DNA of 63,966 nucleotides, the filler included, from Candidatus Babelota bacterium (lineage in GTDB: Bacteria; JAGOBX01), in NCBI GenBank assembly GCA_017999075.1. It is 10 parts of 10 records of this genome, joined end to end, with 100 filler letters (N's around TTAATTAATTAA, not from the genome) between each part and the next. Parts side by side here need not be neighbours in the genome. Positions count along the whole stretch, not along the records: positions 52,147 to 58,515 come from JAGOBX010000215.1; 9 more parts are not named here. One strand, 5' to 3'. Below, one piece after another: positions 1-63,966 of the stretch; positions within the stretch are counted from its first letter, which is position 1, and every line of letters begins with the position of its first letter. A program made the position numbers and the translations under genes. The notes under the pieces are model-generated. The model saw nothing but the letters and a program-made list of their open reading frames with translations, did no database searches and was not told the DNA's origin.

Positions 1-637
1 CAGGTTTAGAGGCTTTAGATTTTTTCGAATAACTTTTTTCAGAAGGTTGTTCTTTCAATACAGGTTTAGCAGAAACAGGTTCAACTTTAGGTGCAATCGT
101 TTTAATAGTTTTTTCTAAAACCATTATAAACTGACTATCAGACATTGTCTGGGCAAAATCAATTTTATGCCGGTTTTCCCTTATTTTTCTCTGGTTTTCA
201 GCTTCACGTGCCTTTTGAATTAAATCAGAAATAGCTATATATGTTTGAAGTTCACGAGTAGAAACGCTATTCTTATTTTTCTGAAACCACTCAAAACGTA
301 AAGCATCTTTTTCATTTGAAGATAAGGAATCCCAATTGTTTCCGATTGCAGTATCAAGTTTCCGGTCATAAGGAGGCAATAAATTCAAAATATACTTTGC
401 AGCTAATTCCTTTGAAGACGGTTTTTCCACAGTTTCTTTTCGATTTAAATAACTTAATATTTGCATTTTTGATAAATTATTTAATATCTCATTTCTAAAA
501 TACTCGCTCCTGTCTTCATTTACGCTTATACTATTATCCTCAATCAGATAATCCGCAGATTCTGATTGAATAATTCCTGATAAAATTATAATAGTTATTA
601 CAAATATACTCAATAAATTTTTTAAAAATATATTCAT
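1..637 (-). CDS. Secreted or membrane-anchored hypothetical protein, 3'-truncated by the window edge
   Basis: Not in the ORF track. ATG at 637 preceded by GAGGTG; reads MNIFLKNLLSIFVITIIILSGIIQSESADYLIEDN... (signal-peptide-like) and appears open to position 1. Confidence 0.75.
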   Translation of the reverse strand, partial: MNIFLKNLLSIFVITIIILSGIIQSESADYLIEDNSISVNEDRSEYFRNEILNNLSKMQILSYLNRKETVEKPSSKELAAKYILNLLPPYDRKLDTAIGNNWDSLSSNEKDALRFEWFQKNKNSVSTRELQTYIAISDLIQKAREAENQRKIRENRHKIDFAQTMSDSQFIMVLEKTIKTIAPKVEPVSAKPVLKEQPSEKSYSKKSKASKP

Positions 638-723
638 AATTTTAAGATCACCTCAAAATCATAAATTTTAACAAATTGATTTCATTTTATATCTTTTATA
701 AAATATTTCAATTTATTTTTAAC

Positions 724-1278
724 TTAATATAAAGGCTCTGTAGAATCATCCAAATATGATTTTTTTAACAATTCTTTCATACGCTTCCGTTTTTCCTGTC
801 TGAAAAGCACTTCAGTTTTATTTTTAAAACTTTTCAACGCTTCTTCTTCATCTTTAAAAACCTCAAAAGTCAAATCAAGATGTGAAACCTTAAGTAATTC
901 TATGATCTGCTGAGAAAGACAACATAATTTTACTTCTCCGCCTGCATTGTGGCATACTCTTAAGGCATACAGCAAAAAGGCAAAACCAGCGCTTGATATT
1001 GATACAACATTAGTGCAGTTAAAAATCAATTTGGGTTTTCCTGAACTTATAAGTTTATTTATCTGATTCATCAATTTCTGCGTATAAGGAACTTTTAATT
1101 CCGATTCAAATTTTATTATTTCAGGTTCTATTCCCTCTGCTACTGGCGCAGGAGTCTGTTGATATTGAGCTGAACGTATATTTGATTCAGTAGGACGATG
1201 AGGTTTTTTAGGTCTTTGATTATTATGACGCGATGGAGAACTGAATTTATTCTGAGATTGAGATTTTGATTTTTGCAT
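724..1278 (-). CDS. STAS-domain anti-sigma-factor antagonist with low-complexity N-terminal extension
   Basis: LIFNCTNVVSISSAGFAFLL...GGEVKLC...LLKVSHLDLTFEVFKDEEEAL fits the SpoIIAA/RsbV STAS pattern; the SSAG phospho-serine motif is retained. Confidence 0.85.
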   Translation of the reverse strand: MQKSKSQSQNKFSSPSRHNNQRPKKPHRPTESNIRSAQYQQTPAPVAEGIEPEIIKFESELKVPYTQKLMNQINKLISSGKPKLIFNCTNVVSISSAGFAFLLYALRVCHNAGGEVKLCCLSQQIIELLKVSHLDLTFEVFKDEEEALKSFKNKTEVLFRQEKRKRMKELLKKSYLDDSTEPLY

Positions 1279-1315
1279 ATTTTTTCCCCTAATTTTTTAA
1301 TAATATTATTTATTC

Positions 1316-2929
1316 TTAAATTTTTGTGGATGGGTTTGGTTTAATTATTCTCCGCCTTAAATGTTTTGGCAAAATTCCGAGTTCATCCCTATAATTTGAA
1401 ATAGTTTTTCTTTCTACAATAATCCCCTCATACGTCAGTTTTTTCCAAATATCTATATCTGATACAGGATCTGATAAATCTTCATCACTAACAATTTTTT
1501 TTATTTTTTCTTTAACTGAAACCGAAGAAATATCTTTACCCGATACTGTAGGAAGCCCATTTGAAAAGAAAAATTTCAATTCATACAATCCAAACGGGGT
1601 TTGCCCGTATTTTCCGCGGGTGCATCTTGAAATAGTAGATTCATGCAGTTTTAAATCTTCTGCTATTTCACGGAGAACCATAGGCTTCAAATAAGCGATT
1701 CCCTTCTCAAAAAAATCTTTCTGCCTTTCAAGTATTCTCGTAGCTACTCTATGCATAGTCATATGCCTTTGATTTATAGCCTTAATAAGATTTTCTGCAG
1801 AAACTATATTATCTTTTAAAAAAACTCTTTCACTTTTATTTGTACTCTGCATAAACGCAAGTTTTCTATAATACGGGTTTATTCTTAAATAAGGAAGATA
1901 ATCATCATTAATTATAACCATCCATTCTTCATTAAGTTTTTTGAAATAAACATCTGGAATTATATATTGAAAATTAGAAGCGTTCTGATCATTGTATGCA
2001 AACGCAGGATACGGCGCAAGCGCAGAAATATCATTAAGACATTTTTCAACCAGTTCAGGCGTAATTTTCATTTTCCGCGATATTTCTATGATTTTACGGT
2101 TATGAAGAAGATCAAAATGATTTTCTATTATATCAAGCGGCCATTTTGTATTAGCATTTTTTTTCTGTTTCAACTGAAATATTATAAATTCTTTCAGATT
2201 TAATGAACATATTCCCGGCGGATCCAAATTCAAAACAATTTCCCTTATTTGATTTATTTTTTCCGGCGTTGTATTGAAATATTCTGCCACGGATTCAACA
2301 CTTACATTCATATATCCGCTTTCATCAGTAGATGTAATAAGATAAATTGCAATTTTATAATCGTCATGTTTAGATATCACAAGCATTAATTGTTTTTGCA
2401 AATGCTCAAACAAAGAAATTTTTTCCGGCGTATAAACTTCAAAAGAATCTTTTTCTTCATCATAATACGAAGACGAACCCAGATATCCTATATCGCTCAC
2501 ATCATCAAAATAATTTTCCCAATTTTCATCAAATGTTTCTTCATTATCTTCTTTTAAAGTTTCCTTATAATTTTGATTTTCTTCAGAATCATATTCCTTT
2601 ACAGCATCTGATTCATTTTTGTTATTTTCAGAATCTATTTCCGGTTCAGATGGTGAATCAAATGTATCCTGCAATCCGCTTTCTTCAATATACTCCTCTT
2701 CTGTATCGGTTTTATTATCAAAATCAGATTCTGCTTCTTCATCTTCAATTTCTTCTTTATTTTCGATTGCTTCCAACACAGGATTCTGCTGAATCTCATT
2801 TTCCACCCACTGGCTAAGTTCAAGATTTGTAAATTGAAGCAATTCAATAGATTCAATTAATTGAGGGGCAAGAATATTTCTTAGTTCAGGACGTTGAGAG
2901 ACACTTAAGCCTGCCGGTCTTCTTTCCAT
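1316..2929 (-). CDS. rpoN: RNA polymerase sigma-54 factor
   Basis: Region I LAPQLIESIELLQ...ELSQWVENEIQQNPVLE, acidic region II, DPPGI core-binding segment, LKPMVLREIAEDLKLHESTISR HTH, ELKFFF, and a variant RpoN box ERKTISNYR. Confidence 0.95.
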   Translation of the reverse strand: MERRPAGLSVSQRPELRNILAPQLIESIELLQFTNLELSQWVENEIQQNPVLEAIENKEEIEDEEAESDFDNKTDTEEEYIEESGLQDTFDSPSEPEIDSENNKNESDAVKEYDSEENQNYKETLKEDNEETFDENWENYFDDVSDIGYLGSSSYYDEEKDSFEVYTPEKISLFEHLQKQLMLVISKHDDYKIAIYLITSTDESGYMNVSVESVAEYFNTTPEKINQIREIVLNLDPPGICSLNLKEFIIFQLKQKKNANTKWPLDIIENHFDLLHNRKIIEISRKMKITPELVEKCLNDISALAPYPAFAYNDQNASNFQYIIPDVYFKKLNEEWMVIINDDYLPYLRINPYYRKLAFMQSTNKSERVFLKDNIVSAENLIKAINQRHMTMHRVATRILERQKDFFEKGIAYLKPMVLREIAEDLKLHESTISRCTRGKYGQTPFGLYELKFFFSNGLPTVSGKDISSVSVKEKIKKIVSDEDLSDPVSDIDIWKKLTYEGIIVERKTISNYRDELGILPKHLRRRIIKPNPSTKI

Positions 2930-2932
2930 AAA

Positions 2933-3421
2933 TTAATAATCAACTCCAGCGTATTTTTTCAATCGCTTGGTTTTAAAAAAATCCTGAAGTATTTTTTTAC
3001 AATCAAATTCCTTTATATTTCTTATTACTTCTGTTCTATGATTGAATTTCTCATTATTAAGAATGTTCATAACTGACACATCACATCCAGCCTTATAATC
3101 AGCACACCCGTAAATAACCCGTTTTATCCTGCTGTAAATAATTGCTCCGGCGCACATAGGACACGGTTCAACTGTAATAAACATATCTGATTCTGTCAAA
3201 CGAAATACCCCTTTATTTTTTGAAGCTTCTCTTAATGCAAGAATTTCCGCGTGCGCTGTAGGATCAGCATATTGCCGGTTTCTATTATGGGTTCTTGACA
3301 ATATTCTTCCTGATTCAACTATAACAGCTCCTACAGGAACCTCGTCCTCTCTATAAGCACATTGAGCTTCTTCAAGAGCGATTTTCATATATTCTTCAAA
3401 ATATTCAATTGAATTATTCAC
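2933..3421 (-). CDS. tadA: tRNA-specific adenosine deaminase
   Basis: EVPVGAVIV, DPTAHAEILALR and TVEPCPMCAGA zinc-deaminase motifs. Confidence 0.93.
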   Translation of the reverse strand: MNNSIEYFEEYMKIALEEAQCAYREDEVPVGAVIVESGRILSRTHNRNRQYADPTAHAEILALREASKNKGVFRLTESDMFITVEPCPMCAGAIIYSRIKRVIYGCADYKAGCDVSVMNILNNEKFNHRTEVIRNIKEFDCKKILQDFFKTKRLKKYAGVDY

Positions 3422-3493
3422 TATAATTATATACCGGTCAAATAAAATGTCAAACCATAAAAATGAAACACTTACAGCCTTTTCAGAAAAAAT

Positions 3494-5389
3494 TTATTTT
3501 ATTGATTTCACTTTACAAACTTCTTTATTAGACAATCTATTCCCTAATGTGTTCACTCCTTTTATCATAACATCATCAAGATTAAACTGTTCAGTAGGTT
3601 TTTTCATTCCAGGTTTTTTCACATATTCAACTTCAACTTTAATATGTTCATTCAATGAAAAAAAATCAAGCTTTCCGGGTTCGCTGAAATACCTGTATTC
3701 TTTACCTGTAATAAATTTATCAATTTTAAATCTCTTGACAAATGAATATTTATTGGTTAAATTTTTATAAATTACAGAAAATACTAAATTTTCGTTAAAA
3801 ACATTAAAATATATTACATCTTTATCAACAAATTCACGAGCCGGCACATTTATTACTTTATAAATGCCTTTTTTAGAAATAACCAGTATTTTCGCGTAAT
3901 CAGATGTAACAATAAAATCTTCAGATTTAATTTCAGTGCCGAAATACCCTGTTTCCTTATCATAACAAACTTTAACGTTTTCCAGAGCAGCTTCGCTTTT
4001 ATCTATAACTTCGACTGTGCCTATTTTGGTTTTACGCGGAAATTTTTTAGCGTATTTATCATATAAATTCTGAATAAAATCAATTGAATACTGAGTAATC
4101 CCTTTTAAATTTGCTTTACATTTTTTTATATCGCGCACTATATCATCCATATCCTTTTTAGCTTTTTCAATATCATATCTTGAAATCTTTTTTATAGGTA
4201 TCTGAAGAAGCCTTTCGATATCATCAATCGTAAGGTCGCGTATAAACAAATGTTTAAATTTATTCAAACCTGTTCTTACTGCTTCTACTACAAGTTCATA
4301 AGTTTTGCATTCTTCTATTGACTTATAAATCCTATTCTCAATAAATATCTGCTCTAAAGTCTTATTATGCAGTAAATCTTCAAGTTCCCCAAGTTTAATC
4401 TTCAATTCACGTTTCAACAATTCGACAAGAACTTCGGTATTATATCTCAAAATTTCTTTAACGCCGATATTTACAGGTTTATTTTCCTTTATAACAATGG
4501 CATTAACAGAAATCGATATCTGGCAGTCTGTAAACGCATAAAGTCCTTTCATAGTTTCTTCAATCGATACTCCCCGGGCTGTTTCTACTTCAATTTCAAT
4601 TTTGTCAGTTGTAAAATCATTTATCGACGCAATTTTTATTTTATTTTTTCTCGCAGCTTCTTCAATTGAAGATATTAAACTTTCTGTTGTCGTACCATAA
4701 GGTATTTCTTTAATTATAATACTTTTAGAGCCCTTTTTTTCCTCCATTATTGCTTTAATCTTAACCTTTCCATTTCCGTCATTATATTCCGATACATCTA
4801 TTACTCCGCCCTGCTGGAAATCAGGATAAATCTTAAAATTTTCACCTTTCAAAATCTTAATCTGAGCTTTTAATAACTCACCAAAATTGTGAGGTAATAT
4901 TTTCGTTGACATTCCAACTGCTATTCCTTCTGCTCCCTGCATTAATAAAACCGGCACTTTCGCAGGCAAAACAACAGGTTCTTGATTTCTCCCATCATAA
5001 GAAGGTATATAATCTGTAATTTTCGGGTTAAATAAAACTTCTTTGGCAAGAGATGACAACCGGCATTCTATATATCGCGCTGCAGAAGCTTCATCTCCTG
5101 TTAAGATATTTCCAAAATTTCCTTGTTTATCTATAAAATAATCTTTCTGCGCAATATTAACCAATGCCTCATATATTGAAGCGTCTCCATGAGGATGGTA
5201 TTTCATACAGTGACCTACTATATTGGCAACCTTATTAAATTTCCCATCGTCATTTTCCCATAAAGAATGCAGTATTCTCCGTTGAACAGGTTTTAACCCG
5301 TCTATTATATGTGGTATCGCCCGTTCTTTAATAACATAAGACGCATATTCTAAAAAATTAGTCTCAAACAATTTTCGCATATATTCCAT
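3494..5389 (-). CDS. parC: DNA topoisomerase IV subunit A (type IIA topoisomerase A subunit)
   Basis: RAIPHIIDGLKPVQRR, KYHPHGD and SAARYIE (catalytic Tyr); 631 aa with no evident GyrA box; directly follows the B subunit. Confidence 0.88.
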   Translation of the reverse strand: MEYMRKLFETNFLEYASYVIKERAIPHIIDGLKPVQRRILHSLWENDDGKFNKVANIVGHCMKYHPHGDASIYEALVNIAQKDYFIDKQGNFGNILTGDEASAARYIECRLSSLAKEVLFNPKITDYIPSYDGRNQEPVVLPAKVPVLLMQGAEGIAVGMSTKILPHNFGELLKAQIKILKGENFKIYPDFQQGGVIDVSEYNDGNGKVKIKAIMEEKKGSKSIIIKEIPYGTTTESLISSIEEAARKNKIKIASINDFTTDKIEIEVETARGVSIEETMKGLYAFTDCQISISVNAIVIKENKPVNIGVKEILRYNTEVLVELLKRELKIKLGELEDLLHNKTLEQIFIENRIYKSIEECKTYELVVEAVRTGLNKFKHLFIRDLTIDDIERLLQIPIKKISRYDIEKAKKDMDDIVRDIKKCKANLKGITQYSIDFIQNLYDKYAKKFPRKTKIGTVEVIDKSEAALENVKVCYDKETGYFGTEIKSEDFIVTSDYAKILVISKKGIYKVINVPAREFVDKDVIYFNVFNENLVFSVIYKNLTNKYSFVKRFKIDKFITGKEYRYFSEPGKLDFFSLNEHIKVEVEYVKKPGMKKPTEQFNLDDVMIKGVNTLGNRLSNKEVCKVKSIK

Positions 5390-5459
5390 ATCTCATTAAC
5401 CTCTATTCACATCTCCGCAGTAAAACGCGAAGATTTTTTGTTAATTATAATTACATATT

Positions 5460-6466
5460 CTAAATAAGATTCTGCATAATGAATTCTTTGCGTTCAGGAG
5501 TATTGTTCCCCATATAAAAACTCAATATATTGTTAATGACTGTGTCTCTATGAACTTCAATGTCAATCAAACGGATATCTTCGCCTATAAACTGTCCGAA
5601 TTCTTTCGGAGAAATTTCTCCTAGTCCTTTAAACCTTGTAATTTCACAGGATTTTCCAAGTTTTACCATTGCAGCATCACGCTCTTTTTCATCATAACAA
5701 TAAATCGTCTCATTTTTATTCCTTACTCTGAAAATCGGGGTTTCAAGTATGTAAACATGTCCGCCTATAACAAGATTTTTAAAGTATTGAAGGAAAAAAG
5801 TCAGTAGAAGGTTCCTTATATGAAGCCCGTCAACATCAGCATCTGTAGCAATAACTATTTTGTTATATCTAAGAGTTTCATACCCTTCTTCGATATCAAG
5901 AGCTTTCATAATATTATATAATTCTTCATTTTTATATATTGTATTTTGAGGAAGACCAAAACAATTTTTAGGCTTACCTTTCAAAGAAAAAATCGCTTGA
6001 GTATATACATCGCGGCAAGCTATCATGCTTCCGCTTGCAGACTGGCCTTCTGTAATAAATATAGTGGTTTTTTCAGCATCTGCATTTTTATCCGTATAAT
6101 GATACTTGCAGTCGCGAAGATTCGCAATACGCAAAGCTATTTTCTTTGACATTGCTTTTGCTTCACGTTTTACAGCCTGCAAATCTTTACGCAGTTTTTC
6201 ATTCAATAATATTTTTTCTAAAAGTTTTCCGCCTAATTCTTTATTTCTATTTAAAAATAACGCAAGAGAATCTTTTACAGTAGTTACTATCCATTGTTTT
6301 ATTTCAGGATTACCGAGTTTATTTTTTGTTTGAGATTCAAAAATAGGGTTTTTTAATTTTATAGCTATTGCTCCTATCACTCCGTCCCTGACATCAACAC
6401 CGTCGAAATTTTTTTTAGCAAACTCATTTATACCCTTCAAAATTCCTTCTTTAAATGCAGACAGGT
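5460..6466 (-). CDS. parE: DNA topoisomerase IV subunit B, 5'-truncated at the contig edge
   Basis: TOPRIM motifs ITEGQSA, SLKGKP, ATDADVDGLHI and RFKGLGE; the frame stays open to the contig end (HLSAFKEG). Confidence 0.88.
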
Positions 6467-6566
6467 NNNNNNNNNNNNNNNNNNNNNNNNNNNNNNNNNN
6501 NNNNNNNNNNTTAATTAATTAANNNNNNNNNNNNNNNNNNNNNNNNNNNNNNNNNNNNNNNNNNNN
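6467..6566. other. Artificial contig linker (N44-TTAATTAATTAA-N44); first of nine, others at 13025-13124, 19559-19658, 26084-26183, 32597-32696, 39082-39181, 45565-45664, 52047-52146, 58516-58615
   Basis: Identical 100-bp N spacers containing a six-frame stop; contig lengths fall steadily (6458, 6434, 6425, 6413, 6385, 6383, 6382, 6369 bp). Confidence 0.99.
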
Positions 6567-6640
6567 GTGTTACTGGAAGTTTTTTAATACTTTTTATACC
6601 CCGAATATCTTCAAATTAGTTTAACTCTATTTTATAGGAA

Positions 6641-7507
6641 TTATTTATCAAAGCATATTTTTTTATAATTACAGAAATTACATATCTTTTTATTTTTAAT
6701 CTTTGAAAATGTTTCAATATCATTTGATTCTGCCATCTGCATTTTTGAAATTGAAATACGTATATAATTACGGATATCATCTATCACTTTTTGAGTAATC
6801 TTAATTTCAGAAGAAAAAGTTTGATATAAATTTACCAAATAATATTTTACATCGTCTAAGCATGATATAAAATAATTTTTTTCACAAAACAAATATGAAA
6901 TTACAGCTCTTATCTCATCATTTTTACTAATATTCGTTTCAAATTTTTTAGAAGGCTTTCTTACTGCCCAATTGAAAATCATTGTTTCATCGCTGCTTAT
7001 ATAAATTAAATCCGCTTGTCCTTCAATCTGTTTTCCTGCCACTGTAACATAATCAACATTATGCGTTTCGCACGGGAATATGCAATTCAATAATTTTTTA
7101 TTTTTCAGCATCATATATGAATCCGATTTATAAAAATTTTCCAGTAAAGTATGCATTTCATAAAAAATTTCCGTATAATCAGTTTTTTCTCCAATACCAT
7201 AATAATTTTCAAAATTATCCATACGTTCTTTGTTAACTGCAACTTTAAAATTTTTCACGGCATCTCTCAAATAATACTCCAATCCTTTTTCTTCCTGAAA
7301 CATTAAATTTTTTAATATCTGATATATTGAATATTTTAAAATTTTTGACCTTATCAAAAACCTATTTTCGAGTTTTTTTAATTTCCATAAGTCTGAAATT
7401 TGTCCGGAATTTTCATTATAAGCAGCTATATATTGATAATAATATTTTCGTTTGCATTCATTAAAAATTTGATCGCGGGTTATTGACCATAAAAAATCCA
7501 TATACAT
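6641..7507 (-). CDS. PD-(D/E)XK nuclease superfamily protein (AddB C-terminal/Cas4-like), apparently degenerate active site
   Basis: N-terminal WSITRDQIFNECKRKYYYQY, GQADLI motif II, C-terminal CNFCNYKKIC (four-Cys cluster pattern); motif III reads IFNWAV instead of IIDYKT/IVDWKT. Confidence 0.75.
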   Translation of the reverse strand: MYMDFLWSITRDQIFNECKRKYYYQYIAAYNENSGQISDLWKLKKLENRFLIRSKILKYSIYQILKNLMFQEEKGLEYYLRDAVKNFKVAVNKERMDNFENYYGIGEKTDYTEIFYEMHTLLENFYKSDSYMMLKNKKLLNCIFPCETHNVDYVTVAGKQIEGQADLIYISSDETMIFNWAVRKPSKKFETNISKNDEIRAVISYLFCEKNYFISCLDDVKYYLVNLYQTFSSEIKITQKVIDDIRNYIRISISKMQMAESNDIETFSKIKNKKICNFCNYKKICFDK

Positions 7508-7535
7508 TTTTTCTTTTTTAATTGATTTAATTACT

Positions 7536-8501
7536 TTACAAAATAGATTTGTCCAAAAGATATTCTTTACAGCTTATAAAATTTATTTTACCGGATAAAA
7601 ACGGTTCACTCAAAACAAAACGCTTTATAGCTGACAGCGTAGAATGTCTCAAATGTCCAATAACAACCAAAGTTTTTTTTTCTGATAAAGATTTATTGTA
7701 AAACATATTCAGCCTGTCAAAAATTTTTTGTTCATTATCTTCATTATCAAGAAATCCCTGATTTAAAATTGAACCGATATCATACTTTTTGGCTATTGAA
7801 TACGCTTCTGTTTTCGGACTGGTGCGGCTGTCTAAAAAAAATATTTTTTTATTCGAAACAGTCATATTATAAGATTTTATTTTAGACATTAAAATATTCA
7901 TAAGCCTCGAGTCTGCTGTTCCTTTTGACCCCATATGATTATTAATTCCGTCAATACCAGAATATTTTTCAAATAAATAACTCATTCTTTTTTCTATTTC
8001 AGAATCTGTCATAGAAGTTAAAATAAAATCTTTAGCATTTTTCATATGAGAAGGATTTTCAGGTTCTATCGGCAGATGAAGCAGCAGATTTTTACCTGAT
8101 TCCATTATAAGTTCCATTGATTTATCAGTATGCTCCAAATCAGGTATGACCGCAAAATTCAATTCCGCTTCAATACTCAAAAATTCTTTTAAAAGTTTCA
8201 AATTAGAACCGACATCATCAATCACTATTACAAGCGATGAAAATTTATCTTCATTTTTTTGACTGATATTGTTTTCTTCAAAATTCTGAGTCACGCTATA
8301 ATTTAAAGTGTCTGATTTTTCAATAACTGCGTTTAAGAATTTTTCTGTTAACCCTGAAGTATCTATAGATTCTGTGCGAATATTATTTTTATGAATAATA
8401 GAATTGTTTTTTTTTTTCGCGGGATACCAATAATACATGACAGCAGTTATTATCAAAATTATAACAACTGCTATCATGTAATTTTTTTTTTTATTTCTCA
8501 T
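7536..8501 (-). CDS. Divergent polysaccharide deacetylase family protein (YibQ-like), N-terminal membrane anchor
   Basis: IVIDDVG, LLHLPIEP, GINNHMGS, FFLDSRT, FLDN and VIGH motifs. Confidence 0.9.
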   Translation of the reverse strand: MRNKKKNYMIAVVIILIITAVMYYWYPAKKKNNSIIHKNNIRTESIDTSGLTEKFLNAVIEKSDTLNYSVTQNFEENNISQKNEDKFSSLVIVIDDVGSNLKLLKEFLSIEAELNFAVIPDLEHTDKSMELIMESGKNLLLHLPIEPENPSHMKNAKDFILTSMTDSEIEKRMSYLFEKYSGIDGINNHMGSKGTADSRLMNILMSKIKSYNMTVSNKKIFFLDSRTSPKTEAYSIAKKYDIGSILNQGFLDNEDNEQKIFDRLNMFYNKSLSEKKTLVVIGHLRHSTLSAIKRFVLSEPFLSGKINFISCKEYLLDKSIL

Positions 8502-9436
8502 TATTTTTCAAAATCTTTCGTATCAAATAATGCGTCAATAAAAACTTCAGCGTCAAATTCCCGCAAATCATCAAGTTTTTCGCCTACTCCAATAAATTTT
8601 ATTGGAATATTCAATTCCTTGATCATTGCAAAAACTAATCCGCCTTTTGCTGTTCCATCCATTTTGGTCAAAATTATTCCGGTCAACCCTATTGCTTTAT
8701 TAAACTCCTGAACCTGGTTTATAGCATTTTGACCTGTAGTAGCATCTACTACAAGAAGCACTTCATCCGGAGACGTCGGAAGTTGCTGCTGTATTACACG
8801 TTTAATTTTTTTCAATTCGTCCATTAAATTTAATTTTGTATGAAGTCTTCCTGCAGTATCTACGATAAGAACATCTATGTTTTTTGATACTGCCGAGGAT
8901 ATCGCATCATAAACTACTGCTCCAACATCTGCGCCGTGCTGATGTTTTACGCAATCGACATTTGCCCGGTTAGCCCAAATTTCCAATTGTTCTATTGCAG
9001 CGGCTCTGAACGTATCGCATGCTGCAAGCATAACTGTTTTATTATTGTTTCTAAAATACGTTGTAAGTTTTCCTATTGAAGTTGTTTTTCCTACGCCGTT
9101 AACTCCGCATATCATTACAATAGCAGGTTTTTTATTTTCAATATTCAGTGACACTTTAACCGAATCTATAATATAATTTTTAAGCTCAGTTTTTATACAG
9201 TTGATTATTTCATTAACATCAGCATTTTTTGTTACTTTAACATTATTAGCAATTTTTTCAGTTATTGAACAGGCAAGTGCTGCGCCTACATCAGCTGAAA
9301 TAAGTATTTCTTCAAGCTGTTCAAGAAAATCGCTGTCTATACTTTTTTTTCCAGTCAGCGCCGCTGATATCCCTGAAATAATATTAGTCCTGGTTTTAAA
9401 AAGTCCATTTTTTAATTTATCAAACAACCCCATCAT
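8501..9436 (-). CDS. ftsY: Signal recognition particle receptor FtsY
   Basis: GVNGVGKTT, DTFRAAA, DTAGR, DATTGQN, TKMDGTAKGG and GVGE. Confidence 0.97.
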   Translation of the reverse strand: MMGLFDKLKNGLFKTRTNIISGISAALTGKKSIDSDFLEQLEEILISADVGAALACSITEKIANNVKVTKNADVNEIINCIKTELKNYIIDSVKVSLNIENKKPAIVMICGVNGVGKTTSIGKLTTYFRNNNKTVMLAACDTFRAAAIEQLEIWANRANVDCVKHQHGADVGAVVYDAISSAVSKNIDVLIVDTAGRLHTKLNLMDELKKIKRVIQQQLPTSPDEVLLVVDATTGQNAINQVQEFNKAIGLTGIILTKMDGTAKGGLVFAMIKELNIPIKFIGVGEKLDDLREFDAEVFIDALFDTKDFEK

Positions 9437-9479
9437 TTAACTCCGTATTTTATAACATTTTAAAATTCAGACAACTCAA

Positions 9480-9887
9480 TCATTCTGTTGTACTGCCTGA
9501 AAAATGCGAATAAATTATCTTCCATCTATCATTTAATTTTTCAAAAATTACTGTCCAATGAGCTCCTGCAACTTTAATTTTTTTGCCGGATTTTATTGTT
9601 TCTATATTACATTTGGCATAAGCTAAAGCATGATTGTTTTCTGAAAAAACAGTAATTTCTGAAACTTTCATCTTCGTGGATTTAAACCCGGAAAAGATTT
9701 TTTTAAACAAACTTTCAATTTTTTTTCGGCCAACAACCTTATCAGGCAGGGCTGAATCTATAAGCATAACATCTGCTTTTTCAGAAAAAAACGACATTGT
9801 AGTATCAACATCATGATTTTGATACGCTTTAGCCATTGAACTAAACATTAACTTAATTTCTTTTTCAATTTTTAAATTTTTTTTCAT
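9480..9887 (-). CDS. NTF2-like/SnoaL-like domain protein
   Basis: 135 aa; AYQNHDVDTTMSFFS...WTVIFEKLNDRWKIIYSHFS is typical of the SnoaL/DUF4440 fold. Confidence 0.8.
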   Translation of the reverse strand: MKKNLKIEKEIKLMFSSMAKAYQNHDVDTTMSFFSEKADVMLIDSALPDKVVGRKKIESLFKKIFSGFKSTKMKVSEITVFSENNHALAYAKCNIETIKSGKKIKVAGAHWTVIFEKLNDRWKIIYSHFSGSTTE

Positions 9888-9959
9888 TAAATTCTCCCTC
9901 CTTTAAATTATAACTCTTTATAAAAATTTATTACTTTTAGTTACTAATCTCTATAAAAA

Positions 9960-12479
9960 TTACAATGTAATTTCTACAGGTTTAATATTCCATATTTCCG
10001 AAGCATATTCTTTAATTGCACGGTCGCTTGAAAAAAATCCCATATTAGCGATATTTTTCAAAACCATTCTGTTCCATTTAATTTTATCTCTATAATCTTT
10101 ATCTATTCTCGAATGAGTATCGACATAAGCTTTGAAATCAGCAAGAAGAAAATACTGGTCAGGCACATTCCCGTCAAGTCCATGCATCAGTGTATCATAT
10201 AAAGGCCTGAATAAACCTGCATCCCCATTTGCAAGTTCTCCGGATTTTAACATATCTACTACCTGTTTCAATTCCAAGTTATTGTTATAATAATCCCAAG
10301 GACTGTATTTTCCGAATTTTTTAAGTTCTGCAATTTCTTCAGCTTTCAATCCGAAAATATAAATATTGTCCTGACCCACTTCATTCATTATTTCTATATT
10401 GGCTCCATCAAGAGTTCCTATTGTTAAAGCTCCATTTAACGCATATTTCATATTACCGGTACCTGAAGCTTCTTTCCCGGCTGTTGAAATCTGTTCGCTA
10501 ACATCAGACGCTGGAATTATAAGTTCAGCAAGAGATACCCTGTAATTTTCTAAAAACACCACTTTTATTTTGTCTCTTACTCTGCTGTCATTATTTATAA
10601 TATCGCCTACACTATTAATCAGTCTGATTACCAATTTTGCTAAAAAATATCCAGGAGCAGATTTTCCTGAAAACAAAAATGTGCGGGGATGAATGTCAAG
10701 ATTAGGATTTTCTTTGAGTTTATTGTAAAGATAAAGAATATGAAGAACATTTAAAAACTGACGTTTGTATTCATGCATCCGTTTTGTTTGAGAATTAAAA
10801 ATTGAATTTATGTCAACATCTATTCCATTATTTTCTTTAATATATTTCGCAAGACGGATTTTGTTATTTTTCTTTATCGAAAATAACTGCATTAAAAATT
10901 CTTTGTCATCGCTGAACTCTTCAAGTTTTTTCAACTCATATAAATCCCTAATCCACTTATCTCCAATTTTTTCAGAAATTGATTTTGCCAATTCAGGATT
11001 GTCTAACAGCAGCCACCGCCTCTGCGTAATCCCGTTTGTTTTATTATTAAACTTATCAGGATAAATTTCGTGAAATTCTTTGAAAATTTCATTTTTAATA
11101 ATTTCAGAATGCAGTTTGGCAACTCCGTTTACAGAATGAGAACCTACAATAGCCAAATTCGCCATTCTAACCTGTTTATCAGTACTTTCTTCTATAAGTG
11201 ATATTTTACTGATTTTTTCTTCACTCGGATTGAAGTCAACCCTTATTTTATTTAATATTTTAGAATTAATGTCGAATATAATCTGAAGATGACGCGGCAA
11301 TAATTTTTGAAATAAAGAAACCGGCCATTTTTCAAGAGCTTCAGGTAAAACAGTATGATTTGTAAATCCAAAAGTCTTAGTAGTCAATTCCCATGATTTA
11401 TCCCATGGCAAATTGTATTCATCAATAAAAATACGCATTAGTTCAGGAATTGCAAGAGAAGGATGGGTATCATTCAACTGAATAGCAACTTTTTCCGGAA
11501 AATGATCAAAATCCTCATAACTTTTTGAATATCTGCGTATAATATCTTTTAATGTTGCGGCAACAAAAAAATATTGTTGTTTCAATCTCAATTCTTTACC
11601 TTCATAAATATTATCATTAGGATAAAGAACCCTTGATATATTTTCTGAATAATTTTTATCTTCAACTGCCCTAACATAATCTCCATGATTGAATATTTTC
11701 AAATCAAACTGTTTTGAAGAACGGGCTGCCCACAAACGCAATGTATTAACTGTGTTGTTGCCATAACCTATTATAGGTATATCATAAGGTATAGCTGTAA
11801 CCTGTCTGGTATTCTGCCATTTATGTTTAGTGTTTCCAAATTCATCTTTATATTTTACAACTTCGCCGAAAAAATTTACAGGTTCAGAATATTCCGGTCT
11901 TTCTATTTCCCAAGGATAACCGTATTGAAGCCAAAATTCAGGTTCTTCTACCTGCTGGCTATTTATTATATGCTGATTGAAAATCCCGAATTCATACCTG
12001 ATTCCGTATCCGTAACCAGGCAATCCTAATGTCGCCATTGAATCGAGAAAACAAGCAGCCAATCTTCCAAGACCTCCGTTTCCTAATCCTGCATCTGATT
12101 CCTGTTCAATGATTTTTTTAAAATCATACCCGAAATTTTTTATAACATATTTAGTTTCCTTAATTATATTCATATTTATAATATTATTAAGTATTACTCT
12201 GCCCAGAAGAAATTCCAAAGATAAATAATACGCACGTTTTGCATCTTTATTATAATAAGCCTGCTGCGTTTTGGCCCAACGTTCAACCATTCTGTCTCTT
12301 ACTGCAAGAGCCAGACTTAAATATTTGTCATAATCAGTTGCCAAAAATTCTTCTTTGGCGCGAGTATAATGCAAATGATTGGTTATAGATAATCTTAACC
12401 CGTCAGTATCCATTTTTTTACGGTATGAACTCAATAATTCTTTACATACCTGAGGTTCTTTTTCATTTTTTTCAGTCAT
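9960..12479 (-). CDS. glgP: Glycogen/starch/alpha-glucan phosphorylase
   Basis: GLGNGGLGRLAACFLDS, QLNDTHP, TNHTVLPEALE, KRMHEYKRQ and EASGTGNMK (PLP lysine). Start placed at ATG 12479 behind a GGAGG RBS rather than 12518. Confidence 0.97.
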   Translation of the reverse strand: MTEKNEKEPQVCKELLSSYRKKMDTDGLRLSITNHLHYTRAKEEFLATDYDKYLSLALAVRDRMVERWAKTQQAYYNKDAKRAYYLSLEFLLGRVILNNIINMNIIKETKYVIKNFGYDFKKIIEQESDAGLGNGGLGRLAACFLDSMATLGLPGYGYGIRYEFGIFNQHIINSQQVEEPEFWLQYGYPWEIERPEYSEPVNFFGEVVKYKDEFGNTKHKWQNTRQVTAIPYDIPIIGYGNNTVNTLRLWAARSSKQFDLKIFNHGDYVRAVEDKNYSENISRVLYPNDNIYEGKELRLKQQYFFVAATLKDIIRRYSKSYEDFDHFPEKVAIQLNDTHPSLAIPELMRIFIDEYNLPWDKSWELTTKTFGFTNHTVLPEALEKWPVSLFQKLLPRHLQIIFDINSKILNKIRVDFNPSEEKISKISLIEESTDKQVRMANLAIVGSHSVNGVAKLHSEIIKNEIFKEFHEIYPDKFNNKTNGITQRRWLLLDNPELAKSISEKIGDKWIRDLYELKKLEEFSDDKEFLMQLFSIKKNNKIRLAKYIKENNGIDVDINSIFNSQTKRMHEYKRQFLNVLHILYLYNKLKENPNLDIHPRTFLFSGKSAPGYFLAKLVIRLINSVGDIINNDSRVRDKIKVVFLENYRVSLAELIIPASDVSEQISTAGKEASGTGNMKYALNGALTIGTLDGANIEIMNEVGQDNIYIFGLKAEEIAELKKFGKYSPWDYYNNNLELKQVVDMLKSGELANGDAGLFRPLYDTLMHGLDGNVPDQYFLLADFKAYVDTHSRIDKDYRDKIKWNRMVLKNIANMGFFSSDRAIKEYASEIWNIKPVEITL

Positions 12480-12979
12480 ACTTAGCCTCCCATTTAACAA
12501 TTTATATATTATATTCAATCATAAAAATATTTAGCCAACCGGCCCTTTTTATTCAATGCTATATAATTTTGCAGATTTTTAAGAAAAAAACAAGGCAAAA
12601 TTAAATAATTTGTAAAATATTAAATTATTTTTTTTTGGGACATTTATCATTTTTTAATTTTTTGTTGATAATTAGCGGAATCGGAAATGTAAAAAAAGCA
12701 TTAAAAAAATTTGAATACAAACCTTTAACTGTAAAGAATTTCACCAGTCGCTTAAAAAAATATGCGCCCACCGAAACAAAAAAATATATTGATAGTATTT
12801 CACTTAAGCAGGAAAAATACAAGGCAATGTAGTTAGTGTGAAAGCTGAATGACCTTGATTTAGGAGATACCGAAACTATTATATATTTTACAGACAGCCA
12901 ATGGAATTGTTCACAAAATACAGGGATATATTTTTTTACAAAATCAACTTGTTGTTTATCAATATATAAATTATGTAAA

Positions 12980-13016
12980 AAATGGCAGAACTGCCAGAAT
13001 GGCAAAACTGCCATTT
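12980..13016. repeat. Tandem pair of TGGCA-N4-TGCCA palindromes
   Basis: aatggcagaactgccag followed by aatggcaaaactgccat (17-bp period); the whole 37 bp is a near-palindrome. Confidence 0.7.
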
Positions 13017-13124
13017 AGAAACATNNNNNNNNNNNNNNNNNNNNNNNNNNNNNNNNNNNNNNNNNNNNTTAATTAATTAANNNNNNNNNNNNNNNNNNNN
13101 NNNNNNNNNNNNNNNNNNNNNNNN

Positions 13125-15358
13125 AAAAACTGAATACAACTGCGATAAAAAAACTGAATAATGAGAAAGCAGAACTCATCAAGAAAGTGGCTGAACTTGA
13201 AAATTCAAACAAATCCGCCAACACGAAAATTGCCGAAGAAAAAAATGCGCTCGCTAAAAAAATCGACGAACTTGAAAAACTGAATACAACTTCGATAAAA
13301 AAACTTAATGATGAGAAAGCAGTTTTAGAAAAAAAATATTCCGATTTGGAAAAAGAACTTTCTAATATTAAACTTAAAAATACAGACGAAATCAAAACAT
13401 TAACTCAAAAACTCAATTCCGCAGAACAGGAAATCAAAACATTAACTCAAAAGCTTACCAATTCAAACGAAAACATTTCAAAAAATTCTTCTGAATTGGA
13501 ACAATTAAAACATCAAAAATCCAAATTGGAAGAAACCATATCAGTATTTGAAAAAACAAATGCACAAATAAAAAGGGAAAATGAAAAATTATCGGCAAAA
13601 ATATCCGATTTGACAACTAAACAAAAAGATTATGAAGAATCTTCTGTTTCTTTGAAAATGCAGTACAAAAAATTGGAATCCGAAAAAAAACAACTCGAAG
13701 AAGGATTAAAAAATTATGAATCCAGCGTAAAAATTCTAACAGATGATAAAAATCAATTATCAAAAAAAAATCAGGATATAAGTTTAAAACTTAAAGAGTC
13801 AGAAACAGTTCAGAATTCTTTAAATGAACAGATAAAAAACGCAGAGTCAGAAAAAAAAGAGAATAAAATTAAATTAACAGGATTAGAAACAGAAATTGTT
13901 TCATTAAAATCAGCTAATTCTAAATTAATTGAAGAAAAACAGAATGTTGAAAAAAAAATATTCGACAGGGAAAACGAATTGAAATCCAATACGATACAAA
14001 TCTCGGAATTAACAAAGTCTTTAACAAAATCTGCAGAAGATTTAAATGTTGTAAAATCACAAAAACAGCAGCTTGAAGAAAGTCTTAAAAATTATGAAAA
14101 AAGCACATCACAACTTATTTCAGAGCGCAATTCTCTTGCTCAGGATAAAAATAATCTTATACAGGATAAAAACAATCTGTTGTCAGAAAAATCTGTTATT
14201 GAAAACAAATTTAAATCAGCGGAGGCTAAATTTTCAGAAATTTCGAGTGAATATAATACTTTAAAAAAATCTTATGAAGATTTATCAAGCCAGATATCTA
14301 AATATAAATCAGATTATCAAACATTATCGTTAAAACTCCAGGATTCTGAAAAAAGCAAAAATGAACTTGAAGGTTTGTTTAAACAACAATCTTCGGAACT
14401 AACAAAACTCAAAACTGATTATACTGCATTACTTGATGAAATGAAAATTAAAATAGAAAAAATTTCTATTGTAGCCGACCAGTTTAAAGAAGAAAATTCT
14501 TTGTTAAAAAAACAATATGAAACTATGGAACAAAAATATAAAAATCAGAATTATTTGAATGAAGAAAAAATCAAAGATTTGGAATCAAGATTGTCTTCAA
14601 AAGAAAATGAAATAATCAGGATGTCTCAGGAACTCGAATCACAATTAAAAATTGTTCATAACACTCATACTGTAGTTTCTGATTTAAACAAATCATTAAT
14701 TGAAACTAAAAATGAACTGAACAAATTACAAATACTTTATGAACAAAAAAAACAGGATAACATAGTATTAACAAATGAAATAAGTGAAAAAACTAAAAAT
14801 TACCTTGATATAGAATCAAAACTTAATGCAGCTCTTCAAGAAGTCGAACTTCATAAATCCGCTTCAAATAAATTAAGTTCATCAATTGCTTCTGTATCAA
14901 CAGAATTATCAAAAATAACATCTGAAAACAGTGATTTACGCAAATCAATTTTATTAAACGAAGAAAATTCAAAACAGCTTTCTGCAAAATTAGCAGAAAA
15001 GGATAATTTTATAGTAAAATATAATGACGAAATATCTTCATTGAAATTACAGTTAAATTCTCTCAAATCTGATTTAGAAATAAAAACTGATTTAATCGAA
15101 AAATCTCCTGAAAAATCAAAAATAGTAAATGATTTTGAAAAACAAGTAAAAAAAATGAGCGAGGAATTAAAGCAGTATTCTTCCGATAATTCAGCATTAA
15201 AAGAAAAATTAAAAAAACTCGAAAATGATTATAACACAACAAAAAAATCTCTAGAAGAAAAAGATACTGCAGTTAAATCCTTAGAAAAATTAAATAAAAA
15301 TCTAAAAAGAGAGTTAGAATTAACGCTAATGGAACTAAATAAAATAAAAGGGGAATAA
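13125..15358 (+). CDS. Very long coiled-coil protein, 5'-truncated
   Basis: More than 740 aa of K/E/L/S/N heptad-like sequence with no globular motif; frame open from the contig start; internal repeats. Confidence 0.85.
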
Positions 15359-15587
15359 TTTTTATTTTTGAATTAAATTTGTTTAAATAATCCGTCGAAA
15401 TACGGTACGTTTATTAATAGAAAAATGACAAATCTAATAATACTTATACAAATTTTTATATTTTTTCAGAACTGAATCTCATTTATTTTACAGTTTAATT
15501 CAAGGCATATACAAACATACGCATAAATTTTATACAAGTAAATTATAAACGGTATTTTTTCATATTAGCGATTGGAGAGCTTAGTTA

Positions 15588-16358
15588 ATGGAACAGTCTA
15601 AAGTTATTTTAGCCATAAAACAAATTGCAGCAAGTTCAGATCCTGAAAAAATTGATAAACTACAAAAGATTATAAAAAACAGGCATTATAATGATAATAT
15701 ACGGGCTCAATGTATAATTGAACTCGGCAATTTGAAATCGCATATAAGTTTTAGATTTTTAATTAATCAATTAAAAGATCCTGAAGAAACATTAAAAGAA
15801 GAAGTAGTATGGTCGATCGGAGAATTAAAAAATCCTCAGGCATACAACGAATTAAAAATTTTGTTAACTGATAAAGATGCTTCTGCAGATTTGCGGATAG
15901 CTACAGCTCTGGCGCTATACAACATGGGTTACAAAAAAGAAGTAGAGACAATCTTAAATATGCTTAGAAACAAATATAAAAGAAAAAAGAAACCTTCAAA
16001 AGAAATTAAACCTACTTTTCTTGAAATCGAAAATCCTATTCCTTATATTGAATATAAAACTTATACCGTAATAATTTTAATAGGCAGAATAACAGAAGAA
16101 CATATAGAACGGCTTATTCAAACCATAAATTTTTTAAAAGCAAAAAATCCTGAAAAAAAATATTACCTTGATTTATCTGAATCTGACGAATTCAGGCTCC
16201 AGCAATTAAAAATATTATTTCAGTATTCTCAGGCAAACCCAAATTTTTTCAATAATGTTACTTTTATTTCTAATAACGAAAAAATCATAAATTTGATTAA
16301 AGAAAGCGGCTTTTTCAAAACATCTCCAATTATTAAGGAATTACACCATAATGATTAA
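15588..16358 (+). CDS. HEAT-repeat protein with a STAS-like C-terminal domain
   Basis: IRAQCIIELGNL, LKEEVVWSIGEL and LRIATALALY HEAT repeats; C-terminal IILIGRITEE...YYLDLSESDEF resembles the STAS fold. Confidence 0.65.
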   Translation: MEQSKVILAIKQIAASSDPEKIDKLQKIIKNRHYNDNIRAQCIIELGNLKSHISFRFLINQLKDPEETLKEEVVWSIGELKNPQAYNELKILLTDKDASADLRIATALALYNMGYKKEVETILNMLRNKYKRKKKPSKEIKPTFLEIENPIPYIEYKTYTVIILIGRITEEHIERLIQTINFLKAKNPEKKYYLDLSESDEFRLQQLKILFQYSQANPNFFNNVTFISNNEKIINLIKESGFFKTSPIIKELHHND

Positions 16359-18648
16359 TTTTAAAGAAGTTCTTAATAATGAACAATACCAGGCTGTTAC
16401 GCACAAAGACGGTCCAATGTTAATTTTTGCCGGAGCAGGAAGCGGCAAAACCAGGGTAATAACTTATAGAATTTATAATTTAGTAGAAAAGGAAGGGGTT
16501 AATCCCGGGTTAATTCTTGCAGTAACTTTTACAAATAAAGCTGCAGAAGAAATGAGAAACAGAGTTGAACAATTACTGGGCTATAAATCTTATGTCACTG
16601 TAAGCACTTTCCATTCTTTAGGTCTCAAAATTTTAAAATATTACGGCAAAGAGATAGGAATAAAATCCGGATTTGTAATTTACGATGATGACGATCAGGA
16701 ACAACTTATAAAAAAAATTTTAAAAAAAACAAATATTGACATAAAAGAATTTAAACCTTCAGCATATCAAAATAAATTTAACAGATTCAAGGATAATCTA
16801 TATACAATAGATTTGCTTAAAAACAATTCTGATTTAATAACTTTGCCTTCAGAATTAGAAATTTTCGAAGAATACGAACGTCAAAAATCAAATGCTAATG
16901 CTCTTGACTTTGCGGATTTAATTTATAAAACAGTCGAATTATTAAAACAGGAAACACCTTCCGTAAATTATCTTAAATCCAGGTATAATTATGTGATGGT
17001 AGATGAATTTCAAGATACAAATTTATCCCAATACACATTATTAAAATTGTTGTGCGCGAAACATAATAATATATGTGTAGTTGGCGACGATGATCAAAGC
17101 ATATATTCATGGCGCGGAGCTATGATGATGAATATACTTAATTTTGAAAAAGATTTCAAAAATACAAGGACTATTAAACTTGAACAGAATTACAGATCAA
17201 CACAAAAAATTCTTGAAATATCAAATTTAATTGTAAAAAACAACAAAATACGCGCTGAAAAAACTTTATTTTCCACACGTAAATTCGGAGTCCCGCCTGT
17301 AATAAAATCTTTATACAACGATTATGAAGAAGCCGAGTATATAGCCGAAAAAATTATAGAATTAAAAAAATCAGAAAAATATGATTATCATGATTTTGCA
17401 ATTTTTTTCCGAACAAACAATCAGTCCCGAATCTTCGAAGAAAAATTAAGGGAATACAGGATTCCGCACCTTGTAATCGGAGCTATAAGTTTTTACAACA
17501 GAAAAGAAATAAAAGATTTGACAGCATATCTAAAATTCATTACCAATCCTGACGATACAATAAGTTTACAGCGTATTATAAATATGCCTAAACGAAATAT
17601 CGGGGACGCCACATTAGAAAAAATTTTAACGGTAGCGGCGGCGCAAAATACAAGCGCGTATAAAATTATTTCCAATATAGACAATTTCAACGAATTTAAT
17701 TCAGGGACAAAACTTAAACTTAAAAATTTTTCAATGCAAATGCAGCCGTTTATAGAACGGGCATTAAATGAAACAGCAGATACATTATTGACTGATTTGG
17801 TTGAAGAAATCCAATATCGGGATATCATGGAAAATTCCGAGGATGTAAGGGATAATGCGAGAGTAGATAACATTAATGAGTTTATTAATTCTGCCTGCGA
17901 ATTTGTACGCAAAAATTCCGAATTTGAAAATAATGAAATAGAATCCGATATTGATTTTGACAATAAAAGCTTCACAGGAACTAAAACATCGGATTTTCTT
18001 GAGAAAATAATGTTATTCAGTGAAACAGATAAAATCGACAGTTCAAAAAATTATGTCAGCATTATGACATACCATTGCGCAAAAGGTCTTGAATTTCCAG
18101 TAGTATTTATGGTAGGAATTGAAGAAGAAATACTTCCTCATTATAATGCATTATCTTCTGAAGACGATTCACGGCTCGAAGAAGAACGAAGATTATGTTA
18201 TGTGGGAATAACCCGGGCCAAAGACATAATATATTTAACTCACGCCATGCAGAGATATAAATTCGGAGATATTGTGTATCCAAAAATTTCAAGATTTATT
18301 CTCGAAGCGTTTCCAGAATATATCCCTGATTACAAAAAATCAGGCATTTCAAAATTTCCCGCAAAAAACACAAGCACTTTTGAAAAAAGTTATGCCAATA
18401 ATTTTTCAAGATCAACCGGAACCACAAGATTCTCACGAGAAAAAAATTATGACGCACAAAATTATAATGAAATTCAGACAAAAAGAGATCCCAAACAAAT
18501 AAAAGAAAATGTTAAAGTAATTCATCCTAAATTCGGTCCCGGAAAAATTTTATGGGTAAACGAAACAGGGGATAAAATCAAAGTATCTTTTCCAAAAGTC
18601 GGAATCAAACTTCTGGCTACAGAATTTGCAAATTTAAAAATTTTATAG
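16351..18648 (+). CDS. pcrA: ATP-dependent DNA helicase PcrA/UvrD
   Basis: AGAGSGKT, TFTNKAA, VDEFQDTN, VGDDDQSIYSWRGA, LEQNYRST, HCAKGLEF, EERRLCYVGITRA and C-terminal VIHPKFGPG Tudor-like domain. Confidence 0.95.
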   Translation: MINFKEVLNNEQYQAVTHKDGPMLIFAGAGSGKTRVITYRIYNLVEKEGVNPGLILAVTFTNKAAEEMRNRVEQLLGYKSYVTVSTFHSLGLKILKYYGKEIGIKSGFVIYDDDDQEQLIKKILKKTNIDIKEFKPSAYQNKFNRFKDNLYTIDLLKNNSDLITLPSELEIFEEYERQKSNANALDFADLIYKTVELLKQETPSVNYLKSRYNYVMVDEFQDTNLSQYTLLKLLCAKHNNICVVGDDDQSIYSWRGAMMMNILNFEKDFKNTRTIKLEQNYRSTQKILEISNLIVKNNKIRAEKTLFSTRKFGVPPVIKSLYNDYEEAEYIAEKIIELKKSEKYDYHDFAIFFRTNNQSRIFEEKLREYRIPHLVIGAISFYNRKEIKDLTAYLKFITNPDDTISLQRIINMPKRNIGDATLEKILTVAAAQNTSAYKIISNIDNFNEFNSGTKLKLKNFSMQMQPFIERALNETADTLLTDLVEEIQYRDIMENSEDVRDNARVDNINEFINSACEFVRKNSEFENNEIESDIDFDNKSFTGTKTSDFLEKIMLFSETDKIDSSKNYVSIMTYHCAKGLEFPVVFMVGIEEEILPHYNALSSEDDSRLEEERRLCYVGITRAKDIIYLTHAMQRYKFGDIVYPKISRFILEAFPEYIPDYKKSGISKFPAKNTSTFEKSYANNFSRSTGTTRFSREKNYDAQNYNEIQTKRDPKQIKENVKVIHPKFGPGKILWVNETGDKIKVSFPKVGIKLLATEFANLKIL

Positions 18649-18670
18649 TATTTTTATTACGGAAATATAT

Positions 18671-19558
18671 ATGAAAAAATATTGGTTTAAAATTTATTCG
18701 ATATTTATTCTATTTATTTTAAATTTTTATACGGCAAATGCTGAAATCACATTTTCGGATTTACAGAAAATTTATCCTAAAAATTTAAAAAATATATCTG
18801 TTCCGGCATCGAACTTTATTTCTGAGTATTCCGCAAAATATAATAAAACAGTAGAAATTGATACTGTATATTATTATGCTGATAATTTTAAAATTTACGG
18901 ACTACTTTACAAACCATTAAAAAAGAAAGCAAACGCAGGAATAGTTATCGCTCACGGTTATTATCCCGCAGAAACATATTTCCAGGGACAAGGCACATTT
19001 TCCACAGGCGTAAAACTGGCGGAAGAAGGATTTATAGTTATCATACCTGATTACAGGGGGTATTATAAATCAGAGGGAGGAAACTCTTATCCCTACCCTG
19101 GAGAAAGTATAGATATAATAGCAGCGGCAAAAACTCTTGAACAAAAATATAAGCTGAAAAATATATATCTAATCGGTTACAGTTGGGGTGGAGGTATAGC
19201 AGCGACTGCCGCGGAAATATCTGCAGTATTTGACAAACTCGTTTTGTACTATCCGCAACTTGGAGGAGTTGAAATAAACCCCCGGGAATTTTCAATGTTA
19301 AAAAATCACCCTCAACTTAAATTCACTGGCAGGCAGATTATAGAATTTTTCGAAAACAAATCACCGTTATATAATTCAAATCTTATAAATATTCCGACAT
19401 TAGTTTTTCACGGAAAAAACGATACAACGGTAAAACCAGAACAATCGGAAAAACTCGCAGAACTAATGAAAAAATCAGGAAAAAATATTGAATTAATAAT
19501 TTATAACGATTACAGGCATGCATTTGCAGACGGTCCTGATAATAAAAGCTGGAAAAAA
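18671..19558 (+). CDS. Secreted alpha/beta hydrolase (S9 peptidase-like), 3'-truncated
   Basis: Signal peptide, PDYRG, GYSWGG nucleophile elbow, FHGKND and HAF catalytic His region. Confidence 0.85.
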
Positions 19559-19658
19559 NNNNNNNNNNNNNNNNNNNNNNNNNNNNNNNNNNNNNNNNNN
19601 NNTTAATTAATTAANNNNNNNNNNNNNNNNNNNNNNNNNNNNNNNNNNNNNNNNNNNN

Positions 19659-19775
19659 AATAAGACCAATTATGTCTGGAAGATGAAATTTTCTTGCTGA
19701 TAAAGGGGCTATCAGCACTATCAACATTACTAATGCGAATATTAAAACAGGATCCTGAACAGGTAAAATGATCAT
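19659..19775 (-). CDS. Cation:proton antiporter (CPA2-like), N-terminal fragment at the contig edge
   Basis: Not in the ORF track. MIILPVQDPVLIFALVMLIVLIAPLSARKFHLPDIIGLI matches the start of Na+/H+ or K+/H+ exchanger family proteins. Confidence 0.7.
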
Positions 19776-19804
19776 AAAATTTTTGGTATACTTTATTTTA
19801 ATAA

Positions 19805-19833
19805 AGTTTACTTAACTGCAATGATTTTGTCAA
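19805..19833 (-). promoter_or_regulatory. Sigma70-type promoter for the antiporter
   Basis: TTGACA-17 bp-TAAACT on the minus strand. Confidence 0.55.
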
Positions 19834-19919
19834 ATGTTTTTACGAATAAAAAATAAATTTGTTCAAATTATTATTGAAAATTTAGTAATAATAAATTGAA
19901 TAATTTGTTATGGTGATTA

Positions 19920-20190
19920 ATAAGAGGAGGGCGGCCTGATGTATTGAGAGTTTCACACAATGTCAGACCGCCCGTATTAACTCGAACCCAAGCACGTACT
20001 GATGATCTGTCTACAATATAACAACTTATCAGATCATAGTAATAAAACCTGAAAACCAGTAACCTTAAAATAAGAAAACTTAAATAAGAACATCCCTAAA
20101 AGTACCAGAAAACAAGTAACCCAGAAACGAGTAACCTATAAAAAACTGAGAATGTAACTTAATAACTACAATCAGTTATTTAAGTTACAC
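19920..20190 (-). ncRNA. Candidate structured small RNA of about 270 nt
   Basis: Starts just downstream of a TTGACA-17-TATATT promoter; hairpins at 20153-20189, 19997-20041 and 19929-19973 (GC-rich); three GGTTACTNGTTT(T)C repeats; no credible ORF. Confidence 0.6.
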
Positions 20191-20194
20191 TTTT

Positions 20195-20263
20195 AATATA
20201 GCAAATATAAATTGAGTTGTCAATGCCTAATTATATAATATAATTCTAATCTTTTATTGTCAA
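20195..20263 (-). promoter_or_regulatory. Tandem sigma70 promoters 40 bp apart
   Basis: TTGACA(20263-20258)-17-TATTAT(20240-20235) and TTGACA(20223-20218)-17-TATATT(20200-20195). Confidence 0.7.
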
Positions 20264-20459
20264 TGTTTTAAAAAATAGGGTTCTATTGTATTAGTAAATT
20301 ATTTTTTTAATATATGTATATATTATATTTTTTTAGAAAAATTTACTGCTTATCAATATATCAATTTTGTAAAAAAACGAAATATTTTTTGATTAAAAAA
20401 ATGTTTAGTTATTCAAAACATTAAAATCCAATTGTGTCAATTGAAAACCTGATGAATTT

Positions 20460-23400
20460 TTAAAAATCCGATAATTTCTGCCGCAGTTCATCGAAATGAA
20501 TTTTGCGGATAAGAGTTTCGCCTGAAGTAATATTAGAATCGGTCCATACAGGAGTTTGTGCTTTTGCTGCGGTTGCTGTCTGTTCCTCTGCAGAGCGCAG
20601 TTCGTCAATATGCGTTTTACGTATAAGTGTTTGACTTGCAGTAATTACAGGGTCAGTCCACGAAAAAGCTGAAAGTCCGCGCAATTTACGCGCAAAATTA
20701 ATTTCATCGCGCAATTCGTCGATGTGTATTTTTCTTATAAGCGATTGTCCTGTTGTCAGCTGAGTATCAGTCCATACTCTGCCGCCGATTTTAAAATATC
20801 TTGATGTAGATGTATCGCTGTATAAATCGCTGTCGTATGCAACCACTGTCCATCTATAAACAGAATCGTTTAAATTGACTTGTGGATTGAAATATACTGT
20901 ATTTCCGTAAGCAGTAGAATCAGCACCGCTTGCGCTGAATGTATCATAACTGCCGGATTTATAATAATAAAAACCGCGAGTGTCAGTTGTAGAATTAGCA
21001 AGCAGAACATTTCCATAGCCGCTGTCAACATAAATCAAAAAATGTAATGCATTGCTGTCAGCATCTGCAGGACATTGCCATATTAAGTTCGGCCGCAGAT
21101 TAAGCGTTCGTCCATAATTTTCAAAATCAGTATAAGGCGCAGGCAGATTTACAGGAGTTAATAATATCGGTGTTTCAGGTTTTGTATTATACAACGCATA
21201 AACCATAAAACTTGCTGAATACCAAGTCCTGTTTTCAAACCGGTAACCACCGGCAACCGGTATCTGATGACTATCAAAAGCAACTATTCGGTAGTAATAA
21301 ATTCCCGTAGATGTATATCCAGAATCAACATACTCGGTGTCTTGGGTGTTTTCGGTGGTGTGTATTAAAAACGCTTCCCAATTATCCGTATCGCCGTTTG
21401 CTCTGACTTGAGCCGCAGAAGCGCGATATATTCTGTATCCTGTTAATCCCGTCAATCCTGTTCCATCTTCATCTGCTGCCGGTTTAGTCCAGCGTAAAGT
21501 TACCTTTTTTAAAACCGAAGTATCTGCGTCTATAAAACTCGGCGCAGCAGGCGCGACTGTATCTGCGTTTGCAGCAGTATCTATTTCCGCTGTCCTGAAC
21601 GGCGACCACAAAACCGAGCCGCTAATAACGCTAATCTTCGCGGATATTGATGCAGAATCAGTTGTATTCCAATAATTGTATCTGAAATCAAAAGTATTAT
21701 TTACATTATTATAAACTGAATAGTTCGGATTGGTTATTGATGTCTGAATATTATTTTTTGTAAATGTATCCCCGGACGACGAGTTAGTCAGATAAATTTG
21801 ATAATTAGTATTATTTTTAATATTATTTTGCGTAAAATAATTTGAAGAGACATTATCCAAATAAAAACCTTTCTCATTATTGCCAATAATTAAATTTCCT
21901 GTAAAATAATTATTATTTGAATTATTGCTTAAATAAAATCCGGTTTGACTATTCGATTTTGAAACATTACTTTTAAAAATATTGTTTGAAGCATTTGAAA
22001 ATTGAAAACCGTTCTGTAAATTATTACTCGCAGTGTTAGTTTCAAAAATATTATTTGAAGACGCCGAAAAATTAAAACCAGCCCAAGTATTATAATTTGC
22101 AGTATTATTTGATGCAATATTATTCGAACCATTCACAGAAATGCCGTGATTATTATTATAATTCGATATATTATTTGTTAAAACATTGCAGCCGTTATTG
22201 CTGTCAAGGCGAATCCCGTGTCCTTGAGTGTAATTAACCGAATTTGAAACAAATGTATTTGTATCGGAATTCTGATAAGTATAAATTCCAGTATTGTTTG
22301 AATCAGATCTGTTGTTTGAAAAATAATTAAACGAACTTCCGTTGTAAGCGTAAATCCCGTAAAACGGATTTGAAATTACTGAATTGCCTGATAAAATGTT
22401 ATAAGGAGAATTATTCAGATAAATGCCGTAATAATTTTTAAACACATAACAATTAGAAATCGTATTTGAACAACTTCCGCTCGCTAAATAAATTCCAGCT
22501 CCAGCGCCGCCGTTTTTACCGCAATATTCAATTTTTATATTTTCAATTACCGAAGTATCCGAGTTATTAAAATAAATTCCATAATAGCAATCAAAAATCC
22601 GCAGATTCGCTATCCGTAAATTCGCCAGTCCATTTGCATATATTCCGTAAAGAGTGGTTGCTGTCGAATCTCCGGCCGGATCAATAATCGTAGTTGCTGA
22701 ATCTGCGCCGATTAAGGAAGTCCAGTTATTTGTTATTACTACGGTTTCAGCGTAAGTTCCGGCATCCACATAAATTGTACAGCCACTATATGCTCGCAAT
22801 AATGCTTGAGTTATTGTTCTGAAAGGATAGAGCTGATTACCCATATTCAAATTATCGTTTCCAATATTTGATGTAAAAGAATCATTTGCAGTGGACGCAT
22901 CATTCACATAAAAAACAGGACCATTATAAAGAGTCGTATCGCTGATTATATTTGAATTTGCTCCGGTTCCGCTTGAATTATAAGCGCGGACACGGTAATA
23001 ATATACTGTATAAGTCGTTAAGCCGGTAACGCTATAAGTTGTAACATTCCCAACATCTAAATTATTATAACTGCCGACAAAACTGCCGAACCCGGCGTCA
23101 GTCGAAAAATCTAAACGATAGCCGGTCGCGCCGGTTGTTGTTCCCCAATTGGCTGTCAAACTGCCTGTATTAATATTTGTTGCGGCTGCTGCAGTTGGCG
23201 GCGATGGTAATGTATAAGTTGTGACGGTATTGGAATTGCTTCCTGTTCCGGTTGTATTAATCGCTCTGACGCGGTAGTAGTAAGTTGTTCCAGCAGTCAA
23301 TCCGGTTACGCTGTAAGTCGTAACATTACCAACATCAAGATTATTATAACCGGTAACAAAACTTGAAAAATCGCTTGCAATCGAAACATCAAGACGATAA

Positions 23401-24677
23401 CTTGTTGCGCTGGTTACCGAACCCCAGTTAGCGCTAAAACTTGTGGTTGTTATAGAATTTGCAGCAGCAGCGGTCGAAGCTGCAGGTAATGTTAATAAAT
23501 TTTGCGAGCCGGAATTTGAACTTGTTCCTCCTGTGTTATATGCGCGGATGCGGTAATAATATGTTGTTCCGGCTGTCAAACCTGTTACACTACGTGAAGT
23601 AACATTGCCGACATCAAGATTATTATAACCGGTAGCATAGCTTGAAAAATCGCTTGCAGTAGAAACATCAAGATAATAGCCGGTCGCGCCGATCGCAGCG
23701 CTCCAATTCGCATTAAAACTTGTTTCTGCAATACTTGAAGCTGCATTTGAAGTAGGAGCATTTGGAACTGTCCAAAACGATACATTAGAACCATAAGCCG
23801 TTCCTTGAGTATTTGTGGCATACGCGCGGACATAATACAAAGTTCCGGCTGTTAATCCTGTTAATGAGGAAGTGAACGCGCCTGTCGAACCTTTGGCTCC
23901 TAAAGTAGTATTTGAATTGGCAGTGGTCGGATTTGTAGAAGTATTCCAGCAATGTCCGTGTTGTGTTGGATTAGGCGAGCCGAGAGCAGTAACATTACCA
24001 TTGCCAGTTGCAGTAGTTGACGCTATTGAACTGACTGCTTGAGTGGTTACAGTAGGAACAATCGGTCCTGATGCGCCTATTGTTATTGATTGATTAAGAG
24101 TAGATTCATATGCCCACTCCTGAATTGAAATCAATGCGTATGTAAAATATCCTGGCGTGCCGCCGTCATAATCTGTCTGATAGTTGTATTTGACCCAGCC
24201 ATAATAATAATTTCCACTACCTGCGTCAAAACGGATACCTTGATAACTATTTGATCCTGACTGACTCTGAGGTCCTGCATATCTTGTCGGATTCCAGGAT
24301 AAAACATTGGCATTTATCGTCCAGTTTGAACCGGACGAAACTACATCGCCATAATTACCGTTACATACATGATTTGACATTATTGCGCCGAGATATGTTC
24401 TATGCGAAGCGTCATTACCTGCAGTTAATTGCTGTGAAATATTTGTTGTTGAATATGTCGGCGAAGTAGTTGTTGATGTTGTCCCGTTTGAATTAAGTAT
24501 AATACCAATATAAGTATGGTCAAGACCGCCGGAGCTGCCGGTTGCATTTATTGGTCCTGAATAATAATTTATTGCTCCGAAAGAAATTGTTGAATTTAAA
24601 ATTAAATTCAGAAGTAAAAAAATAATTATAAAAAAATAATTATAAAAATATGAAAAATTAAATCTTACGATTTTCAT
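20460..24677 (-). CDS. Large secreted/surface protein: FN3 repeats, NosD/CASH right-handed beta-helix, FN3/Ig-like domains and a C-terminal triple repeat
   Basis: Signal peptide; repeated GLTAGTTYYYRVRAYN FN3 units; Asn-rich GIYLxxSxxNTIxxN beta-helix repeats; three WTD...IRKxHxDELR repeats at the C-terminus. Confidence 0.85.
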   Translation of the reverse strand: MKIVRFNFSYFYNYFFIIIFLLLNLILNSTISFGAINYYSGPINATGSSGGLDHTYIGIILNSNGTTSTTTSPTYSTTNISQQLTAGNDASHRTYLGAIMSNHVCNGNYGDVVSSGSNWTINANVLSWNPTRYAGPQSQSGSNSYQGIRFDAGSGNYYYGWVKYNYQTDYDGGTPGYFTYALISIQEWAYESTLNQSITIGASGPIVPTVTTQAVSSIASTTATGNGNVTALGSPNPTQHGHCWNTSTNPTTANSNTTLGAKGSTGAFTSSLTGLTAGTLYYVRAYATNTQGTAYGSNVSFWTVPNAPTSNAASSIAETSFNANWSAAIGATGYYLDVSTASDFSSYATGYNNLDVGNVTSRSVTGLTAGTTYYYRIRAYNTGGTSSNSGSQNLLTLPAASTAAAANSITTTSFSANWGSVTSATSYRLDVSIASDFSSFVTGYNNLDVGNVTTYSVTGLTAGTTYYYRVRAINTTGTGSNSNTVTTYTLPSPPTAAAATNINTGSLTANWGTTTGATGYRLDFSTDAGFGSFVGSYNNLDVGNVTTYSVTGLTTYTVYYYRVRAYNSSGTGANSNIISDTTLYNGPVFYVNDASTANDSFTSNIGNDNLNMGNQLYPFRTITQALLRAYSGCTIYVDAGTYAETVVITNNWTSLIGADSATTIIDPAGDSTATTLYGIYANGLANLRIANLRIFDCYYGIYFNNSDTSVIENIKIEYCGKNGGAGAGIYLASGSCSNTISNCYVFKNYYGIYLNNSPYNILSGNSVISNPFYGIYAYNGSSFNYFSNNRSDSNNTGIYTYQNSDTNTFVSNSVNYTQGHGIRLDSNNGCNVLTNNISNYNNNHGISVNGSNNIASNNTANYNTWAGFNFSASSNNIFETNTASNNLQNGFQFSNASNNIFKSNVSKSNSQTGFYLSNNSNNNYFTGNLIIGNNEKGFYLDNVSSNYFTQNNIKNNTNYQIYLTNSSSGDTFTKNNIQTSITNPNYSVYNNVNNTFDFRYNYWNTTDSASISAKISVISGSVLWSPFRTAEIDTAANADTVAPAAPSFIDADTSVLKKVTLRWTKPAADEDGTGLTGLTGYRIYRASAAQVRANGDTDNWEAFLIHTTENTQDTEYVDSGYTSTGIYYYRIVAFDSHQIPVAGGYRFENRTWYSASFMVYALYNTKPETPILLTPVNLPAPYTDFENYGRTLNLRPNLIWQCPADADSNALHFLIYVDSGYGNVLLANSTTDTRGFYYYKSGSYDTFSASGADSTAYGNTVYFNPQVNLNDSVYRWTVVAYDSDLYSDTSTSRYFKIGGRVWTDTQLTTGQSLIRKIHIDELRDEINFARKLRGLSAFSWTDPVITASQTLIRKTHIDELRSAEEQTATAAKAQTPVWTDSNITSGETLIRKIHFDELRQKLSDF

Positions 24678-24921
24678 ATCAAAAAAATAATCCTTTTATC
24701 TTCCAAAATTAAAATATGGTTTTTCCTGTAAAATACCGCATGATATTTTTGATAAATAATAGTATTGAACTGATTATAAATATTTTTGTTTATTTATAAT
24801 AATATAATAGATATAATTATAAATTATTCAATGTTTTTTTAAAAAATTCAGTTTTTTTGTAAAAATAAGAACGTTGCTATGAGCACTTTTTAAATATATA
24901 ACAAAAATAAAAATTTAAATG

Positions 24922-24950
24922 TTGATATAAAGATATATTATATGTATAAT
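24922..24950 (+). promoter_or_regulatory. Sigma70-type promoter for the response regulator
   Basis: TTGATA-17 bp-TATAAT. Confidence 0.55.
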
Positions 24951-25033
24951 AAAATTAATACGAAACCATATGAATATTTTCATAATATAAATTTTAAAAT
25001 AATACAATAACAAAATAATCAATATATGAATTC

Positions 25034-26083
25034 ATGAAAAAAATACGTGTTTTTATTATAGAAGATGAAAAAGATACATTAAATATGTTAATCACATATT
25101 TGAAAAAAAATAGTTTTGAAGTAAGCGGATATGCTTTAAATGGAAATGATGCTATTCAAATTATAAAGAATAATCAATCAGATATAATATTAACTGATAT
25201 TGGGCTGCCAGGTGAGTTTGACGGAATTGAAACTATTGAAATAATTCAGCAGGAAAATGATATTCCAGTAATATTTATTACCGGATTTGATTCACAAGAT
25301 TTGATTGATAGAGCAAAAAAAATTAAGTATGCAACTTATCTGCATAAACCTATTGATTTAAATAATTTAAGCGCTGCAATTGAGATTGGATTATATCAAA
25401 AAAATTCGGATAATATTTTTATTAATTCAATTAGCGAAGCGTATTCTTATAATAAAATAATTTATAATAATAACAATATTCCAGCAGATTATATAATAAT
25501 TACAGTAAACGACAATTTTGCTAAAATATTAGGATTGGATAAAAAAAATATTTGCGGCAGAAAAGCGTCGGAACTATATGATTTGCAAAATGTGGAATTG
25601 AAAAATGATTTTTATAACTTGTTAAAAATATACTCAAACTTGAAACCGAATGGGGAAAAAAATGAGTTTGAAAGGTACTCCCCAATTACCAGAAAATGGT
25701 ATAAAATAATTACATATTCGCTAAAAAATGAATATTTTATAACATTAAGAAGTGATGTTACCGAATTAAAAAGAAAAGATAAGTATTTGCTTGAGTTTTA
25801 TACTTCATTACAGTTGATTCCAAGTATAGTTGTAATTACTGATGTTGATGGAAATTTTGAATTTGTAAATTCTGCATTTGAAAGGGTAACAGGATATATA
25901 ATTGCTGATGTACAGGGCATATCCACCAAAATTTTAAAATCCGAAAATTATGATCCTGGTTATATTAAAAATTTGTGGGATACAATAAAATCAGGAAATA
26001 TCTGGCGCGGGGAGTTTTACAACCGTAAAAAAAATGGAGAGTTATATTATGAATTTGCGATAATCGGTTCAATTAAAAATGAA
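25034..26083 (+). CDS. Receiver-PAS-PAS signalling protein, 3'-truncated (probable hybrid kinase or cyclase)
   Basis: IIEDE, ILTDIGLPG, FITG and KP receiver motifs; PAS segment ITDVDGNFEFVNSAFERVTGY...WRGEFYNRKKNGELY. Confidence 0.85.
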
Positions 26084-26264
26084 NNNNNNNNNNNNNNNNN
26101 NNNNNNNNNNNNNNNNNNNNNNNNNNNTTAATTAATTAANNNNNNNNNNNNNNNNNNNNNNNNNNNNNNNNNNNNNNNNNNNNCTGATATGCAAACATGT
26201 GAAAAAATTATAAATGTAGCAAAAAAATAAAAAATAAAAAATATTTATTGATTCGGAGGAAAAA

Positions 26265-27650
26265 ATGAATAGAAAAATTGTTTTTATATTGTCAGTTTTA
26301 TTGATTGCAGTTTGTTATATTGCTGAAGCTGCAGATTTGACTGTTACGGTGTATAATCAGGATTTTGCTGTAATAAAGGAAAAGCTTATTATTGATATGA
26401 AAGATAAGATTTTCGAATATATACATAAAGATATACCTTCGTCAATTGTTCCGACTTCTGTGAAGTTATATTCTTTGAAAAATGTAAATGGCATAACAAT
26501 ACTTGATCAGAATTATATTTATGATCTGGTAAGCAAAGAAAAATTGATGGCAAAATTTATTGATAAAGAAATTGAAATACAGATGGAACGGAAATTCTTT
26601 AAAGGAATTTTATTGAGTTCAGCAGGAGATAACTCTGAAGGAGGTTCGTACATATTAAAAACTGAAGAAGGAATTGTTTCAATTGATCCTGGAAAATCTG
26701 ATTATATAAAGTATCCTGATTTGCCGGAAGGTCTGATAACTAGACCGTCGCTTAAATGGAAGATAAAAACAAATGAACCTGGGCTCAATGAATGCGGGTT
26801 GCTGTATGAAACAAAAAATATTGGATGGTCAGCAGAATACGTTGCAGTATTGAAAGAAAATGATTCGAAATTAGACATTAAAGGCTGGGTTAATATAAAT
26901 AATAATACGTCGAAAACTTTTGAAAATGCAAAATTGAAATTAATGGCAGGGGATGTAGGCAGAGTTCATGATAATATTCCTAGATATGAGAAAAAACGGA
27001 ATATGGTTATGATGGCTGCAGAAGCAGAAGATGCTCAACCTTCTTTTGCCGAAAAAGAATTTTTTGAATATCATTTATATTCGTTAAATGTTCCTGCTGA
27101 TTTGTTGTCAAACTCGGAAAAACAATTATCTCTTATAGAATCAAATGATATTCCTGTTACCAAAAATTATATTTTTGATGTTATGAAGGATCTCAAAAAA
27201 ATCTGTATTTTTATTGAATTTGAGAACACAAAAAAAAATAATGCAGGATTCGCTTTGCCAGGAGGAAAAGTAAGAGTTAATAAAATGGATTCTGAAGACG
27301 GTTCTTTGGAATTTATTGGAGAAGATAAGATTGAACATACCCCTGAAAATGATAAAATAAGTTTGATGCTTGGTAAGGCATTTGATGTGAAGGCTGACCG
27401 AATTCAAAAAAATTATAAGAGATATTCAAATGAAAGATGGGAAGAAACATACGAAATAACTCTGATTAACAGTAAAAGTGAAGATGTATCTGTAAAAGTG
27501 AGAGAAAATATGAATGGATATAAAAATTGGAAAATAAATTCAAATAATTATCCTTTTAAGAAAAATAATTCTCGCCAGACAGAGTTTGAAGTTAAAATTC
27601 CGTCAAAAGATAAAAAAGTTTTAACTTATACAGTTGAATATTCTGATTGA
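26265..27650 (+). CDS. DUF4139 domain-containing secreted protein
   Basis: Signal peptide, LTVTVYNQDFAVIKE, YDLVS, WSAEY, LKLMAGDV, FFEYHLY, LPGGKVRV and FIGEDKIEHTP. Confidence 0.85.
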   Translation: MNRKIVFILSVLLIAVCYIAEAADLTVTVYNQDFAVIKEKLIIDMKDKIFEYIHKDIPSSIVPTSVKLYSLKNVNGITILDQNYIYDLVSKEKLMAKFIDKEIEIQMERKFFKGILLSSAGDNSEGGSYILKTEEGIVSIDPGKSDYIKYPDLPEGLITRPSLKWKIKTNEPGLNECGLLYETKNIGWSAEYVAVLKENDSKLDIKGWVNINNNTSKTFENAKLKLMAGDVGRVHDNIPRYEKKRNMVMMAAEAEDAQPSFAEKEFFEYHLYSLNVPADLLSNSEKQLSLIESNDIPVTKNYIFDVMKDLKKICIFIEFENTKKNNAGFALPGGKVRVNKMDSEDGSLEFIGEDKIEHTPENDKISLMLGKAFDVKADRIQKNYKRYSNERWEETYEITLINSKSEDVSVKVRENMNGYKNWKINSNNYPFKKNNSRQTEFEVKIPSKDKKVLTYTVEYSD

Positions 27651-27660
27651 TAAAAAATGT

Positions 27661-28440
27661 ATGTTGAAAAAATGTGCGTTTATAATATTGATTTTAACCG
27701 GATTTTTTTTTGTTACAGCTAAACAAATGAATTCGAAAAACAGAGAAACATTTATAGAATACCAAAATGGGTTTGAACGTGTAAAAAATGCGAGAATTGA
27801 AAAAAATCATGTTATAAAAAAATATTTTGATGAAAAAAATGTAGAATACCCTCCTCAAAAAGTTTTCATTAGATGTTTTAAAAAAGAAAAAATCGTCGAA
27901 TTATGGGTTAAACCTGAAAAAAAAGAAAAATTTATATTTTTAAAAGATTATAGAATTTGTAAGTCGTCAGGAAGATTGGGACCAAAAAGAAAATCAGGGG
28001 ATATGCAGGTTCCGGAAGGTTTTTATTTTATAGAAAGATTTAATCCAGTAAGTAATTTTTATTTATCGCTTGGAATAAATTATCCGAATCAGTCTGATAA
28101 AATATTAGGAGATAAAATTAATCCCGGCGGCGATATTTTTATTCATGGAAGCGATGTCACAATCGGCTGCATACCTCTTGGAGATGAATATATAAAAGAA
28201 TTATATCTTGTAGCAATAGACGTTAAATCTAAATACAATGAAAATATACAGGTTCATATTTTTCCCTGTAAAATGACTGATGAAAATATGAAAAATATAT
28301 TAGAGCCGTTGATAAAACAGGATAATAGCCTTAAAGATTTCTGGCAGAATATAAGAACAGGATACGAATTATTTGAAAAAAACAGAATTTTATTTAAATA
28401 TAAAGTAAACCAATCCGGAAAATACTCTTTTTTGAAATGA
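27661..28440 (+). CDS. YkuD-family L,D-transpeptidase (YafK/DpaA-like)
   Basis: GPKRKSGDMQVPEGFY, NPVSNFYLSLGINYPN and GGDIFIHGSDVTIGC (HGx...GC catalytic motif). Start at ATG 27661 is inferred. Confidence 0.88.
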   Translation: MLKKCAFIILILTGFFFVTAKQMNSKNRETFIEYQNGFERVKNARIEKNHVIKKYFDEKNVEYPPQKVFIRCFKKEKIVELWVKPEKKEKFIFLKDYRICKSSGRLGPKRKSGDMQVPEGFYFIERFNPVSNFYLSLGINYPNQSDKILGDKINPGGDIFIHGSDVTIGCIPLGDEYIKELYLVAIDVKSKYNENIQVHIFPCKMTDENMKNILEPLIKQDNSLKDFWQNIRTGYELFEKNRILFKYKVNQSGKYSFLK

Positions 28441-28526
28441 TTAGTTTACAAACGTCTTAATTGATAATCAACAAAAATATCGGAAATAAATTTATTTTGT
28501 AAACTGATTATTTTAAAGCAGAAATA

Positions 28527-30260
28527 TTATTTTGCTGATAAATAATTTTTGAATGTTTCAAAAACAGGACGGATATGTTCTGGAATAATTGAAAAAAATG
28601 AAGGGATATCTTGAAATGGTCTGTTATAAATAATGTCATTGGCAATTTTTTTGCTGACTCCTGAAATTGTTTTGAGAGAATCGTATTTTATTGAATTTAT
28701 ATTTATTGGATATGTCAATCCTGTAATTGATCTGAATCCATGGTTTACAATAATCATATCGTGAAATTTTTCTGTTATAATTTCATCAGCACATCCCGTT
28801 AAAATAGGATACGAACCGAATTGTCTGCAGTATGTAATATATTTATCTTTTTTTTCTGCAAATAGGTTTTTTAATATTCTGCCGAGCGGCGCTATTTTTT
28901 TTAACATTTCATTGTCAATATTCTCGCGTATTAGTTTTTTATATTGTTCAAAAATGTATTTTGATTTGTTGTTTTGTTTTGAAACTATCTGATTTATGAA
29001 TGCTCCCTCGAATTTTATGGTCTGCCTTATATTTATTCTTCTTAAAAGAAGACCGTCATTAAACAATTTTAGCATAAAATCATAGTTGATTTTCCATGTA
29101 TCTTCAGATTCCCCGCCCAATCCGAAAAGCAGATTTACTCCCGGTAAAAGCCTGGGCATGCCATTTTCAGAAATATCACTTCCAAGTTCATTTATAATTT
29201 TTACAGCATTATATGATTGCTGGGGGGTAGAATTTAAATTGTTTTCGCGTATTACGTTAATATCAAAAGATTCGCAGCCGAGAGCAAGAACATTTCCTCC
29301 AGTACAATATTTAACTAAAGATTTTATAACCTGTTTTGATTCTTCAGGAAAACTGCTTATTATTGCAGGATTTGCATTATCCGTATGCAGAGTAGAAATA
29401 TTGGGTATAGATGTTCTGATTCCGCAAAATAATTTTTCGATAATATAAGGATTGGGTTTATAATTTTCAGGGGTTGAACCGTAACCGAATATGTCAGGCT
29501 GATTTCCAAGCCTGAAATGAACAATTCCGAAATTATTTAAAGAAGACATCTCGCTTATAATATTTTCTGGGAAACGGTATGATTGAAAATTCTCAAATTG
29601 TTCGACGCAGAATGAACATTTTACTTGACGAAGACATCCTGAATAAGTTTCTATTTCACAGATTATGTTTGGATAATTATGATGATGACGGACAATTTCA
29701 GAACCCAAACAGGCAAATAGTTCTTTATTATAAGAAATATTATTTGATGGTGTTTCTTTTCCCTGAAAAAAATCAAATATTTGTTTTAAGTAATTGCCTG
29801 AAGTTATAAGATTGAATTTTGAATAATCAAGAGGAAGAGGTTTTTTTCCGCCTTCAATAGTCCATCCTCGAGTTAAAGAACCGACTAAAATAAATTTTGA
29901 ATTACTGAAATTTGAAATAATAAATGTTATTTCTTTAAATGTCATAGGATGGGTTGATAAATATTTTCCTGGAACGCTTAACCCGCCTATAATTATGATA
30001 TAATCATAATGTCTTCCGGATAAATCATCATTTGATTTTTTTGAGTGTGAATTTCTTGAAACTTTTTTTTCTTCAGAAATATTTTTATTATTGAAAATAA
30101 ATTGAAAATCTTTTCTGAGAGAATCTATGGTTTTGTAATCAATATTGTATTTAAAATTTTTTAGAAGACCGTATATATAGCGCGGATATGGACTTAGATA
30201 TGGCGGCACTCCAAGACAAGATGGCTCGTCAACATAACCGTCAATAATTAGAATATTCAT
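28527..30260 (-). CDS. Radical SAM protein with C-terminal helix-hairpin-helix (COG1031-like)
   Basis: IIDGYVDEPSCLGVPPYLSPYPRY N-terminus, ETYSGCLRQVKCSFC cluster motif, HFRLG, LHTDNANP, LLRRINIRQ and C-terminal ININ...ISGVSKK...RPF HhH. Confidence 0.85.
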   Translation of the reverse strand: MNILIIDGYVDEPSCLGVPPYLSPYPRYIYGLLKNFKYNIDYKTIDSLRKDFQFIFNNKNISEEKKVSRNSHSKKSNDDLSGRHYDYIIIIGGLSVPGKYLSTHPMTFKEITFIISNFSNSKFILVGSLTRGWTIEGGKKPLPLDYSKFNLITSGNYLKQIFDFFQGKETPSNNISYNKELFACLGSEIVRHHHNYPNIICEIETYSGCLRQVKCSFCVEQFENFQSYRFPENIISEMSSLNNFGIVHFRLGNQPDIFGYGSTPENYKPNPYIIEKLFCGIRTSIPNISTLHTDNANPAIISSFPEESKQVIKSLVKYCTGGNVLALGCESFDINVIRENNLNSTPQQSYNAVKIINELGSDISENGMPRLLPGVNLLFGLGGESEDTWKINYDFMLKLFNDGLLLRRINIRQTIKFEGAFINQIVSKQNNKSKYIFEQYKKLIRENIDNEMLKKIAPLGRILKNLFAEKKDKYITYCRQFGSYPILTGCADEIITEKFHDMIIVNHGFRSITGLTYPININSIKYDSLKTISGVSKKIANDIIYNRPFQDIPSFFSIIPEHIRPVFETFKNYLSAK

Positions 30261-30267
30261 TTGATAT

Positions 30268-30315
30268 AAAAAAATAGCGGCCGGAATAAGATTTTAGTCT
30301 TTTCCGGCCGGCTGT
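30268..30315 (-). terminator. Rho-independent terminator of the flagellin gene
   Basis: On the minus strand: cggccggaaaagactaaaatcttattccggccg followed by ctattttttt. Confidence 0.8.
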
Positions 30316-30335
30316 TTATCAGATTATTTAATTAG

Positions 30336-31214
30336 TTACTGCAGCATTTGGAGAACTGACTGAGGTCTCATATTAGCCTGAGTCAGCATAGCCTGACCTG
30401 CCTGCATTAGAATCTGTTCTTTTGTAAAATTAACCATTTCAGCAGCCAAATCAACATCGCGGATTCTGCTTTCAGCAGTCTGCAGGTTTTCTTTTGCAAT
30501 TAAAACAAAGTTGTAAGTATGTTCCAATCTGTTCTGAATTGCTCCGAGCTGCGCTCTCTGCAATGAAACTTGATTTATTGCAGCTGACAATAAACCTATA
30601 GCGCTTTCAGCTTGAGTTCTTGTTGCAACTGTGAAACCTGTAGTTCCGTCAGTAAGTGTGTCAATGTTCATACCAGTAGTTGAAAAACTTGTTATATGAA
30701 CAGAAAAAGTCTGATTTATGTTTGCACCTACATGGAATACCAATGAACCCGGATCCCCGATATTACCAACTATTCCGTAAGAACCATTCAATAAATATTT
30801 TGTGTTGAATTGAACGCCTGTCTGCATACGATCAATTTCACATAACAACTGGGTTATTTCAAGTTGTATAAAGTTTCTGTCTGAATCAATTAAAGTATCG
30901 TTTGAAGACTGAACAGCTAATGTGCGCATTCTTTGAAGTATACTGTGAATTTCTTCAAGAGCTGATTCTGCTGTTTGAATTAATGATATACCGTCCTGAA
31001 TGTTTCTTGAAGCCTGATCCAATCCGTAAATCTGAGTTCTTAATTTTTCACTTATAGCTAAACCTGCAGCATCATCTGCAGCTCTGTTTATTCTATAACC
31101 GCTTGATAATTTTTCTAATGAACTATTAATTCTGAAGTTTGTTAAGGTAAGTTGTCTGTGCGAATACATCGCGCTGACATTATGCATTATTCTTAATCCT
31201 GATTCCATACTCAT
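30336..31214 (-). CDS. fliC: Flagellin (short, 292 aa; Hag/FlaB-like)
   Basis: LEKLSSGYRINRAADDAAGLAISEKLR, QDGISLIQTAE, RAQLGAIQNRLEH and AESRIRDVD; AAGGAGG RBS. Confidence 0.97.
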   Translation of the reverse strand: MSMESGLRIMHNVSAMYSHRQLTLTNFRINSSLEKLSSGYRINRAADDAAGLAISEKLRTQIYGLDQASRNIQDGISLIQTAESALEEIHSILQRMRTLAVQSSNDTLIDSDRNFIQLEITQLLCEIDRMQTGVQFNTKYLLNGSYGIVGNIGDPGSLVFHVGANINQTFSVHITSFSTTGMNIDTLTDGTTGFTVATRTQAESAIGLLSAAINQVSLQRAQLGAIQNRLEHTYNFVLIAKENLQTAESRIRDVDLAAEMVNFTKEQILMQAGQAMLTQANMRPQSVLQMLQ

Positions 31215-31577
31215 TTTAATCTTCCTCCTTGAAAATCAAAAACAAAATTTAATTTAAAATTGTAAAATAAAATCGCAGATGTTAAATTTTTTTGCCCTCA
31301 ATTAAACATCCTTGTTTAATTTTTCTGAAAATATATTTCGAAAAATTTGTACTGACTTTTTTGCCTGACATAAAGTCCGGCGAAACACTAAGAGTTTAAA
31401 TTCACCTCCTGTATATTTATGCCAACAACGCTAACCCGTCTTCCATTTAAGACAGGTTCGGGTTTTAATTGAGAAATCAATGTTTACCCGTCCTTGGTCT
31501 TTTGATTAAATCCTTTTTTTTAAATCAGCATTTATATAAATTACTTATATTTAATTACTGATTTGTTGTTGTAATGT
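31215..31577 (-). promoter_or_regulatory. Long flagellin 5' leader with multiple CsrA-type GGA hairpins
   Basis: AATTAAACA-AGGA-TGTTTAATT, GATTTTC-AAGGA-GGAAGATT (over the SD), AACCTGTCTT-AAATGGA-AGACGGGTT, ACCAAGGACGGGT and TGATTTAAA-AAAAAGGA-TTTAATCA. Confidence 0.75.
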
Positions 31578-31584
31578 ATTCTTT

Positions 31585-31612
31585 TTATCGGTATGTATTC
31601 AAAAAAACTTTA
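31585..31612 (-). promoter_or_regulatory. Sigma28 (FliA/SigD) promoter of flagellin
   Basis: TAAA-N16-ACCGATAA, with the extended -35 element TAAAGTTT. Confidence 0.8.
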
Positions 31613-31689
31613 GCTGTTTTTGAAAAAATAATTTATCTGATTTGTTTTTAATGAGTTAAATCGCGTTCTGATGTTTTGTTTTGTTTGAT

Positions 31690-32550
31690 TTATGAGAATA
31701 ATAAATTGTTTATTTTTATTTTTAATTTGTTTATATGATTGAAATTTTTATTTTGAATATATGTATATGAAAATTTGTATTTGATATTATTGTTTATTTT
31801 TATTATATTTTTTAATATTTTTTCCATTATCGAATCGTCATAATAACAATAAGTCAGATTCTGCAGTAAATTGATAATGCTTTCTTTTTGGGATGCTGGT
31901 TTTAATTCAGAGTTTATGCTGTTTTTTTGTTTAATGGAATAAAGTTTAACAGGATTTAGAAAAATTATACAATCGATTTTGTTAAATAAAAAAAATTTTT
32001 CAAAAAAAGGATGAGAACATATTTCGGTTTTGGTTCCTGAAGTTTTTAATAGTATAGTATCATTGGAAAGCAGATTTATATTAGAATCAGAATCGGCAAG
32101 CTTTGAACTTATCGTGGTTTTTCCGGCATTATTTTTTCCGCAAAATAATATAATTTTATTTTTATATTCAATTGCGGATGAATGTAAACTTATACCATTA
32201 AGTTTTTTTTCAAGATATAATTGCAGCAGAAATCTTAACGCGGGTTTAACATAAAAAATCGGAGTATCGGTTTTAATGAAATTTAAATTGTAATTTGAAA
32301 TTTCAGCAATTGACTTATTATTTTTGTTTTCGTCATTTATTAAATATTCTTCGCCATTTTGTTTTAATGCGGTTAGCTGTGGTCTTTTATGAATTTGCGA
32401 AGCGGTTTTTATATGTTTTAAATCAATGAATAATTCGTTTGTTACAGATCGTTTATTATCTTTATATAAATCAGGAAACAACTTATTTAAACATAAACCG
32501 CATTTTTGTGAAAAATATATTTTTTTATCAAAAAGCTTTATATAATCCAT
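31690..32550 (-). CDS. HPr-kinase-related P-loop protein
   Basis: LHSSAIEYKNKIILFCGKNNAGKTT followed by LLSNDTILL is the HprK-like pattern (LHA...GxxGxGKST...hhxDD). Confidence 0.65.
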   Translation of the reverse strand: MDYIKLFDKKIYFSQKCGLCLNKLFPDLYKDNKRSVTNELFIDLKHIKTASQIHKRPQLTALKQNGEEYLINDENKNNKSIAEISNYNLNFIKTDTPIFYVKPALRFLLQLYLEKKLNGISLHSSAIEYKNKIILFCGKNNAGKTTISSKLADSDSNINLLSNDTILLKTSGTKTEICSHPFFEKFFLFNKIDCIIFLNPVKLYSIKQKNSINSELKPASQKESIINLLQNLTYCYYDDSIMEKILKNIIKINNNIKYKFSYTYIQNKNFNHINKLKIKINNLLFS

Positions 32551-32697
32551 TTTAAATTAAAAATTTTCCATATTTTGTTTTTATATTATCATGTATNNNN
32601 NNNNNNNNNNNNNNNNNNNNNNNNNNNNNNNNNNNNNNNNTTAATTAATTAANNNNNNNNNNNNNNNNNNNNNNNNNNNNNNNNNNNNNNNNNNNNT

Positions 32698-35600
32698 GTT
32701 GTCTGCGAAGAGTTTTGTAAAAATAAATTAATAGAACATTTGAAAAATAAAATAATGATATTGAGCGGCGGCCAGGCATTAAGAGGTTTGTATGACAGTG
32801 ATTTGAAGATAATAGATAATTACGGGCCTGCTGAATGCACTGTGGTTTCTACCGCTAAAACATATAATATTGAAAATAAAAGTAAAAATATAACAATAGG
32901 AAAACCGATTAATAATGCCTTGATTTATATATTAGATAAATACAAATGTTTGCAGCCGATAGAAATAAGCGGTGAAATATGTATAGCAGGTGCAGGGTTG
33001 GCGCGCGGATATTTGAATAATGAAAAATTAACAGCTGAAAAATTTATTGAATGGAATGGAAAAAGAATATACCGGACAGGAGATATCGGGAGATGGAATG
33101 AAAATGGAGAAATTGAGTTTTTAGGCAGAATAGACGATCAGGTTAAAGTACGCGGATTTAGAATCGAACTTGGAGAAATAGAAATGGCTTTGTCAAACCA
33201 TCCTTTAATCAGAGAAAATATAGTTTTAGCGAAAAAGTTAAAAGATGGAGAAAATGAACTGATAGCGTATTACACTTTGAAAAATCAAGAATTGGCAGAT
33301 AATCGAATTGGTGAATTGACTGAAAGTGAAAATTCTAATGATTTAAAAAAATTACAAAATAATATTAGTAAATCCGGAAATTTGAAATTAACAGTTGGCG
33401 AGATTCGAGAATTTTTAGGAAAGACTCTTCCTTTATATATGATACCTGCGTATTTTATAGAACTTGAAAAAATGCCATTGAATTCCAGCAGTAAGATAGA
33501 CAGGAAAAATCTTCCGCTTCCATCAGAAGAAGGTTTGATTAGAATCAGAGAATATAAGAATCCTGAAACCAAATCAGAAAAAATATTAGTGCAGATTTTA
33601 AATGAAGTTTTAGGAGTAAAGAAAATAAGTGTTTTGGATAATTTTTTTGAATTGGGCGGAGATTCTATAAAAGCAATACAGGTAATCGCCCGTTTAAATA
33701 TGAAAGATTTTCATATTGAGATTAAAGATATTTTTCAATCTCCGGTCATAAAAGATTTAGCGCAAAAATTAGTAAAGAAAAAAAGAAAAATAGAACAAAT
33801 AAAAACAAGTGGAAAATCTCCCTTAACTCCAGTTCAGAAATGGTTTTTTGAACTTGAACATGGTAAAAAAGGGCATTTTAATCAGTCGTTGATGCTGGAA
33901 AGTTCAGAACGTATTGACGAAAATATTATAAAGACTGTATTGGGAAAAATAGTAGAACATCACGATGCGCTGAGAATGGTGTATAAAAAAAATGATAATG
34001 AGATTATACAGGAATATAAAGACGAAGCTGAAATATATTTTGAAATAATGGATGTCTGCAAAATAACAGATTCAAAGAAGATAGTAGAAGAACATTGTCA
34101 AAAAATTCAATCTGGAATTAATCTTGAAACAGGGCCGTTAATGAAATGTGTCTTGTTTAGAACAGAAGAAAAAGATTTACTGCTTATAGTAATCCATCAT
34201 CTTGTGATAGACGGAGTGTCGTGGAGGATATTGCTTGAAGATTTGAATTACGGGTATAGCCTGGCATTGAATAAGGAGGAAGTAAAGTTCCCGTTAAAAA
34301 CAGATTCGTTTAAAAAATATGCGGAAGAGTTAATTAAATACAGTACAACACCGCTATTATTAAAAGAATTGGAATATTGGCAGAAAATGATTGATAATTC
34401 TGCACACGAATTTTTTAATGCTGTAATTTTATTAAAAAATATAAAAAATGAGACTTTAGTTTTAGAAAAAGAATTAACTGAAAAAATTTTGAGATCAGTT
34501 CATTTCGCGTATAATACAAAAATTAATGATATTCTGCTTGCAGCTCTTGCTGATGCATTTCATAAGAGTTTTGGAAAAGAAAATTTATTGGTTGAACTTG
34601 AGACTCACGGCCGAGACGAAATATTAAGAGACATCAATATAAGCCGTACAATCGGCTGGTTTACTGCAATGTATCCTTTAATTCTCAAAAATTATGATGA
34701 TATATCAAAATTAATCAAAGAAACTAAAGAAGTGCTTAGGCGCGTGCCGAATAATGGAATAGGTTACTGGATATTAAAATATCTGACTCCTTATGAACAT
34801 ACAAAATCCCTCCAATTTGATAAACTTCATCCGCAAGTGTTATTTAACTATTTAGGAGAAATGTCTTCGAATGAACAGTCAAAATCCATATTTGATTTTT
34901 CACAAACAGGTTCGGGAAAAAGTATAAGCAGCGATTTTGAATTGAGGCATCCGATAGAAATTAATGCAGTTACAGTTGATAATAAAATTAATTTCGACAT
35001 TGCATATAATCCTGAAATATATTCACAACAACAAATACAATTATTTTTTGAAAATTATAAAACTGCGTTATCTGAAATTGCCGAACATTGTATTTCCAGG
35101 AATTATTCTGAAAAAACACCGTCGGATTATACAATCAAGAATATGTCAATAAGCGATTACGACATATTAAAAGATAAATACTGCGGAAATATTGAGGATA
35201 TTTATCCGCTAACTTCTCTGCAGGAAGGAATGCTTTATCATTATATAGCAGATAATGCACAATCAGATATGTATTTTGAACAGACAACACTTACAATTAA
35301 TGAAGTATTAAACATCGAAAAAATAGAATACGCGTTTAATAAAATTATTAGTAGGCATAAGGCTCTGCGTGTGCGTATTGCATATAATGGATTAGATGCG
35401 CCTAAACAGGTTGTTTTAAATAATAATTATCTTAATATTAATTATAATAATGCTAAAAATGAAACCGATATTAAACAGTTTATTGAAAATTATAAAGTTA
35501 AGGATAGAACCACAAAATTCAATTTGGAAAATGATTTGCTTTTAAGAGTTTCAGTTATTGAAACTGATGTAAGTCAATATGTAATGATTTTGAGTTTTCA

Positions 35601-38600
35601 TCATTTAATAATTGACGGCTGGTGCAATGCAATAATTTTTAATGAGTATCAGAAAATTATGGCAGGCAAAGAAGAAGTGCTTGAACCTGCTATTGATTAT
35701 AAATTATATATAGATTGGCTGCAAAATAGAGATTATATTGCAGCTGAAGAGTTTTGGAGGGAATATCTTGATGGTTATGATACTCCCACAAAAATTGGTT
35801 TTATATATGATGAAACAAAAGATAATATATTTGCTGAAGATTCGCTTGAATTAGGCGAAGAAGAAACAAAAAAAATGATGCAGTTTACTTCATTTAATAA
35901 TATTACTGTTAACACGCTTTTAAATACTGCGTGGGGAATAGTTTTAGCAAAATATAATTTTACTTCAGACGCTGTTTTTGGAACTGTTCAATCAGGCAGA
36001 CCGCCTGAGATAAAAGGTATTGAAAAGATGATGGGTCTTTGCATTAATACTGTTCCGGTCAGAATCAGGATAAATAAAAATGAATCGAATATTGAACTGC
36101 TTAGAAGAATACAGAAAGAATCAATTTTATTGCAAGAAAACGGATATTTAAAACTGTCACGAATTAATTTTTTGAGTTCTTTAAAAAATGAACTTTTTAA
36201 TCATATAATAGTTTTTGAAAATTATCCGTTTGAAATAAATGATAATGACAAGGATACCGTTTCCGGTAAAATTACGGATATTGATGTTTTTGAAAAAATT
36301 AATTATGATTTTCATATAACAGCGCATATATCTGATAAATTCAGAATTAATTTTTCATACAGTGAATCTTATTTTACAAAACAAAAAATTGAACTTTTGA
36401 AAACTCATTTGAAAAATATTTTGAATGAATTTATTAATAACCCGTCAGCAAATATTGAAAATATTTCAATATTAAGTGATTATGAAAAAAATATATTTTT
36501 AAAATTCAGCAATCCGTATAAGGTTCAAAATATTCGAAAAACTGTAGTTGATTTTTTTGAAAGTAAGGTTTCGGAAAATCCGGATGCAATTGCTTTGTTG
36601 ACAGTTGATAAAGAATTTACTTATAATTATATTAATTCGGAATCCAATCGATTGGCAAATTATTTAATAACGCATATGAAAGTATCGCCGGAGGAAATAA
36701 TAGCAATAGAATTGCCGCGTTCTGAAAAAATGATTATAGCTATATTAGGGGTATTAAAAGCAGGATGCGCATACCTTCCGGTTTCGTTGAATGAACCTGA
36801 ACCCAGGAAAAACAGAATGATTGAAATGGCCAAGGTAAGATATTCTATATCTGAAAATAAACAAAATAATAATAATATAGAAACAATATGTTTTAATGAA
36901 TTTCAAAAATTTGAACAGATATCAAATCCAACATTAGAAATTAAAATGAACAGCCTTGCTTATATAATTTTTACATCAGGTTCTACAGGAGAACCAAAAG
37001 GCGTTATGATAGAACATCTGAATTTATCCGATTATGTACAGACATTTTCGAGTTTTTTTAATATCAAAAACACTGATGTTGTTTTACAGCATCTGTCATA
37101 TAATTTTGATGCTTCGATAGAAGAAATTTTTCCAATATTGACTCACGGAGGAAAACTTGCTCTTGCTCCATCGCTCGATGATACTACAGAATTTATTGAT
37201 TTTGTAAATAAAAATAAAATAACAGTAATTTCAACTGTGCCGGCGCTTTCAGAAATTTTTAACGAAAATGTTGAACGATTGACATCATTGAGAATTTTTA
37301 TATGCGGCGGCGATACTTTGAAATATTCTTCAATTGATCGAATAATAAATTATTGTGATGTTTATAATACTTATGGCCCTACGGAAAGTACAGTATGCGC
37401 CGCATATTTTAAAATTGAAAAAGAATATAAGAATATTCCTATTGGCAAACCGATTAATAACCGGAAAATAATTATTGTGGATCGTTTTGATAAAGAATGT
37501 CCTGCTGGTGTTCCAGGAGAAATATTGATATCAGGCTCAGGGCTGGCGCGAGGGTATCTTAATGACGTTTTATTAACTTCTGAAAAATTCATTAAATTGA
37601 ACAATGAAATTTTTTACCGAACCGGAGATTCGGCAAGGTGGATGGAAGACGGAAATATAGAATTTTTAGGGAGAATAGATAATCAGGTGAAAATTCGTGG
37701 ATTTAGAATCGAACTTTGTGAAATAGAAGCTGCTGTTTCCAAACATCCTGCTGTTAAAGACTCTGTTGTTGTTGCAAAAAAATTAAAAGGCGAAGAAAAG
37801 GAACTGGTAGCGTATTACACTTTAAAAATTGACGAGTCTGCGGATAATCGTATTGACGAACTTGCGGTTAATGAAAATTCTGAAGACCTGAAAAATTTAC
37901 AAATTCGTAAATCCGGAAATTTGAAGTCAGCAGCTGTTGAGATTCGTGAATTTTTAACAAAGTTTTTGCCTGCATATATGGTTCCGGCATATTTTGTGGA
38001 ATTGAAAAAAATTCCGTTGACTGCAAGCGGTAAAATTGATAAAAAAAATTTGCCGAAACCGGTTGAATCTGAAAATTGTTTTGTTAAAAACGCTGAAACA
38101 AAGAATGAAATGTTGTTGGAAGAAGTTTGGAAAAAAGTTTTTAAAATGGATGGGATTGGTGTTAATCAGGATTTCTTTGAACTTGGAGGTGATTCAGTTA
38201 AACTTATTTCAATTGTTGCAGCTTGCCGTGGCATAGGCCTTAAAGTCACAGTTAAAGATATTCTTGAAAATAGGACAATCGAAAGGATTGTGAAAAATAT
38301 GGCTGGCGAATTCAGCGGTCTGCTGCAGATTCATAATGAATTCGGTAAAAAAAGTTTAATAGCGTTTCCTTTAATTATTGGGTTCGGTTATGCTAATGCT
38401 GCTATGGCTGCTTATTTGAAAAAGCATACGCTTTATACTGTTGACTATAAAATATCGGATGATTTATTTGATGAATATTATAATGAAATAATTCGAGCAA
38501 ATGTTGAAAAACCTTATTCTCTGTTCGGATATTCAGCAGGCGGTAATCTGGCGTTTGAATTTGCTAAATATTTGGAAATGCGCGGTGAAATGATTGAATT

Positions 38601-38997
38601 GTTATGGTTGTTTGATGCTCATCCTAAAACTGAAATATATGTTTCAACTAAAGAAGAATTCGATAAATTAGTTGGAGATATTCGGAAATCAGATGATTAT
38701 ATTTCAAATGATGAAAAAAGAATCATTTCATTTGAAACTGAAAAACGTATCCGTGATTTATATTATAAAACATCAGAACATTATAACAATTATTTTAATA
38801 ATTTGATTACAGATGGAAAAATATCCGCAGATATAATATGTATTTGCTCTCCTGAATCGGAAGTTAAGCCGGATTGGTCAAAATTTACAATGGGAAAATA
38901 TGAAATTTTGAATGGTGCGGGCAAACACGAAGAAATGATGCAGTCTGAATATATAGCACAAAATTGTTCGTTTTTGAATATGCCGGATGAAAATTGA
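32698..38997 (+). CDS. Non-ribosomal peptide synthetase, terminal part: A(partial)-T-E-C-A-T-TE; 5'-truncated
   Basis: A-domain cores YGPAE/YRTGD/QVKVRGFRIELGEIE; T domain FFELGGDSI; E domain HHLVIDGVSW, ETHGRD, RTIGWFT, PNNGIGY, FNYLG; C domain HHLIIDGW; second A domain YIIFTSGSTGEPKG; T domain FFELGGDSV; TE domain GYSAGG...GKHEEMM. Confidence 0.96.
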   Translation, partial: VVCEEFCKNKLIEHLKNKIMILSGGQALRGLYDSDLKIIDNYGPAECTVVSTAKTYNIENKSKNITIGKPINNALIYILDKYKCLQPIEISGEICIAGAGLARGYLNNEKLTAEKFIEWNGKRIYRTGDIGRWNENGEIEFLGRIDDQVKVRGFRIELGEIEMALSNHPLIRENIVLAKKLKDGENELIAYYTLKNQELADNRIGELTESENSNDLKKLQNNISKSGNLKLTVGEIREFLGKTLPLYMIPAYFIELEKMPLNSSSKIDRKNLPLPSEEGLIRIREYKNPETKSEKILVQILNEVLGVKKISVLDNFFELGGDSIKAIQVIARLNMKDFHIEIKDIFQSPVIKDLAQKLVKKKRKIEQIKTSGKSPLTPVQKWFFELEHGKKGHFNQSLMLESSERIDENIIKTVLGKIVEHHDALRMVYKKNDNEIIQEYKDEAEIYFEIMDVCKITDSKKIVEEHCQKIQSGINLETGPLMKCVLFRTEEKDLLLIVIHHLVIDGVSWRILLEDLNYGYSLALNKEEVKFPLKTDSFKKYAEELIKYSTTPLLLKELEYWQKMIDNSAHEFFNAVILLKNIKNETLVLEKELTEKILRSVHFAYNTKINDILLAALADAFHKSFGKENLLVELETHGRDEILRDINISRTIGWFTAMYPLILKNYDDISKLIKETKEVLRRVPNNGIGYWILKYLTPYEHTKSLQFDKLHPQVLFNYLGEMSSNEQSKSIFDFSQTGSGKSISSDFELRHPIEINAVTVDNKINFDIAYNPEIYSQQQIQLFFENYKTALSEIAEHCISRNYSEKTPSDYTIKNMSISDYDILKDKYCGNIEDIYPLTSLQEGMLYHYIADNAQSDMYFEQTTLTINEVLNIEKIEYAFNKIISRHKALRVRIAYNGLDAPKQVVLNNNYLNINYNNAKNETDIKQFIENYKVKDRTTKFNLENDLLLRVSVIETDVSQYVMILSFHHLIIDGWCNAIIFNEYQKIMAGKEEVLEPAIDYKLYIDWLQNRDYIAAEEFWREYLDGYDTPTKIGFIYDETKDNIFAEDSLELGEEETKKMMQFTSFNNITVNTLLNTAWGIVLAKYNFTSDAVFGTVQSGRPPEIKGIEKMMGLCINTVPVRIRINKNESNIELLRRIQKESILLQENGYLKLSRINFLSSLKNELFNHIIVFENYPFEINDNDKDTVSGKITDIDVFEKINYDFHITAHISDKFRINFSYSESYFTKQKIELLKTHLKNILNEFINNPSANIENISILSDYEKNIFLKFSNPYKVQNIRKTVVDFFESKVSENPDAIALLTVDKEFTYNYINSESNRLANYLITHMKVSPEEIIAIELPRSEKMIIAILGVLKAGCAYLPVSLNEPEPRKNRMIEMAKVRYSISENKQNNNNIETICFNEFQKFEQISNPTLEIKMNSLAYIIFTSGSTGEPKGVMIEHLNLSDYVQTFSSFFNIKNTDVVLQHLSYNFDASIEEIFPILTHGGKLALAPSLDDTTEFIDFVNKNKITVISTVPALSEIFNENVERLTSLRIFICGGDTLKYSSIDRIINYCDVYNTYGPTESTVCAAYFKIEKEYKNIPIGKPINNRKIIIVDRFDKECPAGVPGEILISGSGLARGYLNDVLLTSEKFIKLNNEIFYRTGDSARWMEDGNIEFLGRIDNQVKIRGFRIELCEIEAAVSKHPAVKDSVVVAKKLKGEEKELVAYYTLKIDESADNRIDELAVNENSEDLKNLQIRKSGNLKSAAVEIREFLTKFLPAYMVPAYFVELKKIPLTASGKIDKKNLPKPVESENCFVKNAETKNEMLLEEVWKKVFKMDGIGVNQDFFELGGDSVKLISIVAACRGIGLKVTVKDILENRTIERIVKNMAGEFSGLLQIHNEFGKKSLIAFPLIIGFGYANAAMAAYLKKHTLYTVDYKISDDLFDEYYNEIIRANVEKPYSLFGYSAGGNLAFEFAKYLEMRGEMIELLWLFDAHPKTEIYVSTKEEFDKLVGDIRKSDDYISNDEKRIISFETEKRIRDLYYKTSEHYNNYFNNLITDGKISADIICICSPESEVKPDWSKFTMGKYEILNGAGKHEEMMQSEYIAQNCSFLNMPDEN

Positions 38998-39449
38998 AAG
39001 CCGAATTATTTTTAAAATGAAATTGTAAAATGTCATGCGGTCATTTTTTTATAATGACACAATTTACAATATATTATAATCNNNNNNNNNNNNNNNNNNN
39101 NNNNNNNNNNNNNNNNNNNNNNNNNTTAATTAATTAANNNNNNNNNNNNNNNNNNNNNNNNNNNNNNNNNNNNNNNNNNNNCCCTGGGAAACTTTTTAAT
39201 ATGGATGGAAATAATTTAAGTTTTATTGAGTTCGAAACTTTCAAAAATATTTTTTAATGTTTGGTTATTGCGGGTTGCTGACCGCCGAATAATTCAGCAA
39301 TTTTATCCTGCGTCAGCCCATTATTCTCATTATGCAGAAAAAATTCCACTTTTACTTTACCATTACTATTCGGTAAAAGTGTTGATTTATTTGGATAAAA
39401 TTAGAATAAAATAAGACATTGTTTTTTTGTTTATAATTCGAAATATAAA

Positions 39450-41312
39450 TCATCCAATAGGACATTTTCCTTTTATGAATTCGAAAATAGGACGAAATAT
39501 TTCGAAATATTTTGATTCAACTGTGGGAACAATATTTTGAGCAAAATTGACTTTTTGCTTATCACTAATAAATTTTATAAAATTATCTGTTCGAGTTATA
39601 TCTTCAATAAAATAATTCTCTAATCCTTGAACTCCATAAAATAACAATTCTATCGTTAATAAAGATTTGCCGCCGTATGTTCCTCCAGTATTACTATTAA
39701 TTACCTGTTTAGCAATCAATGAATTAGAAGGAACAGGTAATAACATTGAGTAGGAATTATAATTTTTATATTTTTTTGTTAAACATTTATATGGATCGCT
39801 TTGAATATCATCTCCTAATTGATTCCAATCGTTATACGCTTCATCAAAATCGAAAATAGAAAAAAATATTCTATCACGATAATTTTGATATAAGTCTGTA
39901 TCCTTCATCAGATTTCGTAAAAAATTTTTTGAAAATGCGTTTTGTATCTCGAATTTTCTTTTTTCCAAAGGATAAAGCTTGTTCCATGCGGTTTCAAATA
40001 TCATTTCATCAGAAACTCCTTCAGTAAACAAAATCGGCTGTGTTGTCTTTTTCAAGATTTTGTTAATGCACTTTATGATTTCATTTTCTGAATATGTCAT
40101 TAGACCGGCGGAGAGTGAAGAAATAATATCTTTTTTGTTTGCTGCGCCTGCTTCTGCAGCATAATTGCGTAATTCGAAATTTACTAATCGTTCCTGTTCT
40201 AAAGCTGCGATAGTTGAAGGGCTGTGAGTAGTTAACAATACATGATTTTTTCGCCGCGCCGGTTCGGAAATCATATTGGTTTGCTTAAGGAATTCAAATT
40301 GCCATTCCGGATGTAAGAATGAATCAGGTTCGTCCATTAGCGTCAGACAATTTCTATCCTGAAATGATTCTAATAATGAATATAAATAAATTGATTGGAA
40401 CTGACCATCGCTGAAATAATTAATGTCTTGCTGTTGATCATTTTGCAGAGTTACATTAAATTTGATGTCATCGATAATATCAATAATCTTAATTTCATTA
40501 AATAATTCTATTAGTTTATCAACAGAATCGGATTGAAATTCTTTTTTGAATTTTTTTATGCTTATAAAATATTTGTAATATGGTTTATTTACATTGGATA
40601 TATAACCGCTTAGTCGTAATTCGGGAACATCGCAAGTTGATAATCGCCGAAGGAATTCTCTTGCCTGTCCCTCTATTCCCCAAAAAAGAGTTTTATCATC
40701 AGCGCGATCAATTTTAAAAGTGCGCCTAACTATATACGGACGTTTTAATGTGATGATAAATTCTTGCTCAACATTTTGAATCCCAAGTTTTTCTTTAATA
40801 CCTTTAGCAATATTTTCATCAAAAGGTTGTGTAAGAAATATGGTTATAAGTAATTTTTTATATGCCCTGTCAAAATACATAAATCTATTGAAATCAACAT
40901 TTTTTCCGCCGCGAAAAAACCGTTTAATCATTGCCTGAAATTTTGAATTTGAATAATTCACATTTTCATTATGTCCGGAATAATAGATGAGTATGTTATC
41001 AGGCAGCGGTGTATCCGAGATACGTTTTCTCGCTGTTCCGTTAATTTTAAGAATATTATTTTTCCATTCGATTTCAGTAGATGCATTATTAATTTCAAAT
41101 TTAATTGTATATTCAAAACTAATAATCGGCCGAGCCCTTCTATTATTAAACTCATATAAATGCCGAAAAATCTCAATTAATGCTTCAAATAAATTTGATT
41201 TGCCTGTTCCATTTTTTCCGACAAAAACATCGATAAAACTATTTCCATCAAAATTTAAATTGAACTCTTTTAGATTTTTGTATCGACTTATATAAATTGT
41301 TTTTAATCTCAT
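39450..41312 (-). CDS. ABC/SMC-type ATPase fused to a TOPRIM-like domain (OLD-like), last gene of the type I RM operon
   Basis: YKNL, Walker A GKNGTGKS, signature FSDGQ, Walker B LMDEPD, H-loop TTHSP; C-terminal ILFTEGVSD and FDFD TOPRIM acidic motifs; ATGA overlap with hsdS. Confidence 0.8.
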   Translation of the reverse strand: MRLKTIYISRYKNLKEFNLNFDGNSFIDVFVGKNGTGKSNLFEALIEIFRHLYEFNNRRARPIISFEYTIKFEINNASTEIEWKNNILKINGTARKRISDTPLPDNILIYYSGHNENVNYSNSKFQAMIKRFFRGGKNVDFNRFMYFDRAYKKLLITIFLTQPFDENIAKGIKEKLGIQNVEQEFIITLKRPYIVRRTFKIDRADDKTLFWGIEGQAREFLRRLSTCDVPELRLSGYISNVNKPYYKYFISIKKFKKEFQSDSVDKLIELFNEIKIIDIIDDIKFNVTLQNDQQQDINYFSDGQFQSIYLYSLLESFQDRNCLTLMDEPDSFLHPEWQFEFLKQTNMISEPARRKNHVLLTTHSPSTIAALEQERLVNFELRNYAAEAGAANKKDIISSLSAGLMTYSENEIIKCINKILKKTTQPILFTEGVSDEMIFETAWNKLYPLEKRKFEIQNAFSKNFLRNLMKDTDLYQNYRDRIFFSIFDFDEAYNDWNQLGDDIQSDPYKCLTKKYKNYNSYSMLLPVPSNSLIAKQVINSNTGGTYGGKSLLTIELLFYGVQGLENYFIEDITRTDNFIKFISDKQKVNFAQNIVPTVESKYFEIFRPIFEFIKGKCPIG

Positions 41313-43024
41313 TTGTTTTGTATTTGCGCTAAAACAGCGTCGAATATTTTGATTTTTTTTTCTTCGCTTGATTTTATTTGTTTATCAAGCGTATCGCAAA
41401 GAGTCATAAGCCGCTCGATTTTGGTTACTATACGTTTTTGCTCGGGAAGAGGCGGAAGTGGAAATAAATAATTTCTTAAAAATCCTAGTGAAACAAAACT
41501 TTGTACTGCCCCAGAAGAGATTGCTTTCATTTTTTTTTGCGTATAAAAAAAATAATAGTAAACAAATTTTGTATTTGGCGTATTATCTCGATAATATTTA
41601 AAAAGAGCAATATTTTTTATTGAAAATTCATCATTGGTATTTACAATAACCGGATTTCCAATACTACCTATCATTGCAAAAAGAATATCACCTTTTTCAA
41701 CTTTAGATCGTTCTATTGTTTTTAAATGATCCTCTTTTGAAATAAATTTTATATCATCAAAACTAAGTTTACCTGTATATAAATTTTTACTTGTAATAAG
41801 CGGGTAACCGACTTGTACATATTTGGGAGTATCATGAGTTCCATCTCTAACATCTAAAGCATCGTTTAATCTTACCCATTCCCAGCCTTTTGGCAATTCG
41901 TATGGAATTTCATTTGGTTTAATTGGCGGCAGCGGTTTAGGTTCTTTAATTTTGCCTTCTTTAATCAGACGCTTTTTTTCTGATTCAATTTCTTTTAAGA
42001 GTTCGGATGCCGGCGGGTCATTTGGGTTCTGCGGCACAAGTTTGCCTTGCATTGCAATTTGGAGTATTGCTTTTTTCAATTCCAAAATATTTTCCGAAAT
42101 AGAATATAATTTTGAAAATTGCTTAGTAATAAATTGCCAGGATTTATTAAATTCATTTGGCTGTTTTGAATTTAAAAGCCGATTTAACGCAGAAGTATGA
42201 ACTGCTAATTGTTTTTGATTGCGTTCATTTTTCTGTTTTTCTAATGTATCACATAATGCCATTAGTTGATCAATTTTTGAAACGATACGTTTCTGCTCGG
42301 TGAAGGATGGAAAAGGAATTAAGAATTTAGCAATATTTGCCATACTTAAATTTGCTCGAGCATTATCAACTTGTTTAGAAAACATATATGATAGGCAAAT
42401 AGAACTATTTAAAAAATATAACAAATAATTTAAATCTGTATATTTGCCAATATATATCAACCTAATTAAACAAACTGCTTGATTTATATTTGCAATTTCA
42501 TCTAAATCGTAATATGCCACTCGACCAATAGAAGCGCCAACAATATTCATTAATATATCGAATTTTTGTAATATTGATCTCGGTTCTATTTCATTAAATT
42601 TGTATTCGACATATTTTTTATTATTAAATTTAAGTTTAAAATTATCTACATTTTCACTTGTTATAAATAAAATCCCATTTGATGAATCTGTATAATTTAT
42701 TCCTTGCCAATTTGGCGATGAACCTTTAGTAATTAAAGCAGAAATCTCCCCCAATCTCACCCACACCCAATTCTCCGGTAATTCATACGGTATTTCCTCA
42801 TTCTTTATCTGCGGCAGCGGTTCCTGTTTTTTGATTTTTCCTTCTTTTAGTAATCTTGATTTTTCAGCTTCGATTTCTTTTAATAGTTCTTTGGCAGGCT
42901 GGTCATTTTTATTTTGCGGCGCGAGTTTACCTTTCATAGCGAGCGATAAAATCAGCCCGCGCAGTTTTTTTATGCCGTCAGGCGTTTCAAGGGCTATATC
43001 AAAACAGCGCTGTAATGAATCCAT
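41309..43024 (-). CDS. hsdS: Type I restriction-modification specificity subunit
   Basis: Two EIPYELPxxWxWVRL-TRD-PxPxxxEQKRIV repeats and conserved LAMKGKL/IAMQGKLVPQ segments. Confidence 0.95.
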   Translation of the reverse strand: MDSLQRCFDIALETPDGIKKLRGLILSLAMKGKLAPQNKNDQPAKELLKEIEAEKSRLLKEGKIKKQEPLPQIKNEEIPYELPENWVWVRLGEISALITKGSSPNWQGINYTDSSNGILFITSENVDNFKLKFNNKKYVEYKFNEIEPRSILQKFDILMNIVGASIGRVAYYDLDEIANINQAVCLIRLIYIGKYTDLNYLLYFLNSSICLSYMFSKQVDNARANLSMANIAKFLIPFPSFTEQKRIVSKIDQLMALCDTLEKQKNERNQKQLAVHTSALNRLLNSKQPNEFNKSWQFITKQFSKLYSISENILELKKAILQIAMQGKLVPQNPNDPPASELLKEIESEKKRLIKEGKIKEPKPLPPIKPNEIPYELPKGWEWVRLNDALDVRDGTHDTPKYVQVGYPLITSKNLYTGKLSFDDIKFISKEDHLKTIERSKVEKGDILFAMIGSIGNPVIVNTNDEFSIKNIALFKYYRDNTPNTKFVYYYFFYTQKKMKAISSGAVQSFVSLGFLRNYLFPLPPLPEQKRIVTKIERLMTLCDTLDKQIKSSEEKKIKIFDAVLAQIQNK

Positions 43025-44472
43025 TACTTTCCTCCAAGCGCCTGCATCAATTCTTTTTTCAACAGCTCGCGTGTTGAAATAAGTTGTTTTGATAATTCTT
43101 CATATTCAGCCATCAGCGTTTCAGGGTCGCCGTATTCGATTTCAACAATATGCGGATTTTTGAAATCGAGATTATAATTTTTTTCTTCAATTTCTTTTGC
43201 AGTAACTTTCCAGGCATATTCATTTGTTTTCCGTTTATTCCACCATTTTTTTTCGCGTTCAAATTCTTCAATAGTCAAGGGATTACGGCGCGAATAAGAT
43301 TTATAACCTTCAGGATATGGATGCTCAAAAAACCATACGAATTTAGTAGGTCCGCATTTATCGAAAAATAAAATATTAGTGTTAATGTTTGTATATGGAC
43401 TGAATACGCTTTTCGGCAGACGAACGATTGTATGCAGATTAAAATCCTCAAGCAGTTCCTTTTTCAAAGTTGTTTTCACGCCCTCGCCAAACAGAAAACC
43501 GTCAGGCAGGACAACAGCGGCGCGGCCTGTATCCTGTTTCAATCGATGCATAATAAGCACCATAAATAAATCCGCGGTTTCGCGCGTTCTGTATTTCAAG
43601 GGAAAATTATTTTCAATGCCGTCTTCTTCCATACCGCCAAAAGGCGGATTTGTAATCACAATATCAACCCTGTCCTTTGGTCCGTAATCTTTGAGCGGTC
43701 TGCTCAATGTATTATCGTGTTGAATATTATTTGGCACATCAATTCCGTGAAGCATCATATTTGTAACTGCAAGCATATGCGGCAGCGGCTTTTTTTCAAC
43801 GCCAAAAATTGCAGCGGTTAGAATATCGTTGTCATTTCCTGTTTTAATCTGTTTTTTCAAATGTTCAATTGTATTTGTTAAAAAACCGCCGGTTCCGCAG
43901 GCAGGGTCAAGCACAGATTCGCCTAATTGCGGGTTAATGATATCAACCATAAATTGCGTGACTGCGCGCGGTGTATAGTATTCTCCGGCATTGCCGGCAG
44001 ACTGCAGGTCAGCGAGTATTTTTTCATAAATATCATTGAAAAGATGACGGTCATCTGAAGAATTAAAATCAAGATCATTCTGGATTGTATTTATAACCTG
44101 CCTGAGCAGAATCCCTGATTTCATATAATTATATGCGTCTTCAAATATACTGCCTACAACTTTACCCTGCGCCGATACTCCGGCTGAAGTTGCCAGTCTT
44201 TTTAATGCTGGAAAAAGATCGTTATTGACAAAATCAATCAGTTCATCTCCAGTCATACCTTCAGCATTTGCAGCCCAATTTGTCCATTGAAACCGCGATT
44301 GCAGCGGCGATTTATAATTATTGACAGTAATCTTCCATTCTTTTTCTTTATCATCGAATATTTTTAAAAACAAAAGCCAGACCATCTGGCTTATACGCTG
44401 GGCGTCGCCGTCAACGCCGACATCCTTTCGCATTATATCCTGAATAGTTTTAATCAATGTGTTAATTGGCAT
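43024..44472 (-). CDS. hsdM: Type I restriction-modification m6A methyltransferase subunit
   Basis: IQDIMRKDVGVDGDAQR, GEYYTPR, DPACGTGG and TNPPFG. Confidence 0.96.
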   Translation of the reverse strand: MPINTLIKTIQDIMRKDVGVDGDAQRISQMVWLLFLKIFDDKEKEWKITVNNYKSPLQSRFQWTNWAANAEGMTGDELIDFVNNDLFPALKRLATSAGVSAQGKVVGSIFEDAYNYMKSGILLRQVINTIQNDLDFNSSDDRHLFNDIYEKILADLQSAGNAGEYYTPRAVTQFMVDIINPQLGESVLDPACGTGGFLTNTIEHLKKQIKTGNDNDILTAAIFGVEKKPLPHMLAVTNMMLHGIDVPNNIQHDNTLSRPLKDYGPKDRVDIVITNPPFGGMEEDGIENNFPLKYRTRETADLFMVLIMHRLKQDTGRAAVVLPDGFLFGEGVKTTLKKELLEDFNLHTIVRLPKSVFSPYTNINTNILFFDKCGPTKFVWFFEHPYPEGYKSYSRRNPLTIEEFEREKKWWNKRKTNEYAWKVTAKEIEEKNYNLDFKNPHIVEIEYGDPETLMAEYEELSKQLISTRELLKKELMQALGGK

Positions 44473-44497
44473 TTATTATTCCCCGTTTTTTTTGAAA

Positions 44498-45564
44498 TTA
44501 TGCGCTGTATAGCGCTTTTTCCAAATCTAAAATTGCCTGATTATAGTTATCCAGACCGCCAAAATTTTTTATTATTTCAATAGGAGTTCCGAAGCCGGTA
44601 AATGGAGTAATCGTTAATATTTTGGTTTCTTCAATATGCTCAATTCCTTCGTCGGCATATTTATCAAGCAGCGCATCCAATACTTTCCGCGCAGGTTCGC
44701 TGTATTTAGTGAAATAATTTTTTTTCTTAACATTTTCAGCGCGTTCTTTACGCGTCAAAGGCGGCATATCCCAGACAATATGGCAGATAATATCAAAAGG
44801 GTCAAGAATTTTCCCGATTTCTTCTGATAATGCTTCAAAGAAAACGCCTTGATTGGCAAGTTCTTCTATTATCGCCCGCTTTTTCTCTGTATTATTCCAT
44901 CTTGTTAAAAAATCATTAAGCGTAGAATATTCTTTGTTAAGCGTTTTCTTAGTGTAATCTTTTAGCGATTCTGTTATCAATCTTCCGTTTGCATCAAAAT
45001 ATTGAACGCGCTCGGAAACCACAGAAACCTCAACATTATTAACATAATATTTTCTGATTTTATTTTCAGATTCAAAAGGATTTTCATTCGTAAAATTATT
45101 TTCCTGAATTCCGGTTTCAGTTTGATTGTTATTATCTTCAGGATTTATATTTTCAGAATTATTGTTTTGATTGTTTTGATTATCAATATTATTCAAATCA
45201 GTTTCGTCCGGCGGCACAGGCGATTCGCCTTGTTTTGGAACATATATCATAACAGGGGCGCCGTCAAAGTCAGGGTCTGCAAATAATTCAGTGGCTTTTT
45301 TAAAATCAATTATAGTAAAATAAAATTTATTGTAATCTTCATTAATTCTTGTGCCTCTGCCGATTATTTGTTTGAATTCAGTCATTGATTGAATCCGCTG
45401 GTCAAGCACTATCAATTTACAGGTTTGCGCATCTACACCGGTAGTCATCAATTTTGAAGTAGTCGCAATAACAGGGTAGCGCGATTCAGGAAAAATAAAA
45501 TTATCGAGCTCAATTTTACCTTCTTCATTATCGCCGGTAATACGCATAACATATTTTGAATTCT
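44498..45564 (-). CDS. hsdR: Type I restriction enzyme R subunit (EcoEI/EcoAI-like C-terminus), 5'-truncated
   Basis: IATTSKLMTTGVDAQTCKLIVLD, SMTEFKQIIGRGTR, FADPDFDG, DPFDIICH and PLTRKERA. Confidence 0.93.
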
Positions 45565-45664
45565 NNNNNNNNNNNNNNNNNNNNNNNNNNNNNNNNNNNN
45601 NNNNNNNNTTAATTAATTAANNNNNNNNNNNNNNNNNNNNNNNNNNNNNNNNNNNNNNNNNNNN

Positions 45665-46733
45665 ATTCTAAACTGTACGGTATAAAAAATAATATAAATG
45701 ATATTATTGTTGCTGCTTTAAAAATTTCTTTATTAAATAAATTATTTATAAAAACATGGGAGTGCATCAAAGTTAAAATGAATGTCATGAATATGAATAA
45801 AATTAAAATATAATTACTTGATTTAAAGATATATTTTTTTAAATATAGAAATCCTCTCAGTCCAAATGTTAAAAAACAAAATAACATTATAATTATATAC
45901 TCAAAAGAAATAACGTTTGAATATATTAAAGTATCAACTGATAATTTATGATATATTTTTGATAAAAATAAAATCGGCAAATTGACAATTGCAAAAACAG
46001 GCAATAATATCAGCATAATAAACAAATGCAGGGAAAGCCATGAACAATTTTCTGAACATAAATTTTCAGGTTGTAAAAAAATACATAAAAATATCTTTAT
46101 TATAAAAAACATTATTATTATTATTGTTAAATAAACGAATATTCTCATAAAATCAAAATGAAAACTGAAATTAAAAAAATAATTCAACGACAGAAATAGG
46201 GATAATATGACAAAATTTTTTAACTTTGCCGCTTCAAAAAAAAATATGTAAGAATAGTTAAGAATAAATCCTGAAAATATTATCAAAGAAAAATAATTAT
46301 AATTTATTTTTATTAACGGCATCGCTGTCAGCAATAAAAAAAATATTATAGAAACATAAGAATTGAATTTACTTCCCACTTTTTTTAAAAACATTTTGTA
46401 ACCGGCTATAAAAATAAAAGAGTTTAAGCAATAAATAATAAATATATAACAATATTTAAACGGAATTCTTAAATATTCAAGCAAAGGATACAAATATGAC
46501 AATAAGATATTATGTATTGTGAAAATACCTGAGCTCAATTTTTCTTCGGTAAATAGCGTCAAAAACTTTGATTTATTTATTAATATACCATTTGAAACAA
46601 TATCTGCTGCAGTTTTATATGAAATACGGTTTTCAGTTGAAGAGAAAAATATATTTCGTTTAAATATAAGTTCAGGATAAAAAAATATGAAAAAAAACAA
46701 TGCTATACAAAATAATTTCAGAATATCTTTCAT
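45665..46733 (-). CDS. Polytopic membrane protein (probable GT-C/YfhO-like paralogue), 3'-truncated
   Basis: Many hydrophobic segments; ATG at 46733 overlaps the upstream stop (TGATG); the segment LLEYLRIPFKYCY resembles LFSLNQIPFKYLF in the upstream protein. Confidence 0.6.
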
Positions 46734-48841
46734 CAAATATTTTTCCATATAAAATATTTTGCAAATATGTAACAACCCAATAAAAATGTAGCTATATAAT
46801 TAATGACTATAAACAATTTCAAAATATTATCCTGATATTCGATTTCAACAATATTATTTCCAGCAGGCAGGTTAAAACCCATAAAATATCGGAAAATTTT
46901 ATAAATTTCAGCTTTCACTCCATTTATTTTCAAAGTCCATTTTGAATCAAAAGGCTGATTAAAAAATACAATATTTTGTTGTTCAGCAACTGATTTAATC
47001 ATAAATTTATCCGCATTAATTTTCAATATTTCTATGACTGCTTGGTGGTTTTCAGGAATACTTACATCCTGGTTAATAAAACCTTCAAAAATAAGCTTAT
47101 TATTATTTTCAATTGTTTTAAATGGAAAAACAATAAATTTTTTATTAAAATATTTCTGATAATAGGAATAATCTTTTTCAATTAAAATTGATTCTGTAAT
47201 TTTTAATTTAAAATTATGATAAGGAGACTGTGAATCGTTTTTTTTAACCGGAAAATAATTTTTTTTATGAACAAAAACATCGGTATATGAATATATTTCA
47301 GGATAATTTTCAGTATGATTTTTCGGCTCATCAATCGTATATATTGTATTATCAAAATGATGGTTGGATTCTATTGCAGCGCAAGTTGTCTGCGGCAATT
47401 TTTTAAGTGACTCAAAAGGATAATCATCTTTAAATATTGAAATAAACAATATTTCAAAAATTAAAATAAACAAAACAATAATTTTAGCAGTTATAATTTT
47501 ATTGCACATGCATTTAACAAAAAACAAATAAGAAAGACCTGTTATAAAAAGGTAATAAATCAATATATATTTTAAAGAACTTAATTTCCCTTCAGAATTA
47601 AGAAAAAATAATCCGATTATAATAAATATTAATATAAAAATGATTATATTCATGATTTTTCTTACATTTTTAAATGAGTATTGATGACGGTTATTTATAA
47701 AAAAATCAAGATAATAGCAAAATGGCACAACAAAAATTATAGTAGAATAGTGTATAAGATATCCGCTCCACCTCTGAAGCTGAATGTTAGGAATCAACCA
47801 GCTGAAAAAATTATAAACGGATGAAGATGAATTTTTTAAAATAAAAATTGTTGAAGGAACTATTATAATCGAATAAAAAACAGGGGTATATTTAGAATAC
47901 TGTTTCAAAAATAATCCGACCATAATAATAATTATTGCAAACCAGCCAATATATAAACCATTTAAATTCGACGGCAGCATAAATTTAAAATATTCATAAT
48001 TAATATTATCAAATGATAATTCTTTGGAATCCATAAAACTGCGCGGCATATCAAATTTTTTTATGTAACTGAAATAAATGTATAAATTAGGAAATAATAT
48101 AATGCCTGAGGATAATAAAACGAGTATTACAAATATTTTGTTGTTTTTAAAAAAACAGATTATATTATTAAAATTAATCATTCCAAAATACATTGAAATT
48201 AAACTTCCGATGATAATTGAAATGCCGCAAAAGTACATTGACGCCGAATCTATAAGCGAATAATGAAACATTAAAGCTGTAAGCAATATTAATATTATAA
48301 AATTTTTTTTAGATTGGCCGTTATAAAAAAAGTCAAAAACTGAATTAATAAAAAAACCAAAAAAAATTGTCGAAGGAGTATAATCCAAATCCGCAGAATA
48401 AAAACCGAATAATGTCAAAAATATAAAACAATAAATCAAAATCTGTCTGTCCCGGGTAAATCTTCTAAGTATTAAATAAAAACCTGCTGTTAAAAACAAA
48501 TTATTAAAAAATCTGTAAAATAATAAAAAAAGGTATTTAAACGGAATCTGATTCAAAGAAAATAACTTAACTGTAAAACCCAGTATTAAATTTTGTATAG
48601 AATAAATTCCAAGCCAAGTATGGTAAATTGCTGAAGGCTCGCCACAATTTTTTTCTGCTGCAAAAAAAGGAATATGCATTTTACTGAAATTGTCAACTGC
48701 ATAATAAAACAGGTTATAAACCCTTAACGGATCATCGCCTATATAAAATAATGACTTGTTAAAATACAAATCATTATGAATAACAATGTAGATTCCCAGC
48801 AGTATTATATTTAAAGCAAATAATCTTATGATGATTTTCAT
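46733..48841 (-). CDS. YfhO-family polytopic membrane protein (GT-C glycosyltransferase-like)
   Basis: About a dozen hydrophobic segments and a C-terminal QPFDSKWTLKINGVKAEI...FMGFNLPAGNNIVEIEY plus final TM, typical of YfhO. Confidence 0.75.
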   Translation of the reverse strand: MKIIIRLFALNIILLGIYIVIHNDLYFNKSLFYIGDDPLRVYNLFYYAVDNFSKMHIPFFAAEKNCGEPSAIYHTWLGIYSIQNLILGFTVKLFSLNQIPFKYLFLLFYRFFNNLFLTAGFYLILRRFTRDRQILIYCFIFLTLFGFYSADLDYTPSTIFFGFFINSVFDFFYNGQSKKNFIILILLTALMFHYSLIDSASMYFCGISIIIGSLISMYFGMINFNNIICFFKNNKIFVILVLLSSGIILFPNLYIYFSYIKKFDMPRSFMDSKELSFDNINYEYFKFMLPSNLNGLYIGWFAIIIIMVGLFLKQYSKYTPVFYSIIIVPSTIFILKNSSSSVYNFFSWLIPNIQLQRWSGYLIHYSTIIFVVPFCYYLDFFINNRHQYSFKNVRKIMNIIIFILIFIIIGLFFLNSEGKLSSLKYILIYYLFITGLSYLFFVKCMCNKIITAKIIVLFILIFEILFISIFKDDYPFESLKKLPQTTCAAIESNHHFDNTIYTIDEPKNHTENYPEIYSYTDVFVHKKNYFPVKKNDSQSPYHNFKLKITESILIEKDYSYYQKYFNKKFIVFPFKTIENNNKLIFEGFINQDVSIPENHQAVIEILKINADKFMIKSVAEQQNIVFFNQPFDSKWTLKINGVKAEIYKIFRYFMGFNLPAGNNIVEIEYQDNILKLFIVINYIATFLLGCYIFAKYFIWKNI

Positions 48842-48938
48842 TGAAAATATTATTTTAAAAAAATAAAAAAAGACAAGGAAATAATATATTGCTGAATACC
48901 CTGATTTTATTAATCGGACATTAAATTAATGAATGAGT

Positions 48939-51671
48939 TTATTTCAAAAGATGAGTCATCAAATTTATAAAAACATTTTTATCTACTGGTTTGGTCAGAT
49001 ATTCATCAATTCCTGCATTAAACCCTTTTATTTTATCAACTTTATCATTTAACGCAGAAATCATTATTATTGGAATTCTCAAATAATCTTTCATTGTTCT
49101 AATATTGGCAGACAGTTCATAACCGTTCATTCCCGGCATTAACACATCAACAGTTACAAGAGAATATCTGTTTTTTTTCAATAATATTAGAGCTTCTTCT
49201 CCTGAAACAGCTTCATCTGCATAATACCCCGCATCTTCAATATAATTTTTTAACATTGATCTTATGGGCTTTGAATCATCTACTACTAAAATTTTTTTTC
49301 TTTCGATTACAGATGGTTTTGGGTGTTTATCAAAATTGTTTATCCCAATTTTTTTTGATTTTCCGATTTTCAAAGGTTTTCCAGATTCATACATTTTATC
49401 TGAAGATAATATTTGTTCAATATCAAGAATAAGACAAACGCCTCCGTCGCCCATTATTGTGGCACCGGATATAAATTTAATTTTCTTAAATAATGTCCCG
49501 AGATTTTTTATAACTACTTCCTGCTGCTGAACCAGTTCATCTACAATCAGGCCTACTTCTTCTGCCCCTAAACCTACTATTACAACGAAAAAATTTTCCC
49601 TGTTTTCATCGTAGTCAGGAGAATTTAAAACCATTCCAAGCCTTATGATCGGAACAACTTCTCCGCGAAGATTAAAAACTTCTTTGCCGCTGACATATCT
49701 GATATTTTCAAGTTTTAACGATATTGTTTCTTTAATAGAACTCAACGGTATGGCAATTATGTCTGATCCTACTTTTACAGATAAAACATTTATTATAGCC
49801 ATAGTTAAAGGCAATCTTAATTTTATAGTAGTTCCTTCATTTATCTCAGAAAAAACTTCGATCCTGCCCTTAAGTTTAGTTAATACATCCTGCACAACAT
49901 CCATTCCTACTCCGCGACCGGAAACATTTGTAACGGCGTCTGCTGTTGAAAATCCGGCTTTAAAAATAAGCTTATGCGCATCCTGTTTCGACATTTCCTG
50001 AGCCTGAACCGGAGCTATCATACCTTTTTCTACTGCTTTTTTCTTTACTTTTTCAACATCTATTCCTTGTCCATCATCTTTCAGCTCAATTATTACCTGT
50101 TCCCCTTCATAATAAGCTTTCAGTTTCATTATTCCCTTAGCCGGTTTATTTTTAGCAAGTCTGACTTCAGGAAGTTCTATCCCGTGATCCAATGAATTAC
50201 GTATAAGATGAACTAATGGATCTCCTATTACTTCTACTATAACTTTATCAACTTCGGTTTCTGCGCCTTCAATTATCAGATCAATATCTTTATTTAATGT
50301 TTTAGATAAATCTCTCACAAGTCTGTTATATCTGTTAAATACAGATGAGAGAGGCACTAATCTCGTTTTTAAAATCGCTTGCTGAATATTTGAAGTCAAT
50401 CTGCCAAGAGTAGTATTGGCTAATTCTATTTTTGTTATCCGTTCTCCAAAACCTCTGTATGTTTTATTAAATCTGTTGATAATTGCCATAATTCTGTCAA
50501 AATCCGGAGTTTCAGTATACTGAGCATTGATTTCTCCCAGTTCAGAATAAAATTGTTTCAGATGCTGGAATCCGTTTTCTATCATTATTTTCGTAATAAC
50601 AAGTTCTCCAGCCATATTCATTAATGTATCTAGTTTTTCAGCTTCTACACGCAATATTTTTTTTTCTTCGCTTACCGGTTGTGGCGAGTTCGGCCGAGAG
50701 TCGGATGCATCTTTAATATTTTGCATAGCATCTGTTTTCTTCGGAATACCTGCGCTATTTTTTTTCTGCGTCTCAGTATTTATTTTTTCAGATGAACCGT
50801 TTTCGGGTTCATTATTGCTTTTTTTTTCATTAGTTTTTATTTTTTTGTCATTTTCTACAGCAGTATTTATTGGAAGATTTTTCACCTCATTGCTCAAATA
50901 TTGAATCTGCTTATTTTCATTAATATTATCAAGCCTGCTTATTAAATTTCCAATATTTACATTTATTACATCGCTTATTTTTAATTGATTGCAGCAATAT
51001 TTTAAAACATCAAGACATTCAAACATCAAATCAACTATATCAGGAGTGAGTGTTAAAATATTATTTCTTATTTTGTCAAGAATATTTTCTGATCTATGGC
51101 TTATAACCTGAATTGCTTCATACTGTATTGTACCTGCGCCGCCTTTCAAAGTATGCATGGCGCGAAACAAACGGTTTAATACTTCAATATCCTCGCCATC
51201 TTCAAGCTTAAGCAAATCTTCTTCTATTTTTTCAATAAACTCCTCGGCTTCAAGTAGAAAATCAGAAATATATTCTTTAATTTCATCTGAAATAATATTA
51301 GTATCAAAAGTCAGCGAATATTCAGAAAAATTTCCACTGCCTGAATCAAAAAAATTAATACTTTTTTCATCACATACAATTTCCTGAGGTCTAAATAAAT
51401 CAAGTTTTGTAAAAACCATTTCAGATTGTTCTTTTAATAAATTTTCCGTAATAACTCCAAGATTCGACGCTATCGAAAAAAAATCTTTGAATAATTCATT
51501 AATAAATTCAAATTCTTGTTCTGTAACATTGATAATATTTTTAATAATAAACCTAACAAGTCCGCATAATTTTAAATATTCTGAGTTTGAAGTTTTATTT
51601 TCAAAATCAGCTAATCTTCTTAAAAAATTATCCGAATTTTCAATCAAATCTTCTCTGCTTTCAAATTTCAT
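48939..51671 (-). CDS. cheA: Chemotaxis histidine kinase CheA with fused C-terminal receiver domain
   Basis: HPT LFRAMHTLKG, LRVEAEKLDTLMNMAGELVI, HLIRNSLDHG, SGRGVGMDVV, CheW domain and REC ILVVDDS...VDVLMPGMNG...KP. Confidence 0.95.
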   Translation of the reverse strand: MKFESREDLIENSDNFLRRLADFENKTSNSEYLKLCGLVRFIIKNIINVTEQEFEFINELFKDFFSIASNLGVITENLLKEQSEMVFTKLDLFRPQEIVCDEKSINFFDSGSGNFSEYSLTFDTNIISDEIKEYISDFLLEAEEFIEKIEEDLLKLEDGEDIEVLNRLFRAMHTLKGGAGTIQYEAIQVISHRSENILDKIRNNILTLTPDIVDLMFECLDVLKYCCNQLKISDVINVNIGNLISRLDNINENKQIQYLSNEVKNLPINTAVENDKKIKTNEKKSNNEPENGSSEKINTETQKKNSAGIPKKTDAMQNIKDASDSRPNSPQPVSEEKKILRVEAEKLDTLMNMAGELVITKIMIENGFQHLKQFYSELGEINAQYTETPDFDRIMAIINRFNKTYRGFGERITKIELANTTLGRLTSNIQQAILKTRLVPLSSVFNRYNRLVRDLSKTLNKDIDLIIEGAETEVDKVIVEVIGDPLVHLIRNSLDHGIELPEVRLAKNKPAKGIMKLKAYYEGEQVIIELKDDGQGIDVEKVKKKAVEKGMIAPVQAQEMSKQDAHKLIFKAGFSTADAVTNVSGRGVGMDVVQDVLTKLKGRIEVFSEINEGTTIKLRLPLTMAIINVLSVKVGSDIIAIPLSSIKETISLKLENIRYVSGKEVFNLRGEVVPIIRLGMVLNSPDYDENRENFFVVIVGLGAEEVGLIVDELVQQQEVVIKNLGTLFKKIKFISGATIMGDGGVCLILDIEQILSSDKMYESGKPLKIGKSKKIGINNFDKHPKPSVIERKKILVVDDSKPIRSMLKNYIEDAGYYADEAVSGEEALILLKKNRYSLVTVDVLMPGMNGYELSANIRTMKDYLRIPIIMISALNDKVDKIKGFNAGIDEYLTKPVDKNVFINLMTHLLK

Positions 51672-51744
51672 AATTCAATCAAATCCTTAAAAAATTTTAT
51701 TTACATTCCATTCCATTTTTTTATGTTTTGTTAATAATATCATT

Positions 51745-52046
51745 TTAATAAAATATGTTCTCTGGTATATTTTTTCTTGTCAAAAAATCTTCTACTGTTT
51801 TTTTAGCATTAAAAATTTTTAATTTAATTTTATACGATGCGCATAAATCTATAAACCTCTTTAAAAAATCTGCGCATAAAGAATCCATATATTCAAGTTC
51901 TTTAGCATCAATTCTTATTCCGCTAAAACCAAAATTCAATAAATTAATTAATTGTTTTTTAAACAATTTAATTTCATTTTCATCATTATAAATCTTATCC
52001 AGCAGAAGATAATTCGAACGTTTTACAGAACCGGTTCCAATCAAAA
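51745..52046 (-). CDS. STAS-domain protein, 5'-truncated
   Basis: IRIDAKELEYMDSLCADFL...LKIFN STAS pattern; upstream of cheA on the same strand. Confidence 0.65.
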
Positions 52047-52146
52047 NNNNNNNNNNNNNNNNNNNNNNNNNNNNNNNNNNNNNNNNNNNNTTAATTAATT
52101 AANNNNNNNNNNNNNNNNNNNNNNNNNNNNNNNNNNNNNNNNNNNN

Positions 52147-52478
52147 GGACACATTTCTACACACGCTCCGCAACTATGACACATATTGGGAAAAAATAAA
52201 ACTTTCCCCATTTTTTTGAAAAAAGCAAAAGAATGGAAATTGCATATTTCAGCGCATTTTCCGCATTTTATACAACGCGATTCATCAATTTGCGGAATCA
52301 TTACTTTTACATCAAATACGTCTTCAATATTTGATTTCAAAAATAGTTCATCATTCGGCGCTTCAACATCGCAATCATATAAAGTTACATCCATTATTTC
52401 GCTTAATATTAATGCAAGGTTAATTGCAACTGTTGTTTTACCTGTGCCGCCTTTACCGCTGGCTATCGCTATTTTCAA
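52147..52478 (-). CDS. MinD/CobQ-like P-loop ATPase with inserted 4Fe-4S ferredoxin (COG1149-like), 3'-truncated
   Basis: IAIASGKGGTGKTT, DCDVEAPN, CIKCGKCAEIC and CHSCGAC; TTG start behind AAGGAG. Confidence 0.9.
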
Positions 52479-52499
52479 TTTTGTCTCCTTAATAATTTT

Positions 52500-52649
52500 G
52501 CCACAAAGTCACCAAGACTCTAAGTTAATTTTTTCCCTTGAATCTTCAAGTCTTCGATGTTATTTTATAAAACCTTTTTTTATTCTATACATTCATTTAA
52601 TATCATATCAATCTTTATTTAATTCTTCGAGCCTTTGCGCCTTCGTGGC
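52500..52649. repeat. Intergenic element bounded by imperfect 25-bp inverted repeats (REP/MITE-like)
   Basis: gccacaaagtcaccaagactctaag (52500-52524) versus cttcgagcctttgcgccttcgtggc (52625-52649), 19 of 25 positions complementary. Confidence 0.6.
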
Positions 52650-52656
52650 TATACAA

Positions 52657-53268
52657 TTATTTTTTTCCGTTTACTATTAGTGTGTCTTGAAAATCAGTTT
52701 TAAGATAATTTACTTTTAAAACTTTTGTATCAATATATTTTGCAATATCTGAAATTTTTGTTGAGTTTTCAGAATGAATTTTTCCTTCTTTTTTATGATT
52801 TTCCTGAATAATAGCAAAACCTTTTTCAGAAAAATCACTGATAATAAACTTCCCTGAAGATTTTAAAATTCTTAATACTTCATCAACAAAAAGAAAAGGA
52901 TTTTCAAGATGATGCAGCATTCCAACCGAAAATATAATATCAAAAGAATCATCTGGGAAAAACATTTTTTCAGCGTCCATCGCTTTTAATTCAACATTTT
53001 TCTCAAGATTATAATATTGTAAATTCATATACGCATATTCTAATTCTTCAGTTGAACTGTCAATTGCTGTAAAATTGAATCCTTGTTTTGCAAGTTCTAT
53101 TGTAAAATAACCCTTGCCTGTGCCTATTTCAAGAATATTTCCTTCAATTGGTTTAGATATACTTATTATTTTCTTACGCTCTTTGATAAAATCCAATCCA
53201 TAATTCTTAAATAAATTCATTCGTTCAATATAAATGTTATGATTATCTTTAATTTTTTTGTTAACCAT
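52657..53268 (-). CDS. Class I SAM-dependent methyltransferase
   Basis: ILEIGTGKG, DAEKMFFPDDSFD, MLHH and VLRILKSSG. Start at ATG 53268 is inferred. Confidence 0.88.
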   Translation of the reverse strand: MVNKKIKDNHNIYIERMNLFKNYGLDFIKERKKIISISKPIEGNILEIGTGKGYFTIELAKQGFNFTAIDSSTEELEYAYMNLQYYNLEKNVELKAMDAEKMFFPDDSFDIIFSVGMLHHLENPFLFVDEVLRILKSSGKFIISDFSEKGFAIIQENHKKEGKIHSENSTKISDIAKYIDTKVLKVNYLKTDFQDTLIVNGKK

Positions 53269-53282
53269 TATATATACCTGTC

Positions 53283-53372
53283 TTAAAATTTTATTGAACA
53301 TTTAGAATGATACGCAATACCCATTCTATCCATTTCAGTATATCTAACAACAATATGTGTCCGTGTTTCCAT
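53283..53372 (-). pseudogene. Truncated YbgC/4HBT-family acyl-CoA thioesterase remnant (29 aa)
   Basis: METRTHIVVRYTEMDRMGIAYHSKCSIKF* matches the family N-terminal motif VRYxETDxMGxVYHxNY and then stops. Confidence 0.65.
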
Positions 53373-53556
53373 CGACGATCATCTCTTTTTTTAATCATAA
53401 TTGACTTTTTATATTATTTTAGTAACATACTGCTAATGGGGCGATTAGACTCGGAGAAAAAAATTGAATATTAAATATTCAATCGCCGTTTTCCTTTGGG
53501 ACTAACCGCCTTTAAAAAAATAAACCAATTTAAAAATCCGCTGAATTCAAAAAAAT

Positions 53557-53913
53557 TTATTTATCAGCTTTTTCAGATTCGAGTTTTTCCAACCGCTTGG
53601 TTACTGCTTCTAAAGATTGTTTAAGAAACTCCGCTTCACTTTTCAAATAATTCTTTTCAGTGTCAGCTTTTTGAATTCCATACGAATTTTCAAAATTCTG
53701 CATTCCTGCTAATCTTTGACGGCCATTTCCATTAAAATTTCTGAAACCCCTGCCAGCGCCAGCTCCGCCTCTGCCGCGGCGGCAACCAAAAATTCTTTTT
53801 TCAGATGTAATAAAATTCATAGAATTTTCATCGACAACACCAGAACAAAAACCAAATCCTCTGCCAGTCATTGGGCCTGCGCCCATCGGACCAGTCCCAT
53901 CTCTGTAAGCCAT
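53557..53913 (-). CDS. DUF5320 family protein
   Basis: MAYRDGTGPMGAGPMTGRGFGFC, Gly/Arg-rich middle and C-terminal coiled coil; GGAGGTG RBS. Confidence 0.88.
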   Translation of the reverse strand: MAYRDGTGPMGAGPMTGRGFGFCSGVVDENSMNFITSEKRIFGCRRGRGGAGAGRGFRNFNGNGRQRLAGMQNFENSYGIQKADTEKNYLKSEAEFLKQSLEAVTKRLEKLESEKADK

Positions 53914-53951
53914 TTTATTCACCTCCTTTTCGCTAAAATTTAATATTCATT

Positions 53952-53968
53952 TTGATAATCATTGTAAT
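53952..53968. promoter_or_regulatory. Possible second Fur box upstream of the DUF5320 gene
   Basis: TTGATAATCATTGTAA resembles the TGATAATnATTATCA 7-1-7 consensus. Confidence 0.5.
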
Positions 53969-54018
53969 GCTTATTAACTTGTAAAAAAACACCTTTTTCT
54001 AATAGTTCACATTTTTTG

Positions 54019-54492
54019 TCACTGTTTTTCTCTTTTTATTCTGCATTTCTCACATAATCCCTGAAATTGAATTAAATGACTCATTATTTTAAAATTATGT
54101 TTTTCGGATAATTCTTTTTCAACTTTTTTCAGCAACTGTATTTCTTCATCAATAAAATCATTGTAGTTTATTATAAGTCCGCATTTACAACAAATCAGAT
54201 GATGATGATGATCTTTGCTTTCTGTTTCAAATGCAAGTTCATATCTTGATTTGCCATCGCCAATATCAAATTTATTCAGAATACCGTTTTGTACCATAAG
54301 TTCTAGAGTTCTATAAACAGTTGTTAAACCAATATCCTGTGACTTGTTTTTTAATGCGAAATAAATATCTTCTACAGTCAAATGTTTACAATTTTTTGAA
54401 AGATATTCTAAAATCATTTCGCGCGGTTTTGTCATTTTGCATCCGCAGTTTTTCAGCATTCCGCGCCACCCTAAATGTTTTTTGCATCCCAT
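54019..54492 (-). CDS. Fur family transcriptional regulator
   Basis: MTKPREMIL, IGLTTVYRTL, HHHHLICCKCG and FQGLCEKC. Confidence 0.93.
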   Translation of the reverse strand: MGCKKHLGWRGMLKNCGCKMTKPREMILEYLSKNCKHLTVEDIYFALKNKSQDIGLTTVYRTLELMVQNGILNKFDIGDGKSRYELAFETESKDHHHHLICCKCGLIINYNDFIDEEIQLLKKVEKELSEKHNFKIMSHLIQFQGLCEKCRIKREKQ

Positions 54493-54508
54493 ATGCCCTC
54501 CTTAAAGA

Positions 54509-54561
54509 AATTGAAAATCATTTTCAATTAATAATATACTAATAAAATTCTGTTTTGTCAA
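54509..54561 (-). promoter_or_regulatory. Sigma70 promoter with overlapping Fur-box-like palindrome (autoregulation)
   Basis: TTGACA(54561-54556)-17-TATATT(54538-54533), then the perfect palindrome AATTGAAAAT-C-ATTTTCAATT at 54509-54529. Confidence 0.8.
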
Positions 54562-54633
54562 GAAATGGTTTTGTTTTTGCAAAAAAATAATTTTAGAAAA
54601 ATTGAATGTAATTAATGTTAAGGAATGTCCCCT

Positions 54634-55869
54634 TTACAAAAAATCAAGAGAATCAGCACTGGCATTGTTTTTGGTATCGTTATTATTTCCTGAATTCTGT
54701 GCAGAAATATTTATGTCCTTGCAGCGTTGGGCAGTAAGTTTTTTTTCTTTTTCAAGAGGAATCAAGAGATCAAGGAGTTTTAATTCATCGCCGCTTGCAG
54801 AACTCATATACGCCCATTTTACAGCGCGGGTTACAGCTACAAATAATAAACGCTTCTGATACTCAATATCAGGAACCTTTTCGGTAAAACTTTTTTCATA
54901 TAAAAACGGCATTAAAACCGTATCAAAAGATAATCCCTTAACGCTGTGATATGATAGGATTTTAATTCTGTTTCCGCTGAAATCTATATCCTTGCCGGAT
55001 TCTACAGGAAATCCTTCTTTCTGTAAAAGTGTTTTCAATTCGTCAATCATAGAATTTCGAAGAATGATTACCCCTATTTTTTCGCCTTTTGTTAATCTTA
55101 TTTTTAAAATTGATTTCAACCGTTCCAATTCATCGGCGTAATCCTTGGCAATATACAGCAGAGGCAATTCCTTTTCTGCCTGCGGAATTCTGACCTGATT
55201 AAGATATTGTGTTTTTTCCATCTGGTCATCTATTAGTTCAGCAGCAAGAGATGCAATATACGGACAGCATCGGTATGCTTCAAGCAAGGATATGTTTGAA
55301 CGCCGTAACCCAAGCTTATCGAGTATCTCCTGTTCATTCATACCTGTATCGAAAATCTGCTGTTTATAATCCATACATACTGTAATATGCTTGGCAATTT
55401 TTGTAAACAATGAAAATGCGTGAGTATCCAAGTCCTGCCCCTCGTCAACTAATACAGCATCATATATATTCTTAATATTATTGCCTTGAATTGATTCTGA
55501 AACTGCTTTTCTTATAGCAGCGAAATCAGGACAGTTTTCGCCTTCCCTAATCGGAAGATTCGGCGAAATATAACGCAAATAATTAGAATAGCACCACGAA
55601 TCAAAAGTTGTAACGCAGTTCAGCGGTAAATCAAGTAATTCAAGCGCTGACTTGATATAAAACTTTAATGTGTTAGTGAAAACAAAAATATGAAGCCTTT
55701 TCCTTGAAATATTGTATGCGTCAATAAGATGTCTTGCCCGATGAAGCAGAATCTGCGTCTTCCCTGAACCCGGCGGTCCTAATATAACGCGATGTGTGTT
55801 CATAGGCATTTCTATTGCACGTATCTGTTCGTTCGATAATTCATTTCGCGGCAGCAGCCATACGCTCAT
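54634..55869 (-). CDS. Compact superfamily I (UvrD-like) helicase
   Basis: Q motif LSNEQ, GPPGSGKT, VFTNTL, TTFDSW, VLVDEGQD, DYKQQIF, EAYR, HSVKGLSFD and LFVAVTRA; only 411 aa. Confidence 0.88.
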   Translation of the reverse strand: MSVWLLPRNELSNEQIRAIEMPMNTHRVILGPPGSGKTQILLHRARHLIDAYNISRKRLHIFVFTNTLKFYIKSALELLDLPLNCVTTFDSWCYSNYLRYISPNLPIREGENCPDFAAIRKAVSESIQGNNIKNIYDAVLVDEGQDLDTHAFSLFTKIAKHITVCMDYKQQIFDTGMNEQEILDKLGLRRSNISLLEAYRCCPYIASLAAELIDDQMEKTQYLNQVRIPQAEKELPLLYIAKDYADELERLKSILKIRLTKGEKIGVIILRNSMIDELKTLLQKEGFPVESGKDIDFSGNRIKILSYHSVKGLSFDTVLMPFLYEKSFTEKVPDIEYQKRLLFVAVTRAVKWAYMSSASGDELKLLDLLIPLEKEKKLTAQRCKDINISAQNSGNNNDTKNNASADSLDFL

Positions 55870-55870
55870 A

Positions 55871-58270
55871 TCATTTTTCCTTATTTTTCATTGCCGGCAG
55901 TTTACCATATTCAATGTTCATTTTATCATTTGCCGCAGTATTTCGTCTTATAAGTTCAATATTTACCTTTTCAATTTCTGCTGTATTGCCTGCCATTGAA
56001 AGGGCTATTTTATACCAGCCGAGCTCCCAATTGCTCTGCAATGGAATTTCAGAAAATGTTTCAAGTGCTTTCTGCAAATATTTATCTTTATTTGAAATGC
56101 GCGATGCGTTTTTAGATTCAAGCATAGCAATATATGTGTAATATGCCGGCTGCGGGTCTTTATCAATAACTTGATACATTATATCCATTGCTTCATTAAT
56201 TTTGTTCTGCTTCTCTTTTGATAATGCAAGATTGAATAACGGGCCAAGCCAGTCTGAAAATTTTGCCGCTTCTCTATAATATTTTTCTTCATTTCTGTAA
56301 TCGCCCAGTTCGCCTGAAATAATCCCCATTGTATTAAGCATACTGACGTCAGGATTGCTTAATCTGCGTAACGCCTGGCGATAGTATTCAATAGATTTTT
56401 CTTTCTGGCCTAAATCCCTGTATAATTCAGCAATTTCAATTATTTTATCTGCAATTTTATTTTTTTGAAATTTATTAGAACGCAACACTTCTTCAAGTTC
56501 CATAATTTTTATGCGTTTTTTATTGGGATTTACAATATTGGTCAGCGGATTTTCAATTGATAAAACAAATTCTTGTTTTTCAAATCCATTATCTATTTTT
56601 AAATTCATTTCCAATGCCTGATTTTCATTATATCTGTATTCAAGAAAAATCGGTTCACCTTGAACAATCGGCACATCAATAGGCCATTTGGCTGAAATTA
56701 ATTTTCTATTGTCGGAAGTTGCAGCAATTTCAATCAGTAATTCGAAATTATCAATAAGATTTGTTTCCGGCACCGCAAGATTTGAATATTTAATAAATGA
56801 ATTATCCTGCGGATACGGCAGAGGAGCATTTTGCGGTATCAGTTCTGCAAGCCCTGATTCTGTCCGGATTGATATTCCATCAAAGCAAACCGGTTTTATA
56901 AGACTTTCTCCGAATAATTTTAAAAACAACGAATGATATGCCGCGCCGCGTGCTACTGCTGTCTGTATATCATCGCTGTTTGCATAAGTAAGAATTTGAG
57001 AGTTTATAAAATGTTTTTTTACTGCATCAACAATCTGTGGTATAAGACTGCTGCCTCCCACAAGCAGGCAGTAATCAATTTTTGACGAGTTCAGTCCGCA
57101 TCTGTCGAGCGCATCCGTTATAGGAGCAAAAATAGAACAGGACATTCTGTATTCAGTTTCTTTGACATACAAAAAATCAGTATCTAAAAACTGCTCCAAT
57201 ACTTTCTCAAATTCTTCTGCAGACATTTTAGGAGAAGTCAAAGTTTTCTGTTCACCGAACAATTTACAGGTATAAACTCCAGGCTGAACTTTAATAATTT
57301 TTGATTTATCTGAATCATTATATTTATTAAATCCAATCAGCCGGGATATTTCTCTGCAAAGCCCTATTTTCAATTGTTCTGCAACATTCATAAAAGCAGG
57401 ACCAATAATATTTTTCTTCTCATTGAATGTTAAACCGTATGAATTCAAATTATTTTCTATCAAGAATTGCGGCAGCAGAATTTCATATAAAATCGCAGCA
57501 TCAATATCTCCTCCGCCAAGCCTGTGATATCTCGAAACAGATAACGGCATTATTTTTATATGTTTGTCTTCGGTTTCTTTCTGTATCTGGAAAACTGCAA
57601 CATCGCAGGTGCCTCCGCCGAAATCAAAGACAAGCAGATTTGATTTCCCTCTGATTTGCGAAAAAAGTTTATTATCATATCCTATAATATAGTCAAGAAA
57701 TGCCGCGACAGGTTCGTCAAGCAGATTGCCGCCCATTGTTTTTATCCCTGCAATTTCTGCGGCTTTTAAAGTATCCCGACGCTGCGCCAACTGAAATGAA
57801 GCGGGGACTGTTATGACTGTATTATTAATATTATGGCTGGACTGTTTTGTTTCCTGAAGCATATATTTTAAAAGTTTGCCGGCAATTTCCGCAGGAGATT
57901 TAAAACCTTCCTGAGCCATATGATAAGTTCGGTTTGTACCGATTTCGTTTTTACATTCATAGAATAAATTTTTATTCTGAACAATACCATATTCTGATGA
58001 TAAAGCCCTTAAACGTTTTGCGCCTTCGCCTATGAAAATTTTATTCTGATATTCGGTAATCATTGACGGCAATAATATGTTGCTATACATTCCTTCAAGT
58101 GTTTCCTGCTGTATTTCAACGCATTCTGCAGCAGGAATTTCGGACATTCCATTTTTCCAGCAGATTTCAGCGACTGTTGAATTAGTTGTTCCCAAATCAA
58201 TTCCAACAACGAGCAACTCCTTAATATCAGTTTTAATTTTGTTTTTATCGAATAATTCAAATATGTTCAT
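55871..58270 (-). CDS. Atypical Hsp70-family protein with C-terminal TPR repeats
   Basis: GIDLGTTNS, ITVPASF...QRRDTLKAA, LLDEPVAA, VFDFGGGTCD, LGGGDID and LVGGSSLIP; C-terminal TPR-like helices (IAELYRDLGQKEKSIEYYRQAL, MGIISGELGDYRNEEKYYREA). Start at ATG 58270 is inferred. Confidence 0.88.
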   Translation of the reverse strand: MNIFELFDKNKIKTDIKELLVVGIDLGTTNSTVAEICWKNGMSEIPAAECVEIQQETLEGMYSNILLPSMITEYQNKIFIGEGAKRLRALSSEYGIVQNKNLFYECKNEIGTNRTYHMAQEGFKSPAEIAGKLLKYMLQETKQSSHNINNTVITVPASFQLAQRRDTLKAAEIAGIKTMGGNLLDEPVAAFLDYIIGYDNKLFSQIRGKSNLLVFDFGGGTCDVAVFQIQKETEDKHIKIMPLSVSRYHRLGGGDIDAAILYEILLPQFLIENNLNSYGLTFNEKKNIIGPAFMNVAEQLKIGLCREISRLIGFNKYNDSDKSKIIKVQPGVYTCKLFGEQKTLTSPKMSAEEFEKVLEQFLDTDFLYVKETEYRMSCSIFAPITDALDRCGLNSSKIDYCLLVGGSSLIPQIVDAVKKHFINSQILTYANSDDIQTAVARGAAYHSLFLKLFGESLIKPVCFDGISIRTESGLAELIPQNAPLPYPQDNSFIKYSNLAVPETNLIDNFELLIEIAATSDNRKLISAKWPIDVPIVQGEPIFLEYRYNENQALEMNLKIDNGFEKQEFVLSIENPLTNIVNPNKKRIKIMELEEVLRSNKFQKNKIADKIIEIAELYRDLGQKEKSIEYYRQALRRLSNPDVSMLNTMGIISGELGDYRNEEKYYREAAKFSDWLGPLFNLALSKEKQNKINEAMDIMYQVIDKDPQPAYYTYIAMLESKNASRISNKDKYLQKALETFSEIPLQSNWELGWYKIALSMAGNTAEIEKVNIELIRRNTAANDKMNIEYGKLPAMKNKEK

Positions 58271-58324
58271 AATATGGCATCCTGTTTTCAAATATTTTTT
58301 ATTAATTCCGAATAAAAAATAAAT

Positions 58325-58377
58325 GTTTTGTGAAGTTTTATAAAACATTAATAATGTTTATTAAAACTTCTAAAAAC
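58325..58377. promoter_or_regulatory. Long imperfect palindrome upstream of the Hsp70-TPR gene (operator candidate)
   Basis: gaagttttataaaacatta-a-taatgtttattaaaacttc (58332-58370), with weaker complementary flanks. Confidence 0.55.
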
Positions 58378-58735
58378 CCGAAAAATGCTGTGAATTTTGA
58401 ATGCAATTTTCAAGTTAAATAATTATAAATGAAATTCAGGAAATGTCTAACAGAAATTAAAGTTTGACCAAAATACATATTTTAAAAATTAAAAATACTT
58501 TTGACATAAAAAAAANNNNNNNNNNNNNNNNNNNNNNNNNNNNNNNNNNNNNNNNNNNNTTAATTAATTAANNNNNNNNNNNNNNNNNNNNNNNNNNNNN
58601 NNNNNNNNNNNNNNNCTTCTATGCTGTACCCGCTGATTTTGTTTTTCATAATATTTATTCCTGCAGGATCAACCTCCAGAGAATATAAATATTTTATTAT
58701 ATTTTCTTCTAAATTAAATTTTATAATTTTACTTA

Positions 58736-59299
58736 TCATATTTTTTTTCTTAATAATTCAAAAGCTTCCGTTCTTATTCTTGAATCGGATCTGAATACTC
58801 CCCGCAGCGCTGAAGTGGCGGTGATAGTTCCGGGTTTTTTTATGCCTCTTATTGTCATGCATAAATGTTCTGCTTCTATGATAACTAAAACACCTTTTGG
58901 TTTTAACGACTCCATAAGAGTATTTGCAATCTGAGTAGTAAGCCGTTCCTGCAATTGAGGTCTTTTTGAAATTATGTCAATAACTCTTGCTAATTTACTT
59001 ATGCCGGTTATAACTGAATCATTTGGAATATAAGCTACTGTAGCAGTTCCGATGAATGGCAGCAAATGATGCTCGCAGAACGAAAAAAACGGAATGTCTT
59101 TAACCATTACAAGTTCTTCATATTTTTCTTCTTTGAAAATTTTAATAACATCTGCCGGATTTTTTTTCAGGCCGCTGAAAACTTCCTGATACATTTTTGC
59201 CACGCGTTCAGGAGTTCCTGATAATCCTTCTCTGGTGATGTCTTCGTCAATTCCTTCAAGAATTAATTTAACGCCTTGTTTTATTTTTTCAATATCCAT
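58736..59299 (-). CDS. folE: GTP cyclohydrolase I
   Basis: [34 protein letters not shown] and [11 protein letters not shown]. Confidence 0.97.
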
Positions 59300-59347
59300 A
59301 ACTCTTTCAAAAAAATAATTAAATTTTATAAATAAAATATATACTTA

Positions 59348-61720
59348 TTATTCTCTTTTTTTATCGTTAACTTTTGTAACAAGCCCATCCAGAATTTTTG
59401 CAGCTTGTTCTTCTTTAGTGGGCTCTATAAACAAAATTTTTGTTCTACGGTTTTTTGCTCTGCCTTCTGCAGTGGCATTATCTCCGATCGGGTCCGAATC
59501 GCCTTTTCCTATAGCAGCAACAATTGACGAATTTATATTACATTCGTTTATTAAAAATTGTTTAACTGTATCAGCCCGTTTTTGAGATAATGTTTTATTA
59601 GCTTCAATTGCCCCTAAACTGTCAGTATATCCTATAATTTCAATTCGCGGTTGTTTTTTTTCGTATTTTTTGGGATCAGACTCGATTTTTTCTTTTATTA
59701 TTTTTCCGATTTTTAATAATGCCGATTTTGCATCTTCGGTTAAAATTGATTCAAGGGAATTGAACATCATTCCTGCTATTGTAAATGTAGAAATGTTATC
59801 TGCAGTCATCATTCCTATAGGAATTCCATTGCTTCTTTCTGATTGCAGCGCATTTACTGCTTCAATGTTTTCTCCTCTTATTAGCGCTCTTACTTCGTCT
59901 CCTTCGATAGTTTCTTTTAAAAGAAGTATCTCGGCTATTTTATCTAAGGTTTCTCTGTTTTCCCTTAATATTTTTTCTGCTAAGGAATATTGTTCGAATA
60001 CAATTCTTTTGATTTCGGAATCAAGATCTATTCCTGTATTTTCACTGTGATCTTTTTGATAGGATAATTCGCGCCCGAGAAACGGGTGTTCTTCGCGTTT
60101 GCCGAATTGTACAGGACCTATTTTATCACTCATCCCCCATTCGCAAACCATTTTACGCGCAAGATGAGTTGCGCGTTCTATATCATTTGCGGCTCCTGTT
60201 GTTGGAGCTGAAAATACAAGGTTTTCTGCAGCTCTGCCTCCCATAAAAACAGCTATTTTCCCAAGTAAAATTTCTTTTGAATGACTGTGTTTTTCTTCTT
60301 CAGGAAGCTGAATGGTTGCGCCGAGCGCTCTTCCTCGCGGGATAATAGTTATTTTATGTAAAGGATCAGTTCCAGGTATCATTTCTGCAACAAGCGCGTG
60401 ACCCGCTTCATGATAAGCAGTTTCTCTTTTTTCTTTTTCTTTAATAACAAGACTTCTGCGTGCAGGGCCCATTAAAACTTTGTCTTTTGCATCTTCAAGT
60501 TCTGCCATTGTTACTACATCGAGATTTTTTCTTGCGGCAAGCAAGGCGGCTTCATTCATAAGATTTTCCAAATCAGCTCCTGAAAAACCCGGACATCCTC
60601 TGGCTATAACTTCAAGATCAATGTGTATATCAAGAGGAATTTTTTTTGAATGAACTTTCAATATACCTACTCTGCCTTTTAAATCAGGATTATCAACTAT
60701 GACATTTCTGTCAAATCTTCCCGGACGCAGCAAAGCCGGATCTAATACGTCAGGTCTGTTTGTGGCAGCGATTAAAATGACTCCTTCGTTTGTTTCAAAT
60801 CCATCCATTTCGACGAGCAGTGCGTTTAATGTCTGCTCTCTTTCGTCGTGGCCTCCGCCTAATCCTGCTCCGCGCTGCCTTCCTACTGCATCAATTTCAT
60901 CGATGAATATTATGCAAGGAGCGTGTTTTTTCCCCTGCTCAAATAAATCTCGAACCCTGCTTGCACCTACGCCAACAAACATTTCTACAAAATCAGAACC
61001 TGATATGCTTAAAAACGGAACTCCTGCTTCGCCTGCTACAGCGCGGGCAAGCAATGTTTTTCCTGTTCCTGGAGGGCCCACAACCAAAACTCCTTTTGGA
61101 ATTCTGCCTCCCAATCTCTGAAACTTTTTAGGATCTTTTAGAAAATCTATTATTTCTTCAAGTTCTTTTTTAGCTTCTTCACATCCGGCTACATCTGAAA
61201 ATGTTACCTTGGGAAGATTGCTTATAAAAAGTTTAGCTCTGCTTTTTCCGAATGAGAATGCGCCTTTTCCGCCGCCTATGATATTTCTGTAAAATATGAA
61301 CCACAGAAATAATATAAATAAGATCATAGGACCCCAGCTGAATAGAAAATTACTCCAAAAACCGGCTTCTTCCTGATGCTGATATTTTACAATTTTAATA
61401 TTTTTTTTTGATAAATCTTCAATAAATTTATAATCAATTTGAGGTATAACGCATTTGAATTTGTGGAAACCTGTTATGTCTTTGTATTCTCCAACAAGAA
61501 TTTTTTCCTGAACCGTGACTTCTGTTATAGTTATTTTGTTTGAATCGTCAAGTTTGTTTTCTTGTGATAAATCGTGTTTTCGGACAAGATCTACAAATTC
61601 GGAATAACTTAATTCCGTTATTTTTTTCCCTTCAGGCTGTTGATTAAAAGATAAAAATAAGGCTGTTATAACTAATCCCAGAAGTAACCAAAACGCAAGG
61701 TTTTTTGATGAATCTTTCAT
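59348..61720 (-). CDS. ftsH: ATP-dependent zinc metalloprotease FtsH with fused C-terminal OmpA-like domain
   Basis: Two N-terminal TM helices, [15 protein letters not shown] pore loop, [25 protein letters not shown] and HEAGH; C-terminal IEIIGYTD...NKTLSQKRA...GKG...P...N...GRAKNRR. Confidence 0.96.
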
Positions 61721-61918
61721 TATCTGAAAATACTCCTATCCGCAATAAAATTTGCAGAATTAACATTAATCCGGAAATTTTCCGGGGTATAAGCGGTTTT
61801 TGTCTTTGATAAAATAAAATGAAAACCGCCAAAAAACAAATAATGCATGACACAAATAATTACATTATTCAAGGAAACGATTATAATGAATATAAAAAAA
61901 ATAGCAAGATAAAAAAAC

Positions 61919-61947
61919 TTGACTTTAAGTTATTAGTTAGATAATAT
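61919..61947 (+). promoter_or_regulatory. Sigma70-type promoter for lepA
   Basis: TTGACT-17 bp-TAATAT. Confidence 0.5.
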
Positions 61948-61989
61948 GTAACGCAATTTTTTATAAATTATAAGATATGGTTTTAAAAT

Positions 61990-63771
61990 ATGGATTCTTC
62001 TAAAATTAGAAATTTTTGTATAATTGCGCATATTGATCACGGAAAATCGACGCTTGCAGACAGATTGATTGAATTGACAAAAACTGTCGATAGAAGACGT
62101 ATGCGCGAACAGCTTCTTGATGATATGGACCTCGAACGTGAAAGAGGTATAACTATTAAAGCAAAAAGCATTAGAATGACTTATAAAGATTATCAATTTA
62201 ATTTAATAGATACTCCAGGTCATGTTGATTTTACTTATGAAGTTTCACGGAGTTTGTCTGCTTGTGAAGGAGCTCTGCTTGTTGTAGATGCGACTCAGGG
62301 AGTAGAAGCTCAGACTATAGCTAATTTGTATCTTGCGCTTGATAATAATCTTGAAATACTGCCTATTATTAATAAAGTTGATATGGTAAATGCTGATGTT
62401 GATAAAACAATTAATCAGTTAATAGAACTCGGGCTTGATATTGAAAATGTAGTTTGCATAAGCGCAAAAACAGGAGAAAATGTAGAAAAAATCTTGGATT
62501 TAATTGTTGAAAAAGTTCCTTCTCCAAAAGGTGATGAAGAAAAAGGTTTTCTAAAATGCTTGATTTTTGATTCTCATTATGATTCATATCAAGGAGTAAT
62601 TCTTAATGTCAGAGTAAAAAGCGGTGTCATTAAAAAAGGAATGAAAATAAAATTAATGGCTACTGCAAATATTTATACTGTTACTGAAGTTGGTGTTATG
62701 AATCCTGATATGAAATCAGTGGATTCATTAAGTGAAGGGGAAGTAGGATATTGTATAGCAGGAATTAAATTTCTTAATGAAGTGAAAATAGGAGATACTC
62801 TTACAGAATCCGCTGCTCCGTGTACTAAAGCCTTACCTGGATTCAAAGAAATAAGGCCTGTTGTTTTTTGCGGATTTTATCCGATTAATGCCGATGATTT
62901 TGAATTATTGAGAGATTCTCTTGCAAAATTGCAATTGAACGATTCAGCATTTAATTATGTTCCTGAAACTTCTGCTGCGCTTGGTTTTGGCTTTAAATGC
63001 GGATTTCTCGGATTGCTTCATCTTGAAATTATTGCTGAAAGATTGCATAGAGAATTCGATATGTCTATAGTAATGACTACTCCTGGAGTTTTATATAAAA
63101 TTGAAACTACTGAAGGTAATTTGATTGAGATTGATTCTGCATATAAACTGCCTGATCCTTCTAAATATATTAAAATTTACGAACCTTATGTTAAAGGTTC
63201 AATTATTGTACTTGATGAATTTGTTGGCAATGTAATGAAACTTTGCGAAGAATACCGGGCGATTTTCGGAAAAATGGAATATATAGGAACAACTAAAGTA
63301 ATACTTAATTATGAATTGCCTTTAGGAGAAATTATTATAGATTTTTATGACAGATTAAAATCTTGCACTAAAGGTTATGGTTCATTTGATTATGAATTGT
63401 CGGATTATAAAGTTGGCGACCTTGTAAAACTCGGAATTTTAATAAATAATGAAAATGTAGATGCTTTATCTATTATTGTGCATAAGGATAAAGCGTATGA
63501 AAAAGGAAAAAATGTTGTAGAAAAACTTAAAGAACTTATACCGCGTCAACAATTTTCCATTCCTATACAGGCTGCTATAGGTTCAAGAATAATAGCGCGT
63601 GAAACAATTAAAGCTTTTAGAAAAGATGTAACTTCAAGGTGTTACGGAGGGGATATAACAAGAAAACGCAAACTTCTTGAACGCCAGAAAGAAGGTAAGA
63701 AGAAAATGAAACAAATCGGTAACGTTGATATCCCAAAAGATGCTTTTTTAGCCGCATTAAGGATAAAATAA
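61990..63771 (+). CDS. lepA: Elongation factor 4 (LepA)
   Basis: IRNFCIIAHIDHGKSTLADR, ERERGITIK, DTPGHVDF, GFLGLLH and CYGGDITRKRKLL. Confidence 0.98.
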   Translation: MDSSKIRNFCIIAHIDHGKSTLADRLIELTKTVDRRRMREQLLDDMDLERERGITIKAKSIRMTYKDYQFNLIDTPGHVDFTYEVSRSLSACEGALLVVDATQGVEAQTIANLYLALDNNLEILPIINKVDMVNADVDKTINQLIELGLDIENVVCISAKTGENVEKILDLIVEKVPSPKGDEEKGFLKCLIFDSHYDSYQGVILNVRVKSGVIKKGMKIKLMATANIYTVTEVGVMNPDMKSVDSLSEGEVGYCIAGIKFLNEVKIGDTLTESAAPCTKALPGFKEIRPVVFCGFYPINADDFELLRDSLAKLQLNDSAFNYVPETSAALGFGFKCGFLGLLHLEIIAERLHREFDMSIVMTTPGVLYKIETTEGNLIEIDSAYKLPDPSKYIKIYEPYVKGSIIVLDEFVGNVMKLCEEYRAIFGKMEYIGTTKVILNYELPLGEIIIDFYDRLKSCTKGYGSFDYELSDYKVGDLVKLGILINNENVDALSIIVHKDKAYEKGKNVVEKLKELIPRQQFSIPIQAAIGSRIIARETIKAFRKDVTSRCYGGDITRKRKLLERQKEGKKKMKQIGNVDIPKDAFLAALRIK

Positions 63772-63801
63772 TTCAAAAACTAAAAAAAATGTAAAATTAA
63801 T

Positions 63802-63828
63802 TTAAGTTTTTTAATTTTTTGCCGATAT
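63802..63828 (+). promoter_or_regulatory. Sigma28 (FliA/SigD) promoter
   Basis: TTAA-N15-GCCGATAT. Confidence 0.75.
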
Positions 63829-63889
63829 ATATATCAAACAAAGCGAAACAAAAAGTAAAACTGAATATTAAAAAGCGAGGTGATGGGAT

Positions 63890-63966
63890 ATGTCAATAGA
63901 AAAAATCAATGCAGTACAATCTGTTCAATTATCCCAGAACATAAAAAAAGTAAAAGATTACGGAAC
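63890..63966 (+). CDS. N-terminus of a sigma28-dependent gene, possibly anti-sigma28 factor FlgM; truncated by the window end
   Basis: GAGGTG RBS, ATG at 63890, MSIEKINAVQSVQLSQNIKKVKDYG...; sigma28 promoter directly upstream. Confidence 0.45.
   Translation, partial: MSIEKINAVQSVQLSQNIKKVKDYG

Follow-up and report, generated by a model that had tools for sequence, protein, structure and literature searches.

Trans-acting small RNAs of the GcvB type are made from a strong promoter of their own, measure 200–300 nt, expose a single-stranded G/U-rich seed, end in a GC-rich hairpin and contain no ORF. Sponge RNAs of the CsrB/RsmZ type are likewise non-coding and strongly promoted and carry a repeated short word, in their case many GGA motifs that lie mostly in hairpin loops. 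The ToxI-like antitoxins of type III toxin–antitoxin systems combine a promoter with several short tandem RNA repeats of about 36 nt, a hairpin and a downstream gene, while 6S RNA, also non-coding, strongly promoted and about 200–300 nt in length, folds as a rod closed by both ends with a central bubble. The locus described here has features in common with each of these systems.

The locus lies in a metagenome-assembled genome of Candidatus Babelota bacterium (GCA_017999075.1, here G000; 594 contigs, 3.83 Mb, 87% complete, 2.6% contaminated, 30.2% GC). An initial annotation of the minus strand at positions 19920–20263 had proposed a structured RNA of about 270 nt with tandem promoters and a repeated motif, to be understood either as a stand-alone small RNA with a sponge-like layout or as a cis-regulatory leader of a cation antiporter. 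Positions refer to the window, by which we mean the whole stretch of DNA analysed (63,966 nt); it is a chain of contigs of this assembly joined by linkers of the form N44-TTAATTAATTAA-N44 and not one piece of the chromosome. The candidate is located on a 6425-nt contig, C351 (window 19659–26083). All the sequence parts named in the annotation were found in their places to within 1–3 nt, and the features of the locus, in minus-strand order, are as follows.

20460–24677, minus strand: gene for a 1405-aa secreted or surface protein with fibronectin-III and right-handed beta-helix domains.
20264–20459, minus strand: very AT-rich spacer past the stop codon of the 1405-aa gene, with a T-tract/A-tract immediately upstream of the distal −35 element (fold z −1.3).
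20263–20235, minus strand: distal promoter P2, TTGACA-17-TATTAT, 11/12 match.
20223–20195, minus strand: proximal promoter P1, TTGACA-17-TATATT, with a TG extended −10, 11/12 match.
20191–20151, minus strand: hairpin H1 at the putative 5′ end, formed by the near-perfect inverted repeat GTAACTTAAATAACT / AGTTATTAAGTTAC (−15.6 kcal/mol, z −5.5).
20150–20046, minus strand: G/U-rich, largely unstructured stretch with three GGTTACTNGTTT words at 20137–20122, 20121–20106 and 20065–20049.
20041–19997, minus strand: hairpin H3, core AUGAUCUG / CAGAUCAU (−11.0 kcal/mol, z −1.3, not significant alone).
19973–19929, minus strand: hairpin H4, GC-rich, with 11 bp at its base (GGGCGGUCUGA / UCAGGCCGCCC), a candidate 3′ end or terminator (−25.7 kcal/mol, z −6.4).
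19928–19916, minus strand: pyrimidine-rich tail UCCUCUUAUUAAU after H4, with 6 T in the first 10 nt.
19833–19805, minus strand: third promoter-like site (10/12 match) with the sequence TTGACA-17-TAAACT; the antiporter ATG follows about 30 nt downstream.
19659–19775, minus strand: start of the gene for a CPA2-type cation/proton antiporter (ATG at 19775), which the contig end cuts after 39 codons.

Read along the minus strand, the gene for the 1405-aa protein is followed by a 684-nt ORF-free spacer and then by the beginning of the antiporter, which we take, from our reading of its sequence, to be of the CPA2 type. ORF-free gaps in this genome have a median length of 53 nt and a 99th percentile of 527 nt, a value exceeded by the spacer. 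The antiporter continues on contig C490 as an 843-aa frame. The two contigs overlap by 235 nt with one mismatch (window 19659–19893 versus G000:C490:1–235), and evidently join, restoring the 843-aa gene; the contig break and the single mismatch suggest strain heterogeneity at this point. The sequence of the element is present in five public runs from two wastewater/activated-sludge studies, all of them DNA and none RNA. Four of these runs yielded short, low-depth, identical unitigs, with no spanning piece, no joints and no variants in the element. The 1405-aa protein belongs to a set of three paralogous surface proteins of about 1200–1400 aa in G000 (C117:5270–6298, C379:2564–3592 and window 20460–24677) that are 71–72% identical across the C-terminal 346 aa, and the C-terminal repeat of about 100 aa found in these proteins is common to many more proteins, both in G000 and in a relative of the same genus (G001).

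The two TTGACA-17 promoters that had been proposed to lie 40 bp apart on the minus strand were confirmed as sigma-70-type sites, each matching the consensus at 11 of 12 positions. The T-tract/A-tract upstream of the distal −35 may resemble an UP element. From the spacing, transcription from P1 would start near 20188–20190. A genome-wide scan returned 628 sites matching at 11–12 of 12 positions, 256 of them in the roughly 10% of the genome uncovered by ORFs of at least 120 aa. Strong intergenic sites were mostly found close to genes, 144 of 241 lying within 150 nt upstream of a same-strand ORF of at least 100 aa, and leaders are usually short (for 76/241 sites the nearest ORF starts at most 50 nt away); 49/241 are orphans located more than 300 nt from the start of any ORF of at least 100 aa. 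Promoter words of this quality (11/12) seem to predict real promoters in this genome. Tandem pairs are rare: only four same-strand pairs of sites matching at 11 or more positions and spaced 20–80 nt apart occur genome-wide, the candidate's pair among them. One of the other three lies within a coding region and two are immediately upstream of protein genes, presumably prepilin-peptidase-like and SerC-like by our reading of the translations.

Promoter-like sites are also present on the opposite strand, where TTGTCA-16-TATAAT (11/12) and TTGAGT-16-TATAAT (10/12) at 20212–20244 overlap the tandem promoters and face the 3′ end of the surface-protein gene; these may reflect the symmetry of AT-rich words. 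Elsewhere in G000, contigs C28, C300, C302, C434 and C71 carry strong promoter-like clusters distant from ORFs of at least 100 aa, together with the longest ORF-free gaps of the assembly (up to 1182 nt), and these clusters may belong to rRNA, tRNA or further non-coding RNA genes.

To assess the fold, we compared predicted minimum free energies with those of dinucleotide shuffles. For the 281-nt transcript, counted from the proximal −10, the predicted energy is −76.9 kcal/mol, compared with −54.9 ± 4.1 kcal/mol for the shuffles (z −5.3), and none of 200 shuffles folded as well. This signal comes almost wholly from H1 and H4, and the spacer flanking the unit is unremarkable (z −1.3 on either side). 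Both the minimum free energy and the centroid folds are a string of local hairpins in which the 5′ end pairs in H1 and the 3′ end in H4. H1 (41 nt), annotated as a long hairpin at the proximal start, was borne out at 20191–20151, and again none of 200 shuffles was equally stable. Its 3′ arm and the adjoining downstream segment resemble duplicates, and the suggestion that the 5′ GUAAC arm permits alternative folds holds to the extent that a downstream partner exists for H1 alone, although this pairing is weaker than that with the true partner (−13.1 versus −17.1 kcal/mol). The second hairpin, proposed at 19997–20041, is present as H3 but weak, with a z score of −1.3.

The terminal hairpin was also recovered, as H4 followed by UCCUCUUAUU (annotated as an anti-Shine–Dalgarno-like UCCUCUU), but it failed the terminator rule of 5 T in 8. 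The T run of the tail is broken by a C. H4 is listed among the GC-seeded hairpins of this genome with stems of at least 11 bp. Of the GC-seeded hairpins situated just past same-strand stops, 24 of 52 have at least 5 T in the tail, as compared with 44 of 192 of those inside coding sequence. Typical terminators in G000 consist of an A-tract, a GC hairpin and a U-tract. H4, which has no clean U-tract, may be said to fit this class loosely. Since the U-tract is broken and the terminator rule failed, partial read-through past H4 is plausible. The minus strand folds more stably than the plus strand over H1 (−15.6 versus −12.7 kcal/mol), H4 (−25.7 versus −20.8) and the whole unit (−76.9 versus −52.7). 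The plus-strand fold is nevertheless significant as well (z −4.3), as expected of inverted repeats, and structure alone is thus no proof of an RNA. Complementary to the H4 tail, the plus strand at 19916–19945 reads AAGAGGAGGG, 8 nt before ATG TAT TGA; this strong Shine–Dalgarno-like sequence before a two-codon frame is probably due to chance.

The annotation had described the stretch as devoid of ORFs and unlike any known RNA, and both statements held. No ORF of at least 12 aa with a Shine–Dalgarno sequence at a workable distance was found in the spacer, and a 19-aa peptide frame (MFLFKFSYFKVTGFQVLLL) was rejected because AGGG abuts its ATG. Searches of the whole window with Rfam 15 at gathering thresholds gave no match, and ARAGORN detected no tRNA or tmRNA gene in the window. 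When the threshold was relaxed to E values of up to 10 over positions 19700–20500, five sub-threshold matches were returned, the best scoring 20.8 bits against a gathering threshold of 80; four were to eukaryotic families (snoRNA, miRNA and spliceosomal RNA, including SmY) and one to a Salmonella small RNA.

Comparison with the systems introduced above gives resemblances in outline and differences in detail. The locus shares with GcvB-type RNAs the strong promoter, the length, the exposed G/U-rich stretch, the GC-rich end hairpin and the lack of an ORF, but it differs from them in having no sequence or Rfam match, no conservation, no clean U-tail and no enrichment of its complement at gene starts. 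Unlike CsrB/RsmZ RNAs, it places three GGUUACU words in unstructured sequence, contains a single AGGGA and has no Rfam match. ToxI differs in that the candidate has only about two copies of a 15–16-nt unit and is followed by the gene for an 843-aa membrane antiporter with its own promoter and not by an endoribonuclease gene. As for 6S RNA, canonical examples are found in G001 (67 bits) and in a relative of the same family (G002, 72 bits), but no RF00013 match was obtained in the G000 assembly. The G001 6S RNA aligns with the element over no more than 14 nt and has no counterpart in the G000 contigs. 6S RNA was therefore rejected as an identity for the element, which matches neither RF00013 nor the 6S RNAs of its lineage and folds as local hairpins rather than as an end-closed rod. 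Because both relatives carry 6S RNA and the G000 contigs lack it, the 6S gene of G000 most likely lies in the unassembled 13% of the genome.

The middle of the unit is distinguished by its repeats. All three copies of the annotated motif were confirmed, starting at 20137, 20121 and 20065, and these are the only occurrences of GGTTACTNGTTT in the 3.83-Mb assembly (3/3). The repeat region does not hold up as structured RNA, since its fold (104 nt) has a z score of −1.0; mean unpaired probability in the G/U-rich stretch is 0.27–0.55. Tandem Repeats Finder (TRF) assigns the region a period of 15 (a unit of 15–16 nt), 2.1 copies and a score of 50, and no run of three or more heptamer units is present. 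Short tandem duplications are common in this AT-rich genome, with 4700 TRF arrays scoring at least 30. The core word GGTTACT itself occurs 182 times in the assembly against about 390 expected from base composition.

Searches outside this genome placed the repeat in a wider context. Two adjacent motif copies (GGTTACTNGTTT twice) matched 75 metagenome loci, all of which proved to be heptamer or 14–15-nt tandem arrays with flanks unrelated to the element. A pattern of three GGTTACT words matched at least 128 loci in genome collections, mostly heptamer arrays, and among the matches listed the longest blastn match to the element was 31 nt. In blastn comparisons of array loci with the element, matches were confined to the repeat and the flanks were unrelated. 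Such arrays, which we take to be akin to the simple repeats of cyanobacteria (STRR-like), have in common with the candidate an intergenic location and a GGTTACT core followed by a GTTT(C)T-type word; unlike the heptamer arrays, however, the candidate has 2.1 copies of a 15–16-nt unit and one distant copy. We read the motif copies as a local tandem duplication of a slippage-prone word, for which a function would be possible but is unneeded.

The arrays are themselves widespread. Intergenic (GGTTACT)n, (GGTTACT GGTTTCT)n and 15-nt variant arrays were seen in many unrelated bacteria, the hosts among the matches listed including Bacteroidota, Cyanobacteria, Planctomycetota, Chloroflexota, a Clostridium and others, and one Metamycoplasmataceae MAG gave dozens of heptamer-array matches among those listed. 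Heptamer arrays are often followed by an inverted array, with which they would form long hairpins. The part of the literature covered by our search held no paper on such arrays or on the motif, and GGTTACTGGTTACT and GGTTACTGGTTTCT were absent among the matches listed. G000 has heptamer arrays of other units as well (AATTGTG, ACTGTCA, ATTGAAG and TGACTGACAACTGA; C51:14018–14211, C70:870–1010 and C480:1763–1917). It also contains a hairpin unit, TTTTCGGTGG-loop-CCACCGA(G/A)GA followed by CACCGA-type words, in three copies on C390 and on C83, C364 and C480; this unit is, to judge from its copies, a dispersed repeat family.

Taken together, the sequence features are unlikely to be due to chance, and we tentatively favour the interpretation that the unit is a stand-alone, species-specific, strongly promoted candidate small RNA gene, to which we give a probability of about 0.4. 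The stand-alone reading of the annotation is upheld in that the unit is non-coding, has two strong promoters, is bounded by significant hairpins, matches no known family and is single-copy. It is not supported by conservation, no homologue having been found in the genomes and collections searched. If this interpretation is correct, RNA polymerase would start at the two tandem promoters, with the proximal start at the foot of H1, and H1 would protect the 5′ end of the RNA. The transcript would then cross a single-stranded G/U-rich stretch of about 100 nt and end, at least partly, at H4, so that its predicted length is about 270 nt when initiated at P1 and about 310 nt when initiated at P2. As the likeliest working surface we regard the exposed G/U-rich middle, which contains the three GGUUACU words and might act in trans by pairing with C/A-rich mRNA segments or by binding a protein.

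We looked for a trace of such pairing at gene starts. The seed complement AGTAACC falls within −45 to +20 of candidate starts in 6 of 182 cases as against 13 of 182 for the sense-word control, so that this test, a weak one, gave no enrichment and no target signal. A 20-nt near-match on C123 was rejected as a target, being of the same sense as the RNA and inside a gene.

The candidate was next sought in other copies and other genomes. It is single-copy: the sole full blastn match in the 594 contigs (87% complete) is the element itself, which rules out a MITE or other multicopy repeat, and the next best match in its own genome is 37 nt long (E 0.014) and lies in the AT-rich promoter part. Sampling of the lineage is sparse, the 40 relatives searched comprising one of the same genus, one of the same family and one of the same class, with the rest sharing the domain only; relatives within the lineage are three other species (G001, G002 and G003). 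Blastn against the 40 genomes, including those of the same genus and the same family, revealed nothing similar, the best foreign match being 27–29 nt (E 0.006). We also built a covariance model of the 3′ domain only (H3, a small hairpin and H4; 126 nt, 126 positions, 39 pairs) and ran it on G000 to G003. In G000 it recovered the element and the reverse strand of the element, and nothing else; a match in G001 (18 bits, E 0.35) was rejected because it lies inside a 504-aa ORF. Plasmid and phage collections gave no blastn match. Pattern scans of viral sequences with the H1 arms gave none either, and the one match to the H4 arms was rejected as an unrelated phage hairpin. The sequence past the surface-protein homologues of G001 and G002 contains no such element, nor does that past the two G000 paralogues. 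Conservation and covariation, whose absence the annotation had named as counting against its proposal, are accordingly lacking in the relatives, plasmids, phages and pattern scans searched, there being no covariation to detect where no homologue was found.

This lack of conservation in any genome searched gives some weight to a somewhat unlikely alternative, namely that the spacer is functionless and arose by rearrangement, with chance promoter words, inverted repeats and a decaying tandem duplication, so that whatever is transcribed from it would be noise. Several observations fit such an origin: the antiporter and the surface-protein gene have other neighbours in the relatives and the paralogues, short tandem repeats abound in this genome of 30% GC, a proportion of its strong intergenic promoter-like sites are orphans (the 49/241 above), and words of the GGTTACT type form expanded microsatellites in many genomes unrelated to this one. 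Against it, two 11/12 sites stand on one strand, each with an extra strengthening feature, and the same strand then carries two hairpins with z scores below −5, one of them GC-rich in a genome of 30% GC. Moreover, the short median gap speaks for long spacers being retained for some purpose.

A further possibility, which we regard as unlikely, is that the unit is a structured 5′ leader (415 nt) of the antiporter mRNA, in which the tandem promoters would drive the antiporter and H4 would serve as a leaky or regulated stop, tuning expression in cis. The unit and the antiporter do have the same orientation, with about 150 nt from H4 to the ATG, and the lack of a clean U-tract after H4, its failure of the terminator rule, the 10/12 score of the third promoter and the weaker alternative partner of the H1 5′ arm, which makes a two-state fold conceivable, are in keeping with this idea. 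However, the antiporter has a candidate promoter of its own, as the annotation had stated: the separate 10/12 site between H4 and the ATG combines a perfect −35 with a usable −10 at a distance from the ATG that is typical of this genome. The orthologue in G001 (79% identity at the N-terminus) follows another gene after about 30 nt, and that in G002 (62%) has a spacer of about 130 nt beside a divergent gene, in both cases without the element; the same query found no antiporter orthologue in G003. Our reading of the sequence also shows no upstream complement to the H4 5′ arm that could act as an antiterminator, the upstream RNA being C-poor, and no Rfam cation riboswitch or leader family was matched even at E values of up to 10. 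The cis-regulatory leader offered by the annotation is consequently disfavoured, given that no comparable sequence precedes the orthologues in two relatives.

Control at the DNA level, with the H1 palindrome and the three GGTTAC repeats serving as operators for the tandem promoters or the antiporter, appears quite improbable. By manual count GTAAC/GTTAC occurs five times in about 140 bp, including a near-perfect palindrome with 14-bp arms over the putative +1, and the direct repeats are spaced 15–16 bp apart. The arms of the palindrome (14–15 bp with a loop) are, however, longer than those of usual operators, the repeats lie 55–140 bp downstream of the start, and 15–16 bp is not a helical repeat. 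The word GTAACTTA or its complement lies in non-coding sequence in 7 of 69 cases, which equals the background share, and two of those seven are at the candidate locus. No other GTAAC-N(0-12)-GTTAC palindrome was found in the non-coding DNA of G000, and this regulon test, again a weak one, showed no enrichment of GTAAC/GGTTAC words beyond background in other intergenic DNA. A response regulator encoded on C351, its frame cut by the contig end, has Pfam receiver and PAS domains only and no DNA-binding family.

It is highly improbable that the unit encodes a novel type of abundant regulatory RNA, restricted to this sparsely sampled lineage, in which three exposed GGUUACU(N)GUUU sites would sponge an RNA-binding protein or a set of RNAs while H1 and H4 guard the ends. 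The sponge-like layout of repeated sites that the annotation had envisaged has no support beyond the three words; these amount to a degenerate tandem duplication of small extent, and neither a target signal nor a partner protein goes with them.

The small RNA gene that we favour leaves current knowledge unchanged for the present and is a fairly ordinary small RNA candidate in a MAG, set apart only by the strength of its tandem promoters and by the poorly known lineage in which it occurs. In practice it would serve mainly to give transcript mapping a target, should metatranscriptomic data from wastewater communities of this type be obtained. If a discrete RNA is made from this locus, it would be a first regulatory RNA candidate for a lineage represented here by only four species genomes, and would provide an example of a young, species-specific small RNA gene born in a rearranged spacer.

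Follow-up and report, generated by a model that had tools for sequence, protein, structure and literature searches.

Two adjacent genes in the window, the 63,966-nucleotide stretch of DNA analysed here, encode an Hsp70 with TPR repeats (Hsp70-TPR) and a minimal UvrD-type helicase, and we are nearly certain that they form a conserved, co-functioning module. As a whole, the observations are best explained by a dedicated two-protein switch in which a nucleotide-gated Hsp70-TPR controls the helicase, most likely in antiphage (conflict) defence, a reading to which we give a probability of about 0.4. The module is widespread and apparently undescribed. The first-pass annotation of this DNA knew of no characterised system made of exactly this pair, and in the main text of openly accessible papers we also found no named system or description for it; large defence-prediction screens may list the pair in supplementary tables. 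PMC3710099, PMC8195603, PMC6514570, PMC13692203 and PMC12704722 concern other subjects.

The stop codon of Hsp70-TPR and the start codon of the helicase are separated by exactly one base. The earlier description, an Hsp70 of about 800 residues with TPRs in the place of the lid, followed by a 411-residue UvrD-like helicase with intact motifs and no nuclease family, is confirmed. We prefer the 799-residue form of Hsp70-TPR because its nearest relative, P0001, also has 799 residues and aligns with 100% coverage, and because the 825-residue alternative starting at 58348 begins within the palindrome; that start was rejected. The pair lies on a contig of 6369 nt (positions 52147–58515), in a window divided into contigs by N-spacers every ~6.4 kb. 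The genes folE, ftsH and lepA lie beyond a contig spacer and were rejected as neighbours, leaving the fur operon as the sole chromosomal neighbour observed for the module. No dnaJ, grpE or hrcA is found downstream of the pair on its contig, nor at either of the two plasmid loci described below. The contig ends 245 nt upstream of the pair, so the first-pass statement that these genes are absent beside it holds downstream and for 245 nt upstream, but no further.

Table 1. Positions of the two genes, their protein regions and nearby DNA elements, numbered along the window.
Feature	Position	Strand	Description
Hsp70-TPR gene	55871..58270	-	799 aa from ATG at 58270; NBD, SBD-beta, TPR array
Hsp70 nucleotide-binding domain (NBD)	56906..58219	-	residues ~18–455; catalytic residues invariant, family-specific insertions
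Family-specific beta-hairpin	58073..58123	-	residues 50–66; core of the predicted helicase interface
SBD-beta-like sandwich	56531..56884	-	residues ~463–580; degenerate canonical linker, no DnaK lid
Helix and TPR array	55925..56521	-	residues ~584–782; in the place of the lid
Helicase gene	54634..55869	-	411 aa; minimal UvrD-type SF1 helicase/ATPase
Acidic-hydrophobic C-terminal motif of the helicase	54637..54660	-	consensus D-x-L-D-L-L; conserved, past a disordered variable linker
Sigma70-like promoter candidate	58422..58449	-	upstream of the pair; TAGACA-16-TATAAT (11/12); best-scoring site in the region
Imperfect palindrome	58325..58377	.	53 bp; between promoter candidate and start codon; 26-nt arms, 85% complementary
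Second hairpin	58293..58321	.	AT-rich; adjoins the palindrome; 11-nt arms
fur operon promoter and palindromic Fur-box-like site	54509..54561	-	downstream, outside the module

Hsp70-TPR matches the Pfam HSP70 family with an E-value of 5.7e-33 (114 bits against a cut-off of 20.6), together with TPR_8 and TPR_6. Its predicted structure has a pLDDT of 87.5, and the best Foldseek matches are DnaK. Six catalytic residues (D25, T28, K107, E186, D216 and T221) are invariant in all 92 aligned full-length sequences. The claim that all Hsp70 nucleotide-binding motifs are present was slightly overstated: relative to the DnaK profile, GGSTRMP is changed to GGSSLIP and GGDD to GGGD, with LIKPV in place of the hydrophobic linker LLIDV. 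The insertions in the ATPase domain noted earlier are family-specific. Within the hairpin, T57 and G60 are invariant across the close set. Mean column identity is 0.41 in the TPR region and 0.53 in the NBD, so the TPR region is the more variable, but modestly. Profile scores and phylogeny support the earlier view that this is not the housekeeping dnaK locus: NCBIfam DnaK/HscA models give 95–120 bits against cut-offs of 620–1019 (the DnaK equivalogs 112–114 against 648 and 822), and the family forms one branch apart from DnaK (SH-aLRT 99; 23 of 42 rows) in a quick tree that carries long-branch warnings for the plasmid proteins.

For the helicase, Pfam reports UvrD-helicase, UvrD_C and AAA_19, and no nuclease family. 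Its model (pLDDT 87.7) has UvrD as the best fold (TM 0.75); TM-scores are 0.63–0.76 to UvrD/PcrA versus 0.52–0.57 to Upf1, and there is no insertion. Domain 1B is reduced and 2B is absent, as shown by two jumps in the alignment to PcrA (~107 to 212 and 387 to 557). All of motifs Q, I, Ia, II, III, IV, V and VI are found, with T/S for E in motif V, and K37, D142, E143, Q170, R200, K311 and R348 occur in all 120 sequences. The W-R pair that PcrA has in motif III is missing, which makes processive unwinding uncertain. Residues 387–411 have pLDDT below 50, and 104 of the 120 helicases end in D/E followed by two hydrophobic residues. A longer form, P0241, is the sole match of its kind; its extension starts at the expected end of the tail and resembles read-through, and we rejected it as a meaningful fusion. 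The best PADLOC matches are NERD+UvrD (C3a187, E 4.6e-24, spanning only profile positions 210–544 of 559), GajB, an RT-associated helicase and Nhi. Any SF1 helicase would match GajB-type models. HelD is also among the matches (NCBIfam E 3.8e-11; PDB 6wvk E 2.4e-18).

Both proteins have many relatives at 44–52% identity, with source names spanning many phyla and highly uniform lengths of about 800 residues for Hsp70-TPR and 405 for the helicase. The idea that homologues occur elsewhere as a linked pair was borne out. Judged by an identical length of the longest contig, 21 of 119 non-self helicase matches were co-located with one of 120 Hsp70-TPR matches, compared with a mean of 0.52 (maximum 5) over 400 offsets; this proxy indicates co-location, not adjacency. 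Across 22 pairs, the distances among the Hsp70 and helicase proteins correlate (Spearman 0.81, or 0.78 without a near-identical pair; permutation p 0.0005), as can also happen through shared host ancestry alone, and 14 of the 22 have the same nearest neighbour in both proteins. Among 150 representatives there are two natural fusions: P0388 joins the NBD to a whole helicase, and P0273 joins Hsp70-TPR to the 2A half of the helicase.

Distant pairs, at 25–28% identity and in the same gene order, are present on two of 72,556 plasmids. These are the only annotated distant loci (n=2), and both have mobile or defence-type neighbours. The Antarctobacter copy is flanked by IS elements and carries an N-terminal match to a Swt1-like HEPN domain (E 0.0015, below the curated cut-off) with an RxxxxH motif, in the order HEPN-like, Hsp70, TPR, so that the HEPN-like domain is fused to Hsp70 and not to the helicase. 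None of 270 closer Hsp70-TPR matches has an N-terminal extension of more than 60 residues; the HEPN-like fusion is thus a single distant case. The neighbourhood of the Persicobacter copy includes a WYL gene, ABC-ATPase fragments and cas1. At both loci an uncharacterised third gene is closely coupled to the pair (596 and 456 aa); the two products have no convincing Pfam or PADLOC match and cannot be aligned with each other (best E 0.98).

Other searches gave few leads. With P0343 as query no plasmid matched, and P0356 returned the same two plasmids. The helicase gave no useful tblastn match to plasmids at 1e-15 (the plasmid helicases as queries matched only themselves) and none to 50,697 phages at 1e-6; Hsp70-TPR gave nine partial DnaK/HscA-like phage matches, none covering 80%. 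There was no blastn match to E. coli genomes, and the ESM Atlas held only unnamed Hsp70/TPR and UvrD-like clusters. A genome-contig scan with generic Hsp70 patterns returned 80 ordinary Hsp70 loci at 24–33% identity, none with a helicase homologue or a family member. An Hsp70 of 583 aa on a Priestia plasmid, which has MBL/beta-CASP and HEAT neighbours but no helicase, falls outside the clade and was set aside as a different system.

It is likely that Hsp70-TPR and the helicase bind each other directly. Structure prediction of the pair, as proposed in the first-pass annotation, gave a complex with an ipSAE of 0.68 versus 0.00 for the best control; of 157 solved complexes 116 reach this mark, as do 2 of 215 mismatched pairs, counts that apply here only approximately because the alignments were our own. 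At least 61% of contacts are shared between runs, and the partner pLDDT is at least 77. The model leaves out helicase residues 1–191 and speaks to contact, not to nucleotide state, affinity or the direction of control. In it, the helicase 2A domain sits on the hairpin (residues 57–66) and lobe IIB of Hsp70, across the nucleotide cleft on the exchange-factor face. As described in PMC4753570, all exchange factors target Hsp70 subdomain IIB, and GrpE wedges into the cleft. G60 and R86 of Hsp70-TPR align to the EG loop and the AKRQ arginine of DnaK lobe IB. On the Hsp70 side of the predicted interface, T57, G60 and E593 are conserved at 100%, and H117, P330, G331 and R597 in at least 93% of 121 sequences; on the helicase side, E232, E234, L237, G286 and Q381 occur in 96–118 of 120. 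Helicase tail residues 408–411 lie within the modelled interface, and comparison of the two interface lists suggests that the tail probably docks on the helix that starts the TPR array. Of the two fusions, P0273 keeps the TPR region and the tail, and P0388 has neither (n=1 each).

These features suggest how the module might work. By sequence, Hsp70-TPR keeps the residues for ATP hydrolysis and has lost the canonical linker and lid, and is therefore unlikely to be a general foldase driven by DnaJ/GrpE. From the model and the comparative data, it probably binds the helicase 2A domain through the hairpin and lobe IIB, with the tail on the pre-TPR helix. The ATP or ADP state of Hsp70 could then decide whether the helicase is held or released, since the docking site spans the cleft. 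A phage or unfolded protein entering the lidless SBD-beta or the TPR groove may flip the switch. In the most speculative step, the freed minimal motor would engage nucleic acid or nucleoprotein, such as a replication fork or a transcription complex, and thereby block the invader or arrest the cell. Some lineages may add an effector, either an N-terminal HEPN-like domain or the variable third gene.

We lean towards a defence role on circumstantial grounds: a shift in GC3, patchy taxonomy, the two plasmid loci and the one HEPN-like fusion. If the role is defence, we also lean towards Hsp70-TPR as the sensor and the helicase as the part that acts. The pair had been described as GC-richer than its neighbours. 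Its total GC (0.347 and 0.374) is above the median ORF value of 0.314, but ftsH (0.372) and folE (0.357) are equally high, and we discarded total GC as a weak sign of foreign origin. Synonymous GC3 does stand out, with z-scores of +4.0 and +3.4 that rank the pair second and third of 35 ORFs. Counted for defence were the grouping of this shift with hsdM/hsdR, the scattered phyla, the HEPN-like/IS and WYL/cas1 plasmid neighbourhoods and the PADLOC helicase matches. Counted against were the two-gene core without a nuclease or other effector, a TPR region that is not hypervariable and the rarity of the module on mobile DNA; PADLOC gave no match to Hsp70-TPR.

Several known systems share parts of this architecture. 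A compact SF1 helicase is likewise found in Gabija (GajB), Nhi/AbiO, NERD+UvrD and RT-associated systems, the best PADLOC matches. The helicases of Gabija, Nhi and NERD carry a nuclease partner or domain (the OLD nuclease GajA; the NERD or Nhi nuclease). In Gabija, the ATPase-TOPRIM nuclease GajA lies directly upstream of GajB, the position taken here by Hsp70-TPR; in Nhi and NERD-UvrD the nuclease is fused to the helicase, whereas the partner here is an Hsp70. DnaK, HscA and HscC share the NBD and SBD-beta fold and the catalytic residues, and differ from Hsp70-TPR in their separate clade and much higher family cut-offs; Hsp70-TPR has TPRs for the lid, a degenerate linker and an extra hairpin at the GrpE-side loop. 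In type III CoCoNuTs (CnuD/CnuCD, CnuH, HEPN), a single predicted defence operon is described as encoding HEPN RNases, an SF1 helicase and a protein in which helical repeats follow an Hsp70-like NBD/SBD (PMC11090510). They are centred on the McrB GTPase and McrC, and we saw neither on the contig that carries the pair nor at the two plasmid loci. The CoCoNuT helicase resembles UPF1 and has OB-fold and coiled-coil insertions, and poor ATP hydrolysis is predicted for CnuD (PMC11090510); the helicase of this module is instead of the minimal UvrD type, and the Hsp70-TPR catalytic residues are invariant. STAND/Avs-like effector-NTPase-TPR switches also place TPRs after an NTPase switch, with HSP70-like replacements mentioned (10.64898/2026.10.19.760177). 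They use a STAND AAA+ NTPase; in this module an Hsp70 of actin fold takes that place, close family members carry no fused effector, and a separately encoded helicase is the constant partner. HigBAC/CmdTAC offer a functional analogy, with a dedicated chaperone recognising a partner element and a phage protein competing for the chaperone; that chaperone is SecB-type and ATP-independent, acts with a toxin and antitoxin (10.1101/2024.02.24.581848) and has no homology to this module. In EACC1-protease-DnaK-like fusions, a lidless DnaK-like domain is proposed as the sensor of a defence or stress death module (PMC12642450). Their DnaK-like part is about 50% identical to DnaK, is fused to a protease and comes with a pore-forming effector (PMC12642450), unlike Hsp70-TPR, which is about 23% identical to DnaK, has TPRs and is paired with a helicase.

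A stress or maintenance machine, built from a specialised Hsp70 and an SF1 ATPase dedicated to it, is an alternative that we consider rather unlikely. Such a machine might remodel stalled nucleoprotein (HelD-like recycling, or rescue after protein damage) or couple proteotoxic stress to growth arrest. The effector-free core of uniform lengths, the HelD matches, and the rarity on plasmids and absence from phages fit this explanation, as do the specialised DnaK fusions that act in Myxococcus heat-stress cell death (PMC10313047) and the suggestion that lidless DnaK-like domains sense misfolded proteins (PMC12642450). It sits less well with the GC3 shift, which resembles that of type I R-M genes, with the HEPN-like fusion and IS/WYL/cas neighbourhoods at the sole two annotated loci and with the scatter over unrelated phyla; nor did we recognise a CIRCE, CtsR or HAIR motif upstream of the pair, by eye against the consensus sequences. 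The logic of defence could also be reversed: the helicase would sense nucleic acid or ATP status and act as an exchange factor, and the output would come from Hsp70-TPR, through capture of a phage or host protein or activation of a fused HEPN. We judge this unlikely. Its appeal lies in the docking on the exchange-factor face, the loss of 2B and of the motif III W-R pair, the HEPN-like domain being on Hsp70, and the frequent use of SF1/SF2 helicases as nucleic acid sensors (10.64898/2026.10.19.760177). The invariant motor residues of the helicase argue against it, as do the absence of an enzymatic output domain from most Hsp70-TPR members and the usual role of TPR arrays behind an NTPase as sensors (10.64898/2026.10.19.760177).

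The two genes may also form the conserved regulatory part of a larger system. Its effector would be the variable third gene or a nearby restriction system, and would here be lost or lie past the contig end. The coupled third genes of both plasmids and the proximity of the contig end are compatible with this, as are the type III CoCoNuTs, whose larger operons include both an Hsp70-like protein and an SF1 helicase (PMC11090510). It is nevertheless improbable, given that the two third genes do not align and that the pair is bounded by a promoter-like site before the Hsp70 gene and a separately promoted fur after the helicase. A divergent DnaK paralogue beside an unrelated repair helicase would be unsurprising in that both folds are common housekeeping folds; repeated linkage (co-location, matching distances, two fusions and two distant plasmid pairs), together with the complex model, effectively refutes such a chance arrangement.

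The immune-switch reading, in its fullest and still tentative form, is of an antiphage system, as yet without a name and spread over several phyla, that is built around a remodelled but catalytically intact Hsp70: the GrpE-side loop would have become a helicase-docking hairpin and the lid a TPR sensor that also grips the helicase C-terminal peptide, and a phage protein entering the chaperone would release the motor. The helicase would then be a dedicated co-chaperone or cargo of Hsp70. Hsp70-like domains recur in conflict systems, according to PMC11090510, PMC7159879, PMC12642450 and 10.64898/2026.10.19.760177; they keep appearing in predicted immune loci. This compact module bears on whether a bacterial Hsp70 can itself serve as a sensing switch for an enzyme: it has hundreds of relatives, both proteins retain their ATPase sites, the interface is modelled with confidence and the tail carries a short conserved motif, features that lend themselves to direct tests with point mutants. 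Even in a stress system, a helicase on the exchange-factor face would be a new kind of Hsp70 partner.

The DNA around the pair has features of its own. The fur operon has its own promoter (TTGACA-17-TATATT), as stated earlier, with a palindromic site resembling a Fur box, and no terminator was found between the helicase and fur. Promoter-like sites number 27 in the region against 20.6 expected, so the site upstream of the pair is a candidate only. The palindrome of ~40–50 bp reported before the pair measures 53 bp and is the sole such repeat in the window (0 of 300 shuffles). The upstream 245 nt has a fold z-score of -4.0, and the palindrome is a candidate operator-like element or RNA hairpin.

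Searches with the 799-aa Hsp70-TPR protein passed 1405 proteins at E 1e-20, ordinary Hsp70s included, and those with the 411-aa helicase passed 752 at E 1e-10. The best 120 for each protein are nearly all full-length and 44–52% identical to the query, apart from one neighbour each at 76–79% and the helicase itself. By name, the sources are Bacillota, Desulfobacterota, Nitrospirota, Acidobacteriota, Omnitrophota, Armatimonadota, Chloroflexota, Planctomycetota and Pseudomonadota. Because a scan of genome contigs retrieved no loci of the Hsp70-TPR family, linkage was tested indirectly. With longest contigs of equal size as a proxy, 21 of the 119 helicase matches listed co-locate with an Hsp70-TPR match against a chance mean of 0.52, a lower bound that concerns co-location only. 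Across these pairs and the window pair the distances correlate (rho 0.81, p 0.0005). A distant Hsp70-TPR gene with a homologous compact helicase gene directly behind it is found on 2 of 72,556 plasmids, from Antarctobacter and Persicobacter, and 150 representatives include two fusions that keep this gene order. One (P0388) consists of the NBD and the helicase, without TPRs or tail; the other (P0273) joins a full Hsp70-TPR to the 2A half of the helicase and keeps the tail. The homologues therefore do co-occur, which the first-pass annotation had proposed to check. On both plasmids a third gene lies close behind the helicase gene; the two have no mutual similarity and no convincing family match.

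Features of the module's contig, other window features and plasmid loci
Feature	Coordinates	Strand	Remark
Module's contig	52147-58515		6369 nt, equal to the length given in the protein database for the contig of this helicase
Non-coding DNA	upstream of Hsp70-TPR gene	-	245 nt; contig ends there
Promoter-like site	58449-58422		upstream of palindrome
Palindrome	58325-58377		between promoter-like site and Hsp70-TPR start codon
Hsp70-TPR gene	55871-58270	-	799 aa
Helicase gene	54634-55869	-	411 aa; single base after Hsp70-TPR gene
Palindromic Fur-box-like site	54509-54529		ahead of fur run
fur, DUF5320, methyltransferase, incomplete ParA/4Fe-4S gene	52147-54492	-	downstream of helicase, in this order
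FtsH	59348-61720	-	OmpA-family domain
Type I R-M-like operon	39450-45547	-	partial hsdR, hsdM, hsdS
Open frame	32740-38997	+	2085 aa; spans entire contig
fn3/beta-helix surface-type protein	20460-24677	-	1405 aa
Third gene, first plasmid	L081:15596-17386
Third gene, second plasmid	L082:15510-16880
Hsp70-containing operon, Priestia megaterium pNCT2_2	L083:6618-13475

The gene coordinates confirm the one-base junction described earlier. The palindrome noted ahead of the pair is also real: it is the window's sole inverted repeat with 26-nt arms and at least 22 matches, none of its kind arose in 300 local shuffles, and its position would fit an operator. The claim that the pair is GC-richer than its neighbours holds for synonymous GC3, in which the two genes rank second and third of 35 ORFs (z +4.0 and +3.4), but not for total GC, which is not distinctive. 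Next to them in the GC3 ranking stand hsdM and hsdR, with similarly raised values; an ABC/AAA_21 ATPase gene follows their operon, but on another contig. GC3 is also raised in the fn3/beta-helix protein. The Fur-box-like site ahead of the fur run suggests autoregulation. The genes folE, ftsH and lepA were rejected as neighbours of the pair, being on another contig. The window's contigs, each of about 6.4 kb and ordered by falling length, are separated at nine places by the same spacer, a 12-nt palindrome with 44 N on either side; ORFs running across these spacers are artefacts.

Hsp70-TPR matches the Pfam HSP70 and TPR families and no PADLOC profile. Its predicted structure (pLDDT 87.5) comprises an NBD, an SBD-beta sandwich and a TPR array, and the closest structures are of DnaK. 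It falls hundreds of bits short of the DnaK/HscA equivalog cut-offs, and in a quick tree, which carries long-branch warnings, 23 family rows form a single branch (SH-aLRT 99) apart from 18 DnaK/HscA rows and a Priestia Hsp70. It is thus distinct from the housekeeping dnaK product, as first proposed. D25, T28, K107, E186, D216 and T221 are invariant in 92/92 aligned full-length sequences (the query and the 91 of 150 representatives with 760–830 aa). Relative to a profile built from 50 DnaK/HscA proteins, it deviates in the adenine-side motif, the GGDD motif and the hydrophobic linker, and residues 50–66 form an extra hairpin around the 'EG' loop of lobe IB. Read against the established Hsp70 mechanism, these features make it likely that the protein still works as an ATPase but has left the DnaJ/GrpE cycle. 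One family member (P0297) carries a C-terminal response-regulator receiver domain, possibly a signalling variant or read-through.

The helicase has a UvrD-type fold (TM 0.75 to UvrD) with a reduced 1B and no 2B subdomain, and its motif III lacks the W-R pair of PcrA. The best 120 of 752 matches all carry the motif V lysine and the catalytic residues of motifs I, II, III, IV and VI, and no nuclease was found in the protein, in agreement with the initial description. In PADLOC it scores best against NERD+UvrD, where just the helicase part is matched, as well as GajB, an RT-associated helicase and Nhi; any SF1 enzyme may produce such matches. Residues 387–411, a feature absent from that description, form a disordered linker region (pLDDT <50) followed by a conserved acidic-hydrophobic C-terminal motif. 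Among the 120 matches listed, 104 terminate in D/E and two hydrophobic residues and 106 have D(-3); the distant helicases on the two plasmids have a similar C-terminus.

We know of no solved Hsp70–SF1 helicase complex. Modelling of Hsp70-TPR residues 17–793 with helicase residues 192–411, a check suggested at the outset, gave an ipSAE of 0.68 (runs 0.70, 0.66 and 0.68) versus 0.00 for the best control. This mark is attained by 116/157 solved complexes and 2/215 mismatched pairs, counts that are approximate here because the alignments were made for this analysis. The runs share at least 61% of contacts, with partner pLDDT of at least 77, and many predicted interface positions are conserved. As a prediction, the model supports binding. 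The most confident predicted contacts pair the Hsp70 hairpin 57–64 with helicase 232–237 and 379–381, and R86 with 257–260; lobe IIB (283–346) is also in predicted contact, so that the 2A domain would bridge the nucleotide cleft. The helicase tail (408–411) and Hsp70 593–632, where the TPR array starts, both appear in the confident interface lists and may touch. The bridged cleft face is the one used by exchange factors, according to PMC4753570.

We tentatively favour, at a probability of about 0.4, a nucleotide-gated switch in which Hsp70-TPR would hold the helicase and let it go once it has bound a foreign or unfolded protein. The analogy is with TAC systems, in which a chaperone does the sensing (10.1101/2024.02.24.581848). 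A defence role is favoured by the GC3 shift, the scattered taxa and two plasmid contexts: the Antarctobacter copy is IS-flanked and has an N-terminal Swt1-like HEPN match (E 0.0015, under the cut-off; RxxxxH present), and the Persicobacter copy lies near WYL, ABC-ATPase fragments and cas1. A further point for defence is that Hsp70-like domains have precedents in conflict systems (PMC11090510, PMC7159879 and PMC12642450), and according to 10.64898/2026.10.19.760177 STAND can be replaced by an HSP70-like NTPase in tripartite systems. Against defence, the two-gene core lacks an effector, an N-terminal extension (>60 aa) occurs in 0/270 closer Hsp70-TPR matches, the TPR region is not hypervariable, the module is rare on plasmids and was not found in phages or E. 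coli at the sensitivities used, and the neighbours at the window locus are of housekeeping type.

These points leave room for a non-defence machine for stress or nucleoprotein remodelling (compare PMC10313047), which we consider rather unlikely beside the plasmid contexts and GC3 shift. Docking on the exchange-factor face could also reflect the opposite direction of control, the helicase serving as sensor and exchange factor, which we find unlikely. That the pair is the core of a larger system, which would supply the missing effector, is doubtful. Chance adjacency is highly improbable given the co-location count, the fusions and the predicted binding.

By tests of membership, Hsp70-TPR is not a DnaK, and the pair belongs to none of Gabija, Nhi/NERD-UvrD and Avs/STAND; CoCoNuT III differs in helicase type. 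Searches of the open literature found no description of the pair; supplements and subscription papers lie outside this scope, and a large prediction screen may list it there. The parts and grammar of the module have precedents; what is new is the modelled docking of a helicase on an Hsp70 at the face that exchange factors use.

Elsewhere in the window, FtsH carries its OmpA-family domain (residues 652–758, E 1.4e-16) after the peptidase domain, an odd fusion because the corresponding end of canonical FtsH is cytoplasmic. The 2085-aa open frame, judged by its first residues only, looked like an NRPS fragment. The Priestia plasmid operon is different from the module: it encodes an MBL/beta-CASP nuclease-like protein, an unknown gene, a short Hsp70 and a HEAT-repeat protein, lies near HAD/DprA and HNH genes, and looks like another candidate defence system.

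What the first reader, a model, noticed from the sequence alone, without database searches (positions are those of the whole stretch)
59348..61720. FtsH fused to an OmpA-like peptidoglycan-binding domain on its predicted cytoplasmic end
Seen: a complete FtsH (2 TM, AAA+, HEAGH protease) in the familiar ftsH-folE context continues in frame into an OmpA_C/Pal/MotB-type domain at about 59790-59420 ([27 protein letters not shown]...[22 protein letters not shown]). The Asp and Arg that bind meso-DAP in OmpA-family domains are retained. No hydrophobic helix lies between the protease and this domain. Known: the FtsH C-terminus is cytoplasmic, while OmpA-like domains normally act outside the membrane; Pal can bind soluble UDP-MurNAc-pentapeptide in vitro. 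Inference: the domain may sense cytoplasmic DAP-containing precursors, lipid I/II or recycled muropeptides and so couple proteolysis of envelope enzymes to cell-wall status. I do not recall this architecture being described.
Basis: partly seen in the sequence, partly recalled or inferred. Interest (0 to 1): 0.85.

Follow-up and report, generated by a model that had tools for sequence, protein, structure and literature searches.

The report
FtsH protease with cytoplasmic OmpA-like domain
A membrane quality-control protease (FtsH) in a deep, uncultured bacterial lineage carries on its inside-the-cell end a domain that normally grips the cell wall outside the membrane, which suggests, but does not show, that it senses cell-wall building blocks.

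Summary
ORF 59348-61720 (-) encodes a 790-aa FtsH: two TM helices, FtsH_ext, AAA+, Peptidase_M41 with HEAGH. It runs in frame into a Pfam OmpA domain (residues 652-758, E 1.4e-16) with no hydrophobic helix in between. It is not an assembly artefact. Seven distinct proteins share the architecture, and on a tree of the FtsH core they form one well-supported clade with two deep branches. A relative's DNA (L081) has the same intact ORF; synonymous sites are saturated while the OmpA part changed little (dN 0.11). An AlphaFold model of the C-terminus is a standard OmpA-like fold, closest to PA0833, OprF and AbOmpA. The Asp and Arg that bind diaminopimelate in AbOmpA are invariant in all seven, along with the Arg and Leu/Ile positions conserved across the OmpA family. 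By FtsH topology the domain is cytoplasmic. No paper on it was found, and none of the plain FtsH proteins listed in the searches carries it. My best reading is a cytoplasmic sensor of DAP-containing wall precursors that tunes FtsH. This is inferred, not shown. The fusion is near-certain; the mechanism gets about 0.4. The "familiar ftsH-folE context" was not supported (0 of 80 unfused loci).

The parts
59348..61720 (-). Complete ftsH-ompA-like fusion CDS, 790 aa plus stop
61640..61708 (-). TM helix 1 (about residues 5-27)
   Evidence: Kyte-Doolittle 19-aa mean up to 2.16
61388..61696 (-). FtsH_ext periplasmic domain (Pfam span 9-111)
   Evidence: PF06480, E 3.9e-6, 27.5 bits against a cut-off of 25.5
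61268..61360 (-). TM helix 2 (about residues 121-151), followed by a Lys/Arg-rich stretch
   Evidence: Kyte-Doolittle mean up to 2.25; sequence read
60695..61090 (-). AAA+ ATPase module (211-342): Walker A GPPGTGKT 215-222, pore loop MFVG 247-250, Walker B DEID 274-277
   Evidence: PF00004 E 1.2e-46; most of these motif residues are invariant in 7 fused proteins; the motif names are recalled
60494..60622 (-). AAA lid (367-409)
   Evidence: PF17862 E 2.8e-14
59885..60448 (-). Peptidase_M41 domain (425-612) with HEAGH at 437-441 (nt 60398-60412)
   Evidence: PF01434 E 1.9e-70
59828..59884 (-). Flexible linker (about 613-631), variable in sequence and length among relatives
   Evidence: AF2 pLDDT below 50 for model residues 1-26, which are protein residues 606-631; alignment
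59426..59827 (-). OmpA-like fold (about 632-765): N-terminal beta-hairpin, then beta/alpha core; Pfam OmpA span 652-758 = nt 59447-59767
59621..59623 (-). Asp700 codon, aligned with the DAP-binding Asp of AbOmpA
   Evidence: invariant in 7 of 7
59576..59578 (-). Arg715 codon, aligned with the DAP-binding Arg of AbOmpA
   Evidence: invariant in 7 of 7
59351..59425 (-). C-terminal helix (766-790) with a DGLV(S/T)K-type motif. The motif is shared by 4 of the 7, is a variant in P0354, and is replaced by an acidic tail in P0355 and P0356
   Evidence: AF2 helix 164-184 of the model; alignment
58736..59299 (-). folE (GTP cyclohydrolase I), 48 nt downstream on the same strand
   Evidence: PF01227 E 5.7e-73; same order in L081
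61990..63771 (+). lepA, divergently transcribed upstream neighbour
   Evidence: same arrangement in L081

Best explanation
This is a genuine, anciently fixed domain fusion: a complete and apparently active FtsH whose cytoplasmic C-terminus continues through a disordered linker of about 20-25 residues into a folded OmpA-like domain with an extra C-terminal helix.

Shown: the architecture, its conservation in seven distinct proteins that form one clade, purifying selection on the domain, the OmpA-like fold, and retention of the family's ligand-contacting residues (Asp700, Leu/Ile711, Arg715, Arg758).

Inferred from FtsH topology: the AAA+ and protease modules need cytoplasmic ATP, TM2 is followed by a positively charged stretch, and there is no third TM helix. 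All six copies of the domain in a hexamer would therefore hang in the cytoplasm below the protease ring.

Inferred mechanism: the pocket binds a soluble meso-DAP-containing molecule available in the cytoplasm. Candidates are UDP-MurNAc-tri- or pentapeptide, recycled tripeptide, or free DAP. Occupancy then changes FtsH activity, substrate choice or location, coupling regulated proteolysis to the supply of cell-wall precursors.

My odds: real conserved fusion about 0.97; cytoplasmic location about 0.9; a DAP-type ligand is bound about 0.5; this regulates proteolysis of envelope-synthesis proteins about 0.3.
For: Architecture: Pfam finds M41, AAA and OmpA in 7 of 7 fused proteins and FtsH_ext in 6 of 7; the seventh is N-truncated.

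Not an artefact:
- The intact 792-aa ORF in the independently assembled contig L081 has the same lepA/ftsH/folE order.
- A Logan contig of run X1 (1544 nt, 0 differences) spans 59322-60865 across the junction.

Selection, window against L081: dS is saturated (about 1.8-2.8, or not computable). dN is 0.019 (AAA), 0.042 (M41) and 0.112 (OmpA part).

Single origin: on 601 FtsH columns, with the OmpA columns dropped, the 7 fused rows sit on one side of a branch with SH-aLRT 99. One change suffices, and 0 of 500 shuffles do as well. Identity to the window protein falls from 97 to 70% in the core and from 83 to 39% in the domain.

Fold: AF2 mean pLDDT 81.4. Foldseek finds PA0833 6jfw (E 2e-13), OprF 5u1h, MotB, and AbOmpA 3td3/3td5.

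Pocket:
- D700, R715 and R758 are invariant in 7 of 7.
- D700 and R715 align with the D and R of AbOmpA in the HTD...RA motif. Those residues, Asp271 and Arg286, bind DAP (passage of PMC5974059).
- Pal Asp71 and Leu82 contact m-DAP of a soluble precursor (passages in PMC3080404 and PMC7391070).

Topology: no 19-aa window reaches KD 1.6 after M41 in any of the 7.

Context hint: in L081 the gene is followed by folE, folP, cdaA (DAC + CdaA_N) and a YbbR/CdaR-type gene. From recall, that cluster is tied elsewhere to cell-wall precursor homeostasis.
Against: - No binding, topology or activity data exist.
- The conserved residues may be kept for the fold rather than for a ligand. PMC3080404 says they may maintain the fold, and that they are buried in MotB crystals.
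- The residue matching Pal Asp37 (recalled to lie in the beta1-alpha1 loop) varies among the 7: N, E or S.
- Clade-specific changes replace otherwise typical residues: K739, and K761 in place of the usual Glu of NRRVE. The pocket surroundings may have changed.
- The domain sits at the far end of the protease ring from the substrate entry (recalled FtsH structures). A direct role in substrate delivery is hard to picture.
- No whole genome is held. A second plain ftsH, and the presence of lpxC, lapB and mur genes, could not be checked.
- Two short NCBI entries (P0093, 139 aa; P0094, 133 aa) annotate only the C-terminal part as 'OmpA family protein'. I take these to be contig-edge or gene-call fragments but could not verify it.
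Confidence: 0.42

Rival explanations
1. The OmpA-like fold was recruited as a protein-protein module with no small-molecule ligand. It would pair with neighbouring copies to stabilise or stack FtsH hexamers, or dock an adaptor or substrate. The 'binding' residues would be kept only because they hold the fold together.
For: OmpA-like domains are often dimers; PA0833 'exists as a dimer in solution' (section heading in PMC5974059). PMC3080404 notes that the conserved residues may maintain the fold. A conserved extra C-terminal helix and a DGLV(S/T)K-type end motif in 4 of 7 (variant in a fifth) look like an interaction element. Clade-specific invariant lysines K720, K739 and K761 lie outside the family consensus.
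Against: Invariance of exactly the Asp/Arg pair over a divergence down to 39% identity is more than I would expect for fold maintenance alone. From recall, members such as Tp0624 keep the fold with a divergent pocket. The end motif is absent from the P0355/P0356 branch.
Confidence: 0.25
2. The pocket has been retuned to another anionic cytoplasmic ligand, such as a nucleotide-sugar, a phospholipid head group at the inner leaflet, or a nucleic acid. The domain would then localise or regulate FtsH without any link to peptidoglycan.
For: The domain is basic in 6 of 7 members (pI 8.1-9.1) against pI about 5.9-6.2 for the FtsH core. Invariant clade-specific lysines include K761, where the 5 solved homologues aligned show NRRV followed by Glu (4 of 5; the fifth alignment ends before it).
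Against: One member (P0355) has domain pI 6.1. Low-GC genomes are lysine-rich anyway (window GC about 0.3-0.4). The DAP-contacting residues are all kept.
Confidence: 0.15
3. The domain is extracytoplasmic after all and binds the sacculus as ordinary OmpA-like domains do. This would need an unrecognised membrane crossing, release by self-cleavage and export, or an unusual FtsH topology.
For: Every characterised OmpA-like domain listed is periplasmic or outer-membrane-linked by its title. The stretch 635-661 is mildly hydrophobic (KD 1.03-1.07).
Against: That stretch is modelled as the domain's own beta-hairpin and first strand (pLDDT about 77-91). No window reaches KD 1.6 after M41 in 7 of 7. 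The AAA+ and M41 domains must be cytoplasmic. FtsH_ext lies between the two TM helices as in standard FtsH.
Confidence: 0.05
4. Artefact: a chimeric assembly or a sequencing error has joined ftsH to a separate downstream ompA-like gene.
For: MAG-derived sequence. Two database entries hold only the C-terminal part. The best run, X1, may be the source sample and so is not independent.
Against: The same in-frame fusion appears in 7 distinct proteins from several sources (NCBI, ENA, JGI, Logan) and in L081 DNA. The fused proteins form one clade. The junction-spanning contig has 0 differences. The domain has no signal peptide or start context of its own, and it is under purifying selection.
Confidence: 0.02

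Closest known systems
Canonical bacterial FtsH (Peptidase_M41 AAA+ membrane protease, E. coli type)
   Same: Two TM helices around an FtsH_ext domain, an AAA+ module with Walker A/B and an FVG pore loop, and M41 with HEAGH. It is 60-63% identical to Nitrospirae- and Geobacter-named FtsH over about 78% of its length.
   Different: It carries about 180 extra C-terminal residues that form a folded OmpA-like domain. The 114 plain FtsH proteins listed and the 80 genome loci lack it.
OmpA C-terminal-like peptidoglycan-binding domains (PA0833, OprF-C, YiaD, A. baumannii OmpA, Pal, MotB-C)
   Same: Pfam PF00691, same fold (Foldseek E 2e-13 to 1e-9, TM-score to target about 0.7-0.87), and the Asp/Leu/Arg/Arg set.
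   Different: No signal peptide, lipobox, beta-barrel or TM anchor precedes it; it follows a cytoplasmic protease domain. It has clade-specific Lys residues at 739 and 761, an N-terminal beta-hairpin, an extra C-terminal helix, and in one branch an insert of about 55 residues.
Gloeobacter-type PsaB with a C-terminal OmpA-like extension (PDB 7f4v chain aB)
   Same: An OmpA-like domain is appended to the C-terminus of a polytopic or anchored inner-membrane protein (E 2.5e-6, chain residues 787-864).
   Different: From recall, the PsaB C-terminus lies on the periplasmic/lumenal side, so that domain can reach the wall. Here the C-terminus is cytoplasmic.
Adaptor- and metabolite-based control of envelope synthesis through FtsH (LapB/YciM-FtsH-LpxC; MurA-LpxC coupling)
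   Same: If the sensor reading is right, this is the same logic: proteolysis or enzyme activity tied to the balance of wall and outer-membrane precursors (titles and abstract starts of PMC9995270, PMC11046580 and PMC13477621).
   Different: Those systems use separate proteins. Here the putative sensor is part of the protease polypeptide. No substrate is known, and no lpxC or lapB was seen in the DNA held.

Membership tests
FtsH (MEROPS M41 / AAA+ membrane protease) | Two N-terminal TM helices flanking an extracytoplasmic FtsH_ext domain | tested here: met
   KD peaks at about 5-27 and 121-151; PF06480 spans 9-111 at 27.5 bits against a cut-off of 25.5
FtsH (MEROPS M41 / AAA+ membrane protease) | AAA+ module with Walker A, Walker B, pore-loop FVG and a second region of homology | tested here: met
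   PF00004 E 1.2e-46. GPPGTGKT 215-222, MFVG 247-250, DEID 274-277 and [19 protein letters not shown] 320-338 were read; most of these residues are invariant in 7 of 7. The motif definitions are recalled
FtsH (MEROPS M41 / AAA+ membrane protease) | M41 zinc protease domain with HEXXH | tested here: met
   PF01434 E 1.9e-70 over profile positions 2-190 of 191; HEAGH at 437-441
FtsH (MEROPS M41 / AAA+ membrane protease) | Hexameric, ATP-dependent proteolysis of membrane and cytoplasmic substrates | not testable with these tools
   Needs biochemistry
OmpA-like / OmpA_C-like domain (PF00691) | Sequence match above the curated threshold | tested here: met
   61.1 bits against 27.2, profile positions 1-98 of 98; 7 of 7 fused relatives match at E <= 0.001
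OmpA-like / OmpA_C-like domain (PF00691) | Beta/alpha sandwich fold of the OmpA C-terminal domain | tested here: met
   AF2 pLDDT 81.4, about 90 or more in most of the core; Foldseek top hits are all OmpA-like domains, and 128 matches have E <= 0.001
OmpA-like / OmpA_C-like domain (PF00691) | Conserved peptidoglycan/DAP-contacting residues (Asp, Leu, Arg, Arg) | tested here: met
   D700, R715 and R758 are invariant and position 711 is L or I in 7 of 7. They align with AbOmpA and PA0833. Their roles come from passages in PMC5974059 and PMC3080404
OmpA-like / OmpA_C-like domain (PF00691) | Extracytoplasmic location next to peptidoglycan (preceded by a signal peptide, lipobox, barrel or TM anchor) | tested here: not met
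   It follows the cytoplasmic M41 domain, and no TM-like stretch intervenes in 7 of 7. Location is inferred from sequence, not measured
OmpA-like / OmpA_C-like domain (PF00691) | Non-covalent binding of peptidoglycan or its DAP stem peptide | not testable with these tools
   Needs ITC, NMR or pull-down. The complex tool offers no DAP or muropeptide ligand

The most novel reading that the evidence does not exclude
FtsH in this lineage is a one-polypeptide checkpoint. Six cytoplasmic OmpA-like pockets would read the pool of DAP-containing wall precursors (UDP-MurNAc-peptides or recycled tripeptide) and directly gate an AAA+ protease that sets the levels of envelope-synthesis enzymes. That would be the first cytoplasmic use of the peptidoglycan-binding OmpA fold, and the first precursor receptor built into a protease.
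Probability: 0.3. Interest if true: 0.85.

Novelty: new variant of a known kind. Interest (0 to 1): 0.66.

Why it matters
How bacteria match proteolysis and outer-membrane synthesis to cell-wall precursor supply is an open question. The known solutions use separate adaptor proteins (LapB, MurA-LpxC). A wall-ligand-binding fold welded to the cytoplasmic end of FtsH, and kept over deep divergence, gives a compact and directly testable candidate for such coupling. It would also extend the OmpA-like fold to a cytoplasmic role. Even if the sensor idea fails, the clade shows that this fold can be kept under selection on the 'wrong' side of the membrane, and that calls for an explanation.

Tried and rejected
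- Complex prediction of the M41 domain (421-612) with the OmpA-like part (636-790): 'no answer', score 0.01 and 0.00. No conclusion either way.
- Sequencing runs: no RNA holder listed, so nothing can be said on expression. Runs X3 and X5 covered only parts of the stretch.
- Rfam and tRNA scans of the window found nothing.
- The ESM Atlas gave only plain FtsH clusters at scores of 0.89 or less, and only clusters of 50 or more members are searched.
- Literature: four searches on FtsH with an OmpA-like or peptidoglycan-binding domain, or on cytoplasmic OmpA-like domains, returned no paper about such a fusion. Subscription journals are not covered and supplements are closed.
- Third TM helix: rejected.
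- Assembly chimera: rejected.
- Other OmpA-like ORFs in the window or L081: none besides the fusion itself. This used an HMM built from alignment A3 against all ORFs of 50 aa or more.
- Internal promoter for a separate OmpA product: the only consensus hit inside the domain region (59725-59697, 9 of 12) lies downstream of Met651/652 and within shuffle expectation. Not pursued.
- P0023, a succinyl-CoA synthetase beta fused to OmpA, was considered as a second 'cytoplasmic' case and set aside. It has a hydrophobic helix and a Pro/Ala-rich spacer before the OmpA part.
- Taxonomy: NCBI names the relatives only '[bacterium]'.
Full report
**1. The observation**

The ORF 59348..61720 on the minus strand encodes 790 residues. 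Pfam finds the following:

| Domain | Residues | Score |
|---|---|---|
| FtsH_ext | 9-111 | E 3.9e-6 |
| AAA | 211-342 | E 1.2e-46 |
| AAA_lid_3 | 367-409 | E 2.8e-14 |
| Peptidase_M41 | 425-612 | E 1.9e-70 |
| OmpA (PF00691) | 652-758 | E 1.4e-16; 61.1 bits, cut-off 27.2; whole profile matched |

HEAGH sits at residues 437-441. A 19-residue Kyte-Doolittle scan shows two TM-like peaks (about 5-27 and 121-151). Beyond residue 600 nothing exceeds 1.07, the level of ordinary buried strands in the AAA domain. Translating 59576-59632 confirms the GYTD...KR motif and fixes D700 and R715 on the DNA.

One side remark is not supported. A 'familiar ftsH-folE context' does not hold generally: FolE was found beside ftsH in 0 of 80 unfused FtsH loci and only in the fused relative.

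**2. Is the fusion real?**

- A search restricted to the C-terminal 176 residues found 89 proteins with E <= 0.001. Only one of them (P0002, 92% identical overall) carries FtsH domains.
- A scan of metagenome contigs returned one locus, L081. It holds an intact 792-aa ORF, a divergent lepA upstream and folE downstream, as in the window.
- Between the window and L081, synonymous sites are saturated (dS about 1.8-2.8, or not computable). dN is 0.019 in AAA, 0.042 in M41, 0.21 in the linker and 0.112 in the OmpA part. The extra domain is therefore under purifying selection, looser than on the FtsH core.
- Logan contigs laid on the gene include one from run X1 (1544 nt, no differences) covering 59322-60865, across the junction. 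One from X2, a different study (1272 nt, 3 differences), covers 59300-59839 and ends in the linker. X1 may be the source sample, so I give this little independent weight.

**3. How widely does it occur?**

- The exhaustive representative search with the C-terminal 185 residues gave 49,745 hits at E <= 0.001. I read 5 of the 150 listed. P0098 is an N-truncated FtsH fragment that matches the query end to end at 45% identity.
- A profile of three C-termini searched against longer proteins listed 120 proteins, of 1086 with E <= 1e-10. Three carry PF01434: P0002, P0098 and P0252.
- The whole protein searched against near-length proteins listed 120 of 8000 scored. Six carry both FtsH domains and PF00691: P0002, P0354, P0252, P0355, P0356 and P0098. 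The other 114 are plain FtsH at 59-63% identity, named Nitrospirae/Nitrospiria, Geobacter and the like where a name is given.
- Cluster look-ups added the full-length forms P0095 (792 aa) and P0473 (786 aa).

With the window this makes seven distinct fused proteins. Pfam rescoring gives OmpA, M41 and AAA in 7 of 7, and FtsH_ext in 6 of 7 because P0252 lacks its N-terminus. Identity to the window protein:

| Region | P0095 | P0473 | P0252 | P0354 | P0355 | P0356 |
|---|---|---|---|---|---|---|
| FtsH core (190-612) | 97% | 89% | 85% | 86% | 72% | 70% |
| OmpA-like domain (641-765) | 83% | 48% | 54% | 57% | 41% | 39% |

**4. One origin?**

I built a tree of 67 rows:
- the 7 fused proteins;
- 38 plain FtsH proteins, every third of the 114;
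- 22 of the 80 genome loci, chosen to span phyla.

It used 601 columns, and columns filled in under half of the rows were dropped, which removes the OmpA part. The method was IQ-TREE 'quick'.

The fused rows sit on one side of a branch with SH-aLRT 99. One change of state suffices, and 0 of 500 label shuffles do as well. Inside the clade are two deep branches:
- P0355 and P0356, which carry an insert of about 55 residues, rich in Lys and Glu, between the first helix and second strand of the domain, plus acidic tails;
- the other five.

The two branches are about 1.3 changes per column apart by path. The sister group, a mix of Fibrobacterota, Gemmatimonadota, Zixibacteria, KSB1, Bacteroidota and Ignavibacteriota rows, has support of only 94 and many long branches. 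I do not name a phylum. NCBI labels the relatives only '[bacterium]'.

The runs that hold the sequence are wastewater, activated-sludge and digester metagenomes. For X1 and X2 this is backed by long near-identical pieces.

**5. What is the domain?**

By sequence the best solved relatives are OprF-C (5u1h, E 6.6e-15), YiaD, PA0833 and the A. baumannii OmpA-like domain (3td3 and its DAP and pentapeptide complexes).

An AlphaFold2 model of residues 606-790, built on a 33-row alignment, has mean pLDDT 81.4. Its elements are:
- residues 606-631: disordered (pLDDT below 50);
- about 635-648: a beta-hairpin;
- about 662-765: the usual helix/strand core, with block means of about 84-97;
- 769-789: an extra helix.

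Foldseek returns only OmpA-like domains at the top: 6jfw at E 2.1e-13 with TM-score to target 0.81, then OprF, MotB, AbOmpA, TssL/TagL and YfiB.

The mildly hydrophobic stretch before the Pfam match is therefore the domain's own hairpin and first strand, not a membrane helix.

Across the seven proteins the invariant positions in the domain are I671, R692, I693, E694, G697, D700, S701, G703, R715, A716, K720, K739, D741, N748, G753, R754, N757, R758, K761 and I762.
- D700 and R715 align with the Asp and Arg of the HTD...RA motif of AbOmpA and PA0833. These are the residues reported to bind diaminopimelate (Asp271 and Arg286; passage in PMC5974059).
- Position 711 is Leu or Ile. It matches Pal Leu82 by its spacing from the Asp; Leu82 and Asp71 contact m-DAP of a soluble precursor (passage in PMC3080404).
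- The H. influenzae Pal complex with UDP-MurNAc-pentapeptide is cited in a figure legend of PMC7391070.

Three points count against reading too much into this:
- PMC3080404 also says these residues may maintain the fold, and that they are buried in MotB crystals.
- The position matching Pal Asp37 varies: N, E or S.
- K739 and K761 replace residues typical of the family. Four of the five solved homologues aligned show NRRVE where this clade has NRR-x-K; the fifth alignment ends before that position.

**6. Location**

FtsH_ext lies between the two TM helices. TM2 is followed by a Lys/Arg-rich stretch. The ATPase and protease must be cytoplasmic. No window reaches KD 1.6 after the M41 domain in any of the seven proteins; the maximum is 1.46, in the tail of P0354. 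The domain is therefore cytoplasmic by inference. I put this at about 0.9, and no measurement exists.

**7. Context**

The window belongs to a motile, free-living bacterium with a wall. It encodes:
- flagellin;
- a CheA-CheW-REC hybrid;
- sigma-54;
- a YkuD-type L,D-transpeptidase;
- FtsY and glycogen phosphorylase;
- an NRPS;
- a type I restriction system.

Downstream of folE the window has a 386-nt stretch of about 16% GC, then an Hsp70-TPR protein and a short UvrD-like protein. L081 continues instead with folP, a CdaA-type diadenylate cyclase and a YbbR/CdaR-type gene. From recall, ftsH-folP-glmM and cdaA-cdaR-glmM are conserved clusters linked to wall-precursor supply. This is a weak contextual hint, and the next gene in L081 (510 aa) has no Pfam match, so it is not a recognisable glmM.

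**8. Mechanism**

I commit to this reading. The fusion places six OmpA-like pockets on flexible tethers under the protease ring. They bind a soluble DAP-containing metabolite, and occupancy tunes FtsH through its activity, its substrate or adaptor choice, or its position.

| Status | Content |
|---|---|
| Shown | Architecture, conservation, selection, fold, residues |
| Inferred | Location, ligand, and every consequence for proteolysis |

A test of whether the domain docks on the M41 domain gave no answer and counts neither way.

Rivals:
- a ligand-free protein-interaction or oligomerisation module (0.25);
- a pocket retuned to another anionic ligand, hinted at by a domain pI of 8.1-9.1 in six of seven against about 6 for the core (0.15);
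- an extracytoplasmic location after all (0.05);
- an artefact (0.02).

**9. Novelty**

Both parts belong to well-known families. The combination, and the side of the membrane on which the OmpA-like fold sits, are what is new. Four full-text searches found no paper on it. Among the listed results of searches over billions of proteins, it appeared only in this small clade. I class it as a new variant of a known kind.

Limits on that claim:
- the word-based searches are not exhaustive;
- only the top rows of each search were listed;
- InterPro could not be queried;
- supplements were closed.

Noticed in passing
window 55871-58348 (-) and 54634-55869 (-): An 825-aa protein with an Hsp70/actin-like ATPase N-terminal part and C-terminal TPR repeats. 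Directly after it, with a 1-nt gap, comes a short 411-aa UvrD-like helicase. They follow a 386-nt spacer of about 16% GC, and the region is absent at this position in the relative L081. It looks like an inserted two-gene module, possibly a defence system.
   Followed up: partly
L081 8889-12355 (+): In the relative, ftsH-ompA is followed by folE, folP (Pterin_bind), a CdaA-type diadenylate cyclase (DAC + CdaA_N) and a YbbR/CdaR-type gene. This merges the ftsH-folP and cdaA-cdaR neighbourhoods known elsewhere (from recall). The next ORF, 510 aa, has no Pfam match.
   Followed up: partly
window 39450-45547 (-): A type I restriction-modification cluster: HsdM 482 aa, an HsdS with two target-recognition domains 571 aa, and a 349-aa ORF matching only EcoEI_R_C. 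A 620-aa AAA_15/AAA_21 ATPase lies next to it.
   Followed up: no
window 32740-38997 (+): A 2085-aa non-ribosomal peptide synthetase: two condensation and two AMP-binding stretches, PP-binding domains and a terminal thioesterase.
   Followed up: no
window 5460-7507 (-): The GyrB/ParE-like ORF (326 aa) holds only the C-terminal half (end of the DNA_gyraseB domain, Toprim, GyrB_C). The 288-aa ORF upstream of it has no Pfam match at 1e-5. This may be a split or divergent type II topoisomerase B subunit next to the A subunit (631 aa).
   Followed up: no
protein P0023 (another organism): A 656-aa protein joins a complete succinyl-CoA synthetase beta subunit, an Ala/Pro-rich spacer with a hydrophobic helix, and an OmpA domain. 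It is either a gene-call fusion or another odd OmpA architecture.
   Followed up: no
proteins P0355 and P0356: The deep branch of the fused clade has a Lys/Glu-rich insert of about 55 residues inside the OmpA-like domain and long acidic, low-complexity C-terminal tails. The other branch has the short DGLV(S/T)K-type end instead.
   Followed up: partly
proteins P0093, P0094, P0101: Database entries of 133-150 aa hold only the C-terminal domain of the fused FtsH, and two are annotated 'OmpA family protein [bacterium]'. They are probably contig-edge or gene-call fragments that hide the architecture in annotation.
   Followed up: partly
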